From: Cyanobacteria bacterium P01_A01_bin.123 | GTDB lineage: Bacteria > Cyanobacteriota > Cyanobacteriia > Phormidesmidales > Phormidesmidaceae | Direction of reading: 5' to 3' | DNA length: 64,000 nt | NCBI GenBank assembly: GCA_039815185.1 | Contig: JBCBZT010000031.1 | Span: 34,094-98,093 of the forward strand | Shown: positions 1 through 64,000 of the stretch, in pieces | Layout of the letters: the number at the start of each line of letters is the position of its first letter | Numbering within the stretch: position 1 is the first letter of the stretch | Position numbers and translations under genes: made by a program | Notes under the pieces: model-generated | Told to the model about the DNA's origin: nothing | What the model saw: only the letters and a program-made list of their open reading frames with translations | Databases searched by the model: none

Positions 1-982
1 AGCACTGGCAATGATAGCTATCGGGCTGTTAGCCCTAAGTTTAGGTCGGGGAGATGATTTTAGTCAGGCAATCCCAATATTGGGGAGTTTGGCTTTAGGG
101 GCTAATCGGCTTCTGCCAGCCCTGCAGCAATCATTCTCGGCGTTGGTCAAGATCCAGGGAGCACGCGTTTCTTTGCGGAGAATTCTAAGGGGTTTAAAGC
201 GCTCAGCTGCCCCAATGCAGATGTGGATCCCCAGTGTTGGCTTACCGCTTGAAGATGAACTTCGGTTTGAAAATGTCTGGTTTCGCTATAGTGATGATTC
301 TGATTGGGTATTGCAGGATTTGAATTTGAGCATTGAGCCCCGAACTACTGTCGGATTTGTAGGCAGTACGGGGAGCGGGAAAAGTACGACAGCAGACCTA
401 ATGTTAGGTCTGTTGAAACCTCAAAGAGGAACGATTTGGATTGATGGACAACCCCTGGATGGTAAGCGATTGCGGCAGTGGCAACACGGTATTGCCCATG
501 TGCCCCAGAGCATTTTTCTAGCTGATGCCACAATCTTAGAGAATATTGCCTTTGGAATTCCTAAGGATCAAATTAATTTCGAGCAAGTGTATGAGGTAGC
601 TCGATTAGCAAAAATAGATGAGTTCATTCGGGGACTACCCAATCAGTATGAGACTTTTGTAGGAGAGCGCGGGGTACGGTTATCGGGGGGGCAACGGCAG
701 CGGATTGGGATAGCGCGGGCATTGTATCGGCAAGCATCAGTGATTGTATTTGATGAGGCAACAAGTGCCCTAGACAATGCAACTGAGAAAGAAGTTATGG
801 CTGCAATTAATGGATTAAGTCATCACTTTACGATTATTCTGATTGCTCATCGATTAAGCACGGTCGAAAAATGCGACAAGATTTTTGAACTACATCAAGG
901 GTGCTCAGTTGCTCAGGGTAATTATCACGACTTAATAAAAGAGAGTTCAAGCTTTCGCTTAATGAGTCAAGGTTTAAAGTGA
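1..982 (+). CDS. ABC transporter permease/ATP-binding fusion (HepA/MsbA-like polysaccharide exporter), 5'-truncated by window edge
   Basis: Walker A GSTGSGKS, signature LSGGQRQR, Walker B VIVFDEATSALD, H-loop IAHRLST; the tail of a TM domain precedes them; frame is open upstream of position 11. Confidence 0.9.
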   Translation, partial: ALAMIAIGLLALSLGRGDDFSQAIPILGSLALGANRLLPALQQSFSALVKIQGARVSLRRILRGLKRSAAPMQMWIPSVGLPLEDELRFENVWFRYSDDSDWVLQDLNLSIEPRTTVGFVGSTGSGKSTTADLMLGLLKPQRGTIWIDGQPLDGKRLRQWQHGIAHVPQSIFLADATILENIAFGIPKDQINFEQVYEVARLAKIDEFIRGLPNQYETFVGERGVRLSGGQRQRIGIARALYRQASVIVFDEATSALDNATEKEVMAAINGLSHHFTIILIAHRLSTVEKCDKIFELHQGCSVAQGNYHDLIKESSSFRLMSQGLK

Positions 983-1068
983 ATTTCTCTTGAATGCGTT
1001 TCTCCAATCAAGTCATTCTGGGGAATTAGCTATTAATAAGATTAGGAAGAGGTACCAAATCTTGAAAT

Positions 1069-1935
1069 ATGAAGCTTATTAGCGAAAAGACAAAGCCTCT
1101 GATCAAAAAGAGCCGACGTGTATATAGATTGGCAACGGCGCAGTTTCGTGTCTTACCAGATTTTATAATTGTTGGGGCACAAAAATCTGGTACTACAAGC
1201 TTATTTAAGTATTTATCTCAACACCCAAAAATATTGCATAGTAGCCCCAAAGAAATACTTTATTTTGATGGAGGAACAAATCCTAAAATTGATAATTACG
1301 AAAAGGGGCTTAATTGGTATAGATCTCATTTCCCATTAAGATTTCAGATGAAAGAAGGCTACGTAACAGGTGAGGCATCTCCACTTTACTTATTTAACTC
1401 AAAAGTACCTGGGAGAATCAGTAAAGTGCTGCCTGATGTCAAAATTCTCGTTCTTCTTAGGAACCCTGTCGATAGAGCCATCTCACACTATTTTCATCAA
1501 GTAAGGATAGGGAAAGAAACCTTGCCAATTATGGAAGCCATGACGGCAGAAGCAAGTAGGCTTGAGAAAGCCCTAAAAGCAGGCAATTCTAGAGATGACA
1601 GCTTTATTAGGTATTCGTATAAGACCAGAGGTTATTATAAAGAACAACTCGCAAGGTATTTTAATTATTTCCCAAGGAAACAAATTCTGATCCTAAAAAG
1701 TGAAGATTTATTTGGCAAGGTAACGACCATTTTGGAGCAGGTGTTTTGTTTTTTGGGGCTCGATAAGGACGTGTTAATTAAGGATTTGCAGCCAAGAAAT
1801 ACGCTGAACTGTAATAAGGAACTAATGAAGCAAAGAGAAGAAATAGCTCCAGAGATTTATCGTTTCCTAGAAGAGCACTTCTTACCTTATAATCTTAAGC
1901 TTTATGATTTCTTAGAAGATTTTTGTGGATGGTAA
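1069..1935 (+). CDS. Sulfotransferase (heparan-sulfate 3-O/N-sulfotransferase-like family)
   Basis: 5'-PAPS loop PDFIIVGAQKSGTTSL, GEASPLY, 3'-PB motif LRNPVDRAISHY. Confidence 0.9.
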   Translation: MKLISEKTKPLIKKSRRVYRLATAQFRVLPDFIIVGAQKSGTTSLFKYLSQHPKILHSSPKEILYFDGGTNPKIDNYEKGLNWYRSHFPLRFQMKEGYVTGEASPLYLFNSKVPGRISKVLPDVKILVLLRNPVDRAISHYFHQVRIGKETLPIMEAMTAEASRLEKALKAGNSRDDSFIRYSYKTRGYYKEQLARYFNYFPRKQILILKSEDLFGKVTTILEQVFCFLGLDKDVLIKDLQPRNTLNCNKELMKQREEIAPEIYRFLEEHFLPYNLKLYDFLEDFCGW

Positions 1936-2127
1936 TCACGTGAATAACCTGGTTAAATGCTCCATGCTTCTTTAGACTGTATCTCTAAATGTACAATCAT
2001 AACTAGACTTCCAGACAGCATTTCCTCTGATTTAGCCATAGTCGTTAGTTCAGTAAAGTTTTCATAAATAAGGTGATTGGCTAATATATTGGGAAAATCA
2101 TTAATAAACCCTTACTGAAAAATCCCA

Positions 2128-3069
2128 ATGGTGGGTATTGCCGGAAACAACTATTCTATGGCAATAAAGCCAAATTCAATCCAAAGAGTGTTATATAAGA
2201 TAGATAGAGATGTTTTGAGAATTTTGGGGTTTTGGCCTTATTTTTATTGCCAAAGAACCCTCGGTTTCCCAATAGTGAAGCTTGAGTTTTACAAAAAAGT
2301 TAGATACTGGCCAAATCTTAAAAATCCCAAAAGCTTTAACGAGAAAGTTACTCACAAAAAACTGTATGGTCGAAACCCACTATTGCCAATTATTGCTGAC
2401 AAATATAGAGTTCGTGAATATGTAAGATCCCTAATCGGGGAAGAGTATCTGATTCCGCTACTTCAAGTATTGGAGACTCCAGAGGAAATAAATTTTGAAC
2501 TTTTGCCAGATGAATTTATTATTAAAACCAACTTTTCTTCCGGGCTAAATATTCTAATCGAGAATAAGCATGAGGTAAGGCAGAAAAAAATTAAGGCGCA
2601 ACTCTCACATTGGATGGATATGAAATATGGGTATCGAAATCTTGTTTGGTTTGCTCAAGAAATACCCAGAAAAATATTGATTGAGAGACTTCTTAGAAAT
2701 AGCAATGGGGACATACCCTGCGATTATAAATTTTTTGTCTTTCATGGGGAAGTAGAGTTTATTCAGGTGGACTTCGATAGATTTACTAAACATAGTAGAA
2801 TGCTTTATGACAAAGAATGGAAAAAGTTGAATTTTACAATCAGGAACGACTTGCAAAATACTGAAGGCGTGGCAAAACCGAACAATCTTCAGATAATGTT
2901 GGAAATCGCAAAAGAATTGGCAAAAAACTTTTCCTTCATGCGCGTTGATCTATATAGCTGCTCAAACACCATATTTTTTGGAGAACTAACTCCTTTTCCC
3001 ACATCTGGACGGACAAGATTTCACCCTCCCAACGTTGACTTTGAGATTGGTAAATTATGGAAGCTGTAA
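2128..3069 (+). CDS. TupA-like ATP-grasp amidoligase (start may be ATG at 2158)
   Basis: NPKSFNEK, ADKYRVREYV, FIIKTN, DYKFFVFHG, MRVDLY, FGELTPFP motifs typical of ATPgrasp_TupA proteins in polysaccharide loci. Confidence 0.85.
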   Translation: MVGIAGNNYSMAIKPNSIQRVLYKIDRDVLRILGFWPYFYCQRTLGFPIVKLEFYKKVRYWPNLKNPKSFNEKVTHKKLYGRNPLLPIIADKYRVREYVRSLIGEEYLIPLLQVLETPEEINFELLPDEFIIKTNFSSGLNILIENKHEVRQKKIKAQLSHWMDMKYGYRNLVWFAQEIPRKILIERLLRNSNGDIPCDYKFFVFHGEVEFIQVDFDRFTKHSRMLYDKEWKKLNFTIRNDLQNTEGVAKPNNLQIMLEIAKELAKNFSFMRVDLYSCSNTIFFGELTPFPTSGRTRFHPPNVDFEIGKLWKL

Positions 3070-3126
3070 ATGCTCTTCCAGGGCTGGTTGAGTTATAAAA
3101 AATGTTTTTTAAGCCAGTGAACCTTA

Positions 3127-4059
3127 ATGTCTCTAAAATTGACCAGCGCAATCAGCAACCTTAGAGAAAATAGTTTACTGAATTCTTTTACGACCTGGAA
3201 AATAGGTGGCCCAGCACGCTGGTTGACAGAACCAACAACGCGTGAATTGCCTGATTTAATAGCTCAGGCTTCTCAACAAGAAATACCTGTTTACTTTATA
3301 GGTCGTGGTTCTAATATATTGGTTGACGATGCGGGATTGCCAGGTTTAGTAATTTTGACCCGGAATTCGATGACGGAGCTCCGACGGAAGGGAAATCAAA
3401 TTATTGCAGGAAGTGGTGTATTTTTACCCCATCTATCCAAATTTGCAGCTCGAGAAGGATTTTCTGGGTTTGAGTTTCTAATTGGTATTCCTGGTACGGT
3501 AGGTGGAGCTGTAACAATGAATGCGGGTTTAACAGTTTTCCGGCCTCGCGAAATGGTATCTATCGTTGAAAACTTTGATATTGTGAATCCTGATGGCAGC
3601 ATTGAAACATTGACGATGGATGACGTTCGTGCGGGCTATCGCAAGACCAATCTATTAGATGGAAGGAGATTTGTTTTACAAGTCCGCTTCCGCTTAGAGC
3701 ATAAGGGAGAGCCAGAAAAAATCCGTCGCGATACACTCAGTCACCTTTCAGAACGTAAACGCAAGCAGCCTTTAGATAAGCCTACTGCTGGTAGCACATT
3801 TAAGTCACCACTCGGTAGTAAAGGGGCAGGTTGGTATATAGAACAAGCTGGCCTCAAAGGGTTCAAAATTGGCGGGGCGCGAGTGAGTCCAGTACATGCC
3901 AACTGGATTGAAAACTTAGGTGAGGCAACGGCGGCAGATGTGCGGAAATTAATAGTGCATATTCAGAGTATAGTTGAGGTTCGCTGTGAGATAAAGCTTG
4001 AGCCTGAAGTGATTTTTTTGAGTAATAACAGGTCACTCCATGATACAGACTTTAGTTAA
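3127..4059 (+). CDS. murB: UDP-N-acetylenolpyruvylglucosamine reductase (MurB) paralog
   Basis: TTWKIGGPA, GRGSNILV, IPGTVGGAVTMNAG, QP..PTAGSTFK, HANW, LEPEV. Confidence 0.9.
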   Translation: MSLKLTSAISNLRENSLLNSFTTWKIGGPARWLTEPTTRELPDLIAQASQQEIPVYFIGRGSNILVDDAGLPGLVILTRNSMTELRRKGNQIIAGSGVFLPHLSKFAAREGFSGFEFLIGIPGTVGGAVTMNAGLTVFRPREMVSIVENFDIVNPDGSIETLTMDDVRAGYRKTNLLDGRRFVLQVRFRLEHKGEPEKIRRDTLSHLSERKRKQPLDKPTAGSTFKSPLGSKGAGWYIEQAGLKGFKIGGARVSPVHANWIENLGEATAADVRKLIVHIQSIVEVRCEIKLEPEVIFLSNNRSLHDTDFS

Positions 4060-5356
4060 TACAGCAGGAACGGAATCTTTGAGAATGGAGGTTCGTGGGC
4101 CGCAGATACCTTCAGGCGTAGTACAAGTAAGTGGGGCAAAGAACGCGGCTACTCGTTTGATGGCTGCAGCTATGCTCACAGATGAACCTGTTGTTCTACT
4201 CAATTTTCCAACTGAGCTAGTTGACGCGCGCTACAAAGCTAAGTTTATTGAGGCTATGGCTGGCAAAGTGAACTTTGATGCCGCTTCATCAATCGCTTTT
4301 TTGGATTGTTCCAAATTACTTCCTACAGAGTTAGAAGACTATAGCTTTCCCATTCGAACAACCTATCTTCTAGCTGCAGGCCAGCTATATAGGCGTGGTG
4401 TAGCATTTGTTCCTTACCCTGGAGGGTGTAAGCTTGGAGACCGGAAATATGATTTACATCTTATGGTATGGAAATCTCTTGGCTGCCATGTAGAAGAAAA
4501 ATCTAATCATATTAAAGTCTCAGGTCTGCTAAGAGGGGGAGAGATCCATTTTCCTATATCCACTGTAGGAGGCACAGAGAATGCTTTATTGTGTGCTTCT
4601 GTGTCCAAAGGGAAATCTAGAATTTATAACGCATATATTACCCCTGAAATTGAGAATTTGATTGGATTGCTGACTCTGATGGGAGCTAAGATCTGCGTTC
4701 AAGGAATCAGCCAAATTGAGGTGGAAGGAGTCGATTATCTGAGGGGAGCGACGATTCCTGTCATTCCAGATCGCATTGAAGCATTGACCTGGTTAGTTTT
4801 TGCAGCCATATCTGGAGGCGATATTTTAGTTGAAAATGTCCCTTTCGATATCATGAAGATTCCGCTGCTCCACCTTAGACAAATTGGGTTAGATTTTTTC
4901 TCTAATTCAACATCCATTTGGGTATCAAGTAAAGCAAAAGCTCTACCAGATCTCCAACCTTTTGAAGTTGCTTGCGGCACCTACCCTGGAATCATTTCAG
5001 ATATGCAGCCACTTTTTGTGTTGCTTGCACTTCACGCTAGAGGCCGAAGTACAGTCATTGATTATCGTTATCCAAACCGTACTGCTTACCTAAAAGAGCT
5101 ATCTAAGTTCTATCCTGGCTGCATTAAATGGGAACCTGGAAAAATTGTTGTTGAAGGCCCGAATAGTCCGATAGGTGCTACTGCTAACTCAACCGATTTA
5201 CGTGGAAGCATAGCATTAGTTTTGGCAGGAGTATTAGCGAATGGTGAAAGTCAAATAAAGAGGATTGAGATGGCATTGAGAGGATACAATTATCTAGCTG
5301 AGAAATTCTCAGCTATGAGAATAGATATTTCCATTTCTCAGCTTCTGAAAAAATAG
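4040..5356 (+). CDS. murA: Enolpyruvyl transferase, divergent MurA paralog
   Basis: SGAKNA (catalytic Lys), PGGCKLGDRKYDLH (Cys loop), VGGTEN, PDRIEA, YPGIISDMQP, TDLRG; overlaps the murB 3' end by 20 nt. Confidence 0.88.
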   Translation: MIQTLVNTAGTESLRMEVRGPQIPSGVVQVSGAKNAATRLMAAAMLTDEPVVLLNFPTELVDARYKAKFIEAMAGKVNFDAASSIAFLDCSKLLPTELEDYSFPIRTTYLLAAGQLYRRGVAFVPYPGGCKLGDRKYDLHLMVWKSLGCHVEEKSNHIKVSGLLRGGEIHFPISTVGGTENALLCASVSKGKSRIYNAYITPEIENLIGLLTLMGAKICVQGISQIEVEGVDYLRGATIPVIPDRIEALTWLVFAAISGGDILVENVPFDIMKIPLLHLRQIGLDFFSNSTSIWVSSKAKALPDLQPFEVACGTYPGIISDMQPLFVLLALHARGRSTVIDYRYPNRTAYLKELSKFYPGCIKWEPGKIVVEGPNSPIGATANSTDLRGSIALVLAGVLANGESQIKRIEMALRGYNYLAEKFSAMRIDISISQLLKK

Positions 5357-5393
5357 ACTAACTGATTTATGATTCACCTTAGAGGAGCTAGTT

Positions 5394-6443
5394 GTGAGCA
5401 AGCTATTAACTGTAGTTACATCTACATACAATAAAGGCGATCGCAACCGAGCATCAATACAGAGCATTCTTGATCAAACATATCGAGATTTTGATTACAT
5501 TGTTGTTAATGACGGTTCTTCTGATCATACAAAAGCCGTCTTAAACGAGTTTAGAGATCCGAGATTAAAAATAATCCATCAAGAGAACAAGAGTTTTGTT
5601 AAAACTATGTGTTCAGTCATGAGCCAGATAAACACACCTTATGTGGCTATCCAAGGTGCTGGTGATATCTCTTTACCAAAACGCTTTGAGATTCAATTGA
5701 AATATCTTGCTAAGCGCAAAGATTTAGGGGCTGTCGGTTGTAACTTCAGCTATATTGACGAAGTCGGCAAAATCATTAAATTCCCTGAATCTGAATATAT
5801 AGAGTATACTTCAGTTGAACAAATGATTGATAGAAATATCTTTAACCATGGTGAAGTCATGCTTCGCTTAGAGAGTTATCAAAGCGTTGGTGGCTATAGA
5901 TCATTCTTTGTTTATTCTCAAGATCGTGATTTGTGGCTAAGACTACTTGAAATTTGTAAAATAGCCCGTTTGCCAGAACATCTTTATTCTAAAGTTATTA
6001 GTATCGGCAAAGATATTTCAGGCAACCCTTCAAAGGTCGAGAAGCAAGCCCTTTATAGTTTATTTAATAGATACTTAGCAAAAAGAAGACTTGACAATAT
6101 ACCTGATCCTCAGACAGGTGTCGAAATGGAAGCTCTATTCGAGAGTTATGTTCGGCAACTTCCAGAGCATAAAAAGCTAGAAGTCGCCAATGAAATTTTC
6201 AGATCGGGCGTGAGGTTCTCTTTAGAGAATTTAGACAAAAAATTTAATCCCGAAGCCGCAGTTGAAATCATCAAGAAATATAATCCTGAACATCCTTGGG
6301 TAAAAAGGGTTCTGCTTGCGCAAAAGTTCGATCAGTATATCATTGGTGGCAAACCAATTTACAGCTTAATGTCAAGCGCCGAGTCTGTTTTAAGACGGCT
6401 AAAAAGACGCCTTAATTATAAGCTCAAGGCTTTCAAAATATAA
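5394..6443 (+). CDS. Glycosyltransferase family 2
   Basis: N-terminal TYN...SILDQTYRDFDYIVVNDGSSD; QDRDLWLR. Confidence 0.9.
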   Translation: MSKLLTVVTSTYNKGDRNRASIQSILDQTYRDFDYIVVNDGSSDHTKAVLNEFRDPRLKIIHQENKSFVKTMCSVMSQINTPYVAIQGAGDISLPKRFEIQLKYLAKRKDLGAVGCNFSYIDEVGKIIKFPESEYIEYTSVEQMIDRNIFNHGEVMLRLESYQSVGGYRSFFVYSQDRDLWLRLLEICKIARLPEHLYSKVISIGKDISGNPSKVEKQALYSLFNRYLAKRRLDNIPDPQTGVEMEALFESYVRQLPEHKKLEVANEIFRSGVRFSLENLDKKFNPEAAVEIIKKYNPEHPWVKRVLLAQKFDQYIIGGKPIYSLMSSAESVLRRLKRRLNYKLKAFKI

Positions 6444-6540
6444 ACGAGTTTTTATGAAGTAAGCTTTGATCTGAGCTTTGTAATTTTAATAAACATGACA
6501 TAACTCATCTTGCAAAACATTTCTTGAATTCAAAGAGGGT

Positions 6541-7710
6541 ATGAAACTAGCTTATATTGCTCAATCGACTGTCCCGTCACGTTCTGCAGACAGTATTCAT
6601 GTGATGAAGATGTGTCAGGCGTTTCATGGTAATGGCCATGATGTTCATCTCCTTTTACCCAACAAATATTGCGATCGCGAGATAGAGGTCAAGAACTCTT
6701 TTGATTATTATAATGTTGAGCCATGCTTCACTATTTCTTATTTCCCATGGCTTGCTATAAAGGGGCGGGCTTATTTTTATGGGTGGTCTGTAGCAAGACG
6801 AGCTAAAAATCTCAAGCCTGATCTAGTGTATGGGCGAGATATTATTGGCTGTTATTTTGCTTCTACGAATAGACTACCAGTTATCTTTGAATCACATACG
6901 CCTATTGCCCAGTCAGGAAAAATAGCTACCTGGTTATTCAATCATCTAATAAAGCAGCCAACTTTCCAGTATTTAGTTGTGATTACACAATCTCTAAAGC
7001 AGTGGTACCTAGATCACTATAATGTTTTGCAGGGAAAAATAGTAGTTGCTGCTGATGGTGCAGATCTACCTGAGGGTGCTTTAGAAGATCATTTATCCCC
7101 GTTGCCAAATCAAAAACAAAGCCGGTTTCGAGTTGCCTATATTGGTCATTTATATCCAGGGAAGGGGATGGAAGTTATTTCAAAGCTAGTGATGCTTTGC
7201 CCCGACATCGAGTTTCACATAGTTGGCGATCCTGAGAAAGATGTTGCTTATTGGAGTCATTATCTCCGTAAGCATGAAAATGTTATCTTCCACGGATACC
7301 GCCCACATTCAGCAATACATAATATTATGAGGCAAATGGATATTCTTATATCCCCAAATCTTAAGCGGATTGAATTGCCAGGCAAAAATGCTCACGATAT
7401 AGGCAGATGGACATCACCGTTAAAAATATTTGAATATATGGCGGCTCGTAAACCTATTGTGGCATCTGATGTAGAAGTCTTGCGTGAGGTTCTTGAAAAC
7501 GAGAGGAATGCTTTGCTATGTAATCCTGATGATTTGGAAGCGTGGAAAATAGCGCTATACCGACTTAAATCTAGCTCATCTCTATCGCGGAAACTATCTC
7601 AAAATGCATATAAAGATTTGAGTTCTAAGTATACTTGGAAGGTTAGAGGACGACGAGTTTTGAGTCAACAAAATTTGGTGGATTCTTGTCTATCTAGGAG
7701 CACTCATTAA
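6541..7710 (+). CDS. Glycosyltransferase family 4
   Basis: YIGHLYPGKG; SPLKIFEYMAARKPIVASD. Confidence 0.9.
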   Translation: MKLAYIAQSTVPSRSADSIHVMKMCQAFHGNGHDVHLLLPNKYCDREIEVKNSFDYYNVEPCFTISYFPWLAIKGRAYFYGWSVARRAKNLKPDLVYGRDIIGCYFASTNRLPVIFESHTPIAQSGKIATWLFNHLIKQPTFQYLVVITQSLKQWYLDHYNVLQGKIVVAADGADLPEGALEDHLSPLPNQKQSRFRVAYIGHLYPGKGMEVISKLVMLCPDIEFHIVGDPEKDVAYWSHYLRKHENVIFHGYRPHSAIHNIMRQMDILISPNLKRIELPGKNAHDIGRWTSPLKIFEYMAARKPIVASDVEVLREVLENERNALLCNPDDLEAWKIALYRLKSSSSLSRKLSQNAYKDLSSKYTWKVRGRRVLSQQNLVDSCLSRSTH

Positions 7711-7718
7711 GTATCGAC

Positions 7719-8900
7719 ATGCCGGATTTTGATTTTTCACCCTATGGATTAACGGGAAACTTATTAGGTATAGCGTTTTGTACGGCCGCCGTAAGTTATT
7801 TAGTGGCATTGTTATACCTTGAACCTCTAAAAGCTATTATGGTAGTGCTCTTTAAATTTTCTCTTCCAGTAATTTACTTTGCTTTCTTCTTTAATGGAAG
7901 CTGGACTTTCGTAGATGACTTTGAATACTTAAGACTGGGTCGTGAGCTCATCAGTCAGGGGTATGAGCCTTTAACCGCCTTGATTTCCTCGGAAGGGCGA
8001 GAAACGCTACGAAGTTTAGCAGGTGGGACACATATTCTTTATATTTGGTGGAATTCTTTAGCTGAAAATCTGTTTGGTTCTTATTATTACTCACCTGTTT
8101 TCTTAAATATATTTCTGACTTTTATTTGTGGTTTTGTGTTTTCAGAAATTCTTAAATTGCTAGATTTTATTTGTAAGTATAGACGCCAATTTCTAGTATT
8201 TTTCTTACTTCAATGGGACATATTAGCATGGTCATCTATCATAAATCAAAAAGATATTATGGTGATGACACTAACTATGTCAGCCTTGTTCTTCGCGCTT
8301 AGAATGGTTAAGAAAAAGAGTTTTGTAGACCTTTGCTGCTTATTGCTTATCTGCTATATCTCTTTATGGTTGAGACGTTATGTTCCAATACTTCTCTTCA
8401 TATCAATTTTGATTTGGCTAACACTCATAACAAAAGGGAGAAATAGAATACTTTTGATTTCTAGTCTTGCTATTATTGCTGCTATCTTTTATTCGAGTTT
8501 TTCATCTTCATTTGGCTTTTTGTCATCAGTCGGATTCTCAGGAATTGTAAGAGCCCCCTTTAATATATTCAGGATGTCAGTTACTCCACAGCCCTGGTCA
8601 ATTGTTGATCATAAACTATTTCTTTTGCCTGTTTCTATCTTTCATTGTGTTTTCTATGTTCCTATGATCATTGGATTGATAGGTCTTTGGAAAACCTCAA
8701 AAGAGATTTCTTTGATAATTATTTACCTGGCAGTTGGGTTGATCGCGTTTGGTGCTAGTGATTTAGACTTATTGCAAGGTCCTCGCCATCGAATTCAGTT
8801 TACCTTTGCGATTGCGATCGCACAATTCCACTTTCTTTGGATACTTAACAGCTATTTATTTAAGAAAAGATTGGCAAAAAGTCGATTTTTCTATACTTAG
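7719..8900 (+). CDS. Polytopic membrane protein, probable Wzy-like polymerase or GT-C-fold enzyme
   Basis: About 10 hydrophobic segments, DD motif after the N-terminal TMs, C-terminal PRHR; lies among glycosyltransferases. Confidence 0.55.
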   Translation: MPDFDFSPYGLTGNLLGIAFCTAAVSYLVALLYLEPLKAIMVVLFKFSLPVIYFAFFFNGSWTFVDDFEYLRLGRELISQGYEPLTALISSEGRETLRSLAGGTHILYIWWNSLAENLFGSYYYSPVFLNIFLTFICGFVFSEILKLLDFICKYRRQFLVFFLLQWDILAWSSIINQKDIMVMTLTMSALFFALRMVKKKSFVDLCCLLLICYISLWLRRYVPILLFISILIWLTLITKGRNRILLISSLAIIAAIFYSSFSSSFGFLSSVGFSGIVRAPFNIFRMSVTPQPWSIVDHKLFLLPVSIFHCVFYVPMIIGLIGLWKTSKEISLIIIYLAVGLIAFGASDLDLLQGPRHRIQFTFAIAIAQFHFLWILNSYLFKKRLAKSRFFYT

Positions 8901-9026
8901 AATCAGAAATCAAGCACTTTTTGGGTAGATGCTTTAATGAATTTCTTGGAATGCATGTACCATGCTTTAGCACGGAACAATAACCAGGCTTTATCTACTG
9001 ATATGTCATTATATTGTTGAGCAGCT

Positions 9027-10148
9027 ATGGAGCCTTATAGAGTGGCAATCTTTTTACCTTCCCTGAGAGGCGGTGGGGCAGAAAAGGTTATGCTCAAACT
9101 CGCAAGTGAATTTATAAGCCTTGGCCTAAGCGTTGATTTGATTTTGGCTCAGAAAGAGGGATCCTACCTATCAGACCTGCCGGATAAGATCCGTGTTGTC
9201 AGTTTAAATTCTTCCCGCGTTTTATTTACGCTCAGCAAGTTAGTTAAGTACCTGAAATCTGAAAAACCATATACGCTAATAGCTGCACTTAATCATGTCA
9301 ATGTGGTTGCAATCTTAGCAAAACTTCTTTCGGGTGCTTCCACACATATTATTGTCACTGTACATAATTCTCTCTCAGCCACTTCTAGTAATGCGATTCG
9401 GTTAAACGCTCGCGTGTTACCTTGGATTATCCATTTTTTGTATCCATTTGCTGACCATATTGTTGCGGTATCTTCAGGAGTGGCAGATGATCTTGCCAGC
9501 GTAACCAAGCTAAATCATAGTCAAATTCGGGTTATTTACAATCCGGTTGTTACTGATACTTTATTTGCGAAGATAGACGAACCTGTTGAGCATTCATGGT
9601 TTGGCAATGGATTTCCTCCAGTAATATTAGCAGTTGGCAGACTCACCAGACAGAAGGACTTTGAATGCCTAATAAAGGCGTTTGATATTGCTCGTAGAGA
9701 ACATGATCTCCGACTATTGATTTTGGGAGAAGGAGAAGATCGGGAGAAACTAGAATCTCTAGCTAAAGATTTGGGACTACAACATTTCGTCGATATGCCA
9801 GGCTTTGTCAATAATCCATATGCCTACATGTCTAGATCAGCTATGTTTGTTTTGTCTTCTGCATGGGAAGGGCTTCCAACGGTTTTGATTGAAGCGATGG
9901 CAACGGGTACGCCTGTGGTTTCGACGGATTGCGTAAGTGGGCCAAGGGAGATCTTAGAAAATGGCAAGTATGGCCCTTTAGTTGAGGTTGGAAATGCTAG
10001 CGATCTTGCAGAAGCTATAAAAGGTATCTTGAAATCACCGACATCCTCTATAAATCTCAAACAAAGAGCAATGGATTTTTCTGCCCAGCAGAGCCTATCT
10101 GGCTATTTAAGCTTACTTCAGGCAGATACGTCTAATCTAGAAGTTTAA
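9027..10148 (+). CDS. Glycosyltransferase family 4
   Basis: GGGAEKV, VGRLTRQKDF, SSAWEGLPTVLIEAMA. Confidence 0.92.
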   Translation: MEPYRVAIFLPSLRGGGAEKVMLKLASEFISLGLSVDLILAQKEGSYLSDLPDKIRVVSLNSSRVLFTLSKLVKYLKSEKPYTLIAALNHVNVVAILAKLLSGASTHIIVTVHNSLSATSSNAIRLNARVLPWIIHFLYPFADHIVAVSSGVADDLASVTKLNHSQIRVIYNPVVTDTLFAKIDEPVEHSWFGNGFPPVILAVGRLTRQKDFECLIKAFDIARREHDLRLLILGEGEDREKLESLAKDLGLQHFVDMPGFVNNPYAYMSRSAMFVLSSAWEGLPTVLIEAMATGTPVVSTDCVSGPREILENGKYGPLVEVGNASDLAEAIKGILKSPTSSINLKQRAMDFSAQQSLSGYLSLLQADTSNLEV

Positions 10149-10177
10149 AGCAGCTAGATTCATAAATTATTGTTGAC

Positions 10178-11305
10178 ATGGAAAATGTTGATCGAATTAT
10201 TTTCTTGATTACTAGCTTAGATTTTGGTGGAGCACAAGCTCAAGTTGTTCCTTTGGCAATTCAATTGAGTAAAGCGAACTGGGCAGTTAGTATCGTATCA
10301 ATGCTAGCTCCACAAGCCTTTACATCTGAGCTATGTGCTGCAGGTGTAATGGTTAAGTCTTTGGATATGAAGAGGGGATTGCCCAACCCAGGCGCGATCG
10401 CGAAACTTGCTCGTTATATTCGCGAGTTTCAACCTCAAATTGTACACAGCCATCTGGTTCATGCAAATTTGCTCGCTAGAGTTACACAAATTATTGCCCC
10501 CGTACCCGTTTTAATCTCTACTATTCACAATATCAGTGAGGGTAGACGCTGGCGCGAAATTGGCTATCGTATGACCGATCGCTGGTGTGAGGTTACAACA
10601 AGTATTAGCCAGGCAGCTCTTGAAAGATATGTTCGTATTGGAGCAGTTCCTGCTGAAAAGATTCTCCTTTTACCCAATAGCGTAGATATTGATCGCTTTT
10701 ATCCCAACGAGGATTGGAGACTAGAACTGCGTCAACAACTCAATCTGGTTGATAAATTTGTTTGGTTAGCCGTGGGGCGTTTGGAAAAGCAAAAAGATTA
10801 CCCTAACATGCTACAAGCGTTTGCACTTGTCGTGCATCAGAGACCTGATGCACATTTAATTATTTGTGGTAAAGGGCCTTTAGAGGAGGCGCTTAAAATG
10901 CTTGCCGAACAGTTAAAAATTTCCCGGAATGTTCATTTCTTAGGTATTAGACAAGATATTCCTAAGTTAATGAATGCTGCCGATAGCTACTTGATGTCCT
11001 CGGCATGGGAAGGAATGCCAGTTGTTTTACTTGAGGCGTCTGCGTCTGGATTACCAACGGTTGCCACAGATGTAGGCGGCAATCGAGAAGTGATACGCCA
11101 AGGTGAGAGTGGTTTACTGGTAACATCCAAAAACCATGAAGCATTGGCTAATGCAATGCAAGATATTATAAATATGCCATTAGATGAAAGGGAGAAAATG
11201 GGTACTCTAGCTCGAAAGAATATCATCGAAAATTATAGTTTTCAGGTGTATATAGATAAGTGGAAAACGCTATATAAACAAATGAAACTAAGGAAAACCC
11301 AGTGA
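10178..11305 (+). CDS. Glycosyltransferase family 4
   Basis: GGAQAQV, VGRLEKQKDY, SSAWEGMPVVLLEA. Confidence 0.92.
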   Translation: MENVDRIIFLITSLDFGGAQAQVVPLAIQLSKANWAVSIVSMLAPQAFTSELCAAGVMVKSLDMKRGLPNPGAIAKLARYIREFQPQIVHSHLVHANLLARVTQIIAPVPVLISTIHNISEGRRWREIGYRMTDRWCEVTTSISQAALERYVRIGAVPAEKILLLPNSVDIDRFYPNEDWRLELRQQLNLVDKFVWLAVGRLEKQKDYPNMLQAFALVVHQRPDAHLIICGKGPLEEALKMLAEQLKISRNVHFLGIRQDIPKLMNAADSYLMSSAWEGMPVVLLEASASGLPTVATDVGGNREVIRQGESGLLVTSKNHEALANAMQDIINMPLDEREKMGTLARKNIIENYSFQVYIDKWKTLYKQMKLRKTQ

Positions 11306-11308
11306 ATT

Positions 11309-12181
11309 ATGAATAGTGATTTCAGCATTGACTTTATATTGGTTGGACCCTTTAAAACCGGAACTTCTTGGATTTATGAATATCTAAAGCGCCACCCTCA
11401 GGTAAATGTGCCAATTAAAGTCAAAGAAACATATTTTTTTGATAAAAAATGCTCAAAAGGAACGAGTTGGTATCTATCTCATTTTGAAAAAGGGAATAGT
11501 TCATCTATTTTCGGAGAAGTATCACCTAGTTACTTCCATTCTATTGACGCCACTAATAGCATTTACAAAAACTATTCGAATTGTAAGATTCTTATAACTT
11601 TAAGAGATCCTATAGAACGACTAATTTCCTATTATGGACATATGCTTCAAAGGGGAGATATTCGCTATGATATGACGTTTATTGATGCTCTTCATAAAAA
11701 GGAGATATTAGTAGAATCTTCTAAATATTATAGCCACTTATGGAGGTGGGTAGATGTGTTTGGTAAAGAAAATGTGTATATTTTATTTTACGAGGATCTG
11801 CAAGCCTCGAATCAGCTTTTTTCGAAAACCCTTTGTAGTATTTTGGATATTGATTTTATTGATCCAAAGAAATTTGAGCTTATGGATAAAGTTAATCCAA
11901 CGAAGATCCCGACTAATTATTTTGTAGCTCGCTTGCTTACTGCGACTAACCGTTTTCTTCGACATCATGGATTTCATGGCATCGTTAATTTTGTTAAAAG
12001 AGTAGGACTCCAGTCTTTGTTGTTTAAGCAGTCATTTAATAAAAAGACGCTGGAGATTGAGGATATGCAATATGCATTTGATCTGATTAAAGATGAGCTT
12101 CAGCTTCTGGGTAGTGAGTTTACGTTAGATATTGAAAAATGGCGCAGTAACTGGATTTATAAAGGCTTAGATGTTTTCTAG
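11309..12181 (+). CDS. Sulfotransferase
   Basis: DFILVGPFKTGTSW, KETYFFD, GEVSPSY, LRDPIERLISYY. Confidence 0.88.
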   Translation: MNSDFSIDFILVGPFKTGTSWIYEYLKRHPQVNVPIKVKETYFFDKKCSKGTSWYLSHFEKGNSSSIFGEVSPSYFHSIDATNSIYKNYSNCKILITLRDPIERLISYYGHMLQRGDIRYDMTFIDALHKKEILVESSKYYSHLWRWVDVFGKENVYILFYEDLQASNQLFSKTLCSILDIDFIDPKKFELMDKVNPTKIPTNYFVARLLTATNRFLRHHGFHGIVNFVKRVGLQSLLFKQSFNKKTLEIEDMQYAFDLIKDELQLLGSEFTLDIEKWRSNWIYKGLDVF

Positions 12182-12278
12182 TTGAGTCTCTGACATTGAA
12201 ATTGCTTCAAAGTATTGAACGAACAAATCAGAACGAATAAATCAGTAAGTGGGCGCTATGTAATCCCAAGTTGAGGTT

Positions 12279-13466
12279 ATGGGCATAAGTTATACTCCGC
12301 AGCGATTTAAAGTACTGCATTTGATTACTCGCCTTGCGATTGGTGGTGCTCAAGATAACACGTTGCTTACTGTCGAAAATCACTCCCGGGAGTGCTTTGA
12401 TGTTCACCTAGCCGCTAACCCTAACGATGCCTGGTTCAGTCGTGCGCAGGAGAGTGCTGATAGTTTTCACTCACTACCTCACCTTGAGCGTGCTATTCAC
12501 CCGATTAAAGATCTTCAAGCGCTATTTGCCATTATTAATCTGCTCCGCCGCGAAAAATTTGACGTTGTTCATACCCACAGTTCTAAAGCAGGTATCTTAG
12601 GCCGTATTGCGGCTCGTGTTACAGGTGTACCTGTTGTGGTGCACACGATTCATGGCTTTCCATTTCATGACTTTATGTCGGCCTTCAAGCGACAGTTTTA
12701 CACCATCCTTGAGCGCAGTATTCGTTCCTTTGCAGATTTTTATATCACTGTCTGTGAACTTAATCGACAACAAGCGATCGCCCTCAAGCTCATTTATCCT
12801 GAAGCATCTCAGACCGTTTACAGCGGCATCAGCTTTGCAAAACTGGATCGCCCTTCTGATGCCAGGGTGACTAAACTAAGACTTAACATCTCTGATGGAT
12901 GGCAAACTATTGTTATGGTAGGGCGGCTTGATCAACAAAAGTCTCCTTCCTATCTGATAGATGCCTTGGCCAAGGTTGTTCGACAATACCCTAAAACGCT
13001 ACTCCTATTAGTCGGTGAAGGAGAACTGCGATCGCGCCTAGAGGCTCAGACTCAACACCTTGGTTTAATGGAACAGGTTCGATTTCTCGGCTCCCGAGAT
13101 GATGTGCCCGAGATCCTAAAAATTGCAGATGTGTTTGCCCTTTCTTCCCTTTGGGAGGGGTTAGGCCGTGCCATGACCGAAGCGATGCTCTTGGGCAAAT
13201 CCGTTGTCGTGCCAGAAATCTATGGCATTCCAGAAATCGTTCATCACCATCAGACCGGCTTACTCTTTGCCGCAGGTGATACACAACAACTGGCGAACCA
13301 TCTGATTTATCTGTTGCAACATCCTGATGTGCGAGAAAAACTCGGCAAGAATGCTCAGAAGCTAACCCGCGAGCGTTTTGATGCTGCCGTAATGGTCGAA
13401 CAGATTGAGGCCATTTATGACAAGCTGCTGAGCCAAAAAGGGATTGCGGTTAAACAACGCGCTTAA
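12279..13466 (+). CDS. Glycosyltransferase family 4
   Basis: GGAQDNT, HTHSSKAG, VGRLDQQKSP, SSLWEGLGRAMTEAM. Confidence 0.92.
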   Translation: MGISYTPQRFKVLHLITRLAIGGAQDNTLLTVENHSRECFDVHLAANPNDAWFSRAQESADSFHSLPHLERAIHPIKDLQALFAIINLLRREKFDVVHTHSSKAGILGRIAARVTGVPVVVHTIHGFPFHDFMSAFKRQFYTILERSIRSFADFYITVCELNRQQAIALKLIYPEASQTVYSGISFAKLDRPSDARVTKLRLNISDGWQTIVMVGRLDQQKSPSYLIDALAKVVRQYPKTLLLLVGEGELRSRLEAQTQHLGLMEQVRFLGSRDDVPEILKIADVFALSSLWEGLGRAMTEAMLLGKSVVVPEIYGIPEIVHHHQTGLLFAAGDTQQLANHLIYLLQHPDVREKLGKNAQKLTRERFDAAVMVEQIEAIYDKLLSQKGIAVKQRA

Positions 13467-13484
13467 AGGAAGAGTTTTATACCG

Positions 13485-14486
13485 ATGGAGATGCCCACCC
13501 AGACTGTATTGGTGACCGGGGCGACTGGCTTTATTGGTAGCCATTTGCTGCCTGCTTTGCATCAGGCCAATTGGCAGACGGCAGTTGCGCTGCGCTGCGC
13601 TGCTCGCCAACCTTGTAAAATGCCAGCCCAGTCCGTGATCGTTGGGGATATTGGCGAAAGAACAGACTGGCAAGCGGCATTAGCTGGCGTCTCTACAGTG
13701 ATACATTTGGCTGCTCGGGCCCATCAAATCCAAGACAACTCATCCAATCCTGAAAAAGACTTTTGGCAGGTCAATACGCAAGGTACTGCAAATTTAGTCA
13801 AGCAATGTCTTGCCGCGGGCGTCCAACACTTTATTTTCCTCAGCTCCATTGGCGCGATGGCAACGCTGAGTTCCCAAGTCCTGAATGAAGATTCTCCCTG
13901 TCACCCAGATACCCCTTACGGGCGTAGCAAATTCAAGGCAGAGCAGGCCCTAATTGACCTGGCTCAAGACAGTTCTATGGCGTGGACTATCCTCCGTCCC
14001 ACCCTCGTTTATGGCCCTGGTAACCCTGGCAACATGGCACGGTTAATGAAGCTCATCAATACAGGACTGCCGCTGCCTTTAGGATCTATCCAAAATCGTC
14101 GTAGCTTGCTCTATGTTGGCAACCTCGTTGACATCATTCTGCGTACGTTGATCCACCCCAATGCCCAAAATCAAATATTTCTCTGTAGCGATGGGCAAGA
14201 TCTCTCAACCTCAGCGCTGATCCAAAAGATTGCCCATTGTCGCCACCAACCCTGCCGTCTGATTGCCCTGCCGTCTGCGTGGTTAAGACTGGGCGGCAAA
14301 CTCGGCGATACGGTTCAGCAGATTTTGGGACGTCCCTTGAGCCTCAATTCCGAGACTCTGGATCGCCTGCTCGGCTCATTATGGATAGATAATTCCAAAC
14401 TGCGATCGCGATTGGATTGGTCTCCCCCCTATTCCTTGGAAGCAGGATTGCGCCACACCTTTCATGGCACTGGCCAGATTGCTTAA
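13485..14486 (+). CDS. NAD-dependent epimerase/dehydratase
   Basis: VTGATGFIG, HLAARAH, YGRSK, RPTLVYGPG. Confidence 0.92.
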   Translation: MEMPTQTVLVTGATGFIGSHLLPALHQANWQTAVALRCAARQPCKMPAQSVIVGDIGERTDWQAALAGVSTVIHLAARAHQIQDNSSNPEKDFWQVNTQGTANLVKQCLAAGVQHFIFLSSIGAMATLSSQVLNEDSPCHPDTPYGRSKFKAEQALIDLAQDSSMAWTILRPTLVYGPGNPGNMARLMKLINTGLPLPLGSIQNRRSLLYVGNLVDIILRTLIHPNAQNQIFLCSDGQDLSTSALIQKIAHCRHQPCRLIALPSAWLRLGGKLGDTVQQILGRPLSLNSETLDRLLGSLWIDNSKLRSRLDWSPPYSLEAGLRHTFHGTGQIA

Positions 14487-14568
14487 TGCACCAGGTAACG
14501 CTGGGATGCTCAGCACACCAGCAATCTGGCTCGCCGTAGTGCACAAAGCTTTGTGGCGATGGCTATCA
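14462..14568. repeat. Dispersed ~108-bp structured repeat (MITE-like), degenerate copy 1
   Basis: Colinear with 50499-50606: TGGCCAGATTGCTTAATGCACC...AGCAATCTGGCTCGC.GTAG...CACAAAGCTTTGTG. Confidence 0.8.
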
Positions 14569-14696
14569 AGACGGATTGCCATCGCTGCGGCTGTGGTGGG
14601 TATCGCGCTTGGCTTGACCTGATTAGGCCCCCGGTTTTAGGGGGGCAGCATTGCTTTTTAAGTCTCTACCCATGCAAACAGGGGAGTTAATTACTC

Positions 14697-15719
14697 ATGA
14701 CGCTAGTTTTGTCTATCGTTGCCGGATTTACATTTGCGATCAGTTTGCTGAGTGTGGGCCTGATCCGCCAGCATTTGCAACATCAACTGCTTGATATTCC
14801 CAATGAACGCAGTTCTCATACTCAACCCACGCCGCGGGGGGGGGGATTAGGGTTTATTATCGCCTTTGCGATCGCGTTTTGGGTTGCTCAATCAGTGGCC
14901 CCAAATTTGGCCGCAGGCATTGCGCCTTTGCGCTGGCTCACCTTGATCCCTTTGGTGGCCATCGGTATTCTGGATGACTGGCGCGGCCTTTCCTCGGGGC
15001 TCAGGTACCTGATTCAACTCAGCGTGGCCGTGGCCGTGGTTTACAATTGTGGCCCATTTCCAGTTCCAGGGCTGGATCAATTGGGTGCGCCAGGGCTCTG
15101 GATCGCGCTTGGCTTGACGGTAATGGGCTTGACTGCCCTGATCAACTTTTACAACTTTATGGATGGATTGGACGGGTTAGTTGCTGGCGTCTCAGCTGTG
15201 CAGCTGAGCTTCTTAGCCCTCTGGTGTCATCAACCTGTGCTGTGGTTGTGGGTCGCTGCCCTGATGGGATTCCTCTATTGGAATTGGTCTCCCGCCAAGA
15301 TCTTTATGGGGGATGCCGGCAGTACGACATTGGGGGCAATTGTTGGCATCTCACTGCTCTCACAACCCCAGCTCGATTTGGGCTCAGCTTGGACGACGCT
15401 GGCCATTTTGCTGCCCCTAGTGGGCGATGCTATTTACACGATCTGCTGTCGCCTACTGCGGGGGGAAAATATCTTTAAGGCACATCGTAGCCATCTCTAT
15501 CAACGGCTTCATCAAGCGGGGTGGCCCCATGCCCAAGTTGCAGGGCTCTACCTATCGTTGACATTGGCGATCGCGTTGGGGGTAGCGCAATTTGGTTCGG
15601 CTGCCGCCTGGGCTAGTCTTGGGGGGATACCCCTGGCGATCGCGCTGACAGAAATCCATCTCGCGACCTTCTCCCAGCTTGCAGCCCACAAGTCGCCTCG
15701 GCTGTTAAACGAGGATTAA
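14697..15719 (+). CDS. WecA/MraY-family polyprenyl-phosphate sugar-1-phosphate transferase
   Basis: DIPNERSSH..PTPRGGG, GILDD, NFYNFMDGLDG, KIFMGDAGS, HRSHLYQRL. Confidence 0.92.
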   Translation: MTLVLSIVAGFTFAISLLSVGLIRQHLQHQLLDIPNERSSHTQPTPRGGGLGFIIAFAIAFWVAQSVAPNLAAGIAPLRWLTLIPLVAIGILDDWRGLSSGLRYLIQLSVAVAVVYNCGPFPVPGLDQLGAPGLWIALGLTVMGLTALINFYNFMDGLDGLVAGVSAVQLSFLALWCHQPVLWLWVAALMGFLYWNWSPAKIFMGDAGSTTLGAIVGISLLSQPQLDLGSAWTTLAILLPLVGDAIYTICCRLLRGENIFKAHRSHLYQRLHQAGWPHAQVAGLYLSLTLAIALGVAQFGSAAAWASLGGIPLAIALTEIHLATFSQLAAHKSPRLLNED

Positions 15720-16326
15720 ACCGCGCCCCGTTATGACCTGTGACCAACCACACTAGGGCACGCAATCCATCCCGGATCACTTTCAGCCAAGATTCATCTG
15801 AGGGGCGATATTGAGATGGTTGAGCAACAGGCGCGATCGCAATTCCACGACTGCCAAAAATCAGTGTGGCAACCGTTTTCACCCGAGCCATATGGTAGTC
15901 AGAGGTGATCACATAGACATGACGAATCTCCTGGGCAGTGAAATCATCCGCCAACGTGGTGAAGTGGGTCACCGTATCTGTGGCTTGCACGTCGTAGCGT
16001 ACCCGAGTAGACACCTGCGCAGTTGCAAAAGCTTTTCTTACCCCAGATCGTTGGCTACAGTTGCCCGACACCCAAATTGGTAAGTCGGGATATTGCTGAG
16101 CAAATTTCGCGGCCTGTCGAACCCGATAATCCGGCCCGTCCAAAATTAAAATAGCCTGCGGTTCCGGATTTTGTTGGCGGGCCAGTGCTAGTCTCACCGC
16201 AATTAGCCCCGCGAACGATAAGGTTGCCCCAGCCCCGACTATGCCGATCAATATGAGGCGCCGCCGCCAAGACAGTTGGCACCAGCGCTTGATCCTTAAG
16301 ACGCTATTACCCACACGCTTAGCCAA
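15613..16326 (-). CDS. YdcF/ElyC (DUF218) family protein
   Basis: N-terminal TM, PQAILILDG, ATDTVTHF, VITSDYHMAR. Confidence 0.85.
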   Translation of the reverse strand: MAKRVGNSVLRIKRWCQLSWRRRLILIGIVGAGATLSFAGLIAVRLALARQQNPEPQAILILDGPDYRVRQAAKFAQQYPDLPIWVSGNCSQRSGVRKAFATAQVSTRVRYDVQATDTVTHFTTLADDFTAQEIRHVYVITSDYHMARVKTVATLIFGSRGIAIAPVAQPSQYRPSDESWLKVIRDGLRALVWLVTGHNGARFNPRLTAEATCGLQAGRRSRDGFLSARSPGVSPQD

Positions 16327-16768
16327 TCAATCGAAATCCTCGAACTCCCTGGTAGCTCCTATCTCGGGCCGTCCTTCTGGTAAATTCACTCACCGACGGA
16401 TTTCCCCCCGGTTGGATCACGCCGCTAACCTGCTGCCATAGGGATTCCGGGGCGGGTGAAAGCTCATAGCGATATTTGCCGCCTCGAAACTGTGAATTCT
16501 CATAGCTACGCACATGGTACCAAGTCGTCGCTTGACACTCTGGACACCAAAACGATTCCAACCATTCGTTGGACAGGGGCACGGTGGTGCAGCTTTGGAT
16601 CAACGTCAGTGCCGATCGACGCTTCATGCCACGCTGTTGCAGCTGCTCGGGCTTATCAGCAAACAACCGATACTTACGACTGGCACTATCCAGATAGCAG
16701 CCATGGATGGGACAGTAGATTGTCCGGCGCTTCGATCGATTACGGTTGCGATCGCATCGTCTAGTCAC
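16319..16768 (-). CDS. Hypothetical protein with Cys/His clusters (putative metal-binding)
   Basis: CPIHGC and FWCPEC motifs; packed tightly between wzc and ydcF. Confidence 0.7.
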   Translation of the reverse strand: MTRRCDRNRNRSKRRTIYCPIHGCYLDSASRKYRLFADKPEQLQQRGMKRRSALTLIQSCTTVPLSNEWLESFWCPECQATTWYHVRSYENSQFRGGKYRYELSPAPESLWQQVSGVIQPGGNPSVSEFTRRTARDRSYQGVRGFRLIG

Positions 16769-16770
16769 AG

Positions 16771-18978
16771 CTATTCTCTCGAATTCAACAAAGAAACATC
16801 TCCTGCCTGATCAGAACTTGGATCAGCAGCCACATAAAACTCATCCGATAAATACTGCCCATAGGGTTCGTAACGGGCCAGTGTACTATTGACCACCAGC
16901 CCCAGCACCCTTTGCTGAGACTGTTCTATTAAGGTTTTGGCATAGTCGAGGCTGTCACTGTCAGCCACATTTGGCCGCACCACCAGCAGCAATCCATCTG
17001 CCATCTTGCCAACAATTGAGGTGCTGGCCCCGCCACTGAGTGCAGGGGTATCCAGAATCACGTAGTCATACTGGGTTTGAAAATGCTGGAGTAGCGTCGT
17101 CATCCGTTGAGAATCAAGCAGCGCTGCTGGATTGGGTGGCAACACTCCCGCTGGCAACACGTCGAGGTTAGGCATGACCTCAACAATGGTTGTCTCAAGC
17201 GCAACCTGACTCACCAAGACATTACTCAAGCCACTGCGATTGGGCAGATCCCAAATCCAATGCTGAATCGGATGATGTAGATCAACATCGACCAATAACG
17301 CCTGCTTCCCTGTCTGAGCAATGGAAGCCGCTAAATTACTGGCGACGGTTGACTTGCCCTCTCTCGGGACTGAGCTCGTCACCACAATCACGTTGGGGGG
17401 ATGGTCAGAATCGAGAAACTTTAGATTATTGCGAAGCATATGGTAAGCCTCGCTTGCGAGTGAGGGTTTTTCGGTACAAACCACCAGATTGGGCACGGTT
17501 CGATCGTCAGAGTCTCTATGGCGGTTGCTCTCCACCTCTTTAGCAAAGGTCGGAATCACTCCCAACACGGGTAAGTTGAATCTGAGCTTAATCTCTTCTA
17601 CGGTTTTAACCGATCGATCTCGTGCTTCTAAAATCAAGGTCGTCGCCGCGGCTAATAAACCGCCTAGCAAAGCTCCAGTGACAATGTAGAGCCTTTTGCG
17701 AGGGGCAACGGGCCCGTTGCTCAATACTGCAGCGGGCTGCACGATGCGGACATTGCCAACATTTTGGTTTTCAGCCACCCGCACGTCCTGTAACCGCTGC
17801 AATAACAGGGTGTAGGTAGACTGGGCTGCGTCCAATTTGCGCTGCAGTTCCCGTTGTTCTTGCTCAAGGCGCGGCAGCGTGCTTGCCCGCTCTAAGTAAG
17901 ATGCTTCGACTTGTTGCAAAGTAGAGGCCTGATCTCTTAATCCCTGCAGCTGGGCGTCGAGACGGATATAGCTGCTGATTAAATCAGCCTCAACCGCTCC
18001 CAATTGTAAATTGACGTTATCAGGCAACGGACGTGAGCCAATGGCAGCCTGAATCTGCTGATCCAAAAGCGTATCTAGATTTGCCTGTTCTGTCTCCAAA
18101 TCGACAATAATGGGATGCTGATCATGAAACCGGACTCGCTCAGTCGCCAAAGTGGATTCAACCGCTTGATAGTCTTCTAAGACCTGTTGAACGCCACCCG
18201 ATTGACTGACAGCTGTTGCCACCAAAGCCGCTTGTGGATTGCGGCCTAATCGAGCATTTAAGGTATCAAACTGAGTTTCTGCATCAGCTAACTGGGATGA
18301 CACATCGGTCATCTTCGCCTGCAAGTCTTCCAATAAGGAAACCGTTGAGAGCGCTTCTGCTTCCAAGGCAACCACCTGATTCTGCTCCTTAAAAGCTCGT
18401 AGTGCTGCATCTGCTTGTCGCGCCCGGTCTTCAGCCGCTGGCAGCTGGTCTTCAATGAATTCTCTGGCCGCTGCTGCTTCGGCCCGGTTGGCTAATAAAT
18501 GCGCATCCAAATAAACTGACATCAACGTGTCGATAGCGCGCTTTGCGGCTTCGACATCGGGTGACTTGTAAGCCACGTTGAGGATAGCGGTGCCCCGTTC
18601 ATGGCTAATCTCAAGGTTGCCAAGAAATTGTTTAGGGGTGATCGGGTTTCCCTCCGCGTCTTTGAGATCTAATCGATCAATTACTTCTTGAATCACCGGA
18701 ACCGTGCGAATGACACCGATTTCGGTTGCGACTGGGTTGTCAGTAATGTTCAGCGCCTCAAGTTGCCCCAGCTCGTCTCCGAGTCCCGTTAGGGCTGCTG
18801 TGGCGTCATGGCTCTTAAATCTGAGTTTTCCTTCCGCTTCGTAAATGGGCGTCTGCAAGAGGCCTAACGTGCTGACCATCACAATGGTGCTGGCAAAAAC
18901 CAGCGATGCCGGTAGCCAACGTCGCTGCAGAATCTGCCAATATTGGTCAATCCCGATTTCTGAGTCTGCTGCTTGCAT
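16771..18978 (-). CDS. wzc: Polysaccharide co-polymerase/tyrosine kinase (Wzc/GumC)
   Basis: Two TMs flanking a coiled coil, TSSVPREGKST Walker A, VDVDLH, YDYVILDTP, Tyr-containing tail. Confidence 0.92.
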   Translation of the reverse strand: MQAADSEIGIDQYWQILQRRWLPASLVFASTIVMVSTLGLLQTPIYEAEGKLRFKSHDATAALTGLGDELGQLEALNITDNPVATEIGVIRTVPVIQEVIDRLDLKDAEGNPITPKQFLGNLEISHERGTAILNVAYKSPDVEAAKRAIDTLMSVYLDAHLLANRAEAAAAREFIEDQLPAAEDRARQADAALRAFKEQNQVVALEAEALSTVSLLEDLQAKMTDVSSQLADAETQFDTLNARLGRNPQAALVATAVSQSGGVQQVLEDYQAVESTLATERVRFHDQHPIIVDLETEQANLDTLLDQQIQAAIGSRPLPDNVNLQLGAVEADLISSYIRLDAQLQGLRDQASTLQQVEASYLERASTLPRLEQEQRELQRKLDAAQSTYTLLLQRLQDVRVAENQNVGNVRIVQPAAVLSNGPVAPRKRLYIVTGALLGGLLAAATTLILEARDRSVKTVEEIKLRFNLPVLGVIPTFAKEVESNRHRDSDDRTVPNLVVCTEKPSLASEAYHMLRNNLKFLDSDHPPNVIVVTSSVPREGKSTVASNLAASIAQTGKQALLVDVDLHHPIQHWIWDLPNRSGLSNVLVSQVALETTIVEVMPNLDVLPAGVLPPNPAALLDSQRMTTLLQHFQTQYDYVILDTPALSGGASTSIVGKMADGLLLVVRPNVADSDSLDYAKTLIEQSQQRVLGLVVNSTLARYEPYGQYLSDEFYVAADPSSDQAGDVSLLNSRE

Positions 18979-19117
18979 AGCTGTACCTAATGTCGATTGA
19001 TCAAAACATCAAATATCAAATAAAGAACTAAACTGCATTCGATTTGAAAATTGGAATCTTTTAGCTTAGGGAAACTTCGGATCTGCACATAGCCAAGGTT
19101 GAGCTGCCTCAACTCAA

Positions 19118-20182
19118 TCAACGAAATAGCCGAAATGGCGATAAAATCAGGCCCAAGGGACTGAAGATGCCGCCAACGGTGTCGGAAAACGCAGCCATGC
19201 CTGAGCGTCCTACCAGCACTACATCGTTATTGCGTAGGGATGGGTTCGTGTCTTCATTGATGCCTTGGTTGAAGGCGATCGGGACAGTGCGTTGCGAAAC
19301 TGTACCATCTGGGTTCAGCCGCACCAGTTCGACTTCGTTGATATTGGCGCGTCGGGGGTCAAAACCACCCGCTGCCAATAGGGCTTGGTTTAGCGGTGCA
19401 TTGGGTGGAATCTCAACCGTACCGGGGGCGGTGACTTCGCCCACTATCGTGACTTGAATGGTGTCAGGCGAAAAATTAGCCGCTGATAGCTGGGTGACTT
19501 CTTGGGGGGTTAGGGCTGTGGCTGTGGGAATATTAATGGCATCCCCGTGGCGGAGGGTGATGTCATTTTGAATGTCGCCCGTTGCCAAGATATCCCACAA
19601 ATTAATTTGAATAACCTGTTCGCTACCCGAAGATTGAGGGCGACGGATTTCAATTTGTTGAACATTGGCTTGTTCAGTAATCCCGCCGGATAGCTGAATC
19701 GCTTCAATCACTGTGGGCCATTCAATGATGCCGTTGCTGCCTTGTTCAGTCACTGGGATTTCATACGAACCGGGGCGGTTAATCTCACCTGAAATGCCGA
19801 TTTGGATGGGGCGCGGAGCCACTAGATCGACGGTAACTAAGGGCGTTCTCAAATAGGAATCATAAGCATTTTGAATGGCTTGGGTGGCAGCTTCAAGGGT
19901 CAACCCGGCAACAGGTAATTTGCCAATTAACGGTAAGTTGATAGACCCATCCACTAAGACCTGTTCTTCGCTGTTGTATTCCGGTACATTGAAAAACTCG
20001 AGCGAAAGTCGATCGCCAGGGCCCAGTAAATAACTGGCATCAATAGTCTGGCTTGTTGATACGCTAGGGGCTGCTGAACTGGGTTCAGGGTCGGGTAGAG
20101 ATTCAACCTGAGCGCTGGCCAGGGGAGATAAAGGGAACCCTATCAGCGTGCTCAGACCGGCCGAAAGTAAAAAAGCTTTCAT
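19118..20182 (-). CDS. wza: Polysaccharide export protein (Wza/OPX, SLBB repeats)
   Basis: Signal peptide, YLLGPGDRL, DGSINLPLIG, GEINRPG and GEVTAPG SLBB repeats. Confidence 0.9.
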   Translation of the reverse strand: MKAFLLSAGLSTLIGFPLSPLASAQVESLPDPEPSSAAPSVSTSQTIDASYLLGPGDRLSLEFFNVPEYNSEEQVLVDGSINLPLIGKLPVAGLTLEAATQAIQNAYDSYLRTPLVTVDLVAPRPIQIGISGEINRPGSYEIPVTEQGSNGIIEWPTVIEAIQLSGGITEQANVQQIEIRRPQSSGSEQVIQINLWDILATGDIQNDITLRHGDAINIPTATALTPQEVTQLSAANFSPDTIQVTIVGEVTAPGTVEIPPNAPLNQALLAAGGFDPRRANINEVELVRLNPDGTVSQRTVPIAFNQGINEDTNPSLRNNDVVLVGRSGMAAFSDTVGGIFSPLGLILSPFRLFR

Positions 20183-20549
20183 AGGATGCGCTGCTATCGG
20201 TAGACACTGTACATCGAGAACTGATATTGCTTTGCGTCACCTAATCAGTAAGGAGTAGAGCTAATAAGGAACATACAAAGGCCCAAAAAGCCTAACAACG
20301 ATAAACCCTGATAGAGACCATCGGCGTCATCAACACGATGGCTCTAGAAAATATAGCAAGCATTTAATAGGTTGCAACTTTTATCCGCTCGCGTCACATT
20401 TCGTATCGTCCCTATTCTGCTTTGAATTATCCAATTAATGCACAGTAGAAACGCACAATAGGTTAGTGCACCACAGAATCGTTTTGGTGCGATCGCGTTC
20501 AGATGAAACAAGGTATTTAGCCTACACCCACAATCATAAAGACTGACCG

Positions 20550-23078
20550 CTAAGTGGGTATCGGTTGCAGTCGCCGATATCCACCTAATCCAAACACCCA
20601 CACCCCGACAACGATCCAGTGGATCAGCGTTGGCAACCACAGCGACCCCGTTTGCAAATAAACCAGACTGCAAGTGAGTCCCAATAAACCAGCCAGGGTC
20701 AGAAAGCTGGGGTCAAAAAAGGTCGGCTTCCCGGTTGGATAAAACGTCAGGGCGTTGAGCGGGTGGTACACCACAAATAACGCCAAGCTAATGGCGAGCC
20801 AAATCCCCAGGGTGTGGGGCTGTACCGCTTCAGTGGGGTGGGGCAACAGCAGCACGCGAAACACAACTTCTTCTAACAGCGCCGGCAAAATCAGCAGCTT
20901 TAGCCATCCGCGAACCAGGGCATCGGGGGCGAGGCCCAAATCTTTAATTGGGTTTGTCGGCTGTAAAAATTCCCGCCAGCGACCGATGGGCCAAGCGATC
21001 GCACCGTAAATCCCTAACCCCACCAAGGTCACCCCCCAGTCTCGCCACCCAGGCAGTCGTAAACTTTCAAACAGTCTTGAAAAGGCGGTGGGAATGACGA
21101 CATACTGACCCAACAGTTCGGTGGGGGCGAGTGGTTCAATCGTTGGGTCAACCCCGCCGACTTGTTGGGTGCGCAAAATCCACAGTTCGGCCCCCTGATT
21201 GAGAAAGATATTGGCTAACTCGTCGTAGGCCACGCGCGGAATAACCGTGCGCCAGCTTAGCAGTGAGGTCAACCAGTTGGGTTGATTGCCCAGGTCGCGA
21301 TTGGGGCGAATCCCCGCCAACACTTGCGAATTTTGTCGCCAGTCGGGGCGTAAAATGCCCAGCGGTACCAGTTTGTTGATCAGCAGTTCCCTCAGCGCCA
21401 CCAGTTGGGCAAACCGCTGGGTTTGAACGTCATTGGGGTGGTCTTGTAGCCACTGGCCAATTTCTGGGGTGGCTTGCACTAGGCGTTCTAGTTGGGCGAT
21501 GGTTTCCACCACGGCCTGGCTCGAATCTTGGACACAAGACTGGGCGGGTTTGACAATCGCTGCCCCAGTACCGTCTCCCGTGCGGTAGCGGGCCATCATA
21601 ATGTTGAGCTGCCGCTGTAGTTCAGCCATCGGTGACAGGGTAATCTCGCCAAATCGATAGTCTTGAGTCAGCGCCTCTAGTTTGACCAGCGTATCGGCGA
21701 CGGGGCGTAGCCCCAGCCAACCCCGCTGCAAATGTCCCATGTAGTCAGCCCAGCTGATTTTGCCCGCCACAATCCCGTCTGGGTTGTGGGCATAAACCTG
21801 GTTGTAGGTCATCTCAAATCGGGGCATTTGGGTAAAAGGATCGGTAACGACCTCAGCTACGCCGTAGGCAAAGTGACCGCTTACCGTCCCCGGCAGCGCT
21901 TTGGGTTCGGCCCTTTCGCCGCCCACGCCACCAAAGATGTGAATTGCCAAAGCGCGATCGCCCACTTGCCAATTGGGTGAGTCGGGGGCGGCCTTAGGAT
22001 CGCTGGGGTCAAGCCAAACAGTTTGCAGGCTCCCTTTCCGTTCCGGGGTGTCGCGCCAGTTGCGAAAGTTGACGTAGTTGAGGCTGGGGATTTCGCCCGC
22101 GATCGCGGTTTGGAGGTCAAGCAAAAATAATGACCGGGGCGCGATCGCCCGCACTACAAACAGGCCATCGCGATCCTGCGCCCCGTAGATGTACCACCCA
22201 TCACTGCCTGCTGGAGACGCCTCCAGATCAGCCGGGGTCGATTGAAACCTGCCGCTGGCAGGTAACACCTGGGGAATGCGGACTGTTTCTTCTACCCCGT
22301 CAAACTGGCGAGAGACGGGGTTATAGTGGCGTACCCGAAACTGTTCGTTTACGCAGGGCTCAACCGTTGGACATTGTGCAGCCCGAATCGCTTCGGTGTC
22401 ATCAGCTTCAGGCCCCAAAACTTGCACCAGACCGTAGAACCGAGCCGGAACCTGCACCGGGGCGCTGTCAATTTGCAGCTCGTCCCTAGGCGTCTGAGTA
22501 ACCCCAGCTAAGGCAACAATGACATCGTCTTGAGGCCGTGCCCCGGCTAAAGATTGCAGTGGTCCAACCTGGGGCCAGCCGTTGAGCCGTTCCGGGTGGA
22601 CATTGCCTTGGTGCTGATGGGCGATCGCTTCTGCGCTAAACTGAATGCTGCGAGTCACCGTATCCAGATAGGCCTGCCGATCAGGCGTAACCCGCCATTC
22701 TAATCGTAAGATTTGCCCAATCAGGGTTTGCGCTTCCGGGGGAGCTTGGTAAATCTCTACCCAGACCCAGTCTAAGCGTTGAGGTTCCGCTTGAATTTGG
22801 TCGGGGCTGGGCAAAATCAGCCGCCCGACCCAGGGCGCAACGGGGCGATAGAGATCTAAATCGACGGATTGGGAAACGGGATAATAGCTGGGGTCGTTGA
22901 AGGGAGATTCGGATGCGATCGCGTACTTAGAAAGTTTCGCTGGGGGTAAATCGCTCTCGTGGGCAGCACCGCACCCTACTGTAATCGCCATCATCAGCCA
23001 AAAAGCTAGGCTGCAAACAACCCAGCGATACCAGCGGGACTGTTGCCAGCGTCGGCGCAAACGGCTAAGCATAACCAA
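20550..23078 (-). CDS. Large protein with a C-terminal CPBP (Abi/CAAX) intramembrane protease domain
   Basis: PALLEEVVFR, FVVYHP, TGSLWLPTLIHW in the last ~170 aa; ~650-aa N-terminal domain follows a signal/lipobox-like segment. Confidence 0.8.
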   Translation of the reverse strand: MVMLSRLRRRWQQSRWYRWVVCSLAFWLMMAITVGCGAAHESDLPPAKLSKYAIASESPFNDPSYYPVSQSVDLDLYRPVAPWVGRLILPSPDQIQAEPQRLDWVWVEIYQAPPEAQTLIGQILRLEWRVTPDRQAYLDTVTRSIQFSAEAIAHQHQGNVHPERLNGWPQVGPLQSLAGARPQDDVIVALAGVTQTPRDELQIDSAPVQVPARFYGLVQVLGPEADDTEAIRAAQCPTVEPCVNEQFRVRHYNPVSRQFDGVEETVRIPQVLPASGRFQSTPADLEASPAGSDGWYIYGAQDRDGLFVVRAIAPRSLFLLDLQTAIAGEIPSLNYVNFRNWRDTPERKGSLQTVWLDPSDPKAAPDSPNWQVGDRALAIHIFGGVGGERAEPKALPGTVSGHFAYGVAEVVTDPFTQMPRFEMTYNQVYAHNPDGIVAGKISWADYMGHLQRGWLGLRPVADTLVKLEALTQDYRFGEITLSPMAELQRQLNIMMARYRTGDGTGAAIVKPAQSCVQDSSQAVVETIAQLERLVQATPEIGQWLQDHPNDVQTQRFAQLVALRELLINKLVPLGILRPDWRQNSQVLAGIRPNRDLGNQPNWLTSLLSWRTVIPRVAYDELANIFLNQGAELWILRTQQVGGVDPTIEPLAPTELLGQYVVIPTAFSRLFESLRLPGWRDWGVTLVGLGIYGAIAWPIGRWREFLQPTNPIKDLGLAPDALVRGWLKLLILPALLEEVVFRVLLLPHPTEAVQPHTLGIWLAISLALFVVYHPLNALTFYPTGKPTFFDPSFLTLAGLLGLTCSLVYLQTGSLWLPTLIHWIVVGVWVFGLGGYRRLQPIPT

Positions 23079-23176
23079 CCAAGCGGAAATTTACCGCCAT
23101 ACCGTACCACAAATAGTTATCATCATCAGCCTCATAAAATATCTAGAAAAGCTGAGCTTACCTTGATCCAAATCGA

Positions 23177-23740
23177 TTAAACTCGTAACCAGCCAAACAG
23201 CTTTTCGACAGTAATGCTCAGCATTTCTGCAAAGTCAGGAGCCATTATCTCAGCTGTTGGTTGACTAAATAATTTAGGTTGACGATGTCTGGGATAGGCT
23301 AAAACAGACCGTTCTTCCGGATCGACAAGCCATCCCATCTGGCAACCATGCTCTAAGCAGTGCAAGATATTGTCAGTTACTTTCGTTGTACTTTGGTTAG
23401 GTGAAAGAATCTCAATCACCCAATCGGGACAGATGGGAAAAACATTGGCAATATCCCCACTTTCATCTACTGGAATGCGACTTTTGAGGACGACGACAAT
23501 ATCAGGAACGATAGAGCGACCAGCAAAGGTGCAACGGAGTTCAGGAAAGGACTCAGCAACATTGTCAGATTCGACGACATCATTGATCGCATTGATCAGT
23601 TTTCGTTGCAGTCGGCTATGCTTTCCCTGAGGCATGGGTTTTTGAATAACTTGCCCATTGATATATTCACTGGCTGGAGCTGTTTCGGGCAGTTCAAGGA
23701 ATGCCTGCAAACTTATGGATTTGGCGGGTGTCTGCACCAT
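23177..23740 (-). CDS. Uma2 family (DUF820) endonuclease-fold protein
   Basis: EYINGQVIQKPMPQGKHS, VPDIVV, PDWVIEILSP, GWLVDP. Confidence 0.92.
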   Translation of the reverse strand: MVQTPAKSISLQAFLELPETAPASEYINGQVIQKPMPQGKHSRLQRKLINAINDVVESDNVAESFPELRCTFAGRSIVPDIVVVLKSRIPVDESGDIANVFPICPDWVIEILSPNQSTTKVTDNILHCLEHGCQMGWLVDPEERSVLAYPRHRQPKLFSQPTAEIMAPDFAEMLSITVEKLFGWLRV

Positions 23741-23807
23741 AGGGGCTGGCCAGTGAAAACGGTTGAGGATATTCTAGCGTAGCAGCCTCCACGAGCTAGA
23801 GTGAGTC

Positions 23808-24314
23808 CTATGAAGCTTCTGCTGGAAGTGCTTTTGCCCGTTCTTTAAAGCTTTCAAAATTAATCACATCTGAGGCTTTTGCGGCATCCCAAATGTCTTG
23901 AATCACATCCGATAGCGGCGGCAACACCAGCAGCACCAATTGTCCAACCCCTTGATTTTGACGGTCGGCCACCTTCATGAGGTGGGGCATATCAGACCAG
24001 TCGGGCATCACCAAAAATACTTCATTGTCTGTTGCCACCAAGTGTTTATCGTGCAGGCTGCTGTTAAGGTCTTGGGCGTCGAGAAACTGCACAATCTTCC
24101 GCACCATTTGCAGTGAAATCTTTTGACGTAGATTGCTAATTGCCCGAATTTCCATCACCTGTTCCCAAGTGTAAATCACCGTCGGCTTCTTAGAATTGCC
24201 GTACTTTTGCGGCACGATTACACTGGTGCGGTCGAGGTAGGCCAAACGGCTCGATGTAGTGCGGGTGAGGGCTATGGTTTCTTGACGAGTGAAGCCTTCC
24301 ATCGGAATGGACAT
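23808..24314 (-). CDS. MerR-like HTH transcriptional regulator (start may be 24302)
   Basis: FTRQETIALT...RLAYLDRTSVIVP...YTWEQVMEIRAISNLR..ISLQMVRK matches the MerR winged-HTH pattern. Confidence 0.7.
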   Translation of the reverse strand: MSIPMEGFTRQETIALTRTTSSRLAYLDRTSVIVPQKYGNSKKPTVIYTWEQVMEIRAISNLRQKISLQMVRKIVQFLDAQDLNSSLHDKHLVATDNEVFLVMPDWSDMPHLMKVADRQNQGVGQLVLLVLPPLSDVIQDIWDAAKASDVINFESFKERAKALPAEAS

Positions 24315-24317
24315 ATA

Positions 24318-24362
24318 GTACGTTGTTTACCATGATACCCAACGTACACACCCATAAACGTT
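24318..24362. promoter_or_regulatory. Putative operator upstream of the MerR-like gene
   Basis: Inverted repeat GTACGTTG-N14-CAACGTAC (24318-24347) overlapping AACGTACAC-N5-TAAACGTT (24341-24362). Confidence 0.5.
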
Positions 24363-24365
24363 GTT

Positions 24366-24797
24366 TTATTCTTTAACGAATTCAACGATGTTGCCATCAG
24401 GATCTGCAACCATCGCGATGGTTGTGCCATTGCCGAGTTGGGTAATCGGTATGGTGACACTGATCTTGTTCTGTTCCATCTTTCTCATGATCGCATCTAT
24501 GTCTGAAACAAGCAGGGTGATGTATCTATAGCCGAAGGCTGTCGGGATGCCTGTTGGACTCTGATGGGAGGGTATTTGATCCATCTCTAAGAGCTTAATC
24601 AACGACTGACCATGCTGGAGTTGAATCAACCGCCCTTTGCCAATCAGCGAGGTGGTAACTTCCCCGACGACCTGCAAACCGATTAAGTCACGATAAAAGC
24701 CAAGGGCTTGTTCCATGTTGGTTACAACAACCCCAACATCAATGGCGATTCGTGGGAGCGAAACGGGTTCAGTTTGGGTTGAATTAACGACATCCAT
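24366..24797 (-). CDS. VOC/glyoxalase family protein
   Basis: VVVTNMEQALGFYRDLIGL; C-terminal DPDGNIVEF. Confidence 0.88.
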   Translation of the reverse strand: MDVVNSTQTEPVSLPRIAIDVGVVVTNMEQALGFYRDLIGLQVVGEVTTSLIGKGRLIQLQHGQSLIKLLEMDQIPSHQSPTGIPTAFGYRYITLLVSDIDAIMRKMEQNKISVTIPITQLGNGTTIAMVADPDGNIVEFVKE

Positions 24798-24818
24798 AGG
24801 TGTTGCAAGGTCGGTTGA

Positions 24819-25328
24819 CTATATCTTCATCTTCAACACTTTGCGAAACGCGACCTTATCATCACCCGCTGCGTAAAAATCGCGGATGCGCGCTTCCTCC
24901 TTGAAGCCGCATTTTGCGTAAAACATTCGCGTGCGCTCGAAGTCTGGCAGTCCTGAGGTGTCCACCAGCAGCAAACGTCCACCGCGGGCTATCAATGTCT
25001 GCTCGACGTAGCTTAGCAGTTTCGTTCCGCGTCCTTGACCCTGGCGATCGGGATGAATGGCGATCAATTGTAGGTTCCAAGTCTGGTCTGTCATCCGTTC
25101 TGGTTCGCAGTAGGCCACGCCCACCGGGCCATTATCGTCGTCTGTAATCCAAAAGGGGGCCGTGGCGCTGTCTTGGTCTAAAGCATCGGCCAACATCTGG
25201 CGCAACAGATCTAATCCACTCGGCGGGAAGAGGCCAGTTGCATCTGCTAAAGCAATCAGGGCGGTTGTGTCATCGGGGGTGGTTGGGCGAATCATGGGGC
25301 AATCGCGATTAGGATCGATAAATCCCAT
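24819..25328 (-). CDS. GNAT N-acetyltransferase
   Basis: IAIHPDRQGQGRGTKLL acetyl-CoA motif; FYAKCGF. Confidence 0.9.
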   Translation of the reverse strand: MGFIDPNRDCPMIRPTTPDDTTALIALADATGLFPPSGLDLLRQMLADALDQDSATAPFWITDDDNGPVGVAYCEPERMTDQTWNLQLIAIHPDRQGQGRGTKLLSYVEQTLIARGGRLLLVDTSGLPDFERTRMFYAKCGFKEEARIRDFYAAGDDKVAFRKVLKMKI

Positions 25329-25417
25329 TTATCGTACTACAAAATACTACAAATGCGGATTGCCTGATTTTGTAGGTTCAAAGATAGTTGATGCAGCTTG
25401 CCAGACGCGCGATCGCC

Positions 25418-27010
25418 CTAGATTTGTAGCGTTTGGCGCAACCGAACCTGGTCTTCAGGAATCATGCTAAACCGACCTTTTTCGACATCACGTACCCAAC
25501 TCTGGCTTTTGCCAAGGCGTTCGGCTAGGGCACGTTGGGTAAAGTTTTGGCGTTGGCGAGCCGCTTTGATGGCGCTCCCCGAGAGTTGCGCGACTTGGGT
25601 TTTAGGAGACTGTCGGCGTTGACGCTTGGGTTCGCGACGACGTACGGTTTGTTGCCAGTCTTCCGACAGCTCAAACCCTAAGATTCGAGCATTCAGCAAC
25701 CGCTGCCATTTGTCTCGGGGTGCTGTATCTGTCAGGCTGCGGGCCTGATTGGCATCTTTGACCCAAAAATCGAGGGCATCGTCCACATCGTCAGGAATAT
25801 CAACGGCCTTGGCCCACAACGGCTGAATATCAAGCGGATAGGTCTCTGGATCAAATACGGGTTTTAGACCGTAGTAGTAAATGGTTTCCAGGTCGCTTTC
25901 AAAGGTCTTGAGCAAACGCTTGTGAGCGCCTCGCACGGTGGTTGCCTCAGTTAATCGTGTTTCACCATAGGCGATGCGTAGCAGGGTACGCACGGTTAAT
26001 CGATGGTCACCCCCCAATCGCAGCTTAAACAACAACCACAGGAGCAAGCGGATAGCGCCTTCATGTTGCTGCCAGTTGCTCATGATTTCTGTCAGCAGGG
26101 ATTGGGGTAAGGTGCCGTACTGGTAGAAGGCGATTTGGCGACGGTAGTCTCGCTTGTTGAGAAAGTGTTGAGACCAGATACCAGCTTGCAGCGTAAAGCT
26201 GAGGCCGATCAGGTGGCGAGCGCCCTGGGCATCTTCTTCAAAATGATATTCGGTGTCCAGCAAATGCCAGATTGGATGTTCATCTAGGGTAAAGGCGGGG
26301 ACTTTGCCCTGGGAGGGCCAGTCGAGGGTGACGAGAAGCTGGCAAGATTGGTAAACCAGCGTTTTGATCAGGGTCAGTTTGTCGAGTTTGGTGAGGTCTT
26401 TGCGCTTATTGAGTCCTAAATATTGCTCAATGTGCTGATCGTTTAACACAAAAGACTCTTCCCAAGGGCAGTCGAGGGTGGCGGCGTAAGCGGCAAAAAT
26501 TAAGTGAATACAGGTGGCGCGGATATCAAAGTTTGCGATCGCATCTGTTGCCTCAGACTCAGCCATCGGCACTAGAGAGTCGGCTTCGGGGTCTGCCGCC
26601 AAGCGAAACTGCATTTCTCCTCGACCGCGATGCACCGAACGACGGTAGCAGAATTGGCCGTCGCTATGGGTGTGCCAAGGCTGTCGCTGAGCCAAAACAT
26701 TGCAGGCTTCCCAAACCACCATGGATGATGCGAAGGATGCCGTTTTGCCATTGAGGAAGATGGCAGGAATAGCGGGAGGTAGGAGGGTACTTTTGAGACG
26801 TCCTTTTTTGGGTTGCAGGGGTTTTAACGACCCGACGCTACAGGCTTCAACGCAGCGAGGAATTGCTAAATCTGGGCACCCATCGCACAGGGTGGGATCA
26901 ATCCAATAGCCTTCCCGTTCAGTTTCAGGTTTGATGGCCCCATTGGGGCATTGGGGCTGACAGCTATCGCAGATGATGCAGTTGTCTTTGATGGTATAAG
27001 GCATGGGCAA
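25418..27010 (-). CDS. cnfR: CnfR/PatB-like regulator: N-terminal 2x[4Fe-4S] ferredoxin domain, C-terminal XRE HTH
   Basis: CIICDSCQPQCP and CDGC...CVEAC; C-terminal TQRALAERLGKSQSWVRDVEKGR; 530-aa length and architecture match PatB/CnfR. Confidence 0.75.
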   Translation of the reverse strand: MPMPYTIKDNCIICDSCQPQCPNGAIKPETEREGYWIDPTLCDGCPDLAIPRCVEACSVGSLKPLQPKKGRLKSTLLPPAIPAIFLNGKTASFASSMVVWEACNVLAQRQPWHTHSDGQFCYRRSVHRGRGEMQFRLAADPEADSLVPMAESEATDAIANFDIRATCIHLIFAAYAATLDCPWEESFVLNDQHIEQYLGLNKRKDLTKLDKLTLIKTLVYQSCQLLVTLDWPSQGKVPAFTLDEHPIWHLLDTEYHFEEDAQGARHLIGLSFTLQAGIWSQHFLNKRDYRRQIAFYQYGTLPQSLLTEIMSNWQQHEGAIRLLLWLLFKLRLGGDHRLTVRTLLRIAYGETRLTEATTVRGAHKRLLKTFESDLETIYYYGLKPVFDPETYPLDIQPLWAKAVDIPDDVDDALDFWVKDANQARSLTDTAPRDKWQRLLNARILGFELSEDWQQTVRRREPKRQRRQSPKTQVAQLSGSAIKAARQRQNFTQRALAERLGKSQSWVRDVEKGRFSMIPEDQVRLRQTLQI

Positions 27011-27724
27011 AATTCACCTACTGATCAACTTGGTAGGCCGGGGGGCTATTGACTGGATTGATGGAAATGAATTGATAAACTCCTCTGTTAGCGCTGCTTG
27101 ATATCTCATGCAGGCAAATTCAGTAGGAAATAAACTAGCTAAACCCCATCCGATTTGAAACCTGGAGTTTTAACTTAAGGAAAAACTGTGGATCTGGATG
27201 TGGACGCGGTTTATCAGAAGTCGGCAGGACATTCTCCTGGTTGTGAACTCTGAAATTTAGCTCAATGAGAATGAGTTGAGTCAACTCTCTTAAAATTCTG
27301 ATTTTCCTCAGAGAAAATATTTTGCCTTGGGTAGTAGCCCAACTCGTTAACCATAGAGAAATAGGGTTAATAACGATTGATTGGGCAGTTATCACAAACG
27401 GTTATTATTTGAACCTCACGCTATTAGGGATAACAATCGAAGGGGGAGGCATTCTATGTCATTTGATACGGTTTAATACTTTTTTTAGACGTTGCTGAGG
27501 AGATGTTTAGAGTGGACTTTCTGGGGTTGGCGGTTAGTTACTCAGATCACGGTTTTCGAGGAAAAACGACCGATATTGATTTGATTTATGCTGTGCATTG
27601 AGAAAATTTAGAGACTACATTCAGCTCAAATGCTTTACATTCGTACAACATTTATTGTGTCTAGAGGTTGGTATTACGCTTATGACTGCTTGATTGACAA
27701 AATACCGGAAACCGTCATTTTTCC

Positions 27725-27755
27725 GTAGGTTGGCGTTGAGCAAAGCGAAACTCAA
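27725..27755 (+). repeat. GTAG-type REP-like palindrome
   Basis: GTAGGTTGGCG followed by the hairpin TTGAG-caaagcgaaa-CTCAA; single copy in window. Confidence 0.4.
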
Positions 27756-27800
27756 TAGCAAAGCAAGATTTGTCAATCAATCAGATTGGAGTCTTAATCA

Positions 27801-28196
27801 TCACGATGGCCACTCGGGGTACTGGGGCGCTTGCCCACCGATGTGATCCCATGGTGCTTTTGAGTCCACAAATATATGGGCCGCAATTTCGACCCCTGGA
27901 TCGCCGTTGACACAACCCAGCGTGACGCCTTTAACCGTGCCCCGAAAGATGCCGCACAGGGTTGAACCACAAACTCGACAGAAGGCTAGTCCCCAACCTT
28001 GCTTTGAGCTGAACTGTTGGAGTTTGTCTTCGCCAGCCGTCCACCGGAATTTGCTGGGGTCTGAAATTTCAGCAAAAGCGGATGATGCACCGCTAAATGC
28101 TTTGCGACAGCGAGAACAGTGACATGCCCTGGCGTTTGTCAGTGGGCTGTCTATTTCGTATTGGATCGCCCCACAGAAGCATTCACCTGTAATCAT
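27801..28196 (-). CDS. GFA (CENP-V) family Zn-binding protein
   Basis: GECFCGAI, CHCSRCRK, FCRVCGS, HIFVDSKAPW. Confidence 0.92.
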   Translation of the reverse strand: MITGECFCGAIQYEIDSPLTNARACHCSRCRKAFSGASSAFAEISDPSKFRWTAGEDKLQQFSSKQGWGLAFCRVCGSTLCGIFRGTVKGVTLGCVNGDPGVEIAAHIFVDSKAPWDHIGGQAPQYPEWPS

Positions 28197-28312
28197 GCTG
28201 TGGCCTCCAAGTAGGGACGGTCTTCAGTACACATTATGATGATTGGCTATTGAGTTGAGCAATTAAATTACATTATGGGCATAATCATTTTATTGAGGGG
28301 AGCGTTACCAAA

Positions 28313-29698
28313 ATGATTAATGACAGGTGTGAAGATAAGTTACTTCTGGAAAGGAGTCGCATTAGTTACGAAGAATTAAAGAAGCATTCTACTTATTCGG
28401 ATGCGTGGATTGCAATCAACGGTCTTGTTTACGATATTACAGATTTTATTCCCAAACACCCTTTTGGTGACACCTTTAGAGGAAGTTTGGGGACAGATTG
28501 TAGCGGTTTATTCTCATCTGCACACATCCATACTAATGTAGAAAACCTCATCACAAATGAACGGTTTTTGAAGGAAAATGGCATAAAGGTAGTGGGTCAT
28601 CTCGATATAGGCCAAGATTATTTATACAAAGATAACGACAGTAAATACCTGGATAGAATAATTTACAAAAAACTCTGTAATGATGAGTTTTGGTTGGAGC
28701 TAAAAACCAAGGTTCACGAATATTTGATAGAAAATAATGAGTCGACACACTACTCTACACTTGAAGGGACAATTTATCTTCTATATTATTCTATTATATT
28801 CGTATTGCTATCATATCTAACCTGGATAAATTTCTCAGCCTTTTCAGCAGTACTATTAGGATTCCATATGGTTTGTGCATCAGCAGGTATGTCCCATATG
28901 GTTGCACATTTTGGCTTCACAGGAAATAAGTTACTAAATTTCGTCGCTTTGCATCTTATGGATCTAGGCGGATACTCATGGTTAGAATGGCAAATTGCTC
29001 ATCAGACACATCATAATCAACCTCATTCATCCATAGATTATCAAACTAATCAATATGCCCCCATACGTATTCATAAGTATGTAGAATATAATAATCATCA
29101 CAAATACCAGTACATTTATTTTTGGATAGGGATTTTGTTTTATCATTCTCGCATTTTCCCCATGAGTACTATTTGGATGATTAAGAGTAGAGAGTTTGTG
29201 CGTCACAAATATGAGGTAATTGCACACATCTCTGCAAAAGTAGTCTTTCTTTCACTTGTCACTTATTGCGGATACCTGCACGGCGTTTGGAATGCCCTAA
29301 TCCTGTTAACCGTATATTCAATATCCTTCTCATTTTTCGCTTTCATCTTGCTCTACAATGATCATGAGGAAAACCATAATGTATTGGCGCTAAATGAAAA
29401 TGTAAATCTTTATCATAAGAAGTTTTCATGGGCTGAAGTTCAAGTCAGAACGTCTGGTAATTGGTATCCGACTAATTGGTTACTAGCCTTTGTCGAATTT
29501 CATTACGGCTACTTTAATTACCATATAGAACATCATTTGTTTCCAGCTTTTAAGCCAAGTTTATTGAAAAAGATAAGTCCAATCGTTAAACATGTATGCA
29601 ATAAATATGACATTCCATACATTTCAACATCATTTCTTGAGGTTCATAAATCATTTCAAGAACACATCAAGAAAATGGGACTTCCCCAGAATAATTAG
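28313..29698 (+). CDS. Cytochrome b5-fused membrane fatty acid desaturase
   Basis: WIAINGLVYDITDFIPKHPFG b5 domain; His boxes HMVAH, HQTHH, HIEHHLFP. Confidence 0.85.
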   Translation: MINDRCEDKLLLERSRISYEELKKHSTYSDAWIAINGLVYDITDFIPKHPFGDTFRGSLGTDCSGLFSSAHIHTNVENLITNERFLKENGIKVVGHLDIGQDYLYKDNDSKYLDRIIYKKLCNDEFWLELKTKVHEYLIENNESTHYSTLEGTIYLLYYSIIFVLLSYLTWINFSAFSAVLLGFHMVCASAGMSHMVAHFGFTGNKLLNFVALHLMDLGGYSWLEWQIAHQTHHNQPHSSIDYQTNQYAPIRIHKYVEYNNHHKYQYIYFWIGILFYHSRIFPMSTIWMIKSREFVRHKYEVIAHISAKVVFLSLVTYCGYLHGVWNALILLTVYSISFSFFAFILLYNDHEENHNVLALNENVNLYHKKFSWAEVQVRTSGNWYPTNWLLAFVEFHYGYFNYHIEHHLFPAFKPSLLKKISPIVKHVCNKYDIPYISTSFLEVHKSFQEHIKKMGLPQNN

Positions 29699-29969
29699 AG
29701 TTGAAACAAACTTGCCTTAAGGCATCACTTTTCCGATATGGTGGTAGCTGCTAGACAAAAAAGGAAACTCTAACAGCAACGATCATAACTTTCGAGGTAT
29801 CCTGAATAGACGAGCTAGAGATTGTTTGAGCGTTATACTCGATTGGCAACGGCATTCTGAAAATCATTTATGGCGCATGATCCGGTAGTGCGTCTCGCTT
29901 CTCTTTAAAGCCCGTTCCCGGCTGTTTATCCTCGTAGGCTTTTTATATCGTGCTTGGTTCTGAATCAAT

Positions 29970-30422
29970 TTACTTTTTCTTCCGGACATAGAGAATTTTT
30001 CTTACTTTGGCGACTAGGTCGCCATTTTGGTTCAGGACTCGAATGTCGAACTCAGGGAAGTAGGCATCTCCAGAGTTAGTATGATGTAAAATCTCCTCTA
30101 GATCATCTTTCTGTATAGAAATTGTGCTACTGACCGTGCCTTTACTAGGACTCACAAACTCTACCTTGGCGGCCTTATCCCAAACAATATAATCCTCGCC
30201 TAGAAGCTGCATTAGCATGAGCATCAAATGAGGATCTACCATTGAATATAAGCTCCCCCCGAAGTGGGTTCCAACTGCGTTCCGATTATAGCAATGCAGT
30301 TTCATGGAAACTCTGATTTCTGTCCAGTCGGGGCTGATGTAACGTACTCTTACTCCAGCACCAAGATACGGGCCGTAAAAATTTAAAAAAAGCTTTAAAA
30401 TTCGAGGGCTCAGTTTAAGCAC
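29970..30422 (-). CDS. Hotdog-fold thioesterase-like protein (DUF4442/YiiD_C)
   Basis: YGPYLGAGVRV, NRNAVGTHFGGSLYSMVDP, VWDKAA. Confidence 0.85.
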   Translation of the reverse strand: MLKLSPRILKLFLNFYGPYLGAGVRVRYISPDWTEIRVSMKLHCYNRNAVGTHFGGSLYSMVDPHLMLMLMQLLGEDYIVWDKAAKVEFVSPSKGTVSSTISIQKDDLEEILHHTNSGDAYFPEFDIRVLNQNGDLVAKVRKILYVRKKK

Positions 30423-30448
30423 GGATCAAAACTATACAACTTGGAGTA

Positions 30449-30535
30449 GTCGGGTAAAGGAGGAAGTTTTAGATATTGTTTCCTTCCTACCTTCAGAACC
30501 GTACGTACAACTTTCAATGTATACGGCTCAAGCAA
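30449..30535 (-). mobile_element. Group II intron 3' remnant (domains V and VI)
   Basis: Minus strand GAGCCGTATACATTGAAAGTTGTACGTACGGTTC is a 34-nt DV (AGC triad, GAAA loop, AC bulge; 30496-30529), followed by a DVI-like hairpin ending TTTACCCGAC; no RT ORF nearby. Confidence 0.85.
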
Positions 30536-30681
30536 CCTCTACCGCTTACCGATGCAATTGTTGATATAGACTAAATGGACAGCCATCAAATGGAGCTAAG
30601 ATTTTTTCCTCCTTGTCTTCAGATATACCCACACACTATGAAAGCAACGATGTCCTGAACACTAGATTTTGAGAAGATGCT

Positions 30682-32685
30682 TTATGCGCTTTGCGAGAAG
30701 CTTGATTTAACGAATCGAATACTAGTTTGTAGGACAACTCCTAAATCATCCGCAAATTCAGTAACACTAGCCAGATTTTTAGATTGAAACTCACCTTCGT
30801 GAAGTTTTTTAAGCGCTTGAATGACGGCAACAACCTCGCCACTCGATTGGTCGAATATGGGGGTTACTAAAATACTTCGAATTTTGTCGTCGGCGTCTTG
30901 GTCATTTTGAGGTTCAAGCCCTAAATCCTGGTCGGAGGCATGAGTAATAGTAGGTTTACCTGTCATTGCGACTGCTCCTGCAATTCCAGTATTGATGGGG
31001 ACTTCAACAGTGCAAAGTTGCCCTTCTTGTCTCATGGCTACATCATCAGTTTGTAAAACTTGTTTCTCACGATTCACAATGAAAAGATTGACAACTTCAG
31101 CGTCAATGATTTGAGATATTTTGCAAGATATCATCTGAAATAGGCCTTCAAGTTTATCTTTTATAACTGGATGCTCAAAGGTTAAACCTGAATTAATCAG
31201 TCGCTGCAGCTCTAAATTTGACTCGTTTAAGAATTCTGCAAATCTTTTGGTGGATAGAGCGATAACTTTGGCCCGAAGCATATCAACATTTGTCCGTAGC
31301 AAGGCTTCAACTTTAGAACGGATTTCGCTCGTGTTCGTTTGTACGATAGATGAAGTTACTGAAGAATAAATTTGTTGGGTATATGCAATACTAGACTGCA
31401 CTGTAAAGCCAAGGGATCGTGTCAATTCAAAGAAAATTTCTTCATCAGTATGATCGAACGGAAAATCTCCTATTTTATTCAGTGCTTGAACCACTGCAAA
31501 AACTTCTTGCCTCTGATTCACCATAGGCAAGCAGAGTATATTCCGAGTATGAAAACCCGTATCACGATCTACTTGAGGATTAAATCTTGAGTCATTGTAG
31601 GGATCAGTAATATTTAAAGTCTCTCCTGTAGTAGCCACATATCCGGCAATGCCAGAATCTATAGGAATTTCAATGCTGATCAATTGCCCTTCTGTGCCCC
31701 GTGCATTTTTCGACCACAAAATTTCACGAATACTATCAACCACAAAGAAAGTGACTTGCTCAGCTTTAAGTAATTGAGCAATTTTCAATGAAATAGCTTG
31801 AAAAGTGATTTCAAGCTTCGAGTTAAATGAACGATCTCTAAGTAAGGTCATTGAACTCGAAATCTGCTCTAATTCTTGATTGAGTTTATTTAAGAAGTTA
31901 GTAAATTGAGAATCAGATAGAGGGGTAATTAGATTATGGATTTCATCGATTTCGGTGTCTACAATAAATGAGGTTAGATTACTTAAACCCAGCAGAAACT
32001 CACCTTTAGAAGCAGATAAACGACCATCTTCTAAGCTGATAATGCGATCGGCAATATCGAGAATACGGTTATCATGGGTTACCAAAATAATTGTGCAGCC
32101 TTGCTGTCTTGCTAATCTTTGCATCAGTTCTACAACTTCACGACCTGTATGTCCATCCAGAGAGGCCGTGGGTTCATCAGCTAAAATAACTTGTGGCTCA
32201 TTAACCAAAGCACGCGCAATGGCCACCCGTTGCTTTTGGCCCCCAGACAGTTGATCGGGGCGTTTAGTTAAATGTTGCCCTAAGCCCACAGCTTCTAAAG
32301 CAGCCTGCGATCGCGCTTTTGATTCCTTCCCTGAGATGGGATACAGAGCCGCAGCCATTTCTACATTTTTGATAGCGTTAAGCGAGCTCAACAAATTGTG
32401 TTCTTGAAAAATGAAGCCAATTTGACGACGAATTTTTTCTAGACGTCCACTACTGACGCCGCGCATCTCCTGACCTAAGATTTGCAAGGTACCTTCCTCA
32501 ACCGCTCTTAATCCTCCGATTAAAGTTAGCAGCGTCGTTTTGCCAGAGCCAGAAGGCCCAGTCATAATCACAATTTCTCCCAGATTAATCTCAAGATGTA
32601 TATCAAATAATATTTGGCGACGGAGACGTCCTACTCCGTAATAATGGTTAAGATTATCGATGAAGATCGTGGGTTGTAATGCCAT
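30682..32685 (-). CDS. devA: DevA-family ABC ATPase fused to two C-terminal GAF domains
   Basis: GPSGSGKTT, IGFIFQEHNL, LSGGQKQR, ILADEPTASLD, VTHD; then two helix+GAF modules (SGIAGYVATTGE...ILCLPM...QALNK..F...DE); ATG 32685 preferred to the track start at 32745. Confidence 0.9.
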   Translation of the reverse strand: MALQPTIFIDNLNHYYGVGRLRRQILFDIHLEINLGEIVIMTGPSGSGKTTLLTLIGGLRAVEEGTLQILGQEMRGVSSGRLEKIRRQIGFIFQEHNLLSSLNAIKNVEMAAALYPISGKESKARSQAALEAVGLGQHLTKRPDQLSGGQKQRVAIARALVNEPQVILADEPTASLDGHTGREVVELMQRLARQQGCTIILVTHDNRILDIADRIISLEDGRLSASKGEFLLGLSNLTSFIVDTEIDEIHNLITPLSDSQFTNFLNKLNQELEQISSSMTLLRDRSFNSKLEITFQAISLKIAQLLKAEQVTFFVVDSIREILWSKNARGTEGQLISIEIPIDSGIAGYVATTGETLNITDPYNDSRFNPQVDRDTGFHTRNILCLPMVNQRQEVFAVVQALNKIGDFPFDHTDEEIFFELTRSLGFTVQSSIAYTQQIYSSVTSSIVQTNTSEIRSKVEALLRTNVDMLRAKVIALSTKRFAEFLNESNLELQRLINSGLTFEHPVIKDKLEGLFQMISCKISQIIDAEVVNLFIVNREKQVLQTDDVAMRQEGQLCTVEVPINTGIAGAVAMTGKPTITHASDQDLGLEPQNDQDADDKIRSILVTPIFDQSSGEVVAVIQALKKLHEGEFQSKNLASVTEFADDLGVVLQTSIRFVKSSFSQSA

Positions 32686-33216
32686 TCTCTTTGATATTTT
32701 AGTATTACGGTGAACACCGGAAAGAAATGAGATCTGATAATTCAATTCAACAAAATCAACGCAGATTATTTAAAGACTTTATTAAAGACGATCAAGATCA
32801 ATGACTTGACTTAAATAACAATAAATAAAATTCGTTACATTTCTTCTTGCATCTTCGCTTCGGCATAGCACCTCAACTGTAAACAATCTTCTGAACTTAG
32901 TTTGAGCTCTGTTGATACTGCTTGTCAGGTTTTGGGAACAATTCTAAAGAATCAATTAGGTAGCGCTACCCGTTATTAGTGACTGTCATCATTTAGATCT
33001 TCAAGTCCTTTCAGAACAACAGTGAAAACACTTAGCTGGTGTTATTGACGCGGGTGTGTTACGGCTTGTCCCGCAGGCCTCTGAAACTAACTGATGGCAC
33101 GCCCTAAAGTGAATAGCAGTCCTAATTAGACAAAAAGATATCCTTAATAGCTTTGGGGCAGCTCTAGCCTGCAATCAACTTCAGTTGCATCAATCTTTAT
33201 AACTAGAATCTTTATC

Positions 33217-34560
33217 ATGCAGACTTTTATCGATCGCATCTCCACGGATAACGTCGTGAAACTTTACAAAAAGATATATGTTCGCTGGCCCAAGCTTTGG
33301 TTCATTTCTTTAGTGAGCATTACGTTCATATCAGCTCTTGGTGTCTTTTCAATTAGGAGTGTTCTCTGGGAAGAAAAGGTTGGTAGTCAAGTTGCATCGA
33401 CAACTCCAAATGAATCTGCTGAACCACAAGCAGTCTCTGCTTTAGGCTTTCTGAAACCTGAAGATGAAGTGACGAATCTATCAGGAGCTGTACCCCCTGA
33501 AGGTACACGCCTTACTCAGTTACTGGTGGAGCAAGGCGATCAGGTCGAAGCAGGACAAATCGTTGCTGTTCTCGACAATAAGGAGCGCTTAGAAGCTGCT
33601 TTGAGAAGGGCTGAAGCCCAAGTTGTCATAGCCCGTTCTCGGCTTTTGCAAGTAGAAGCAGGCGCTAAAGAAGGGGAGATTGATGCCCTGGAAGCTAAGC
33701 TTAAAAGTTTAGATGCTGAGCTACAAGGCCAAATCATTGCTCAGCAATCCACGATTAGACGATTAGAGGCAGATCTGGAGGGAAATACAGCCGCGCAAAC
33801 AGCAATCAACGATCGCATTGCTGCTGAGTTTATCAATGCTGAAGCTGAATGTAGGCGCTTTGAGCAACTCTATATCCAAGGTGCTATTGCAGAATCTGAG
33901 TATGAATTGAAGTGTTTACAGCAAAAGATTGCTTACGAACAGAAAATTGAATCTGAGGTTACACTGACTCGCATTACAAATAGCGGTCAGGAACAAATAA
34001 CGGAGGCAGAAGCACAACTCGGAAGAACAATCAACACAATTCGAGCCCAACAAGCAGAGACTCAAGCAACTCTTGCTCAAACCTCTGAAGTTCGTGATGT
34101 TGATATTACCCTTGCTCAGGCTGAATTAGCCGATGCCATGGTCGGTGTTCAGCAAGCTGAGGCAGATCTTGAGCTAGCCTACGTTACAGCACCTCGTTCA
34201 GGTCAAGTGCTGAGAATTAACACCCGACCAGGTGAAATGATTACCAATCAAGGAATTGTGGAACTTGGTCAAACGCAGCAAATGTATGTAGTTGCTGAAG
34301 TCTACGAAACCGATATTAGTCGAGTTCGCCTAGGACAGTTGGCAACTATTACCAGTAATGCTATACCTGATACCTTACAGGGGACAGTCGACGAAATTGG
34401 TTTGCAAATTGGCCAGCAGGAAGTTTTTAGTACGAACCCTACTTTTGACATCGATGCCAGAGTGGTAGAAGTCAAGATTCGTCTTAACCCAGAAGACAGT
34501 CAGCAAGTTTCAGGTATGACTAACTTGAGAGTAGGAGTAGTCATCGAAACGTCTGGTTGA
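33217..34560 (+). CDS. devB: DevB-family membrane fusion (HlyD-type adaptor) protein
   Basis: N-terminal TM, VSALGFLKP, long coiled coil, VVAEVYETDI, DARVVEVKIRL. Confidence 0.9.
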   Translation: MQTFIDRISTDNVVKLYKKIYVRWPKLWFISLVSITFISALGVFSIRSVLWEEKVGSQVASTTPNESAEPQAVSALGFLKPEDEVTNLSGAVPPEGTRLTQLLVEQGDQVEAGQIVAVLDNKERLEAALRRAEAQVVIARSRLLQVEAGAKEGEIDALEAKLKSLDAELQGQIIAQQSTIRRLEADLEGNTAAQTAINDRIAAEFINAEAECRRFEQLYIQGAIAESEYELKCLQQKIAYEQKIESEVTLTRITNSGQEQITEAEAQLGRTINTIRAQQAETQATLAQTSEVRDVDITLAQAELADAMVGVQQAEADLELAYVTAPRSGQVLRINTRPGEMITNQGIVELGQTQQMYVVAEVYETDISRVRLGQLATITSNAIPDTLQGTVDEIGLQIGQQEVFSTNPTFDIDARVVEVKIRLNPEDSQQVSGMTNLRVGVVIETSG

Positions 34561-34630
34561 GGTGGTTCTTTATTAACACGGACAGCCGTCGTAATTTCGA
34601 CTTTGTAAAAATCAAACAGTCGTATGTCGT

Positions 34631-36205
34631 ATGTCATTGCCCTCATCGCTTGCACCTCAAGAACCTCATCTGAGAAGTCAACTGCCTGCAAGTCTTTACG
34701 CCAGATTATGGATTGATCCGACAAGCGTCGTGCTCAAAACCGTGATGCAGCATCTCAATACTCTGCAATATCTATTATCTCAATACTTACCCTATGATGT
34801 GGTCGAAAATCCCCCTGATCCAGGTCAGCTAAATTGGCACTGGCAGACTCGTACATTGATGTTTACTGACTTAGCTGGGTTTACTCACCTCACTCAAACT
34901 CATGCACAGAGAGGTACAACTGGTGCCAAATTCCTAGCCGACTTGCTCAACAGCTATTTTTCTAAAGCAATTGATGTTATCAACACATCTGGCGGAGATT
35001 TATTAGAATTTACTGGAGATGCGATGTTAGTGGAGTTTGCTGACTTCACTTCGAAGCGATCTATTGCTAAAGCAATTCGCGCCGGACTCCGCCTCCAGCG
35101 AATGATGACGGAATTTACAACAGTTAAGACATTCGCAGGTGAACAGACATTAACAATGCGTATCGGCCTTCATAATGGTCGGTTCCTTACAGCAGATGTC
35201 GGTACTCCTATGCGAATGATGCACATTTTGTTAGGCAAAACAGTGCGACAAGCTAAACAGACTGAGACCATCGGATTAGTTGGGCGAGTTTGTATAACTG
35301 AAGAATCTGCAGAGGAGGTTGCTGATGCTTTTCGATTTGAATCTCATCAACCAGGATATCTACTAGTTCGTGATGACTTTGATTCTGATACCTTAGGTGG
35401 TTTCGATATCACCTTACGAAAGCAGCGTGTTCGGCATAGTCTCTTGGTTCTTAATCAGACTGAGGCAGAGATCATTCAGGAAATTAATCGTCTCTTAGAT
35501 AAAAATATTCCCCTGAGTAGCTACATTGCACCACAGGTTCTGAAGTTACTTGTAGAGAATGCCTGTACGCATAATATTCCGCCTGCTTTTTCGCGTTCAG
35601 CTGTTTTGTTCGTCAACCTTCTAGGTCTACCTGAAGCTGCTGATCATGTAAATTCCTCGACCGAAGAAATTCAAGTACTTACAACCCTCTCTCACTTATT
35701 TGCTCAGATCAACAGCTTAGTTGAAGCCAAGGATGGATTCCTTCAAGAATGGACTTATCACCTATACTCAGATATCCTGATTTACTTTGGTATTCCTAGC
35801 GGTCACATTGATGATGCCATTCGTGCGGTAAAAGTTGCTTGTCAAATCTCAAACTTAGTCAGTCAGCTCCCTTTGCTTCAGATTAATAATCAAACTTTCC
35901 AAATCACATGCCAAATCGGTATAGATTGGGGCATAGTGGTAGCAGGAGAAATTGGTCACTCTTTCGGTCGTCGTGACTATAATGCCCTGGGTGATCCCGT
36001 GAATCGTGCGGCCTATATTATGAGCCAAGCCGATAGCAATCAAATCCTGATGACGGATACCATAGAGCAAGAAATCGCTTGTGAATGCAGTCTACTAAAT
36101 ATTGACTTACCCTTTCAACTTCAGCTAACTGAGAAGATGATCATGAAAGGAGATAAGAAATCAATTTCTGTATTTACGATAGATGCTTTATCGACTCAAA
36201 TTTAA
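34631..36205 (+). CDS. Tandem-domain class III nucleotide (adenylate/guanylate) cyclase
   Basis: C1: MFTDLAGFT, LLEFTGDAML, MRIGLHNG; C2: VLFVNL, QIGIDWG.VVAGEIG, DYNALGDPVNRAAY. Confidence 0.85.
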   Translation: MSLPSSLAPQEPHLRSQLPASLYARLWIDPTSVVLKTVMQHLNTLQYLLSQYLPYDVVENPPDPGQLNWHWQTRTLMFTDLAGFTHLTQTHAQRGTTGAKFLADLLNSYFSKAIDVINTSGGDLLEFTGDAMLVEFADFTSKRSIAKAIRAGLRLQRMMTEFTTVKTFAGEQTLTMRIGLHNGRFLTADVGTPMRMMHILLGKTVRQAKQTETIGLVGRVCITEESAEEVADAFRFESHQPGYLLVRDDFDSDTLGGFDITLRKQRVRHSLLVLNQTEAEIIQEINRLLDKNIPLSSYIAPQVLKLLVENACTHNIPPAFSRSAVLFVNLLGLPEAADHVNSSTEEIQVLTTLSHLFAQINSLVEAKDGFLQEWTYHLYSDILIYFGIPSGHIDDAIRAVKVACQISNLVSQLPLLQINNQTFQITCQIGIDWGIVVAGEIGHSFGRRDYNALGDPVNRAAYIMSQADSNQILMTDTIEQEIACECSLLNIDLPFQLQLTEKMIMKGDKKSISVFTIDALSTQI

Positions 36206-36379
36206 GCACAGTAATAGTGAAATAAAGTATCTCAATCATTGCGTTATATTGAGACGCCTAGCTACACTTTATTACGTTCAAGATGAAAAACTAGTATGCA
36301 TCCTCAGGTAACTGTATGGTAGGTACATATTGTGAAGTTTCCATCTGTATTCAGTCTTTCATATTGCTAAGGTGCAAAT

Positions 36380-37555
36380 ATGCTTCGGACACTTGCGATC
36401 GCTTGGGCGCAACTTATGCATCAAAAGCTCCAAACAACCGTCACGATTCTGGGAATTGCTTTTACGACAGCTTTACTATTCATGCAGATCGGATTTCGGA
36501 TTGGTCTCTTAGAAAGCAGCACTCAACTTCCTGCTAGCTTTCAAAGTGACGTTGTCATCATCAGTAATTCTTCGATCTCATTTTTGGTTGCTGTACCTTT
36601 TTCAGAACGTCGTTTGGCTCAAGTTCTCGCCTTTGAAGAGGTAGAAGCAATAACACCTATCTACGTCACTATGACATCTGTAAAAAGATTAGACGAACAA
36701 TCTCAGTTTATGGCTTCCATACAGGTGATTGGGTTTCCTCTAACGGAAAATGTAGTTGAGTTGCCTGGCTTAGGAGAAAACCTAAAAAAATTAAAGGGGG
36801 ATGATCTTTTTTTGCTAGATGGCAGATCTCGATCGGAGCTAGCAAACTTAATCAATGAAGTCAAAAATAATGGTAGGGCCAGTACCGAAATAATGACCGC
36901 AGGTTTTGAGCGTAAGAAAATAGACGTTGTGGGCCTTTTTGAGATGGGTGCTAGTGCTTTCTATAATGGAAACTTGATTACCAGCGAAAGCAACTTCCTC
37001 AAGACATTTGGCCTAGGACAGGGAGAAATAGTTGCTGGATTGGTGCATGTTAGGCCTGGAGTTGACATTCCTAATTTAGTGTCTCGAATCCAAGAATACC
37101 TTCCCGAGGATATGAAGGTAATGTCTAAGAAAGACCTGATTAAGGAAGACAAGACTTACATAGAATCTAGCTCTCCAATGGGGATAGTCTTTTTGTTTTC
37201 AATGATCTTTTCAATTATTATTGGGGTTGTCATTTTATATCAAGTCCTCTATCAAAACATATCAAGATTTACCAAAGAGTACGCGACATTGAAAGCCATT
37301 GGCTACAGTCAAAGATTTTTGGTAGAGATTGTTTTGGAGCAAGTCTTTGTTTTTGCTGTTCTAGGTTATATTCCCGGTCTCATTGTTTCATATTTTGTCT
37401 ATGATGCACTATCTGAAGTGACTAAGATGAAGTTTTTACTGAGCTTTAATATTGCCTTTTTTGTCTTCTTCCTTGTGTGCTTAATCTGTGGAGTTTCTGG
37501 GATTATTGCGACTAATAAACTGAAGGATGCAAATCCTGTTGATATTTTTAATTAA
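36380..37555 (+). CDS. devC: DevC-family ABC permease (FtsX-like)
   Basis: LAIAWAQL, LLFMQIGF, ILYQVLY, EYATLKAIGY, KLKDANPVDIF. Confidence 0.9.
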   Translation: MLRTLAIAWAQLMHQKLQTTVTILGIAFTTALLFMQIGFRIGLLESSTQLPASFQSDVVIISNSSISFLVAVPFSERRLAQVLAFEEVEAITPIYVTMTSVKRLDEQSQFMASIQVIGFPLTENVVELPGLGENLKKLKGDDLFLLDGRSRSELANLINEVKNNGRASTEIMTAGFERKKIDVVGLFEMGASAFYNGNLITSESNFLKTFGLGQGEIVAGLVHVRPGVDIPNLVSRIQEYLPEDMKVMSKKDLIKEDKTYIESSSPMGIVFLFSMIFSIIIGVVILYQVLYQNISRFTKEYATLKAIGYSQRFLVEIVLEQVFVFAVLGYIPGLIVSYFVYDALSEVTKMKFLLSFNIAFFVFFLVCLICGVSGIIATNKLKDANPVDIFN

Positions 37556-37585
37556 AGCTCTAATGCTTAGAATGTAGATGTATTT

Positions 37586-38077
37586 TCACGATGGCGATAC
37601 TACAAGTGGTTTGTAAACCTCACCTTCGTAGGGTTGCCAAACATAGCCTGTGCTAAAAGGTCTAAATGTTGAAGGTGAGTTCATTGCCTGCCAAACGGCA
37701 TCAGATAAAACCAAGCCTGGAAGACTTAAGTTAGAAGGCTCATCTAGTAATTCGCTATACGTTCTGAATTCATCAACCTCTACGCCAACCAAAGCGTAAC
37801 GGAAAGCAGGAGCCGTTCGTAGTTTTTGATGGAGCAAAATACCTAATTCCGTCATCAAATAAGCAGACTCTGGTGCTGCAATACCGATCTCGCTAACGCC
37901 ACTAGGGCAAACGCGACACCACCAGCTTTCATCAGTATCTTGGAATACTGTAATCAGACATTGAGCTCGAGCACCACTTGACAGAACCCAACTGGCATCC
38001 TCAAAGTGCCTAGAAAACTGTTCTGCACCATTTTTATCCGGGCCAAGTTCGGCTGACAAGCTAAATACCCAAGCCAT
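37586..38077 (-). CDS. Hypothetical protein
   Basis: 163-aa ORF with plausible composition filling the gap between devC and the CHAT gene. Confidence 0.65.
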   Translation of the reverse strand: MAWVFSLSAELGPDKNGAEQFSRHFEDASWVLSSGARAQCLITVFQDTDESWWCRVCPSGVSEIGIAAPESAYLMTELGILLHQKLRTAPAFRYALVGVEVDEFRTYSELLDEPSNLSLPGLVLSDAVWQAMNSPSTFRPFSTGYVWQPYEGEVYKPLVVSPS

Positions 38078-38255
38078 CTTGATCTACCTTTTCCCAATCA
38101 TTCTGAGTTGCAGCGATCGCTGCCTCGTACCGTTCTAGTAGCATTGTAGTTCTTGAAAAAAGACGAGCACTACGGCCCACCCTAGGTTTGCCATGTCGTC
38201 CTGCCATCCCTCGATAGTAAAGCTGAGTCATATGGGGTGTAGTTGAAGACAGCTT

Positions 38256-40952
38256 CTACTGCCCATTGCCAGTGAGCCCAAATGCCGCCCAGTAATAAGG
38301 ATGGGCATAGTCTTGTCTAATTTGTTGCTGCGCTTGCTGTAAAGCCTCAGCCGTAGACATCCCCTGCTGCAGAAACCCATAGAATTCTGCCATCAATAAG
38401 GCGGTTGCCTGGTCGCTAATGGGCCAGAGGGTAGCGATGACGTTAGGCGTACCCGCAAACAAAAACGCCCGATTCAACCCAATGATCTCATCGCCATCGC
38501 TAGCGTCTCCGACCTGGGTTTGACAGGCGCTAAGCACGACAAGTTGAGTGTGGGTTGTTAAATCTAACTCATAGATTTCGTGAACCTGCAAACGCCCGTC
38601 GCTATCGCCCCCGCCACTATTGCCACCACCGTTATTGTCGATGCCATCGCGACCCCCAACCGCGTCTGTAAACAGAATTTGGCTAAACAGAGGATTGTTG
38701 GCGTTGTACTCACCGTGGGTCGCCAGGTGAAGAATACTGGCTTGATTGGCTTGCGATCGCAGCTGTTCTTCAGTCGCGGCTTTACCAATGACAGGTTGGA
38801 CATCATAGAGGGCCGCAATATCTCGGGCTTCTTCGCCAGCAAACGGTAAATCAAATGTGGGATTGCCAAAAATAACTGGATTGCCCGAGTTTTGGGAGGG
38901 GGCTTCTAAAAACCGCAAGACGTTAGCACTCGGCAGCAGGGTCAGCTGATGGCGATCAATTAAATACTGTTGGCCATCTGTCAGGGCGGCAAAAGGCACA
39001 TAGTGAAGGACACCATGGGGAACAATGGCTAACCGCTCTGTCGTTAGACGGGACTGCAAGGGAGCCATCAACGCTGCCTGTAACTGCTTGAGGCCAGCAG
39101 GGTGAGGTGAGGCGAGGGTGGCAACGTCGTATTCGTAAAAGGACTGCACAGCCTCAGCCGCCGTTGCCCGGTCGAGAGAGAGTTCCTGGGCATGAAAGGT
39201 GTCTTGGGTGATGACGAAGGCTAAAACCCGATCATCAAGCGTAAAGTATTCAACCAGCGTGGTCTGCGAGTCAAGCAACCCTTGAATCACGCCGAGTGAT
39301 GCCGGAGCCACTGCCGTTAAGTCAGCCGCCTGAGGACTTTGCCGCTTCAAACGCTCGATTAACACGAGATAGTCCTGCTGGCGCTGCGCGAGTGTGTCTT
39401 TGAGCGCTGCCATTTGTCCCGGATCTGCGGCGACTAGCGTTAAGCGCTCCAGTTCATCTTGAAGCTGAGTGAGTTCTGCCTTCAGGGATTGTTCACGGAC
39501 TAAAAGTTCACCCTCAACGGTGGTGCGAAACAGAATCGGATCGTTAGCAATTTGGTCTAAAAATGCCCGCGATCGCGATCGCTCGACATAATCAAACGCT
39601 AGCCGATACTCACCGCTATCCCACAGCAGCTCAACTAAACGACTATAAACATGGGCATGCTGAGCGGCAAAGCCACTTTTCAAACGACTGCTTTGAATAT
39701 TGGCCAGGGTAGACTCAAATACCTCATCAACCGCTCGCTGGTAGTAGACCCGAGACTGCTGCGTATCCTCCAAGCTGTCATAGAGCCGACCCAGGTCAGT
39801 TAATACCTGGCCTTGAGTCGGTAAATCATTAATTTCCTCAGCCAGCTGTAGTGCCTCTAAATAAAAAGTCTCGGCTTGGGCATAATCCCCCAAGCTAGCC
39901 AATACATTGCCGATATTGTTTCGCAGTAATGCCTCTTGGGCGCGATCGCCCTGCTGGATATACAGATTTAACGCCTGCTCGTAGGCCGCTAGGGCTTCGT
40001 CGTAGCGCTGCTGAGCGGCATAAAAGCCACCAATATTATTAGCCAATACGGCTTCTTGTACCGGATTAATGCTGGCGGTAGGCCCTTGCCGCCGTAGATC
40101 CAGCACCTCCTGATAGCGTTGCTCTGCAGCTGTCAAATCATCTTGAACAATATGAATGGAGGCGATGTTGATTAATGTGGCAATCGTGCTGATTCTATCA
40201 ATACCGCTAATGGATAGCGCTTGCTCATAGGTTTGCAAAGCTTGCGCATAGTCCCCCAAGCTGTAATAGGTGACACCGATATTATTGAGCACACGACTTT
40301 CGCCTTGGGGGTCTACGCCTGCGATAACGCTGAGCGCTTGTTCGTGCACTCTCAAAGCGTCTTCGTACTGAGCTTGGCTGCGGAGGAGATTTGCAATTTC
40401 GTTGAGCACAATTGCCCGTTCGCGTTGGCTACCGAGATCGGTATGTATGGCCAGGGCTTGATCGTAACGTGACTGCGCCTGACCATACTCCCCCAGTGCC
40501 TGCAAGGAACGCCCTATCTCGGTCAGCACGAGGGCGCGATTGAATTGAATACTGCGAAGATTTGTGGCATTGTCTGTGCCCGTATAACGCGTCTCTAATT
40601 GATCCCACAGATCTAATGAGAGCTGATGTTGGTCAATCGCACTCGCATACCGCCCGATTGCATAGTAGGTGCGGCCAAGTTCATAGAGCGCTTCTGCAGC
40701 CAAGGCCTGATCATTCGCCGCGATCGCCAAATTGACGGCCGACTGTAGGGAATTGAGGGCAGCTTCATAGGCCTGTTGGCTAAACTGCTGGCGACCCTGC
40801 TGATAGAGCTGTTCGGCATCTAGAGATTGGGCGATCGCAGGCTCATTTAACTCGATCCTGACTGTGCCATCAAACCCAGCCAGCCCGATCGAACTACAAA
40901 CCCCCATGAAGAGAATGGCAATAAACTTTGGGACTGGGTGATGCAAGGCCAT
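38256..40952 (-). CDS. TPR + CHAT (caspase-like) domain protein with signal peptide
   Basis: Multiple TPRs (LNNIG), ERSRSRAFLD, IVPHGVLHYVPF, catalytic LHLATHG and VVLSACQT, HPYYWAAF. Confidence 0.92.
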   Translation of the reverse strand: MALHHPVPKFIAILFMGVCSSIGLAGFDGTVRIELNEPAIAQSLDAEQLYQQGRQQFSQQAYEAALNSLQSAVNLAIAANDQALAAEALYELGRTYYAIGRYASAIDQHQLSLDLWDQLETRYTGTDNATNLRSIQFNRALVLTEIGRSLQALGEYGQAQSRYDQALAIHTDLGSQRERAIVLNEIANLLRSQAQYEDALRVHEQALSVIAGVDPQGESRVLNNIGVTYYSLGDYAQALQTYEQALSISGIDRISTIATLINIASIHIVQDDLTAAEQRYQEVLDLRRQGPTASINPVQEAVLANNIGGFYAAQQRYDEALAAYEQALNLYIQQGDRAQEALLRNNIGNVLASLGDYAQAETFYLEALQLAEEINDLPTQGQVLTDLGRLYDSLEDTQQSRVYYQRAVDEVFESTLANIQSSRLKSGFAAQHAHVYSRLVELLWDSGEYRLAFDYVERSRSRAFLDQIANDPILFRTTVEGELLVREQSLKAELTQLQDELERLTLVAADPGQMAALKDTLAQRQQDYLVLIERLKRQSPQAADLTAVAPASLGVIQGLLDSQTTLVEYFTLDDRVLAFVITQDTFHAQELSLDRATAAEAVQSFYEYDVATLASPHPAGLKQLQAALMAPLQSRLTTERLAIVPHGVLHYVPFAALTDGQQYLIDRHQLTLLPSANVLRFLEAPSQNSGNPVIFGNPTFDLPFAGEEARDIAALYDVQPVIGKAATEEQLRSQANQASILHLATHGEYNANNPLFSQILFTDAVGGRDGIDNNGGGNSGGGDSDGRLQVHEIYELDLTTHTQLVVLSACQTQVGDASDGDEIIGLNRAFLFAGTPNVIATLWPISDQATALLMAEFYGFLQQGMSTAEALQQAQQQIRQDYAHPYYWAAFGLTGNGQ

Positions 40953-40995
40953 GACATTATTTCCTGACGGTTACCGTGTCGACTGTCTCAAGCAG

Positions 40996-41898
40996 TTAAT
41001 CATTAAATGTGGCCAGCCAATTGGCAATAGCCTCGGCTTCAGCCTCGTGATTAAGGCGTAAGTAAAGGGCTTGGGCTTCATTCAGAAGCCGTACGGCCTC
41101 ATCAGGATTACGCGTGCCCAGCGCCAGGTGGGCCAAGAACACATTAGCGTCTGCTTGTTCAGCTAAATTGCCAGTGTCTAGGGCCAGTGCTCTGGTTTGG
41201 GTAAAGGCATTGCCCGCACGCGTATTGAGATTGACCTGCAGATACAGTTCCCCCAACAAGCGATAGAGCGCGACCGACTGAATGCTTGCATCACTGAGAT
41301 TCTCAAGTAGGGCGATCGCGTCACTCATTAAGTTGTAATCACGATAGAGTCTGGCCCGCGCCAGGTCTGCATCCAAAGGGGTGAGATTTTGGGCTGCGAT
41401 CGCACCTAAATCTGCTTCTAACCGCTCAACATCCGCTTCGGGTAATCGGTAGAAAGATAGCCCCGGCAATCCCTCATCGGCAGACGAGATGATCGTGGGG
41501 TTGCTGGTGCCTGAGTTCAGTTGGGTTTTGATGATTAAGGAATATTGCACATCAAATTCCAAAGCAGGAGAACCTGCATAGGCAATTTCGCTAGTCTCGG
41601 CAACGGTCTCCCAAAGTACCCCGTCCGGGCCTCGCAAGGTAACCGTATAGGTGGAGGCTGACGGTACCGGATTCCATTGGAATTGAGGAGTAGAGCCGAG
41701 GATAGCTGTCCTGCGGGGTGTGATCACATAGGGAATATCTGATCGCGTCCCCCCTCGTGGGCTGCCGACTTGGGGTTGTCCCCCGGTAAACAATTCCCGT
41801 AAGAATCGCCAACCCGGTACGGCCATGGCCGGCATGATTAGGCTGTTGCCGACCAGCAGAATGGTAATGACTGCTGTTGCCAGTTGTTTTAGCTTCAC
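40996..41898 (-). CDS. Secreted protein with DUF928-like N-terminus and C-terminal TPR-like helices
   Basis: Signal peptide, GSPRGGTR, PQFQWNPV; overlaps the upstream gene by 4 nt. Confidence 0.65.
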   Translation of the reverse strand: MKLKQLATAVITILLVGNSLIMPAMAVPGWRFLRELFTGGQPQVGSPRGGTRSDIPYVITPRRTAILGSTPQFQWNPVPSASTYTVTLRGPDGVLWETVAETSEIAYAGSPALEFDVQYSLIIKTQLNSGTSNPTIISSADEGLPGLSFYRLPEADVERLEADLGAIAAQNLTPLDADLARARLYRDYNLMSDAIALLENLSDASIQSVALYRLLGELYLQVNLNTRAGNAFTQTRALALDTGNLAEQADANVFLAHLALGTRNPDEAVRLLNEAQALYLRLNHEAEAEAIANWLATFND

Positions 41899-43532
41899 TG
41901 TGGTTCCTCCAAATCACCCTGAATACGCTGACCCGCTTTGAAGAACCACTCATGTTCTTCAGGATTTTGCAACGTTTCGGGATAGCTACGGCAATCTTGC
42001 CAGGCCATCAGGGCCCGCTGGGAACTTTCAAGCGCCTCCAGACTCTGAGCCAGCAGACAATAGGCTACGGCCCTCTGATCGTCTAGCTCAATAGCTTGCT
42101 GCAGCCGATTCACGGCTTCTCGATGAAAACCTAAGCCCTGCAATGCCCAGGCCGTATTTTTGAGCAACGTGTAGCGCAGTTCTGAATTTGTGTTTGCATC
42201 TTGGGTGTAGTGCTGCACTTGGGGATTTTGCAATAGGTTGAGGGCTTCGAGGTAATTTTCATCCAGCATTTGCAACCGCGCTAGGTTATTGTAAGCCTCG
42301 ATCTGCCCGCCCTGGGTCGCCAACGCATATTCCGAACGTGCTTGCCCGTAGTCCTGCAAATCTTCGTAAAGTAACCCTAGGTTGTAGTGGGCTTGGGGAA
42401 GGTTCGGGTAAAGCGCAATTGCCCGTTGATAATTTGCTTCCGCGCTGCTGAAATCTCCCGCGCGATAATCTAGTAGGCCTAAATTGTTATAAGCCCTGGC
42501 AAAGATTGGCAATGAGGAACGCATGCCAATGAAGATAAATAGCAGGACTGTCGCGCCTAAGCACCGGATTTCCTGCCAATAGTGCTTAGGCAGCTGTAAC
42601 GTCTCTAAAGCCCGCGCCACGAGCTGCTTGCCCGTCTTGGTTAGGGAACCACCGCCAATCAGTGCTAAAGACGCCTGTGTAATCACCGCAAACCCGCCAA
42701 CGACCCCAGGCCCGCCAGTTAGAAACCGGGTTACGGTATCTGTCAACAAACTAAAGCTTGCCGTTAGAAACACCAGCGTCAGCGCATTCCAAACCCAATC
42801 TAAGCTATCCCACCAATGAACATTGACTTTAGAGAACCACCACCAGGCATCGACGGGCGGATTAAACACACGACGCACCTTGTCGAGTTGATCGAGCATC
42901 TTGCTCAAATGACGGCGATCGGCCTGCTGAGAAAGGTCGTCTAGCTGGTGTCGAAAGTGGTCATCCAGCTGCCCCAATTTTGCTAACTGCTCGGCACTGA
43001 GTTCACCACTTTCGACCTGTTGCTGCAACCCATCGCGGACGCGATAAACTTCTAAAATTTGCCGCGTCAACCCGATGTGATGCTCTGTAGTCGGTGCCGC
43101 AATCGCCGCTGCCGCAACAGTCGCCTCCGCATCTGCAGACTGTTGCAGGGACGAGTCAGCCAATCTCGAAGGGTAATTGTCGAGCTGCGTAATCAGGTGT
43201 TCATAGACACTCATGGGGTCGAGTTGCTGGGGCCGATTGGCCTCATCTAAAAACCACCACCAAGCCTGCGGCTGAGGATTGACTAAGGCCCGCCAGCTAG
43301 CAAAATCAAAGATTTGTAGGGCTTGTTCAACCCGGCTTTTTAGGCGCTGATCGTACTGGAGGATCACCAGCAGCATGGCAGAAGAGACCGACGTTTGCTG
43401 CAGTGCCTGCTGGACGCGATCGCGATTCACCAAAACCGTCAAGGCCTCTTCGGGCGTTGGATCATCAGACTGCTCTAGCGTGATTAGCGCGGCCCCATAT
43501 TGATTCAGGACATCATCAATCGGGAAAGTCAT
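41895..43532 (-). CDS. Membrane protein with C-terminal TPRs
   Basis: Central TM helices; YNNLG, AHYNLGLLYE, AYNNLARL TPRs. Confidence 0.8.
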   Translation of the reverse strand: MTFPIDDVLNQYGAALITLEQSDDPTPEEALTVLVNRDRVQQALQQTSVSSAMLLVILQYDQRLKSRVEQALQIFDFASWRALVNPQPQAWWWFLDEANRPQQLDPMSVYEHLITQLDNYPSRLADSSLQQSADAEATVAAAAIAAPTTEHHIGLTRQILEVYRVRDGLQQQVESGELSAEQLAKLGQLDDHFRHQLDDLSQQADRRHLSKMLDQLDKVRRVFNPPVDAWWWFSKVNVHWWDSLDWVWNALTLVFLTASFSLLTDTVTRFLTGGPGVVGGFAVITQASLALIGGGSLTKTGKQLVARALETLQLPKHYWQEIRCLGATVLLFIFIGMRSSLPIFARAYNNLGLLDYRAGDFSSAEANYQRAIALYPNLPQAHYNLGLLYEDLQDYGQARSEYALATQGGQIEAYNNLARLQMLDENYLEALNLLQNPQVQHYTQDANTNSELRYTLLKNTAWALQGLGFHREAVNRLQQAIELDDQRAVAYCLLAQSLEALESSQRALMAWQDCRSYPETLQNPEEHEWFFKAGQRIQGDLEEPQ

Positions 43533-43789
43533 TCGGACATGCAGGTTTGGAGAATACTCGATTTGGCCTAGCTAAACTTCAAGGCCATGAGCAAGTTAGC
43601 CGAATCAAATCAGCTAGCTCGAAGTTTATCGTCAAATCCCCTGGTTGTTAAAAGGACTTCGACTTTCCTTAGGTTTGCCACGCCGTTTAGCTCAGCAGTG
43701 TGGTTTTGTTGGCGTTGCTAAATGGATTGACTCAACTTGGGTTATGGGCTGTACAAAAAACGTACACGTAAGTAAACGTTATACTAATG

Positions 43790-43836
43790 GGTAAACGTCT
43801 AGTGCTGCCCCAACGCTTCGTCCCTACCTGTAGTGC
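43790..43836 (+). promoter_or_regulatory. Tandem NrdR boxes upstream of nrdJ
   Basis: GGTAAACGTCTAGTGC (43790) and TCCCTACCTGTAGTGC (43821), 31 bp apart, resemble the consensus acaCwAtATaTwGtgt and lie directly upstream of an RNR gene. Confidence 0.6.
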
Positions 43837-43985
43837 TTAAGTTTTTGTTGCGGCAGAGCAAAACGCTAGATCTGACGCTATGATAATCACTCATTGCGAT
43901 CGCGAGGCGTTAATCAACCCACTGCGATCGCCGTGCATCTCAGACTAACCACACAAAACTCCAGAGCTTAGCTAAGGCATTCCCT

Positions 43986-46166
43986 ATGGTTCAAGAACTC
44001 CAGCGCACCCGTTCCCAAAGCGCGTTTCCTGAAACAGCGCCCGCTGCTTATCCCGTGTTTTATCGCACCTATAGCCGTCGGGGAGAAGCTGGCCCCGCTC
44101 GAGAGACCTGGCAACAAGTCTGCGATCGCACCCTAACGGGGCTCACCGAACTAGGGCACTTGAACGCTGAAGAAGCGGCCTTAATCGGACGCATGCAGCG
44201 GCAAGTGAAAGCCCTCCCCTCCGGGCGCTGGCTATGGGTTGGGGGCACTGCCTGGAGCAAGAACCCAGAAAACTTTTCCGGCGCTTATAACTGCACCAGC
44301 ACCAATGTCGTGGACTGGCAAGCCTTTGGCCTCATGATGGATTTGGCCATGATGGGCTGCGGCACCGGAGCCGTATTAGAGCCCAAGTATATCAACCAGT
44401 TGCCCGCCCCGCGTAATCATCTGACCATCACCCTCAGCGGCAAGGTCGGCACCACGCCGCCAGGACAACGGCGGGAACGCACCGAGGTGCGTATCGATGG
44501 TAATCGAGTTGATGTTTTGGTTGGGGATAGCCGCAAGGGTTGGGTCAAGTCCTACCAGACGATATTGGAACTCTCCAGTGACGAGCGCTTTACTGATACG
44601 GTGACGATCACCGTTGACTTGAGCGATGTCCGCCCTGCAGGCGAAAGGCTCAGCGGCTTTGGCGGGGTTGCTAATCCGGTGAAGCTGCCCAGCTTATACG
44701 AACGCTGCGCCAACATCCTCAACAAAGCCATTGGCCGCAAACTCAACTCAGTGGAATGTTGCTTGCTGATCGACGAAGCTGCCGCTTGCGTCGTCGCAGG
44801 AAACATCCGGCGCAGCGCAGGGATGCGTCAGTTCGACAGCGAAGACACCCTAGCCACCAATGCCAAAGACAACCTCTGGCAGCAAGACGCCGATGGGAAC
44901 TGGCGCATTGATTCCGAACGGGATGCCCTACGCATGGCCAACCATACCCGCGTTTTCCATCGCAAGCCGACGCTGCAAGAGTGTAGTGATGCCGTCCGCA
45001 AGCAGTTTTACTCTGGGGAAGGGGCAATCCAATGGGCGGGTGAAGCCGAGCGCAGAGCAGGCGCACCAGGGCGTTATGGTCTCAATCCTTGTGGAGAAAT
45101 TATCGGGGAAGATTTCCACTGCAACTTGGCGGAAATTCACCTCAATCAGCTCGATCCGCAAAATCTGCAAGAGCAAGAAGATGCCTTTACCGCTGGTGCT
45201 TTAGCCGTAGCGGTGCTGCTCAACCACCAGTTTGTTGAAGCCCGCTATCAAAAATCTCGCCTGGAAGACCCCATTGTTGGGGTGTCATTCACCGGGCTAT
45301 TTGACTTCTTCGTCAACGCCTTTGGGGTGGAATGGCTCAACTGGTGGGCAGCCGGACGGCCAGACACCATGCAGGGGATTGAGTTCAAGAAACAAGAAGA
45401 AGCCTACCTCAGCCGTTGGAAATCCACTGTACATCGGGTGGTAGGTGACTACTGCGATCGCCATGGGTTAGTCCGCCCTAATCGTTGCACTACCGTCCAA
45501 CCCGCTGGCACTAAGTCCTTGTTGACTGGTGCTTCTCCGGGTTGGCACCCCCCCAAAGCCCAGCGATTCATCCGCCGCATCACCTTCCGCAAGAACGATC
45601 CGGTGGCGATGGCCTGCATCGACTATGGCTATACCGTAGTACCCTCCCAGTCCGATAAGGATGAGCATGGCAACCTGCTAACGGATCCCTTCGATCCGCG
45701 CTGTACTGAATGGTTGGTTGAACTGCCGGTAGAAGTATCTTGGGCCAATCTGCCCGGTGCCGACACCGTGGCGATTGAGAAATTCTCGGCCCTGGCTCAG
45801 TTTGATTTCTACATGCAGGTGCAAAAGCATTACACTGCCCACAACACCTCTGCCACCGTTGAACTGCGCGAACCCGAAATTGAGCCCTTAGCCCAGCGCA
45901 TTTACCAGGCGATTGAAACTGATGAGGGGTATATTTCAGCAGCGCTGCTGGCTCGGTTTGACAACCTGCAAACCTTCCCTCGGTTGCCCTTTGAACCCAT
46001 TGATAAAGCCACTTACGATGCCATGGTAGATCAAGTGAACGCCCGCCGTGGCACGGAAGATTTTCATACAGCCCTATCGCGCTATGACGCTGGGGAACTG
46101 ATTGAAGCCGGGCCAGCAGGATGTGACTCTGACAAGTGCATGCTGCCAGAGCAGAAGCCCAACTAA
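43986..46166 (+). CDS. nrdJ: Class II (adenosylcobalamin-dependent) ribonucleoside-triphosphate reductase
   Basis: PVFYRTYSR, AYNC, VAGNIRRSA, GLNPCGEI, TTVQPAGTKS, C-terminal GCDSDKC. Confidence 0.95.
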   Translation: MVQELQRTRSQSAFPETAPAAYPVFYRTYSRRGEAGPARETWQQVCDRTLTGLTELGHLNAEEAALIGRMQRQVKALPSGRWLWVGGTAWSKNPENFSGAYNCTSTNVVDWQAFGLMMDLAMMGCGTGAVLEPKYINQLPAPRNHLTITLSGKVGTTPPGQRRERTEVRIDGNRVDVLVGDSRKGWVKSYQTILELSSDERFTDTVTITVDLSDVRPAGERLSGFGGVANPVKLPSLYERCANILNKAIGRKLNSVECCLLIDEAAACVVAGNIRRSAGMRQFDSEDTLATNAKDNLWQQDADGNWRIDSERDALRMANHTRVFHRKPTLQECSDAVRKQFYSGEGAIQWAGEAERRAGAPGRYGLNPCGEIIGEDFHCNLAEIHLNQLDPQNLQEQEDAFTAGALAVAVLLNHQFVEARYQKSRLEDPIVGVSFTGLFDFFVNAFGVEWLNWWAAGRPDTMQGIEFKKQEEAYLSRWKSTVHRVVGDYCDRHGLVRPNRCTTVQPAGTKSLLTGASPGWHPPKAQRFIRRITFRKNDPVAMACIDYGYTVVPSQSDKDEHGNLLTDPFDPRCTEWLVELPVEVSWANLPGADTVAIEKFSALAQFDFYMQVQKHYTAHNTSATVELREPEIEPLAQRIYQAIETDEGYISAALLARFDNLQTFPRLPFEPIDKATYDAMVDQVNARRGTEDFHTALSRYDAGELIEAGPAGCDSDKCMLPEQKPN

Positions 46167-46198
46167 ATCACGTCCGATCGCAAAACCAAACAACAAGG

Positions 46199-46235
46199 CG
46201 GAGTAGAGGAAATTGCATCCTCTACTCCGTTTTTT
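46199..46235 (+). terminator. Intrinsic terminator after nrdJ
   Basis: CGGAGTAGAGGA-aattgca-TCCTCTACTCCG followed by a T run, between convergent genes. Confidence 0.85.
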
Positions 46236-46238
46236 CTA

Positions 46239-46745
46239 TCAGGGTAAAAGATCGCTATCTTCCTGAGGGATCTCCTCGGTCTCTGGTATCTGAACTTCAG
46301 GCGTACTGCCTTCTGAGACGATTAGACTATAGTTGCCTTGGCCAGTATTATCAAAAGCGTTGGCAACAACAACGTAAGTCCCGGCTTCAGGTAGGGTTAT
46401 CGTCAAGGCTGAGTTGGTATCAGATTCACTCACATCGTCATTTTCACCAATCGTTTGCCCTTCCTCATCGACCAAAAGCAAATAGGTGTCAAACTCTTCA
46501 CTCGCCATCTGAATTGTGATGGTTTGCTCTGCTTCTGCATCAAAGGGGTAGAGGTCATAGAGGCTACCGTCACCCAGCGTGTCATCGCCGGCTTCTAATA
46601 CGCCTTCGATCTCCAGTAGTGCTGTTTCGTCCGCTGCTGCCATCAACGGCACGCCTGCCAACGCGATCACCGCTGCGATCAGCCCCAATCGCATCCCTGT
46701 TTTGTAAACCTGACCTCGTGTTTTGAACATTTTATGCGTCCTCAC
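46239..46745 (-). CDS. Secreted PPC (pre-peptidase C-terminal) domain protein
   Basis: Signal peptide, FDTYLLLVD..G..IGENDD, LPEAGTYVVVANAF...GQGNYSL. Confidence 0.85.
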   Translation of the reverse strand: MRTHKMFKTRGQVYKTGMRLGLIAAVIALAGVPLMAAADETALLEIEGVLEAGDDTLGDGSLYDLYPFDAEAEQTITIQMASEEFDTYLLLVDEEGQTIGENDDVSESDTNSALTITLPEAGTYVVVANAFDNTGQGNYSLIVSEGSTPEVQIPETEEIPQEDSDLLP

Positions 46746-46985
46746 TGAGATAACTGGATCCTTCCCAGGCTATCTAATGTATTCACCGATTGGGGAAAAT
46801 GAGTTTGAAAATTGCAAAAGTTGGTATTGAGCAGTCCGCCGCTGACTGAGTCAGTATGGTAATTAGACTCCATCCAGTTTGAAATCTTGAGTCTTTAGCA
46901 CCAGGAGGAAACATAGCGCTGGATGTGATCAAGGTTAACCTGCGAAATACGTTGCTATTATTTGGGAATTTTCGGAATACGCCCC

Positions 46986-47996
46986 ATGACTGCTCTCGCC
47001 AATCAACCTCAGCTGCAAACCTTTATCAATCGCCGTAAGCCGCTTTGGGATGCGGCTGCGATCGCTTATGCGCTGCTCAGCTATTTAACGGGGCTAACCC
47101 TGATTCTGCAATCTAGCATTTGGCTGAATCTTCCAGGGGTTTTGCTGTTAACCCATAGCTTGGTGTACTCAGCTTATCTGTCCCATGAGTTTATGCACGG
47201 CTCTATTTTCCCCGGTCGCCGTTGGAATGTGATTTGGGGCACAGTGATGCTGTGGCTCAACGGCGGCTGCTACGGCAGTTTCGATCAACTGGCTGTGCAG
47301 CATATTGCCCACCATGTCAATCGCGTTGACTTTTCAGGGTTTAACCTGGTTGAAACCATTCAGTCACTCCCGAAGCCAGTATGCTGGGTTATTTTGGGGC
47401 TAGAGTGGCTCTATTTCCCCGTGATTTCGGTTTGGTTGCAGTGGCGTGGTGCGCTAAAAACTTGGCGAAATCCTGATCAGCGGCTGCGCGTTGCCGCGAC
47501 TTTGGTGATTCGCGTGGGGTTGTTTGCATTGATGGGGATGTTTGCGCCCAAGGCGTTGGTGTTTTACTTCATTGCCTATGTCAGCATGCTCAATTTGCTA
47601 CGTTGGATGGATGCGTTTCAGCATACCTATGAGGTGTTTCCAGCCGGGATGCCTGTGCCGGAGCGATCGCATGAACATGAGCAAGCCAACACGTTTTCGA
47701 CATTGCTTTCGCCGCGCTATCGGTGGCTTAATTTGCTGATGCTCAACTTTGGCTATCACAACGCTCACCATGAAGTGATGAAGTGTCCTTGGCACAGTTT
47801 GCCAGCGCTAGATCGAACCCTGTTCAAAGGTGATGAAGTTCACTACATTCCGTTGTTCCAGCTAATCGGCAACTACCATCGCTTCCGCATCAAGCGCATT
47901 TTTTTAGGGCAGGGACAAGCTGCTGATGAAATGCGACAACCCACTCCCGATTTGTTTTACGGTGCCGTTGGGGTTTCGTTTTTGACAGTTTTTTAA
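46986..47996 (+). CDS. Fatty acid desaturase family protein
   Basis: His boxes HEFMH, HIAHH, HNAHH with TM segments; ATG 46986 chosen as start. Confidence 0.88.
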   Translation: MTALANQPQLQTFINRRKPLWDAAAIAYALLSYLTGLTLILQSSIWLNLPGVLLLTHSLVYSAYLSHEFMHGSIFPGRRWNVIWGTVMLWLNGGCYGSFDQLAVQHIAHHVNRVDFSGFNLVETIQSLPKPVCWVILGLEWLYFPVISVWLQWRGALKTWRNPDQRLRVAATLVIRVGLFALMGMFAPKALVFYFIAYVSMLNLLRWMDAFQHTYEVFPAGMPVPERSHEHEQANTFSTLLSPRYRWLNLLMLNFGYHNAHHEVMKCPWHSLPALDRTLFKGDEVHYIPLFQLIGNYHRFRIKRIFLGQGQAADEMRQPTPDLFYGAVGVSFLTVF

Positions 47997-48033
47997 TTGA
48001 AAACTATAAAGACCTAAACCTAGCTTTCAGTCA

Positions 48034-49335
48034 TCATTCATTACCTTTGGTTTCATCAGGCAGGTGAGGTTCGTAGCCCAGTTCTTTGCAATCACGGTCA
48101 GGGTCTAGCTTGATGCCTTCAGGCAGCTTGGTGCCGCAGAGTTTTGCTTGAGAGAGTACGTCTTCAGCTAGCCCTTTTGCATTTTCCAGCTGGGCTTCAC
48201 TAAGGTCCGCGCCCTCCAGATAGGCTTCCCAAAAATTTGCCCCTTCTAGATGGGCTCCTCCAAGATATGCCCCCTCCAGATGGGCTCTCCTAAGGTATGT
48301 CCTCTCTAGATGGATTCCCCTAAGATATGCCCCCTCTAGATGGGCTCCCAAAAGGCTTGCCCCATCCAGATGGGCTCTCTCAAGGTTTACTCTCTTCAGA
48401 TGGGCTCCCCCAAGTTTTGCTCTCTCCAGATGAGCTCCCAAAAGGTTTGCCCCCTCCAGATGGGCTTCCCTAAGGTTTGCCCTCTCCAGATGGGCTCCCC
48501 TAAGGTTTGTCCCCTCCAGATGGGCTCCCAAAAGGTTTGCCCTCTCGAGATGGGCCACAAGGTTTGCTCCTTCCAGATGGGCTCTCTCAAGGTTTGCTCC
48601 TTCCAGATGGGCTCTCTCAAGGTTTACCCCCTCCAGATGGGCTCTCTCAAGGTTTACCCCCTCCAGATGGGCTCTCTCAAGGTTTGCCCCCTTTAGGTCT
48701 GTTCTACTTAGATCCAACCTTTGCTGATCATTGTCAGCACTGCGGCGTCCGATCACAGTTAGCGCGCTCTGGATATCTTGATTTGGCTTTACTGCTGACT
48801 CTTGTGAATTGCCCTGGGAGATAAAGCTACTGATAAAAGAGCCTTGCTGCCTTTGTTCCGTTATGCCTGCCCGATTTCGAATAAAGGCAGTCAACACTTC
48901 CATCACAACTGGATGATCTTCCTTTGAGTCCCTAGCAATCCGCTCCAGGGAATAGATACCCCCCAACCGCATCTCTAATCTTTCGTCTGCCAACATCTCA
49001 ACCGCTTTGCTGAAACGGTCTGTCACGTTTTTGTCTTCTGCCAGTTGAGAGTTTCGCCATGCTAGATAGGCCGTTGCAAAGAAGCCCAATCCTGCAATGG
49101 TTTGAATCACTTTGAGAACGTTGTCCCGATTAGCATTCACCAAATCGGTGCGTTCTTTGGGTGTGAGCTTAGGAGGAAGATTTCTTTGTGGTAGCGTTCC
49201 CAATAGAAACCATAGCAGTAGCGCTAACCCTGAAACACCTGCGATGCTAGCAATCCACGGCGCAGCACGTCTGAGACGTTTGACAAGGGGAGGAACTTTT
49301 TTGAGAAACTGTCTCACATGGCTGCTCGGGGTCAT
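48034..49335 (-). CDS. Membrane-anchored pentapeptide repeat protein
   Basis: Two TMs, RLGGIYSLERIA, DIQSALTVIGRR, long A(H/N)L(E)G pentapeptide array. Confidence 0.92.
   Translation of the reverse strand: MTPSSHVRQFLKKVPPLVKRLRRAAPWIASIAGVSGLALLLWFLLGTLPQRNLPPKLTPKERTDLVNANRDNVLKVIQTIAGLGFFATAYLAWRNSQLAEDKNVTDRFSKAVEMLADERLEMRLGGIYSLERIARDSKEDHPVVMEVLTAFIRNRAGITEQRQQGSFISSFISQGNSQESAVKPNQDIQSALTVIGRRSADNDQQRLDLSRTDLKGANLERAHLEGVNLERAHLEGVNLERAHLEGANLERAHLEGANLVAHLERANLLGAHLEGTNLRGAHLERANLREAHLEGANLLGAHLERAKLGGAHLKRVNLERAHLDGASLLGAHLEGAYLRGIHLERTYLRRAHLEGAYLGGAHLEGANFWEAYLEGADLSEAQLENAKGLAEDVLSQAKLCGTKLPEGIKLDPDRDCKELGYEPHLPDETKGNE
48200..48695. repeat. 30-bp-period coding tandem repeat (pentapeptide array)
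   Basis: Recurrent CCAGATGGGCTC...AAGGTTT units. Confidence 0.9.
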
Positions 49336-49525
49336 CTCTGCGAGAATAGCAGCGATGACCCTATTTTTGAATCAAAATGTTTTCTCACCGGAAATCTGGT
49401 GAAATTACAGCGCATCCGTCCAAGCCGACCTCACTACGCGATCGCCCTTAGAAAACTGCATGTTATAGACTGAGATCGAGTTGTCAAAAGGCATATAGAA
49501 TCACAACCGTTTGGCAAAGGCAACA

Positions 49526-49780
49526 ATGGTTAATGCCCTCGTTCAGATTCCGCAGACGTTGCGAGTCACAGATCACCAATTTCTAGAATTGGTGATCGCA
49601 AATCCTGACTTAAGAATGGAGCGGACAGCCCAGGGAGAACTGATCATCATGTCACCCACTGGTAGTGAGGGCGGAAATTACAATGCAGAACTCACCACCG
49701 ATTTTGGGATTTGGAATTGTCAGACAAAACTCGGCAAGATTTTTGACTCCTCAACCGGGTTTAAACTGCCCAATGGCGTA
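49526..49780 (+). pseudogene. Truncated Uma2 family gene
   Basis: NPDLRMERTAQGELIIMSPTG...FDSSTGFKLPNG, then similarity is lost before the PD/E..SP catalytic half, where the convergent gene ends. Confidence 0.75.
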
Positions 49781-49784
49781 ACGT

Positions 49785-50267
49785 TTAGGAAACTGGGTTG
49801 TTGGGGAGACTCGGTGACTGCGATGGGCGTCGCCAAAGTTGCCAACTGCTCCACAGTAGGGGAATAGATAAGCTGATGATCCAGCAATAAAATCCCGACT
49901 GCAAGGATTGGAGATGCAGAGTTGCCCCTGCCCCGTTGGATGGAATTTCCTGGACAAATAGGAATAGGGTATTTAATCCTAACCCCACGGTGATGAGACC
50001 CAGAATGAACATTCCGCGCCAAACGCGACCCAACCATAGCCCTAAGCTAACGAGGTAAAAAATATTGGCAATCCAGGCAAATTGATAGATAAAAACGCCA
50101 AGCCAGCCAAGTGCCAGCACTTCCCAACCCGGCATGAGCGTCAATGCGCCGTCAGGAACAGTGTTGAATTCACCTCGATTGAGAAATTCAAAGGCGGGTA
50201 GAGCTATGGAGAGGCCATACAGGGCCAAGCTCAGGAGCATGGGGGAACGCAAAGACCGGGGTTTCAT
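49785..50267 (-). CDS. Hypothetical membrane protein (~4 TM)
   Basis: Hydrophobic ORF with LGWLG, AWIAN, GFYCW. Confidence 0.65.
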   Translation of the reverse strand: MKPRSLRSPMLLSLALYGLSIALPAFEFLNRGEFNTVPDGALTLMPGWEVLALGWLGVFIYQFAWIANIFYLVSLGLWLGRVWRGMFILGLITVGLGLNTLFLFVQEIPSNGAGATLHLQSLQSGFYCWIISLSIPLLWSSWQLWRRPSQSPSLPNNPVS

Positions 50268-50498
50268 ATGGGGATCTTCAGGGGGTTGGGGGACGTATTA
50301 GTTTGTAGCTGTGACTACAAAATTGACCGTTGGGTTTACGGATGAAATCTTGAACCGTCTTTGCCAAGCCCGCTTTGCCATCCGCTACATGGTGTTCTCT
50401 TAGGGGGTGTTGCTTCCCAGTACTTCAGCGGGATTTGTTCGAATTTCGATACCCGCTTCCGCTTAAAGCCATTCTTGAGAGCGATTGCAGGTCTTGTT

Positions 50499-50606
50499 CT
50501 ATAGCGCTGGCCAGATTGCTTAATGCACCGAGTATCGCCAAGATGCTGAGTCTACAAGCAATCTGGCTCGCGGTAGCACACAAAGCTTTGTGCGCTACCG
50601 CTATAG
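50499..50606. mobile_element. MITE-like 108-bp element, copy 2 (intact ends)
   Basis: Terminal inverted repeats CTATAGCG...CGCTATAG enclose hairpins GCCAGATTGCT/AGCAATCTGGC and GCGGTAGC..ACAAAGCTTTGT..GCTACCGC; homologous to 14462-14568. Confidence 0.7.
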
Positions 50607-50638
50607 ATCACCAGGACTCGCCAATCGTGATTGACTGA

Positions 50639-51574
50639 TCAGCGCTTGGCATGAGGGTATAGGCTCTTGGGTGAAGGATCGTTCTTCTTAATTGCTGTTT
50701 TAAGAAATTCCAGAAAGACTTGCACCTTCCGAGGCAAATGTTTGCGGCTGGGATAGAGTGCATTAATGTTGACAGGTCGCGAAGCCCAATTGGGTAAAAC
50801 TGGCAGCAAACGCTGCTGAGATAACACGGTTTGGCACAGAACTTCTGGGAGCAGGCCAATGCCTAATCCGGCCAGCATTGCGTGCAAAATCGGTGCTACA
50901 TCATTGGAGGCCAGTTGAGGCTCAAATTCTAGGGTATAGGTTTCGCGGTTGGGATTTTCCAGTCTCCAGACCCGCTGTTTATGAGTTGACCCCAGACTTA
51001 AGAGTTGATGATGTTTGAGGTCATCTACCTGGGTTGGCATCGTGTGCGTTTTCAAATACTCAGGACTCGCCATCAGTTGCAACCGCACCGAAGCAACTGG
51101 CTGAAAAGCAAAGCTAGAATCCGCTAGTTCGCCTACCCGAATGGCCAGATCGTAGCCCGCCTTCAACAGATCGATGCGTTCATTCATCGCATGAAGGACC
51201 ACGCGCACCTGGGGATAGCGGGCTAAAAACTGGGGCAATACCGGAGCCAAAAACTGTTGGGTAAACAAGACTGGGGCAGAAATCCGCAGTGTCCCTTGCG
51301 GTTCGCCTTGTAGCGCGGCGATCGCAGCTTTCCCTTCCATCACTGCCGTCATCATCGGCTGACAGTTTTCATAAAACAACCGTCCTGCCTCCGTCAGCGA
51401 CACCCGCCGCGTTGTCCGGTGAAACAACTGAACTTTCAACCGTTGCTCTAGCTCATGAATTTTCAAGCTGACGGTAGATTTAGGCATTTCCAGGGCCTTC
51501 GCCGTGGCCGTGAACCCTTGATGCTCAGCCACCTGAAGGAATAGAAAAATTGCATTGAAGTCATCCATCGCCAA
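50639..51574 (-). CDS. LysR-family regulator (CrgA-like)
   Basis: GFTATAKALEMPKSTVS..I.ELEQRL...LFHRTTRRVSLTEAG; DLAIRVG; divergent from the SDR gene. Confidence 0.93.
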   Translation of the reverse strand: MAMDDFNAIFLFLQVAEHQGFTATAKALEMPKSTVSLKIHELEQRLKVQLFHRTTRRVSLTEAGRLFYENCQPMMTAVMEGKAAIAALQGEPQGTLRISAPVLFTQQFLAPVLPQFLARYPQVRVVLHAMNERIDLLKAGYDLAIRVGELADSSFAFQPVASVRLQLMASPEYLKTHTMPTQVDDLKHHQLLSLGSTHKQRVWRLENPNRETYTLEFEPQLASNDVAPILHAMLAGLGIGLLPEVLCQTVLSQQRLLPVLPNWASRPVNINALYPSRKHLPRKVQVFLEFLKTAIKKNDPSPKSLYPHAKR

Positions 51575-51674
51575 TTGTCCATCTACTTGGACAAAGTATT
51601 CATAAAACCTACCTTTATCTTATATTTCTGGCTAGTCATAATCGAACCATCGGTATTCGAATGAGGAGTTCGTT

Positions 51675-52406
51675 ATGAGTCTCAATCAAAAAGTAGCTCT
51701 CGTTACTGCCGCCTCCAGAGGGATTGGACGCGCCGTGGCAGAACGTCTTGGGCGAGAAGGCGCTTCGGTGGCTGTCAATTATGTGTCTAATCGGGGCAAA
51801 GCTGATGAGGTGGTGAATGCGATCGTGCAGGCTGGCGGCAACGCTTTTGCCATTCAGGGAAATATTGCACAGCACCAAGATGTGGTGCGTTTATTTGAGG
51901 AAACGACCGCTCACTACGGTCAGGTCAATATTGTGGTGAATGTCGCTGGCGTTTCTGTCTTTAAACCGCACCAACAATTAACAGACGAAGACTTTGACCG
52001 AGTCTTTGGGGTGAATGCCAGAGGCGCGATGTATGTGCTGCAAGAAGCCGCCAATCGCCTTACAGAAGGCGGGCGAATCGTGCAGTTTTCGACTGGGGGT
52101 ACCCAGATGGCGGTGTCGGGAGGCGGAATTTACGCCGCCAGTAAAGCGGCGGGCGAACGGTTTGCCTTTGCCCTCGCCAAAGAACTGGGGAGTAGGCAGA
52201 TTACCGTAAATGTTGTTTCCCCAGGTGTCACTGATACGGATGGGCTAATCATGCCGCCAGAAGCTGTGAACCAACTGATTGAACAAACGCCCTTGGGTCG
52301 TCTGGGTCAGCCACAAGAGGTCGCTGACGTGGTCGCCTTCTTGGTTAGTGACGATGCTCGCTGGATGACCGGGCAAAATCTGCAGGCCAATGGCGGGATT
52401 TTGTAG
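51675..52406 (+). CDS. Short-chain dehydrogenase/reductase
   Basis: TAASRGIG, YAASK, VNVVSPG, PLGRLGQP. Confidence 0.93.
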   Translation: MSLNQKVALVTAASRGIGRAVAERLGREGASVAVNYVSNRGKADEVVNAIVQAGGNAFAIQGNIAQHQDVVRLFEETTAHYGQVNIVVNVAGVSVFKPHQQLTDEDFDRVFGVNARGAMYVLQEAANRLTEGGRIVQFSTGGTQMAVSGGGIYAASKAAGERFAFALAKELGSRQITVNVVSPGVTDTDGLIMPPEAVNQLIEQTPLGRLGQPQEVADVVAFLVSDDARWMTGQNLQANGGIL

Positions 52407-52419
52407 CGCTCTATTTGCA

Positions 52420-52998
52420 CTATTTTGTGGGGCTCTCCGCAGAGGGTAGCGGGTTACCGCCTTCGCAGTAGACTTCGAGAGCATAGAGCATTCCGCCATA
52501 GTGTCCGCTGGCTTCGTCCATTTGGACAACACTTGCCTGGTGAGCGGGTGAGCGATCATTGGCAGAGGTAATTGTACGCTGAACATCGGCAAAAGGAGCC
52601 ATCATGCGTTTGGCTTCAGTCAGTTGCCGAAGACCTGTTGCGAGTTCTAGACTCAAACGCTTTAGGTTTTGATCCTCTGTTTCTAGCGCTTCTAGTAAAG
52701 CTGCGGTTTGTAGAGAAACCTCAGCTTCTTCAAGTAAGCCTTCTCTTGTTTGGGTTCCATCAGCGGCCAAATTTCCCTTGTAGGCAGCCATGGCCTGCTC
52801 ATAGTGGACCTCTGTGATGTCGTAGATTTGTTGACACTCAGCACGACGCTCTTCTGCAAGACGCTGTTGAGCCCCAAACGGATCATCTAAGTCGAAAGTG
52901 CAGGCCGTTAAGCTCAGTAAGGCAGTTGTACCGATGAACATTCGCAAAAACATCCGAGGGTTGACTATTTGCGGCATCCGGCTATTGGTGGTTGACAT
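52420..52998 (-). CDS. Hypothetical lipoprotein
   Basis: Hydrophobic N-terminus with lipobox LTAC. Confidence 0.65.
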   Translation of the reverse strand: MSTTNSRMPQIVNPRMFLRMFIGTTALLSLTACTFDLDDPFGAQQRLAEERRAECQQIYDITEVHYEQAMAAYKGNLAADGTQTREGLLEEAEVSLQTAALLEALETEDQNLKRLSLELATGLRQLTEAKRMMAPFADVQRTITSANDRSPAHQASVVQMDEASGHYGGMLYALEVYCEGGNPLPSAESPTK

Positions 52999-53223
52999 CG
53001 TGATTTAAGTCAGTAAATGAGTGTTGAACCAATCGGCTTTCAGACTGTTCCGAAAGATTCAGCAGGCCATAGACTTTAGCTTGCTATTACCCGTAGGTCA
53101 TTACATCCAGCAAAATCTCATCAATCCAATCAGGCACGCGCAAAGTGCTCCCATGGTTCTCACCGAAGGATAAAGTACTGGTCAATTGATGGGAGTGGAG
53201 CGATCGCCCACCTTAGGAGGTAG

Positions 53224-53247
53224 ATGCTAACGAGCGCTCGTTAGCAT
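53224..53247. terminator. Perfect 24-bp palindrome, probable terminator
   Basis: ATGCTAACGAGCGCTCGTTAGCAT, 7 nt past the stop of ORF 53255..53440(-). Confidence 0.5.
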
Positions 53248-53254
53248 TCGTTCC

Positions 53255-53440
53255 TCAGTTGCGATCCGCGATTGTCGTGTCTGAGGGAGAAGCTGTAGTA
53301 GACTCGCCCTGTATCAGGCCCAAGGAATCTTCGAGGAGTCCGTCTGACAGACTTGGATGGGGCACTGTGTCAGCAATCAGTAGCGTTATAACAACAGCTA
53401 AAACTAAACGGGAAAGCTTAATTTCTTTGAGTATTTGCAT
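53255..53440 (-). CDS. Small protein with an N-terminal hydrophobic segment
   Basis: ATG preceded by AGGA on the minus strand, one TM/signal-like stretch, downstream palindrome. Confidence 0.4.
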   Translation of the reverse strand: MQILKEIKLSRLVLAVVITLLIADTVPHPSLSDGLLEDSLGLIQGESTTASPSDTTIADRN

Positions 53441-53919
53441 GACTCTAATTTCCTAAGAGAGTGTTTAAAGCGTTTTGAAGCGAAGAAGCAAATCTTTAGG
53501 TCAGGCGGCGCGCTATGTGGCGACTCACAATATACTCCCGAGCACAGCGGGTCTCAAAAGTTAAGGGATCTTGGCTGTATTCGGCGAGTGCAGTAGCCGC
53601 ATCGGGTCGAGGCAGATTGAGCAAGTTCTGGGCACAAGAGGCTGGAGTTTTCATGGGTCTTTCCTCTTACAAAACATGGAGCCAGTTGGGCATGAATGTC
53701 TAGACAGAGGTTTGCCTGGCTTCAATATGAGTAAAACTCATGTTTTAATGATGTGAGCTTCTCTCATGTTTGTCAAGAGAAACTCTGCGAAGACTGATGA
53801 TTATCTTGCTGGAACTAAGCCAAATTTTCTCCTGTTACCTTCGATGAAAGGAATCTGTCAGAGGTAGGGAATGCAGGTTTTGCATATGTTAGAAGCTTAC
53901 AATTGAGGGCAATAGAGTA

Positions 53920-54897
53920 TCAGATGCCATTGGGCGCGAAAAGAATCTTGCCATTGCGCCCCGGTGTTTCGTAAGCCTGCACGGCATTGGTCAACTGATC
54001 GAGGCTGTAGTGTGCCGCAACATCTGCATGAAGTCGCCCAGCAATGACTTCTTGCGTCAGTGCTCCATAGACTTTGGCCTTCTCCTCAGTGGAGGCATTT
54101 TGTATCCAGGGCAGCAACCAAAATCCTTTAATTTGCACGTTGTTAAAAATGATCAGTCCATCATCGATCTGGGCGGGACGGCTAGAGAGACCACCGAATA
54201 AGACGAGAGTGCCGCCATACTCAAGCGTCCCAGCAAGATGCCCAAACGTCTCACCCGCCACCGCATCAAGGGCTAAACGCATTTTGCTGCCAATCTCTGC
54301 TTGGACGCGCTCTGCTAAATCGGGTCCGTCTACAAAAACTGCATCTGCCCCATCTGCCAGCAATTTGGCCTTTGCCGCTTCGCTGCGAACGACACAGGCC
54401 ACCTTAATCTCGCGTGCCTTGCCCAATTGAATCACATACTGCCCAACCGCCGAGTTAGCGGCGGATTGAATCACCCAATCGCCTGGCTTGAGTTCCACAT
54501 AATCTCGCAGCAGCAGGTAAGCTGTTGCCGGATTCACAGTGAGCATGGAGAGTTGATCCACATCCGCATCCGCTTCTGGTAGGGGTACAAGCTCTTCAAT
54601 ATTGCGCACCATTTCGGTGGCCCAAGTCCCACCGCCAGGTAGCAACACAAGGGAGCCAACATCGATGCCCTTGCCATTGACTTCGCGAACGCGCCCAATG
54701 CCTTCTAATCCGGGTGTAGCAGGTAGATCAGGAAGATCGCCATAGCGACCCTCAATGGTGACAATGTCGGATGGATTCACGGGCGCGCACAGTACGTCAA
54801 TGCGTGCCGTGCCTTCAGGCATGGGAGAAGGCGCACTCTCTTGAACACTAAGAACGTCTTTGGGATCACCAAATTTTGAAAAGACTATATTTTTCAT
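53920..54897 (-). CDS. MDR-family 2-enoyl thioester reductase-like oxidoreductase
   Basis: APVNPSD..TIEGRYG, PGLEGIG, VNPATAYLLL, QSAANSAVG, GFWL; probable start MKNIVF at 54897 with AAGGA RBS. Confidence 0.88.
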   Translation of the reverse strand: MKNIVFSKFGDPKDVLSVQESAPSPMPEGTARIDVLCAPVNPSDIVTIEGRYGDLPDLPATPGLEGIGRVREVNGKGIDVGSLVLLPGGGTWATEMVRNIEELVPLPEADADVDQLSMLTVNPATAYLLLRDYVELKPGDWVIQSAANSAVGQYVIQLGKAREIKVACVVRSEAAKAKLLADGADAVFVDGPDLAERVQAEIGSKMRLALDAVAGETFGHLAGTLEYGGTLVLFGGLSSRPAQIDDGLIIFNNVQIKGFWLLPWIQNASTEEKAKVYGALTQEVIAGRLHADVAAHYSLDQLTNAVQAYETPGRNGKILFAPNGI

Positions 54898-54929
54898 GCT
54901 AAATCCTTGTTGGGTTAGGGACGGTAGTC

Positions 54930-56324
54930 TCAAACGTTGGCTGGAGCGTTCTCGTTGCAGGCGGCCAGCACAGTATTGGCCGCGGCTTCGCCCGAAGCGC
55001 AGGCCCCTTCCATATAGCCTCTCCAGACTCGCGACAGGTGGGTTCCTGCCCAGTAGACGCGTCCGCAAGACTCCCAAAGCCGATCGCCGATGGTCGTGAG
55101 CGTTCCGGGCGTCATGTAGGAGCAGGCGCCACCGTGTGACCAGGGTTCAGCTGCCCACTGCTTGACCACCATCTGCACTGGATTGCGGGCCTGTTCGCCC
55201 AGGGACTTTGCGGCCAGGTCGAGGATGATTTGGTCGCGTTCAGCCTCGGTGGCGTTGTCCAACTGGATAGATGTCTCTCCGCCAAACAGAACCGTAATCA
55301 CCCCGCGCTTCGACTCAGTGTCTCCGAGGTCAAAGATGCCAGTCATGCTGTTGTCGATACTCATGACAACGCCCGAGAGATCTTGGTTGCGCCAAAAGGG
55401 CGTCTCGTAGGTGAGGATTGCCTTCGCATATCGGCCCATCGGGCAGCGTTGGTGGAACTCGCGGCGGTATGCGGGCAGCATCGGCTCAAACTCAAGCCGA
55501 TTGATCATCACTGGTGGCAGCGCACAGATGACGTGTTTGCCGCGCCAAGTGGTTTCATCGCACTCCACGGTGACGCCTTGGTCATCTTGTAAGATGCGGC
55601 GCACGGGAGAGCTGAGTGACACGACCCCGTTAACCTTTGATACCAGTCCTTCGGAAACCAGCTGACTGCCCATCATATGGGCGGACTGGCCGCCAGTATT
55701 TGTGTCGCCCATCAAGAGGATATCGCCGCAGGTCTTGAACAAATGCATGGCTTCAAGGCAGGAGACTTCTTCTGGTCTGACCCCAAAGAAGGCATTCGTG
55801 CTTGCGGTCATCAACGCGCGTAAGTTAGGTGACTTGACGTTCTGGCTAATCCAGATTGCAAAGGTCATTGAGTCGAGTTCATGGGCTTGCGCGTGGGCCC
55901 ATGGCGCGTCAATGTCTAGGCCTGCCAACGCACTCTCAAACTTAGCCATAACGGTTTGGAGTTCCGGTAGAGCAGATTCCCGTCCGGGAAAGCTGCCCAC
56001 TTCGCCCGTATGGCGAGTTTCTCCGTCGATAGCCACCTCTTTACCGGTCACGTACTGCGGCACCAGGGGCACATTGAATTCTTGAACGAGCTCATGCATC
56101 CGCGTATGCACATCTGCCAGCCAAGCTCCGCCTAGATCAACATGCTCTCCAAGATACTCGCTGTATTCGGAACAGGTCAGGCCCCCGACGCGATCGCGGG
56201 CTTCCAGCACGGCGACGCGTTGCCCTGCATTGGACAATACCCGTGCAGCGTACAACCCAGATAATCCTCCGCCAACAACGATTGTGTCGAAAGCTGTCTG
56301 TTCTACTGGTTTGCTTTGAGCCAT
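54930..56324 (-). CDS. Flavin monoamine oxidase family protein
   Basis: VVGGGLSGL, LEARDRVGG, DLGGAW, W..EPWSHG, WAGTH...WRGYMEGA. Confidence 0.92.
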   Translation of the reverse strand: MAQSKPVEQTAFDTIVVGGGLSGLYAARVLSNAGQRVAVLEARDRVGGLTCSEYSEYLGEHVDLGGAWLADVHTRMHELVQEFNVPLVPQYVTGKEVAIDGETRHTGEVGSFPGRESALPELQTVMAKFESALAGLDIDAPWAHAQAHELDSMTFAIWISQNVKSPNLRALMTASTNAFFGVRPEEVSCLEAMHLFKTCGDILLMGDTNTGGQSAHMMGSQLVSEGLVSKVNGVVSLSSPVRRILQDDQGVTVECDETTWRGKHVICALPPVMINRLEFEPMLPAYRREFHQRCPMGRYAKAILTYETPFWRNQDLSGVVMSIDNSMTGIFDLGDTESKRGVITVLFGGETSIQLDNATEAERDQIILDLAAKSLGEQARNPVQMVVKQWAAEPWSHGGACSYMTPGTLTTIGDRLWESCGRVYWAGTHLSRVWRGYMEGACASGEAAANTVLAACNENAPANV

Positions 56325-56392
56325 GATTTTCTCCTGTGGGGTCGTTAGCGCGATAACTCGCTGGAAACTTAGTTTTTGATTGACGGCTTTAA

Positions 56393-56475
56393 AAATTCTA
56401 CAATTGATGAATTTAAATTGATTCTACATATGATGAATTTATTTTGTCAAGATAAATTCTTTAATTGATGAATTT
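56393..56475. promoter_or_regulatory. Three imperfect 22-bp palindromes, putative TetR operators
   Basis: AAATTCTACAATTGATGAATTT (56393), TGATTCTACATATGATGAATTT (56419), AAATTCTTTAATTGATGAATTT (56454) between divergent oxidase and tetR genes. Confidence 0.75.
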
Positions 56476-56551
56476 ATTTTGTTGATCTCTTTTGGCATCG
56501 TGTAGTCTCAGGGGGTAATCGCACGCGATCGCGTGCATAGGAGTATTTGCT

Positions 56552-57130
56552 GTGGGACGAAAAAGCCTGGCTGCCGAGCGACGAGAGGACATACTCGATG
56601 CATTCGAGCAGTGCATCCTAGAACGGGGGATTGAGGGAACCTCGTTTCAACACATTGCTCAGGTGCTCGGAATGGATCGGAAAATCATTAGCCACTATTT
56701 CGGGAATCGAGAAGCCTTGGTTGATGCGGTGACCCAACGAATCGTTGACGGCTTTGACTCGCGCATGAACGAGGCGCTGGCGAATCTGGAACAGGCGGCC
56801 GGTGTCATGGAACTCGTGGACGCGTTCTACAGCCAGGAGGGTTCTGCCGAGCGGACTGAGATCCTCTGGGCGGAGATCTTGGCCTACGCGACGAGATCTG
56901 AGGCCGTTCGCGATCGCCTGAGACAGAGCTACGACAAATTGTTCTGGGCCGTAGGCGAGGCCCTAAAGCGCGAGTATCCGACTGTAGCGAAAAAACAGCT
57001 GCAGACGGCAACCTATACCGTTGCCACCCTGCTTGATCGGTCCCCTATGTTTGAGTGGATCGGCGTAAAGGGTTCGCCTATCAAGTCTGCAAAGGTGGCG
57101 ATTGCAAAAGTGCTGGAGAGTTTGGAGTGA
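56552..57130 (+). CDS. TetR/AcrR-family regulator
   Basis: RREDILDAF..CI.ERGIEGTSFQHIA..LGM...IISHYFGNREAL; AGGAG RBS before GTG. Confidence 0.9.
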   Translation: MGRKSLAAERREDILDAFEQCILERGIEGTSFQHIAQVLGMDRKIISHYFGNREALVDAVTQRIVDGFDSRMNEALANLEQAAGVMELVDAFYSQEGSAERTEILWAEILAYATRSEAVRDRLRQSYDKLFWAVGEALKREYPTVAKKQLQTATYTVATLLDRSPMFEWIGVKGSPIKSAKVAIAKVLESLE

Positions 57131-57136
57131 CTAAGC

Positions 57137-57168
57137 ACTGGGGAGCCTATAACTGGGGAGCCTATAAC
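57137..57168. repeat. 15-bp tandem duplication
   Basis: ACTGGGGAGCCTATA x2 just after the tetR stop. Confidence 0.8.
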
Positions 57169-57287
57169 AAGTATCGCGGCGATCATTGCTGCGGCAATAG
57201 GCACTTACTCACAACAGTGCTACGAAGAATGGGGCTTCGAGGGGCTTACCATTTCGGGCTTTGGCCTTAGATCAGCAACGTCTCTAC

Positions 57288-58451
57288 CTAAAATCTCAAA
57301 ATTTCTACATCGTATTGATCTGGAGTGGGCACCATTCCCCAAACGAGGCCTTCCCCTGAGGCTAGGACAACCTCAATAGAGAGTTGCTCAACGGGTTGCT
57401 CTGCCACCTCTTCATTTCCCTCAAAGGGTTGTAAGTCCTCAGTTAATAGATATAACTGGAGCCCAGCAGGCAAAGGTCTACCGGGCACTAGGCAACGTAG
57501 TTCAAATCGCCAGCTGTTGGTGGCAGCATCTATCGGGAGAATGCGCAGCTCATAGGGGACTTGCTCAACGGATAGCTGTCTTGAGAAGCCCGCGGTGGGA
57601 GCATCTGTAGTTCCGCCCCGACCCACGGCTGGAGCGGCCTGCCAGTCTATCTGCTGCCAGCCGAATTGAGACGCTAGTTGACGAATGCCGACGACCAACC
57701 AGTCTGACACTTGTCGTTGTGCCGTTAAGCCCCAACGCTGTTCAGCCAGCTGCTGTCGCCATCCCCCATGGGCAATTAAAGCGGCCCACTGTGTAAATGG
57801 AATGCTAAGGCGGGGCTGTTGCAGGTCAGTATCGCCGAGTCGCTGCATCAGCTGATGAGCCTGGGGCGTCGTGAGATGGGCTAAGGGTGGGCACTCAGCT
57901 TGGGTAACGATAGGTGCCTGCGCTTGTCGCGCTGTCCAAAGTACGGAAAGGTCGGCAATTAAATCGAGTTCTGATAGGGCATAGGTGCGATCGCGCCAGT
58001 CATAATCCCCCGCCTGCTTAAGCTGCTGGTGGGTGGCAAAGCCAAATACTTGCACCCAGCCGGCATCGGGCTCTACCTGCACACCCCAGTAGTAATCGCC
58101 GCGCCAGGTTGAGATATCAATCCACTCCTGGGGCACCCGGAGTTCATCATTGTCGATAGCTTCTGTCGGTATCAGCACCAGCCGCTGTGACCCCAGCGCG
58201 ATCGCGCTGCCATTGACGAGCTCCCAAAAACTCGGCAAGGCGGCGCTGGGCACAATAGACTGAGCCATCGGTGCCTGTTCAGTCTGAATCCAGGGCAGTA
58301 GGGTTTGGAGACACAGAGAGTTGAGATACCCCTGCCACTGGCTCTGGGGCGTTGCCAACATCCGACTCTGTGCCCATGCCTGATCCTGTAGATCAGGGGT
58401 GATTTCAAGGGAAAGTTGGGTGGGGTTAAAGCGATCGAGATTAAAAACCAT
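57288..58451 (-). CDS. DUF1822 family protein
   Basis: YLNSLCL, WELVNGSAI, ELRVPQEWIDI..W.GDYY, GFATHQQLK. Confidence 0.88.
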   Translation of the reverse strand: MVFNLDRFNPTQLSLEITPDLQDQAWAQSRMLATPQSQWQGYLNSLCLQTLLPWIQTEQAPMAQSIVPSAALPSFWELVNGSAIALGSQRLVLIPTEAIDNDELRVPQEWIDISTWRGDYYWGVQVEPDAGWVQVFGFATHQQLKQAGDYDWRDRTYALSELDLIADLSVLWTARQAQAPIVTQAECPPLAHLTTPQAHQLMQRLGDTDLQQPRLSIPFTQWAALIAHGGWRQQLAEQRWGLTAQRQVSDWLVVGIRQLASQFGWQQIDWQAAPAVGRGGTTDAPTAGFSRQLSVEQVPYELRILPIDAATNSWRFELRCLVPGRPLPAGLQLYLLTEDLQPFEGNEEVAEQPVEQLSIEVVLASGEGLVWGMVPTPDQYDVEILRF

Positions 58452-58550
58452 GGTGGTAATTTTATCTAAGCACTTGGCGATGGAACAAAAGGCCAGCAGG
58501 GCTATGAGAACGATGATGCAGGTTGCTTAGAGCTGTTCCGGTGCCATTGA

Positions 58551-59762
58551 CTAGGCCGATTCATCGATTGAATCTGGGGCATGACGATGGTAATTAACCA
58601 GCCATTCATCTAGGGCAGTACTGGTATTTTTGATTACGTCCAGGGTTGGCGAAATATGCAGAACATCCTGCCCCCACTGTACGAGTTGCTTCAGCAGTTG
58701 CTCTCGTACCCGAGTCAACCGTCGGGAGACCGTATACTGCTTCATATTTAAGCGTTCAGCGATCGCCTGTTGGGTCAACTCTTCTTGGTAATAGAACTTG
58801 AGCAGCAACTGAGACTCGGTATCTAGTCCCTGCAAGGCTGCTTGCAGCATTGTCTGCATATCTCGGCGCTGGGTTTGACGCTGCTGAATCTCTTCCATCT
58901 GGACGAGTTGGGCAATGCCTTCCTGCTGGTCTTCGTCAGTCAAGGTTTCGCTGTAATTGTTTGAACCACTGGGTGTCGGTGCATCAATCGACAATACTGA
59001 AGGATAGAGATACTGTCGGGCTGCCTGGGCACATTTCAATAGCCAGGTTTCCAGGTCTGCTGCCGATGCGGGTGCTGCGATCGCCGTCAACTGGTGCGGA
59101 CGTTCGGTGTTGTAGCAGGTTGCAATGGCCTGCCAAGTTTCATCATCGGGTTTAGACAAGCGGCGACTGCCATCTTTTAGGTTAGGGCTATAGCGCGTGT
59201 TGAAACAGCGCCAAGCCAAGACATACTGGTCGATAGTTGATGACGCTAAGCCACTCTGCGTCAGCGCCGCCGTTAGGCGTTTTTGGCTGATCTTGCGGAG
59301 CAGTCCCCAGTCTGTGCAGATATCGATTGCCCGCTGCTGTCGCAGGCTCTCTCGCAGTAAATTAGCCAGCATTACCGTGGCATAGCCCTTAAAGCTACTG
59401 CCCTGGTTCGGGTTGAATCCTTTCAAGACGCGATCAAACCGCGCGATCGCCATCTGAAACAAATCGGCTATCCCATACTGCGCCTTGCCAAACCGACGGT
59501 GAGTTTTGAGGGCACCCCAATAGGCAACTTCCTGGACGTAGGCAAGCAGGTGATCTTTAGCGAGCCTACGGGGAGTCTGCTGCCAGACCCGATACCAGTG
59601 CAACGTCCAAAAATCATCCTCAGCTTGGATTCCCCCCACTCTGGTCGCATGGGTTTCCATACTGCGGTGCAGTTGCCCATCAATCAACCAGTCTCGAAAC
59701 TGGTCTGCCTCAAATTGGATAAACGCTGAGAATCTTTCAAACAGGTTCTTGCGAGGACGCAT
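58551..59762 (-). CDS. Cyanobacterial sigma-70-like factor paired with DUF1822
   Basis: HLLAYVQEVAYW region 2-like segment; C-terminal LTQQAIAERLNMKQYTVSRRL region 4 HTH. Confidence 0.82.
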   Translation of the reverse strand: MRPRKNLFERFSAFIQFEADQFRDWLIDGQLHRSMETHATRVGGIQAEDDFWTLHWYRVWQQTPRRLAKDHLLAYVQEVAYWGALKTHRRFGKAQYGIADLFQMAIARFDRVLKGFNPNQGSSFKGYATVMLANLLRESLRQQRAIDICTDWGLLRKISQKRLTAALTQSGLASSTIDQYVLAWRCFNTRYSPNLKDGSRRLSKPDDETWQAIATCYNTERPHQLTAIAAPASAADLETWLLKCAQAARQYLYPSVLSIDAPTPSGSNNYSETLTDEDQQEGIAQLVQMEEIQQRQTQRRDMQTMLQAALQGLDTESQLLLKFYYQEELTQQAIAERLNMKQYTVSRRLTRVREQLLKQLVQWGQDVLHISPTLDVIKNTSTALDEWLVNYHRHAPDSIDESA

Positions 59763-60029
59763 AGCGGAATTTCCTTAGAGCACTTGCATAACCCACAAAG
59801 AACGAACCTAGCCAAGGATGTTACAGGAGAACCGCCCAAAATGGGGGCTAGCAACATGTTCTTCATGTTATCAGCCCCAAAAAATTGGCGTGTTCTCTGG
59901 CTTGTTTTACCCAACCCCATCCGATTTGCAATTTTGAGTAGGCGCATAAAGACCTGGGTTCCTACAAGAGAAAACGATGGATTGGAACGGCGTTCGAGTT
60001 AACCTCGCAACTTTTAGGAGAAAGGCCCC

Positions 60030-60941
60030 ATGAAAATTCCAACTTTGATCCCTAGCACTGACCTCCTGTTACAGACTCAATTAAAGATAGTTGGCAGTTC
60101 TGAAGATCCATTACAAGTTTCATTGACAATTTTTGACGACAGCCTATTGCCCACTCAATCAGCTATTGGGAGTCGTGATGATCGATCGCAGACTCAATCA
60201 GAGGTGGGCTCAAACCCTGATGAGGGTTTGACGAAACCTTTTAGTCTTCAAACGCCCATCTTAACTGAGCCTATACAAGCTTCAAATAGCTTGTTTCAAC
60301 CCATAGCTATTCCCTCAATTCCTCCCCTATATTCTTTCTTTCCAGTTAATACCATTGAAGGAACTGCTGGTGACGATACCCTCTATGGCAATAGCGAATT
60401 TGCCTGGGATCCTGAATTGGGACTGGTGCTGACCTTCAGTAGTGACATTATTGATGGTTTGGAAGGGGATGATAACCTCTTTGGTCAGGGGGGGAATGAC
60501 TCCCTATTTGGTAGAGAAGGAGATGATAATCTCTTTGGCGGTTTTGGCGATGATTTTCTCTCCGGTGGCGTTAATACCTATGGTGAATCAGGTCAGGATA
60601 ACTTGCTTGGTGACGTTGGTGCAGATACCTTTCATTGGGACTACATTGGCTATTTAGACAATGGCACCGCGTCTACTGTGATCAACGCTGGCATAGGTAA
60701 CGATCTTATCGTGTCAGGTTTGGATAGCTATTTCACAATTTGGGATTTTGATCCCACCGAAGGAGACAATCTCAGTGGATTTAGTGTGTTTGATTACGAG
60801 ATTTTACAAACGGCATCCTTGGGATTAGGCGGTAATGCTCTTGATACAGCGCTCGTTGTAGATACGTCTTACTACGACCAGGGTGGTTTTGTAGAGCAAT
60901 ATGATTTGGTGGGTATCATCGTCGATTGGACATTTTTGTAG
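60030..60941 (+). CDS. Hemolysin-type (RTX) calcium-binding protein
   Basis: Repeated GGNDSL/GDDNL/GDDFL nonapeptides, DFDPTEGD. Confidence 0.8.
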   Translation: MKIPTLIPSTDLLLQTQLKIVGSSEDPLQVSLTIFDDSLLPTQSAIGSRDDRSQTQSEVGSNPDEGLTKPFSLQTPILTEPIQASNSLFQPIAIPSIPPLYSFFPVNTIEGTAGDDTLYGNSEFAWDPELGLVLTFSSDIIDGLEGDDNLFGQGGNDSLFGREGDDNLFGGFGDDFLSGGVNTYGESGQDNLLGDVGADTFHWDYIGYLDNGTASTVINAGIGNDLIVSGLDSYFTIWDFDPTEGDNLSGFSVFDYEILQTASLGLGGNALDTALVVDTSYYDQGGFVEQYDLVGIIVDWTFL

Positions 60942-61044
60942 TGAGGAATTAGAGAGTTTTTGCATATTTTCAAAGCTCCCTACCTAAGAAGTACTAAGGG
61001 TGGTTGATAAGCCCTATAAACATTTTTTGGAGGAAGAACCTTCT

Positions 61045-61398
61045 ATGCTTCGTTCAACTTTATCTCAAATCTCGTTCGTTTTAGCCTCAGCAGTTGCCAT
61101 CACGAGTATTCAAGCCATGCCAGGAATCGCACAATCTGTGCCTTCGATTCAACGCTCTGAGCGTATGCAAGTCGTTGAATTGGAAAGTCTTGGTCAATCA
61201 GGTCAACCCTCTCGGGAATCTACGGTTAATACTCCCTTTTTGCCAGCGGGCGGGGGTGTTATCAATGGCAATGGATGCCCTGAAGGCACCCACTTAGTTA
61301 TGTTTGATCAGCCAATCTATGACGAAGAAGGATTATTTGTCGTGGGTTATGAACCTGTACCTTACTGCATTGATGATGATTTAGAGCCTGCGGGTTAG
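61045..61398 (+). CDS. Small secreted hypothetical protein
   Basis: GGAGG before ATG 61045, signal peptide, CPEG...YC Cys pair. Confidence 0.65.
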   Translation: MLRSTLSQISFVLASAVAITSIQAMPGIAQSVPSIQRSERMQVVELESLGQSGQPSRESTVNTPFLPAGGGVINGNGCPEGTHLVMFDQPIYDEEGLFVVGYEPVPYCIDDDLEPAG

Positions 61399-61473
61399 TG
61401 AGTAAAAACGAACATGACTTTTCGTTTCTCATTGACCCCTTAAATTCACATCTTTAGTGTCAAAAAATCACTG

Positions 61474-61500
61474 GCCTTGGCTTTTATAGTCAAGGCTTTT
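61474..61500 (+). terminator. Putative intrinsic terminator
   Basis: GCCTTGGCT-tttat-AGTCAAGGC followed by a T run, between convergent genes. Confidence 0.55.
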
Positions 61501-61558
61501 CTTCAATTCATGTTTAATCAGGATGGGTCACTGAAGTTCCCTCACAGTACCCTCTCAA

Positions 61559-64000
61559 TCAGACTGCTTCGAGTAAGTTGCCAAGCTTACTGATTAACTC
61601 AGGTGTCGAGAACCCCTTGGTTAGGTAGTCTGTCGCGCCTAGGCGCTTAGCTTCGTTAAACCATTCCTCAGATAAACGGGACGAAATAACGAGAATAGGA
61701 ACTGTCATACCCGCTTGTCGACACCGTTCAATTAACGTAAATCCGTCCATATTGGGCATTTCAATATCTGTAATCACAAGCCTGGGACTCAGATTGGCCT
61801 GCAGCCAATTCCAGGCCTCCAAACCATCTGCACAGGTATGTGTTACATATCCATGGGTGGTTAAGCTCGCCTCGATTCGTCGCCGCATCAGCGCTGCATC
61901 ATCGACAATGAGGATAGTTTGAGTCAACGCTTCGAGGGTCTGACGATCCACATCATCTGAATCAGGGGGAGGCGCGATCGCGGCTTCAATCTCTTGAGGC
62001 GTTTCTTGGAAAAGCTTTTCTACGAGTGTGGGGGCATCTAACACCGGGACTAACAATCCATCTGGCTGCAAGCTGACGCCCATCAGCCCATCTGGGGCAA
62101 TCAAAGGCGGTGGGAGTGGACTGATTAGCAGATCGGATTGCTCAATCAAATCATCTGCGAATAACCAAGCGCCCTGCTGCCTCTCCTGAGCCTCAACATA
62201 GATACCTACAGCTGTCTCTGCAAAGGCGTTAGCAGATGACCCAGTCTGCCAATAGTCTAAAAGGTTAAGGGCCGGGGCTATCCCGGTTTCATCCTGAACC
62301 CTCCAGGTGTGGGTCACGTTAGTTGCCTCTTGATGAGTGATCTGTAACGCCTCTACCAGGGCTGTTGTTTTTACTTCTTCAGTGGGTATGGCAAAGACTC
62401 GGCTACCTGAGCGCACCAAAATGCAAGGGATAAAGAGGTAGGGAACTGAAAATTGGATAGAAAAGGTTGTTCCGGCTCCTGGGGTTGTCTCCAGACTGAG
62501 TTGTCCCCCCAACTGGGCGACCTGATTGGTAATCACATCCATCCCGACGCCGCGCCCCGAGAGGTCACTCACCTGAGTCTCTGAACTAAAGCCGGGTTGG
62601 CAAATCACAGCTAATAAGTCATCGGACGATTGAATCTGGGTGAGGGGTAATCCCAACTGTTCGGCCCGGTTTTGAATGGCCTGAGTCGTGATTCCTCTGC
62701 CATTATCGCTGAGAGACAAGAGGAAGATATCTCCCCGACGCTTTAGGGTGAGGGTCAACGTCCCCTTTTCTGATTTGCCTTGAGATATTCGCTGATCTCG
62801 GGATTCCAGCCCATGATCATACGCATTACGGATCAGGTGTAACAGGACAGGCTCTAGACTCCGAGCGGTATTGACATCTAACTCAAGCTGCTCACCCTGA
62901 ATGACGAATTGAGCCGGTTTACCATAGCGCGTGATTAAATCTCGAAGAATTGCTCTCGCTCGGAACCCTAAATTTTGAAACGGAACGAGTCGACTATCTT
63001 CAACCACACCTTGCAATCTGAGAAGATTGCGGCCTAGATCTTGCAGACTTGTTGCCGTTTGCTGGGAAACCTTTTCGGCCTCTGCCCCAACTTCTGACAG
63101 GCGTAAACTGCTCTCTAGCAGGCGATTAATTGCCGTATAACCTTGTCGATAACGTTCTGGGGTTGGCCCTTGCGGCGTATTTCTGAGGTGATCTAACAAA
63201 GCGTAGTCATCTTGGATCTGTCGCAAGCGAGTGATATATTGCTCACCTTCCCGAGCTAGGTTAACCAACTGTGCAATTTGCTTCTGCAAGGTTTGATGAA
63301 AATTCTGAGTTGCCCGAGCTGAGAGTAGGGTGTCAACCAGATATTGGGCAGATTGATCGAGTCTCTCCAGCGGCACTGGGATTTGCACCGGTTTGAGCGT
63401 GTCTTTAGACATCTCTAGCTGGAGAGCAGTCCCATTGCTAGCAGTCCCATTGTTAGGGGTTTTAGGGGGGAGTTCCTCAGTCGGCAGTTCTTCAGAGGCG
63501 TTTAGCTCTTCGAAAAATTCTTTATCCTCAGCCCAACTCACTGGGGTATCTGTTGCCACTTCAGCGAAGTTTAGTTCTTCTGGAAAGGCTTCGACCGGTT
63601 CAAAATCAGGAACAGTCTCCCAACTCATCGGGGTATCTGTTGCCACTTCAGCGAAGTTTAGTTCTTCTGGAAAAGCTTCGGCAGGCTCAAAATCGGGCGC
63701 TACTCGTGAATCGGCCAGAACGTCTTGGGAAACTTCCGTGTCCAAGGCAACGGCATCGGGTTGCAAGACGTTGGGGGGTACACTTTCAGCGAAGTTCAGC
63801 TCTTCTGGAAGGGTAAGGGCATCGGGTTCCAAGAAATCGGGGGGCTCACTTTCAGCGAAGCTCAGCTCTTCTGGAACACGTTTGGCAGCTGCCATCAAAT
63901 CAGGGGGGGCATGATCAGCAACCGTCAATTTAAAGGGAACCGCTTCTCCCCCTCGTTTGGCACAGTCCTTAAATGCTTGGGCTAGAAGTGGCCATTGGGA
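61559..64000 (-). CDS. cheA: CheA-like hybrid histidine kinase (HATPase-CheW-REC), 5'-truncated by window edge
   Basis: LLHLIRNAYDHG, DNGRG, PGFS..SGRGVGMD, CheW domain, receiver ILIVDD...TDIEMPNMDG; frame stays open to base 64000. Confidence 0.92.
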   Translation of the reverse strand, partial: SQWPLLAQAFKDCAKRGGEAVPFKLTVADHAPPDLMAAAKRVPEELSFAESEPPDFLEPDALTLPEELNFAESVPPNVLQPDAVALDTEVSQDVLADSRVAPDFEPAEAFPEELNFAEVATDTPMSWETVPDFEPVEAFPEELNFAEVATDTPVSWAEDKEFFEELNASEELPTEELPPKTPNNGTASNGTALQLEMSKDTLKPVQIPVPLERLDQSAQYLVDTLLSARATQNFHQTLQKQIAQLVNLAREGEQYITRLRQIQDDYALLDHLRNTPQGPTPERYRQGYTAINRLLESSLRLSEVGAEAEKVSQQTATSLQDLGRNLLRLQGVVEDSRLVPFQNLGFRARAILRDLITRYGKPAQFVIQGEQLELDVNTARSLEPVLLHLIRNAYDHGLESRDQRISQGKSEKGTLTLTLKRRGDIFLLSLSDNGRGITTQAIQNRAEQLGLPLTQIQSSDDLLAVICQPGFSSETQVSDLSGRGVGMDVITNQVAQLGGQLSLETTPGAGTTFSIQFSVPYLFIPCILVRSGSRVFAIPTEEVKTTALVEALQITHQEATNVTHTWRVQDETGIAPALNLLDYWQTGSSANAFAETAVGIYVEAQERQQGAWLFADDLIEQSDLLISPLPPPLIAPDGLMGVSLQPDGLLVPVLDAPTLVEKLFQETPQEIEAAIAPPPDSDDVDRQTLEALTQTILIVDDAALMRRRIEASLTTHGYVTHTCADGLEAWNWLQANLSPRLVITDIEMPNMDGFTLIERCRQAGMTVPILVISSRLSEEWFNEAKRLGATDYLTKGFSTPELISKLGNLLEAV
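63536..63880 (-). repeat. Internal coding repeats in the cheA linker
   Basis: 87-bp-period pair (63543/63630) and 66-bp-period pair (63752/63818) encoding PEEL(N/S)FAE four times. Confidence 0.85.

Follow-up and report, generated by a model that had tools for sequence, protein, structure and literature searches.

That the surface glycans of bacteria, cyanobacteria among them, can carry ether-linked lactate has long been known. Producers of lactyl glycans include Odoribacter splanchnicus, Nostoc commune, Salinivibrio EG9S8QL and E. faecalis V583. In the open-access literature, no enzyme shown at work for ether-linked lactate outside peptidoglycan was found. Lactyl-ether sugars in surface glycans are described in PMC12679510. 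E. coli O124 and Shigella boydii 17 have assigned genes for glucolactilic acid, in which lactate is ether-linked to a sugar of a surface polysaccharide and which is proposed to be formed as a UDP-sugar (PMC7685785). The wfeP gene of E. coli O124 is described as a pyruvyltransferase, not a MurA, and the assignment of these genes runs against the statement, made in an earlier, sequence-only reading of the DNA studied here, that no genes for lactyl sugars were known. There are two further precedents: NikO of the Streptomyces nikkomycin pathway is a MurA-fold enolpyruvyl transferase whose acceptor is the 3'-OH of UMP (PMC6801904), and the C-terminal TupA-like domain of Cj1438, from the HS:2 capsule of Campylobacter jejuni, amidates the C6 carboxylate of GlcA (PMC11800379). 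MurA- and MurB-like genes have also been listed, with no clade given, for Methanosarcina and Natrinema (PMC10117817).

The window, that is, the whole stretch of 64,000 nucleotides analysed here, carries an intact murB-murA pair at 3127-5356 in a low-GC polysaccharide locus (contig C109). The two genes, whose products are called MurB' and MurA' below, overlap by 20 nt, and in a Pfam scan of the window no dcw genes were found among the genes flanking the pair. Its neighbours are instead an ABC exporter, two sulfotransferases, one GT2 and four GT4 glycosyltransferases, a WecA-like transferase, Wzc and Wza, which bears out the earlier description of an overlapping pair within an EPS locus. The TupA-like, MurB and MurA reading frames are uninterrupted and had been placed correctly; a third partner, the GT2 gene at 5394-6443, lies just outside the region then considered and had been missed. 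The features are as follows.

11-982, plus strand: HepA/PglK-like ABC exporter, 3' portion of a gene that starts upstream of the window and encodes 607 aa in all (scores below family cut-offs)
1069-1935, plus strand: sulfotransferase 1 (PF00685), missing in a related strain
2128-3069, plus strand: TupA-like ATP-grasp amidoligase (PF14305, 173 bits, profile 1-239 of 241), accessory
3127-4059, plus strand: MurB', FAD enolpyruvyl reductase (TIGR00179, 219 bits against a cut-off of 144.5; PF01565 and PF02873), module core
4040-5356, plus strand: MurA', divergent enolpyruvyl transferase (PF00275), module core
5394-6443, plus strand: cognate GT2 glycosyltransferase with G-A-G-D instead of DxDD (PF00535), module core
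6541-7710, plus strand: GT4 glycosyltransferase (PF00534)
7719-8900, plus strand: hydrophobic membrane protein with a GT-C-like fold, candidate polymerase (no Pfam family)
9027-10148 and 10178-11305, plus strand: two GT4 glycosyltransferases (PF00534)
11309-12181, plus strand: sulfotransferase 2 (PF00685)
12279-13466, plus strand: GT4 glycosyltransferase (PF00534)
13485-14486, plus strand: NAD-dependent epimerase/reductase (PF01370)
14697-15719, plus strand: WecA/MraY-family initiating transferase (PF00953)
16771-18978, minus strand: Wzc-like co-polymerase (PF13807/PF13614), converging on the locus
19118-20182, minus strand: Wza-like export protein (PF02563), converging on the locus

The structure neighbours of the 7719-8900 protein in the Atlas are PMT/ArnT-type clusters at TM 0.6-0.7, below the bar for naming, and a promoter and terminator scan stayed at chance level. 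A contig from a separate study (run X3, about 94% identical) shows TupA-MurB-MurA-GT2-GT4 in unchanged order over window 1992-8861, and the gene arrangement is therefore not an assembly artefact; this contig omits window 1021-1991, the region of sulfotransferase 1. In run X6, window 668-6003 is without contig cover, the downstream glycosyltransferase genes are covered, and no contig bridges the gap.

Separate housekeeping copies of both genes, to which the sequence-only reading had pointed as a check, are present on other contigs of the host. The housekeeping murA lies on C92 and its product is 31% identical to MurA'; the housekeeping murB, 41% identical to MurB' at the protein level, lies on C29 and adjoins an upstream murC-like ORF (named from its sequence), so that the murC/dcw site belongs to the C29 copy and not to MurB'. 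This extra-copy status is general: a second MurA was found in all 50 carrier genomes tested, 48 of these second copies scoring above the TIGR01072 cut-off and none of the clade's MurA' copies doing so, and two MurB occur in 19 of 20 carrier genomes tested. True MurA duplicates also exist in small, Prochlorococcus-sized cyanobacterial genomes, where they keep canonical motifs and sit outside glycan loci; those of G186 and G258 were considered as relatives and set aside as unrelated to MurA' because they have canonical motifs and no neighbouring MurB or glycosyltransferase.

MurA' passes the broad PRK09369 model (325 bits, cut-off 297) and does not reach TIGR01072 (306 bits, cut-off 392.7). In the tree it belongs to a distinct clade on a long branch apart from 38 housekeeping MurAs, with 100% SH-aLRT support and no grouping with the MurA of the host lineage; as the sequence-only reading had envisaged for such a tree, this clade stays in surface-glycan loci. 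It is distributed over nine phylum-level groups, and cultured, non-pathogenic carriers appear to include Phormidesmis LEGE 11477, Nodosilinea P-1105, Olivibacter sitiensis, Halomonas mongoliensis and Marinobacter daqiaonensis. It was found in none of 400 further genomes from the host's phylum. No archaeal name appears among the 120 hits listed in each of two database searches or among the 80 loci described below. The trees hint that the cyanobacterial copies may have come from Verrucomicrobia. An AlphaFold model of MurA' (pLDDT 91.5) matches MurA structures at a TM of about 0.87, NikO at 0.83 and AroA at 0.75. A search for MurA'-MurB' fusions in 8000 longer candidates found none, a result that carries little weight.

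The residues of MurA' divide into two sets. The motifs IRTTY, IISDMQ and DYRYPNR are all found in the window protein together with the catalytic K34 (K22 in MurA numbering) and C130 (C115), and the claim that MurA had kept its catalytic Lys and Cys within altered substrate motifs thus holds. Across the family, between 203 and 204 of the 204 homologues retain each of K22, N23, D49, R91, C115, R120, H125, D231, E234, D305, R331, D369, R371 and R397, and the uracil loop and diphosphate-binding segment (R120, D123, L124, H125, T162 and G164) are likewise retained. Near-invariant changes in the same 204 homologues are L26T, P27R, A92T, S93T, A186Y, E188T/S, I327R and E329P. P27 is replaced by R or K in 198/204 and I327 by R in 204/204; E188 has become T or S in 202/204 (kept in 38/38 housekeeping copies) and E329 has become P in 204/204 (kept in 36/38). 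The predicted sugar pocket is thus rebuilt, with two new Arg/Lys gained and two Glu lost, and all catalytic and PEP-binding residues are kept. R27, R327 and R232 (R39, R343 and R245 of the window protein) are predicted to belong to this pocket; among UDP-GlcNAc contact residues, only D305, in the glucosamine pocket, was found in the literature consulted. Three plasmid-borne MurAs from a sister clade, which fall outside the selection made by the search patterns, share R27, R327 and P329 and have R at 188; MurB adjoins in all three, and the same GT2 subfamily is present in two.

The conserved unit at these loci is MurA', MurB' and one cognate glycosyltransferase, not the ATP-grasp enzyme. Nearly all 80 MurA' loci collected from GTDB adjoin glycan-synthesis genes, and MurB' is present in 72 of them, being absent from eight, three of which have full flanks; three phage records carry MurA' and GT2 without MurB. 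The GS-x-F motif with the catalytic Ser is found in 71/71 locus copies of MurB', and the window MurB' groups with other MurA'-linked MurBs. One of three glycosyltransferase classes occurs in 70/80 loci, never two together (47 GT2, 17 and 6 GT4-like), and the GT2 subfamily of the window is never found alongside the alternative GT4 classes; about 10 GT2-GT4 overlaps would be expected and none was seen, with score thresholds for the classes that were chosen after inspection of the score gaps. The class switches 16 times along the MurA' tree, counted with one label per row and loci without a glycosyltransferase dropped; an independent-pairs test of the classes is circular on this basis and was set aside in favour of the plain count. 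The window GT2 lacks the DxD(D) motif and has G-A-G-D instead, and G[SA]GD is found in 43/47 cognate GT2 enzymes compared with D-x-D-D in 27/38 other GT2 enzymes of the same loci. In the PDB, its best sequence match falls on the C-terminal, GlcA-transferring domain of chondroitin synthase (domain E 2.4e-8) and is too generic to count.

Because the genes are extra copies, form their own clade in surface-glycan loci, keep the catalytic residues and differ in the sugar pocket, the best reading is that the pair supplies the polymer with a lactyl-ether nucleotide sugar, as had been proposed from the sequence. We consider it probable that MurA'-MurB'-GT2 is a mobile three-gene module producing such a sugar, likely from a UDP-uronic acid, for a surface polysaccharide, and that TupA is a separate enzyme of later decoration, which would link an amino acid through an amide bond to a carboxyl group on the polymer. 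MurA', to judge from its kept catalytic residues, would take enolpyruvate from PEP and attach it at the 3-OH of a UDP-sugar; MurB', by its family membership, would reduce the enolpyruvyl ether to an (R)-lactyl ether with NADPH and FAD; and the G-x-G-D GT2, given its co-occurrence, would act as an inverting enzyme that adds this sugar to the lipid-linked repeat unit, a step that a retaining GT4 would take over in other genomes. As to the sugar, there is about an even chance that it is GlcA, GalA or HexNAcA; GlcNAc would be a less likely acceptor, and a neutral hexose less likely again. Of a UDP-glucuronate-4-epimerase-type gene, so named from its motif, 11/43 copies stand no more than 10 kb from MurA', versus 1/49 for rmlB (p=0.001, the kin not being independent); the enrichment versus gmd (5/41) is not significant (p=0.17 for a distance of 10 kb and 0.07 for 15 kb). 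No gene for supplying uronic acid is present in the window locus itself; ugd and the epimerase are on other contigs. No known lactyl glycan was found for any named MurA' carrier, and the suggested link to the lactylated EPS of Nostoc commune and Cyanospira capsulata is not borne out by the distribution of the clade in the phylum.

Among the alternatives, the one that survives best, though we regard it as unlikely, is that the pair is a dedicated, feedback-insensitive supply of UDP-MurNAc from UDP-GlcNAc, with GT2 adding N-acetylmuramic acid to the polysaccharide. Muramic acid occurs in O-antigens and capsules, N23, D305, H125 and the uracil-loop residues D123 and L124 are retained, and the PRK09369 cut-off is passed. 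However, the near-invariant changes at the sugar site exceed the needs of a simple duplicate, the carriers tested already own housekeeping MurA and MurB, and the true MurA duplicates of small cyanobacterial genomes are canonical and lie outside glycan loci.

More doubtful is the proposal of the sequence-only reading that TupA acts in the same pathway, amidating the lactyl carboxyl to give a muramyl-peptide-like decoration. TupA is near MurA' in only 3/80 GTDB loci and 1/11 metagenome loci and is missing from all five closest relatives that have enough upstream DNA; a cut-off of E<=1e-15 leaves 47/50 carrier genomes without a TupA match. Conversely, TupA homologues occur in 14/150 other genomes of the phylum, whereas the MurA' clade was found in 0/400 of those sampled for it, and the window TupA is no closer to the TupAs of other MurA' loci (28-36% identity) than to those of genomes without MurA' (32-40%). 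Against these counts stand the place of TupA just before murB' both in this window and in the related strain, its adjoining the module in two further loci (L005 and L027) and lying 1.1 kb upstream in a third (L215), and the fact that two of the only three matches in the 50 carriers are within 7 kb of MurA'. TupA has no solved relative by sequence, and no amine-supplying gene was seen beside the window ligase. It shares with Cj1438 a Pfam family and a setting in a polysaccharide locus, and the Cj1438 domain, the only TupA-like domain of established function to be found, acts on GlcA C6; by this precedent, a uronate C6 would be favoured over the lactyl carboxyl as acceptor.

A reversed order, in which the glycosyltransferase acts first and MurA' modifies a lipid-linked or polymer-bound sugar, or an enolpyruvyl ether as end product where MurB' is missing, appears quite improbable. 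The eight loci and three phage records without MurB' would fit, and NikO shows that a change of acceptor is possible in the MurA fold (PMC6801904); yet the uracil loop and diphosphate-binding segment are retained, the altered donor-binding motif of GT2 fits a modified donor, and housekeeping MurB can serve loci without MurB'. That the pair is a backup for peptidoglycan or a fosfomycin-insensitive copy placed in a glycan locus by chance is scarcely credible, since, even though public records annotate both genes as murA and murB, nearly all 80 loci have glycan-synthesis neighbours, a cognate glycosyltransferase accompanies the pair and the fosfomycin-target Cys is retained in 204/204 homologues.

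The lactyl-ether reading, if true, would correct a broad misannotation, as public records from at least nine phylum-level groups list MurA' and MurB' as ordinary murA and murB; it would mean that the fosfomycin-target fold gained a new sugar specificity via a few fixed residues, and it would provide a DxD-less GT2 for producing lactylated glycans. The module offers three soluble enzymes, and phosphate release makes the lactyl-ether synthesis directly testable. Somewhat more speculatively, and at less than an even chance, MurA' may represent an undescribed cross-phylum family of UDP-uronic-acid enolpyruvyl transferases that forms, with MurB' and the DxD-less GT2, a convergent route to, for example, 3-O-lactyl-glucuronic acid; the donor's own lactyl carboxylate may substitute for the missing Asp of GT2, and a tailed phage that captured MurA' and GT2 would remodel host surface glycans.

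Compared with described systems, the module resembles the wfeP-type system in its proposed product, ether-linked lactate, and differs in its enzymes; it would be a convergent route because the wfeP route uses a pyruvyltransferase. No PF04230 pyruvyl transferase is present in the window locus, the two matches in the genome being on C26 and C70, and none of 5,426 E. coli genomes matched a Vibrio murA'-murB' query, compared at the DNA level only. MurB-like genes are also found in a capsule/glycan locus of E. faecalis (cpsG) and in a glycan locus of an archaeal plasmid of Natrinema pellirubrum; a MurB-type reductase in a glycan locus is thus shared, whereas its partner in Natrinema carries the annotation of a polysaccharide pyruvyl transferase. 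NikO (PDB 4FQD) has the MurA fold in common with MurA' (21% identity, TM 0.83) but belongs to an antibiotic pathway and, to our knowledge, has no MurB or glycosyltransferase partner. The closest systems remain housekeeping MurA (EC 2.5.1.7, TIGR01072), with which MurA' shares the fold and all catalytic and PEP-binding residues, and housekeeping MurB (EC 1.3.1.98, TIGR00179), whose FAD and catalytic motifs are present in MurB'; the two-step enolpyruvyl transfer and reduction is presumably shared, and the module is best read as a variant of known MurA/MurB chemistry. In contrast to the housekeeping enzymes, MurA' forms a long-branch clade below the TIGR01072 cut-off and is always an extra copy, and MurA' and MurB' reside in surface-glycan loci with a cognate glycosyltransferase, not with murC, the predicted pocket having gained Arg and lost Glu.

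In the genome of Cyanobacteria bacterium P01_A01_bin.123 (8.1 Mb, 50% GC; contamination 6% in the genome record), the surface-polysaccharide locus of the window encodes divergent copies of MurA and MurB, hereafter MurA′ and MurB′, within a series of four intact ORFs:

2128-3069, TupA-like ATP-grasp ligase (TupA, PF14305)
3127-4059, MurB′
4040-5356, MurA′, overlapping MurB′ by 20 nt
5394-6443, GT2

Their neighbours are an ABC exporter, two sulfotransferases, four GT4, an epimerase and a WecA-like transferase; a membrane protein of GT-C-like fold also belongs to the locus, as do Wzc and Wza on the opposite strand. The window belongs to contig C109 of this genome, which gene content and relatives mark as cyanobacterial. 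By composition, GC is ~39% across window 1-12,000, and GC3 is 0.31-0.36 in the genes spanning 1069 to 12181. The same gene order over 1992-8861, with sulfotransferase 1 missing, is found on a ~94% identical contig from another study.

Several further features lie nearby. A 660-aa membrane UDP-GlcNAc 4,6-dehydratase-like gene is located upstream of the window (G000:C109:30244-32226, equal to L227:244-2226, - strand) and, together with the epimerase/WecA-like pair at window 13485-15719, resembles the WbpM/WbpV/WbpL set, which suggests a 6-deoxy-HexNAc as the first sugar. The stretch from the epimerase to the WecA-like gene holds a short repeated element (window 14470-14566), at which contig depth was very high and loose ends were numerous in 4/4 runs. 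Also upstream of the window, G000:C109:18482-24749 encodes an ABC ATPase followed by three tandem, alike membrane proteins of ~690 aa. Window 25418-27010 (- strand) encodes a protein of 530 aa that has a 4Fe-4S ferredoxin-like segment at its N-terminus and an HTH domain at its C-terminus. A second low-GC stretch (window 28000-38000, 38-44%) contains a cyclase-like gene, a desaturase fused to cytochrome b5, and a DevBCA-type exporter whose ATPase is long.

Separate housekeeping genes, detected by tblastn, are present elsewhere in the genome: one further MurB on contig C29 (41% identity), downstream of a murC-like ORF, and one further MurA on contig C92 (31% identity) with canonical LRAS, FPTDMQ and VFENR motifs, so the window pair are extra copies. 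A GTDB scan yielded 104 MurA′ relatives, the best 80 of which were kept as loci. Fifty of the 80 carrier genomes were searched with TIGR01072, the curated housekeeping MurA profile; a second MurA was found in 50/50, over the cut-off in 48, and none of the clade copies in these genomes passed it. Two MurB were present in 19/20 carrier genomes tested. Two 1.7-Mb cyanobacterial genomes (G186 and G258; loci L112-L115) have two canonical MurA copies each, none in a glycan locus.

In a quick IQ-TREE analysis, 81 clade proteins from nine phylum-level groups were split from 38 housekeeping MurAs by a long branch (SH-aLRT 100), confirming a tree group of its own for the murA copy. Window MurA′ falls among copies from other cyanobacteria, metagenomes and phages, beside Verrucomicrobia and apart from its host's MurA. 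The best 120 homologues listed are 53-100% identical to it and bear names from Cyanobacteria, Verrucomicrobia, Bacteroidota, Desulfomicrobium and Planctomycetota. Because of this placement away from the host MurA and the low GC, horizontal gain is suggested; the clade was found in 0/400 other genomes of the host phylum and is therefore rare there. Three IMG/VR viral contigs (L217-L219) also encode MurA′ (65% identical to the window copy, cyanobacterial subclade) and the cognate GSGD-type GT2 (L218:6989-9134; record G452), with no MurB match in the three records. One of them, a tailed phage of 139 kb, is complete and has terminal repeats, with PHROGs matches to terminase, tail fibre J, endolysin, DNA polymerase and PhoH. 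MurA′ and GT2 of the three contigs are possibly host-surface remodelling genes.

MurB′ accompanies MurA′ in 72/80 loci, and in 60/63 of the loci that are flanked by 5 kb or more on either side. With score thresholds placed at visible gaps and fixed after the search, one GT2 subfamily is present in 47/80 loci, a divergent GT4-like family in 17/80 and another in 6/80. None of the 80 loci holds two of the three classes (GT2+GT4 overlaps: ~10 expected, 0 observed), and GT class changes 16 times along the MurA′ tree. The cognate GT2 has G[SA]GD in place of DxDD in 43/47 cases; other GT2 of the same loci have DxDD in 27/38. Window gene 5394-6443 is a member of this subfamily. The murB-murA unit proposed in the sequence-only reading stands; its GT2 partner had been missed there. 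Six of the 80 loci have none of these GTs, four of them on short contigs. In another four, all from Flavobacteriaceae (L018, L020, L022, L077; ~6000-13000), MurA′-MurB′ lies in an LPS-core-type region with GT9, a Kdo kinase and a Stealth-family protein; the usual GT is absent, and a core sugar is the indicated target of lactylation. A nitroreductase-family flavoprotein, possibly a replacement reductase, lies between MurA′ and GT2 in a genome with only one MurB (L009:11342-12373), although two further loci (L056, L078) have it in addition to MurB′.

A structure model (pLDDT 91.5), which speaks to fold only, confirmed the MurA fold. Residues are numbered E. coli-like via a Vibrio housekeeping MurA; counts rest on 204 homologues, and in the 80 loci positions 231-238 and 300-307 were selected by the search patterns. 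K22, N23, D49, R91, C115, R120, H125, D231, R232, E234, D305, R331, D369, R371 and R397 are unchanged in 203-204 of 204. Altered are L26T (186/204), P27R/K (198/204), A186Y (204/204), E188T/S (202/204), I327R (204/204) and E329P (204/204), with further changes at A92T, S93T, I94Y, V122Y, T326Y and F328Y; housekeeping MurAs have E188 in 38/38 and E329 in 36/38. The sister clade, three plasmid MurAs (Qingshengfaniella L178, Agrobacterium sp. MA01 L179, Rhizobium gallicum L182) with MurB present and the same GT2 in 2/3 loci, differs in motifs (IRNTLL, DNMEA, DLRFPGR) and has R188 for E188 together with N232 for R232, and shares R27, R327 and P329. Loss of two acids and gain of basic residues near what we take to be the sugar site, in both clades, would fit an acceptor carrying a carboxyl group.

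A UDP-glucuronate-4-epimerase-type gene, presumptively so named from its AQAGVRYS motif (no NCBIfam equivalog passed), lies within 10 kb of MurA′ for 11/43 copies in 50 carrier genomes, against 1/49 for rmlB (p=0.001) and 5/41 for gmd (p=0.17), p-values to be read with the carrier genomes not being independent. This proximity lends modest support to a uronate acceptor. UDP-glucose-dehydrogenase-like genes occur in 20/80 loci, and both uronate supply genes of the window's genome are on contigs other than its own. The chance that the MurA′ acceptor is a uronate may be put at about even.

The ligase, proposed earlier to amidate the lactyl carboxyl, is probably not a pathway member. TupA lies within 10 kb of MurA′ in 3/80 loci, in 1/11 metagenome loci where MurA′ had a match, and in 0/5 of the closest relatives with upstream DNA (L002, L003, L205, L207, L208). 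Window TupA shows no special kinship with TupAs of MurA′ loci (28-36%, versus 32-40% with those from genomes without MurA′). On the other side, the 50 carrier genomes contain only three TupA matches, two of them inside the MurA′ locus.

The module, made up of MurA′, MurB′ and the cognate GT2, is real, intact and horizontally spread. Beyond its genes, copies, clade, residues and partners, which were observed directly, we infer the reaction course. MurA′ would use PEP to form a 3-O-enolpyruvyl UDP-sugar, MurB′ with NADPH would reduce it to the (R)-lactyl ether, and GT2 would hand the lactyl sugar to a lipid-linked repeat; the sulfotransferases and TupA may attach further groups, and the ABC exporter, membrane protein, Wzc and Wza would carry out export and polymerisation. 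Quite probably the module makes a lactyl-ether sugar for a surface glycan, the role first proposed for the murB-murA pair and still its most likely function.

In the open-access literature searched, with subscription carbohydrate papers mostly outside its scope, no MurA/MurB paralogue clade for polysaccharide lactylation is described; the idea is touched on there, neither assigned nor tested. On plasmids of Natrinema pellirubrum (L181:6877-11368) and Paracoccus aestuarii (H41), a MurB-like reductase adjoins an annotated polysaccharide pyruvyl transferase, the locus of the former, an archaeon, additionally containing GT2, a flippase, aglF and aglM; such pairs are likely a parallel route to lactyl ethers. 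The window module itself represents the known MurA/MurB chemistry in a new form, which most likely serves to decorate a surface glycan with lactyl ethers.

Follow-up and report, generated by a model that had tools for sequence, protein, structure and literature searches.

The window analysed here, a 64,000-nt stretch of cyanobacterial DNA, encodes a DevBCA-type exporter whose ATPase, DevA, carries a GAF domain of the cyclic-nucleotide (cNMP)-binding type. At a probability of roughly 45%, we read the locus as an exporter of a desaturated lipid that would be gated by the cyclic-nucleotide pool of the cell and that harbors a probable pseudo-cyclase as a passenger or regulator. The initial annotation of this DNA had proposed that the locus makes a second messenger and either senses it on the transporter motor or exports it. 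The sensor part stands: the cNMP-type GAF on the DevA motor is real, conserved and constrained. The locus having its own messenger supply is not supported, given that the cyclase is confined to one clade and has lost two catalytic residues and that the genome contains other cyclases. Export of the messenger found no support.

The features of the locus are listed in Table 1. The coordinates of the four ORFs (devA, devB, cyclase gene and devC) were re-checked, and both their placement and the divergent transcription of devA agree with the initial annotation. Since both the database record P0001 and close homologs begin at ATG 32685, this is the likely start of devA and gives a protein of 667 aa. 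The assembly of the devA–devC region is sound: one contig of sequencing run X1, from which the window may derive, covers positions 30448–38500 with zero differences, and contigs of run X4 from the same study cover devA through devC with few substitutions. The gaps are 70 nt between devB and the cyclase gene and 174 nt between the cyclase gene and devC. Nine terminator-like sites were predicted, none of them inside these two gaps, and the devA–devB intergenic region contained 27 promoter-like sites compared with 24.3 ± 4.7 in shuffles; overall, the promoter and terminator scan of the locus stayed at the shuffle level. Transcription of devB, the cyclase gene and devC as a single operon is plausible from this layout.

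Table 1. Features of the DevA-GAF locus (positions in the window)
Feature	Positions	Strand	Remarks
Cytochrome b5-fused membrane fatty-acid desaturase, 461 aa	28313..29698	+	PF00173 + PF00487; convergent on devA
DUF4442/YiiD-like putative thioesterase, 150 aa, accessory	29970..30422	-	PF14539
devA ORF	30682-32745	-	ORF list; TTG 32745 is only the first start of the ORF caller
DevA module 2: duplicated helix + GAF2	30682..31353	-	NKFDE and pocket degenerate in this genome
DevA module 1: helical linker + GAF1	31378..32013	-	PF01590; NKFDE intact at 31441-31485
DevA ABC ATPase domain (residues 1-224)	32014..32685	-	TIGR02982; ABC motifs; MacB/LolD-like folds
devA-devB divergent intergenic region	32686..33216	.	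531 nt
devB	33217-34560	+	DevB membrane-fusion (adaptor) protein; TIGR02971; one N-terminal TM segment (hydropathy)
Cyclase gene	34631-36205	+	Soluble two-domain (C1+C2) class III cyclase-like protein, 524 aa; two Guanylate_cyc stretches (Pfam)
devC	36380-37555	+	DevC FtsX/MacB-type permease; TIGR01185 + PF02687; four TM segments (hydropathy)

DevA, DevB and DevC score above the curated cut-offs of the NCBIfam families TIGR02982 (338 vs 295.8), TIGR02971 (306.7 vs 129) and TIGR01185 (316.7 vs 290.35), respectively. The Walker A, Q-loop, signature, Walker B and H-loop motifs of the DevA ATPase are all intact. An outer-membrane factor of the TolC/HgdD type is available but unlinked: OEP/TolC-family loci occur at two other places in the genome (contigs C26 and C49). 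Its pairing with this pump is putative. The DevBCA-HgdD glycolipid exporter of Anabaena PCC 7120 and its paralogues resemble this system in the three subunits scoring above the family cut-offs, in the unlinked TolC-type gene and in the lipid-pathway neighbors. They differ from it in several respects: here about 440 additional residues give DevA its two helix+GAF modules, devA runs divergently from devB and devC, the pump has a b5-desaturase as partner, and a gene similar to soluble adenylyl cyclase (sAC) lies within the cluster. MacB-type pumps pick up periplasmic or membrane amphiphiles. Glycolipids are described as the DevBCA export substrate (PMC8277102), and cyanobacterial lipid clusters as coming with DevBCA pumps (PMC6836626). 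For the present pump, we infer export of a glycolipid or another amphiphile solely from the neighboring genes.

The DevA tail had been described initially as two helix+GAF modules resembling the N-terminal helix and GAF-A of CyaB, with the NK..F..DE (NKFDE) motif kept in the first GAF and degenerate in the second. Pfam yields ABC_tran and two GAF domains, a PDB search with the tail has CyaB2 as its top match (1YKD, E 8e-40), the first motif sits exactly at the positions given in Table 1, and the second, at 30775–30816, is indeed degenerate. Module 1 also matches the GAF domains of PDE2A and PDE5 in the PDB search, and a CyaB-like ORF of the same genome aligns with the helix plus GAF at 42%. 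In the AF2 model of full DevA (pTM 0.36) single domains fold, the model leaving their arrangement unsettled.

In GAF1 each of the N, K, F, D and E residues of the motif is present in 41/41 family rows, and so are the equivalents of T293 and D356 and the pocket Thr/Ser and Gln/Glu positions. The pocket residues of the ribose/phosphate side and the N7 side (T293, D356, N359 or Thr) are present, the CyaB2 numbering having been taken from PMC4411481 and transferred via the 1YKD sequence alignment; further Thr and Gln positions count among these pocket residues as well. The NKFDE motif is reported as the mark of cNMP-binding GAFs (PMC4411481, PMC11977230). GAF2 of this protein lacks both the motif (N to K, D to N, E to L) and the pocket residues, having Asn, Ala and Ile at the pocket Thr positions. 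The two modules share 34% identity over 203 aa, and module 2 has no counterpart in the single-GAF orthologues (L004–L006). Of these, L004 belongs to Leptolyngbya sp. PCC 7375, a culturable strain, and lacks the cyclase. Relative to G406, G412 and G418, dN equals 0.11 for module 1 and 0.45–0.48 for module 2. Judged by these residue patterns, module 1 is probably a cyclic-nucleotide sensor, and we consider ligand binding by GAF1 rather likely; GAF2 is probably a decaying, non-binding duplicate. Hence, of the GAF tandem proposed initially as the sensor, GAF1 looks able to bind and GAF2 does not. The two modules stem from a duplication within the DevA family, as opposed to a captured CyaB2 GAF-A/GAF-B pair; in P0011 the two copies are near-identical to each other. 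The GAF-domain tree, a quick one built on 147 columns, was used to judge no more than the duplication in P0011 and how the domains separate from CyaB, and it contains no supported sister grouping of GAF1 and GAF2.

GAF1 shares with the CyaB2 tandem (1YKD) and the PDE2A/PDE5 GAFs the helix+GAF fold, NKFDE and the pocket Thr, Asp and Gln. It differs from them in being attached to a transporter ATPase and at two positions, Arg291 and Ile308, which are described as facing the purine in CyaB2 (PMC4411481). Arg291 (N1 contact) is replaced by Gln in 38/41 GAF1 rows and Ile308 (ring contact) by Asn in 39/41, as seen in sequence alignment rather than superposition. GAF1 therefore lacks the residue pair of the cAMP-selective CyaB GAFs, which have Arg in 143/144 and Ile, Val or Leu in 144/144 cases; among eight distant DevA-GAFs outside the cyanobacterial clade, the CyaB Arg is found in five and Ile or Val in seven. 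Because of these replacements, the ligand of GAF1 may not be cAMP. It could be another purine nucleotide or a cargo-linked metabolite exerting feedback on export, given that both replacements are clade-wide with the remaining pocket fixed, that the same helix+GAF module has been grafted onto the unrelated transporters P0050 and P0356, and that the 'cNMP' domain of HetC, a cyanobacterial ABC exporter, is reported to be able to prefer ppGpp without binding cAMP (PMC10986499). However, NKFDE and the residues on the ribose and cyclic-phosphate side of the pocket are intact and cNMP genes recur nearby, and we regard a ligand other than cAMP or cGMP as rather unlikely.

The AF2 model of the protein encoded between devB and devC (pTM 0.92) has human sAC as its best Foldseek matches (TM 0.68–0.72). 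Like human sAC (ADCY10 core) and the bacterial two-domain sAC-like family, it is a one-chain C1+C2 pseudo-heterodimer (TM about 0.7), and it retains both metal-binding Asp residues (Asp80 and Asp130, 124/124 family rows) and Asn458, aligned with Asn412 of sAC. In contrast to sAC, the equivalents of Arg416 (position 462) and Lys334 (position 373), ascribed alpha-phosphate and adenine roles in Table 1 of PMC12867704, are lost. Position 462 is Tyr, which breaks the NxxxR motif; Arg occupies it in 111/124 aligned family rows and in 0/13 rows of the subclade. The adenine-selecting Lys at position 373 (94/124 family rows, 2/13 subclade rows) is Glu here, and Gln, Asn, Asp or Lys in the remaining subclade. 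The bicarbonate pair of sAC, Lys95/Arg176, is Glu126/Lys209 in 124/124 rows, which differs from sAC throughout the family. An Arg459 gained in 11/13 subclade rows might compensate for the lost Arg. The gene is under purifying selection, with dN/dS of about 0.09–0.13. On these residues the protein is probably a pseudo- or weak cyclase, and we lean towards its being inactive or weak. A class III adenylyl cyclase-like ATP-binding protein from Pseudomonas aeruginosa (PDB 6YII) shares the two-domain fold (TM 0.56, E 5e-9); it has only 12% identity and belongs to another family and another context. This protein reportedly has no cyclase activity and may serve as a precedent for a nucleotide-binding pseudo-cyclase; a literature search on cyclase pseudoenzymes and 6YII found no paper.

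The gene arrived late. The devB-cyclase-devC order is kept in G000, G406 and G412 at 74–75% identity. In orthologues at 83% identity, devB and devC are direct neighbors, and the genomes concerned, G430 and G449, gave no match to this cyclase at E 1e-20. On the tree, its presence in the devB-devC gap is a single late gain. A messenger supply of its own as a defining feature of the locus is not supported: the cyclase adjoins only 3 of the 22 DevA-GAF loci, all from one derived clade. Its late arrival and the loss of catalytically important residues make it probable that the cyclase does not supply the signal. A local circuit of the kind proposed initially, here taken to mean that an active, rewired cyclase (in which Arg459 perhaps stands in for the Arg of position 462 and which perhaps uses GTP) feeds GAF1 directly, is consistent with the maintenance of the gene order at dN/dS of about 0.1, with the retained metal Asp and Asn residues and Arg459, with the adenine-selecting residues missing from both the cyclase and GAF1, and with the canonical cyclase and HD hydrolase beside devA in L108. 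Against it, the Gln/Asn pocket is family-wide, even beside the canonical cyclase of L108, the Arg-less type occurs far from dev genes in G074, G572 and G576, and about twenty further class III cyclase domains are encoded in the genome, among them an intact paralogue on contig C122. Together with the late gain, this makes the local circuit unlikely. The occurrence of the Arg-less cyclase in these three genomes with no dev gene nearby (in the fetched DNA, a 5-kb contig in the case of G576) also led us to reject it as a dedicated pump subunit. A complex prediction for the DevA GAF tandem (residues 228–667) with the cyclase scored 0.00, which has no bearing either way.

Genes related to cNMP were found within 6 kb of 5/22 DevA-GAF loci and of 1/49 plain devA loci; 17 DevA-GAF loci have none. 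After merging kin, the enrichment is modest (3 of about 13 arrangements vs 1/49, one-sided Fisher p about 0.03), the neighbor categories having been chosen after the loci were seen and the CNB and HD probes derived from the same loci. At least three separate recruitments are required on the tree: the cyclase clade of this locus; L108, with a canonical cyclase and an HD/PDE-like hydrolase gene beside devA; and L175, with two cNMP-binding genes, one of them between devB and devC. A metallo-beta-lactamase gene beside devA in L009 was dropped as a candidate phosphodiesterase, since its Pfam scores were weak and its metal motif is altered.

The GAF domains might instead be only a dimerisation or structural scaffold for the two ATPases, leaving the pump ungated, with the cyclase and the cNMP neighbors inserted by chance into a mobile low-GC island. 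The island genes have 35–46% GC compared with 50% genome-wide, GAF2 freely decays or is lost, and NKFDE makes no ligand contact and also stabilises the fold. Nonetheless, the buried ligand-contact residues of GAF1, unlike those of GAF2, are nearly invariant in 41 rows and cNMP neighbors are enriched over plain devA, so that a pure scaffold is quite unlikely. Export of the cyclic nucleotide itself, to which nothing except the co-location in one clade points, is highly improbable in view of the glycolipid cargo of DevBCA, the amphiphiles taken by MacB-type pumps, the lipid enzymes in the neighborhood and the absence of the cyclase from most loci.

The best-conserved partner of DevA-GAF is the desaturase, which lies within 6 kb of 11/22 DevA-GAF loci and of 0/49 plain devA loci; among 173 genomes, 7 of the 8 carrying it also hold DevA-GAF. 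The other 11 DevA-GAF loci are devoid of it, and the members linked to pumps are a small part of the desaturase family. The initial annotation had overlooked this gene. Its product has a b5 domain with an HPGG-like haem motif and three His boxes, conserved over 92 homologs. The third box opens with His; in front-end desaturases it opens with Gln. The DUF4442 gene is also found beside the desaturase in L006 and L158 and is absent between the desaturase and devA in L104 and L106. Most other DevA-GAF loci carry PKS/NRPS, FAAL-ACP-TE plus lipase, polyprenyl synthase, fatty-acid hydroxylase or CMAS genes. The desaturase probably makes the cargo, and we put a lipid cargo coming from it at slightly better than even odds.

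In the preferred reading, a lipid exporter gated by the general cyclic-nucleotide pool, two DevA-GAF-GAF motors together with DevC, DevB and a TolC-type channel from an unlinked gene would form a tripartite MacB-like pump. It would carry a product of lipid type, on which the neighboring b5-fused desaturase has most likely acted. On the motor, helix+GAF1 would bind a purine cyclic nucleotide of the general pool, most likely cAMP, and would then alter the closure of the two ATPase domains through the helical linker, similarly to the C-terminal domains of MetN and OpuA. The sAC-like gene would have been inserted once between devB and devC in the ancestor of a small clade and kept by selection, its product probably having little or no cyclase activity and acting as a nucleotide-binding passenger or regulator. 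If GAF1 binds its ligand, an effect on transport is quite likely. MetN C2, ModC, the OpuA CBS domains (c-di-AMP) and the cNMP domain of HetC are comparable ligand-binding domains on ABC transporters; C-terminal regulatory domains are described as tuning ABC ATPase or transport (PMC10710835; for HetC, PMC10986499). The former three are importers, HetC is a peptidase-containing exporter, and none has a GAF domain; the review PMC10710835 contains no occurrence of 'GAF'.

The DevA-GAF fusion is rare (2/401 cyanobacterial genomes). A plasmid search retrieved one DevA-GAF record, from a Nostoc PKS/NRPS cluster with no cyclase, and no match to the desaturase among the plasmids searched. Two long-frame devA matches (L177, L178) turned out to be plain DevA and were rejected. 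A metagenome scan with alignment A1, keyed on ABC motifs, gave 80 plain ATPase loci, five of which (L024–L028) were reused as controls. Among the distant DevA-GAFs and desaturases, one Acidobacteriota name was obtained. Full-text searches of largely open-access literature found no description of a DevBCA or ABC ATPase with GAF domains or cyclic nucleotides. As the fusion is already auto-annotated in databases, the additions made here are the association with the desaturase, the changes in the pocket and the diagnosis of a pseudo-cyclase.

Cyanobacteria have many cyclases and few known direct effectors. A GAF domain on a MacB-type motor would link cAMP or cGMP directly to envelope or lipid secretion, and GAF-DevA would offer a clean model for how transporters of this class are controlled allosterically. 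A broader picture, speculative and rather improbable at present, is that of second-messenger-gated envelope pumps, in which a portable CyaB-derived helix+GAF with a rewired Gln/Asn pocket sits on lipid exporters and cNMP parts are recruited repeatedly; here the Arg-less sAC-like protein would make a non-canonical cyclic nucleotide or be a pseudo-cyclase regulator. If true, this would mean signal-triggered secretion of a desaturated lipid.

All four genes that the initial annotation had placed here, devA, devB, a cyclase gene and devC, were found at the positions listed in the table, and DevA, DevB and DevC pass the NCBIfam cut-offs. The most likely devA start is the ATG at 32685, which yields a protein of 667 residues with all ABC motifs intact. 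The annotated ABC_tran+GAF+GAF architecture was reproduced by Pfam as two GAF stretches beside the NCBIfam DevA ATPase. The NKFDE motif of the first GAF module (GAF1) lies exactly at 31441–31485, and the proposed likeness of the DevA tail to CyaB held by both sequence and fold, the closest matches being the CyaB2 GAF structure 1YKD and the PDE2A and PDE5 GAFs. In the AF2 model every domain folds and the domain arrangement is not defined (pTM 0.36). The gene between devB and devC contains two cyclase stretches (Pfam). The assembly agrees with public contigs, the best-matching of which may be the window's own source. The GC content from the desaturase gene to devC is 35–45% vs 50% in the genome, consistent with an acquired island. 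A 163-aa ORF convergent on devC had no family match in Pfam and NCBIfam scans and was not seen in related loci.

Positions of the GAF pocket are numbered as in CyaB2, following part of PMC4411481. The N, K, F, D and E residues of the motif are present in all 41 aligned GAF1 rows, as are the equivalents of T293 and D356. Three further pocket positions, two of them assigned from general background rather than from that paper, are Thr/Ser and Gln/Glu in 41/41 rows. Of the ring-facing residues, the Arg291 equivalent is Gln in 38 rows and the Ile308 equivalent is Asn in 39; among 72 CyaB-like proteins (144 GAFs), Arg is kept in 143 and an aliphatic residue occupies the Ile308 position in all. With the motif and most of the pocket invariant and these two positions changed, GAF1 is a nucleotide-type pocket under constraint, though which base it prefers is uncertain. 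In the second module (GAF2) of the window DevA, three of the five NKFDE residues are gone, as are three Thr positions of the pocket; the module is missing from orthologues nested within the same clade. The modules are 34% identical, and module 2 evolves four times faster (dN 0.45–0.48 vs 0.11). They amount to a duplication and not to a functional tandem.

The homolog search listed 120 proteins, of which 38 have the ABC ATPase+GAF architecture (DevA-GAF), in one-GAF (~450 aa) and two-GAF (~660 aa) forms. DevA-GAF is rare, being found in 2/401 sampled cyanobacterial genomes, 8/173 genomes of the window's order and 6/401 genomes of another order; eight more distant ATPase-helix-GAF proteins include one named Acidobacteriota. 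The same helix+GAF module ends two unrelated transporters, a cyclic-peptide ABC exporter (P0050) and a protein with a histidine phosphatase-like part and a membrane transporter (P0356, read by eye), and we read it as a putative portable transporter sensor. No description of a DevA-GAF pump was found in full-text searches covering mainly open-access papers; GAF is not mentioned in the first 300,000 characters of PMC8277102 or in PMC10710835.

Genes within 6 kb either side of the ATPase were compared between 22 DevA-GAF loci (four shortened by contig ends) and 49 devA loci without GAF. The controls comprised 40 of 50 non-self matches (after removal of 8 close to contig ends and of the 2 weakest), 4 from the window's own genome and 5 from a metagenome scan. 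The complete layout of desaturase, devA and devB-cyclase-devC occurs only in the window and genomes G406 and G412. In the ATPase+GAF1 tree (24 rows) these three and a contig-truncated locus (L105) form one clade (100/98), nested in a 10-row clade (100/100) whose outer members (L004, L005, L011) have devB adjoining devC without a cyclase. The linkage of GAF-fused DevA to cyclases elsewhere, which the initial annotation set as a test, is thus largely contradicted, since the inserted cyclase is confined to one nested clade and its type, lacking the key Arg, occurs without adjoining dev genes in genomes G074, G572 and G576.

Cyclic-nucleotide (cNMP) genes nevertheless stand beside DevA-GAF in 5/22 loci (three gains on the tree) vs 1/49 controls, the sole control case (L184) being a convergent cyclase; counted by locus, Fisher p is 0.01, and with kin merged into ~13 arrangements it is ~0.03, the categories being post hoc. 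At locus L108 of genome G448 a canonical cyclase, in which Lys, Asp, Asn and Arg are all intact, and an HD/PDE-like gene, a lead with no curated family behind it, lie directly next to devA; both are absent from its sister locus L107. At L175, one of two cNMP-binding genes lies between devB and devC. These two loci and the three-gain pattern favour a cNMP link of DevA-GAF pumps, and for a genuine pump-linked local cNMP circuit L108 is a stronger candidate than the window locus.

The window cyclase is a soluble two-domain protein similar to the core of human soluble adenylyl cyclase (sAC), of a family found in 52/173 genomes of the order. Both metal Asp residues and the catalytic Asn are invariant over 124 aligned rows, as are Glu/Lys at the place of the sAC bicarbonate site in the family. 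At the Arg416 equivalent, 111 rows have Arg; the window cyclase's subclade, 13 rows in total (11 clusters and 2 near-duplicates), has Tyr, His or Cys throughout, and loss of this Arg would be expected to cripple catalysis. The Lys334 equivalent is Lys in 2 of these 13 rows and Glu in the window cyclase. Of the two residues, Arg416 is assigned to binding of the alpha-phosphate or of the transition state and Lys334 to recognition of the base, according to parts of PMC12867704 (Table 1) and PMC9223806. The protein may be a rewired enzyme, since its gene evolves without decay (dN/dS ~0.09–0.13) and a new Arg is present at 459 in 11/13 rows. Besides an intact paralogue, the genome encodes about twenty further class III cyclase domains, so the pump would not depend on the inserted gene for cNMP. 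The two-domain family (~520 aa; also L116–L142) is widespread in bacteria, with named records including cyanobacteria and Chloroflexota; genes that look MinD-like, hisI-like or radical SAM from the starts of their sequences are frequent neighbours, and a literature search found no characterisation of its bacterial members.

A b5-fused desaturase is encoded at 11/22 DevA-GAF loci vs 0/49 controls; several gene orders occur among these loci, which fall on both sides of the tree. Of eight carrier genomes among 173, seven also carry DevA-GAF; the exceptions are G432, with a frameshifted desaturase on an 8 kb contig without the pump, and G448, whose DevA-GAF belongs to a different clade. Most other DevA-GAF loci contain PKS/NRPS, FAAL-ACP-TE and lipase, polyprenyl synthase, fatty-acid hydroxylase or CMAS genes. 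They thereby resemble known cyanobacterial lipid clusters, in which DevBCA genes sit alongside lipid-pathway genes (part of PMC6836626). More than 100 close homologs of the window desaturase family occur in metagenome records; among Atlas clusters, the nearest to it are eukaryotic. The L175 dev cluster adjoins a CMAS-type methyltransferase. A Nostoc PKS/NRPS cluster (L010, L012, L160) carries devB-devC-devA-GAF, a carbamoyltransferase and a class III aminotransferase; in one case the cluster is carried by a conjugative plasmid, next to Tn7-like genes.

Features of the window and of related loci
Feature	Location	Description
Exopolysaccharide cluster	window 1–20182	ABC ATPase, two sulfotransferases, TupA-like ATP-grasp, MurB-/MurA-like, glycosyltransferases, Wzc, Wza; first 12 kb low GC
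4Fe-4S dicluster + C-terminal HTH protein	window 25418–27010	resembles PatB/CnfR
b5-fused desaturase	window 28313–29698 (+)	
devA	window 30682–32685 (−)	
devB	window 33217–34560 (+)	
Cyclase	window 34631–36205 (+)	two-domain sAC-like family
devC	window 36380–37555 (+)	
163-aa ORF	window 37586–38077	
TPR-CHAT protease + two TPR proteins	window 38256–43532	many CHAT paralogues in the genome
Two-domain sAC-like protein	G000:C122:3757–5187	own genome of the window
dev locus of G448	L108:9479–16575	two-GAF devA, then canonical class III cyclase, HD/PDE-like, type II thioesterase, BT1/MFS between devA and devB/devC
dev locus of G718	L175:4878–11502	devB, cNMP-binding protein, devC, devC, devA-GAF, cNMP-binding domain-CAAX protease fusion
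P0050	L173:2477–4750	
devA-GAF	L176:9552–10934	Walker A start altered
Split desaturase orthologues	L006:4915–6291, L158:2399–3899	stop or frameshift

Of the closed circuit proposed initially, in which the locus makes its own messenger and senses it, the GAF-fused DevA with intact NKFDE stands, whereas the cyclase is confined to one clade and has lost two key residues; the window locus is less of a closed circuit than proposed. Most likely, on this analysis, this is a DevBCA-TolC exporter: its cargo would be a lipid that the desaturase produces or alters, and GAF1 with the helical linker would let the DevA motor sense the cNMP of the cell. MetN, ModC and OpuA share this proposed logic of a transporter-fused regulatory domain (part of PMC10710835). 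HetC, whose case shows that the name of a domain can mislead about its ligand, is a caution for GAF1 (part of PMC10986499). The DevA-GAF pump of the window is a real, testable variant within a known pump class.
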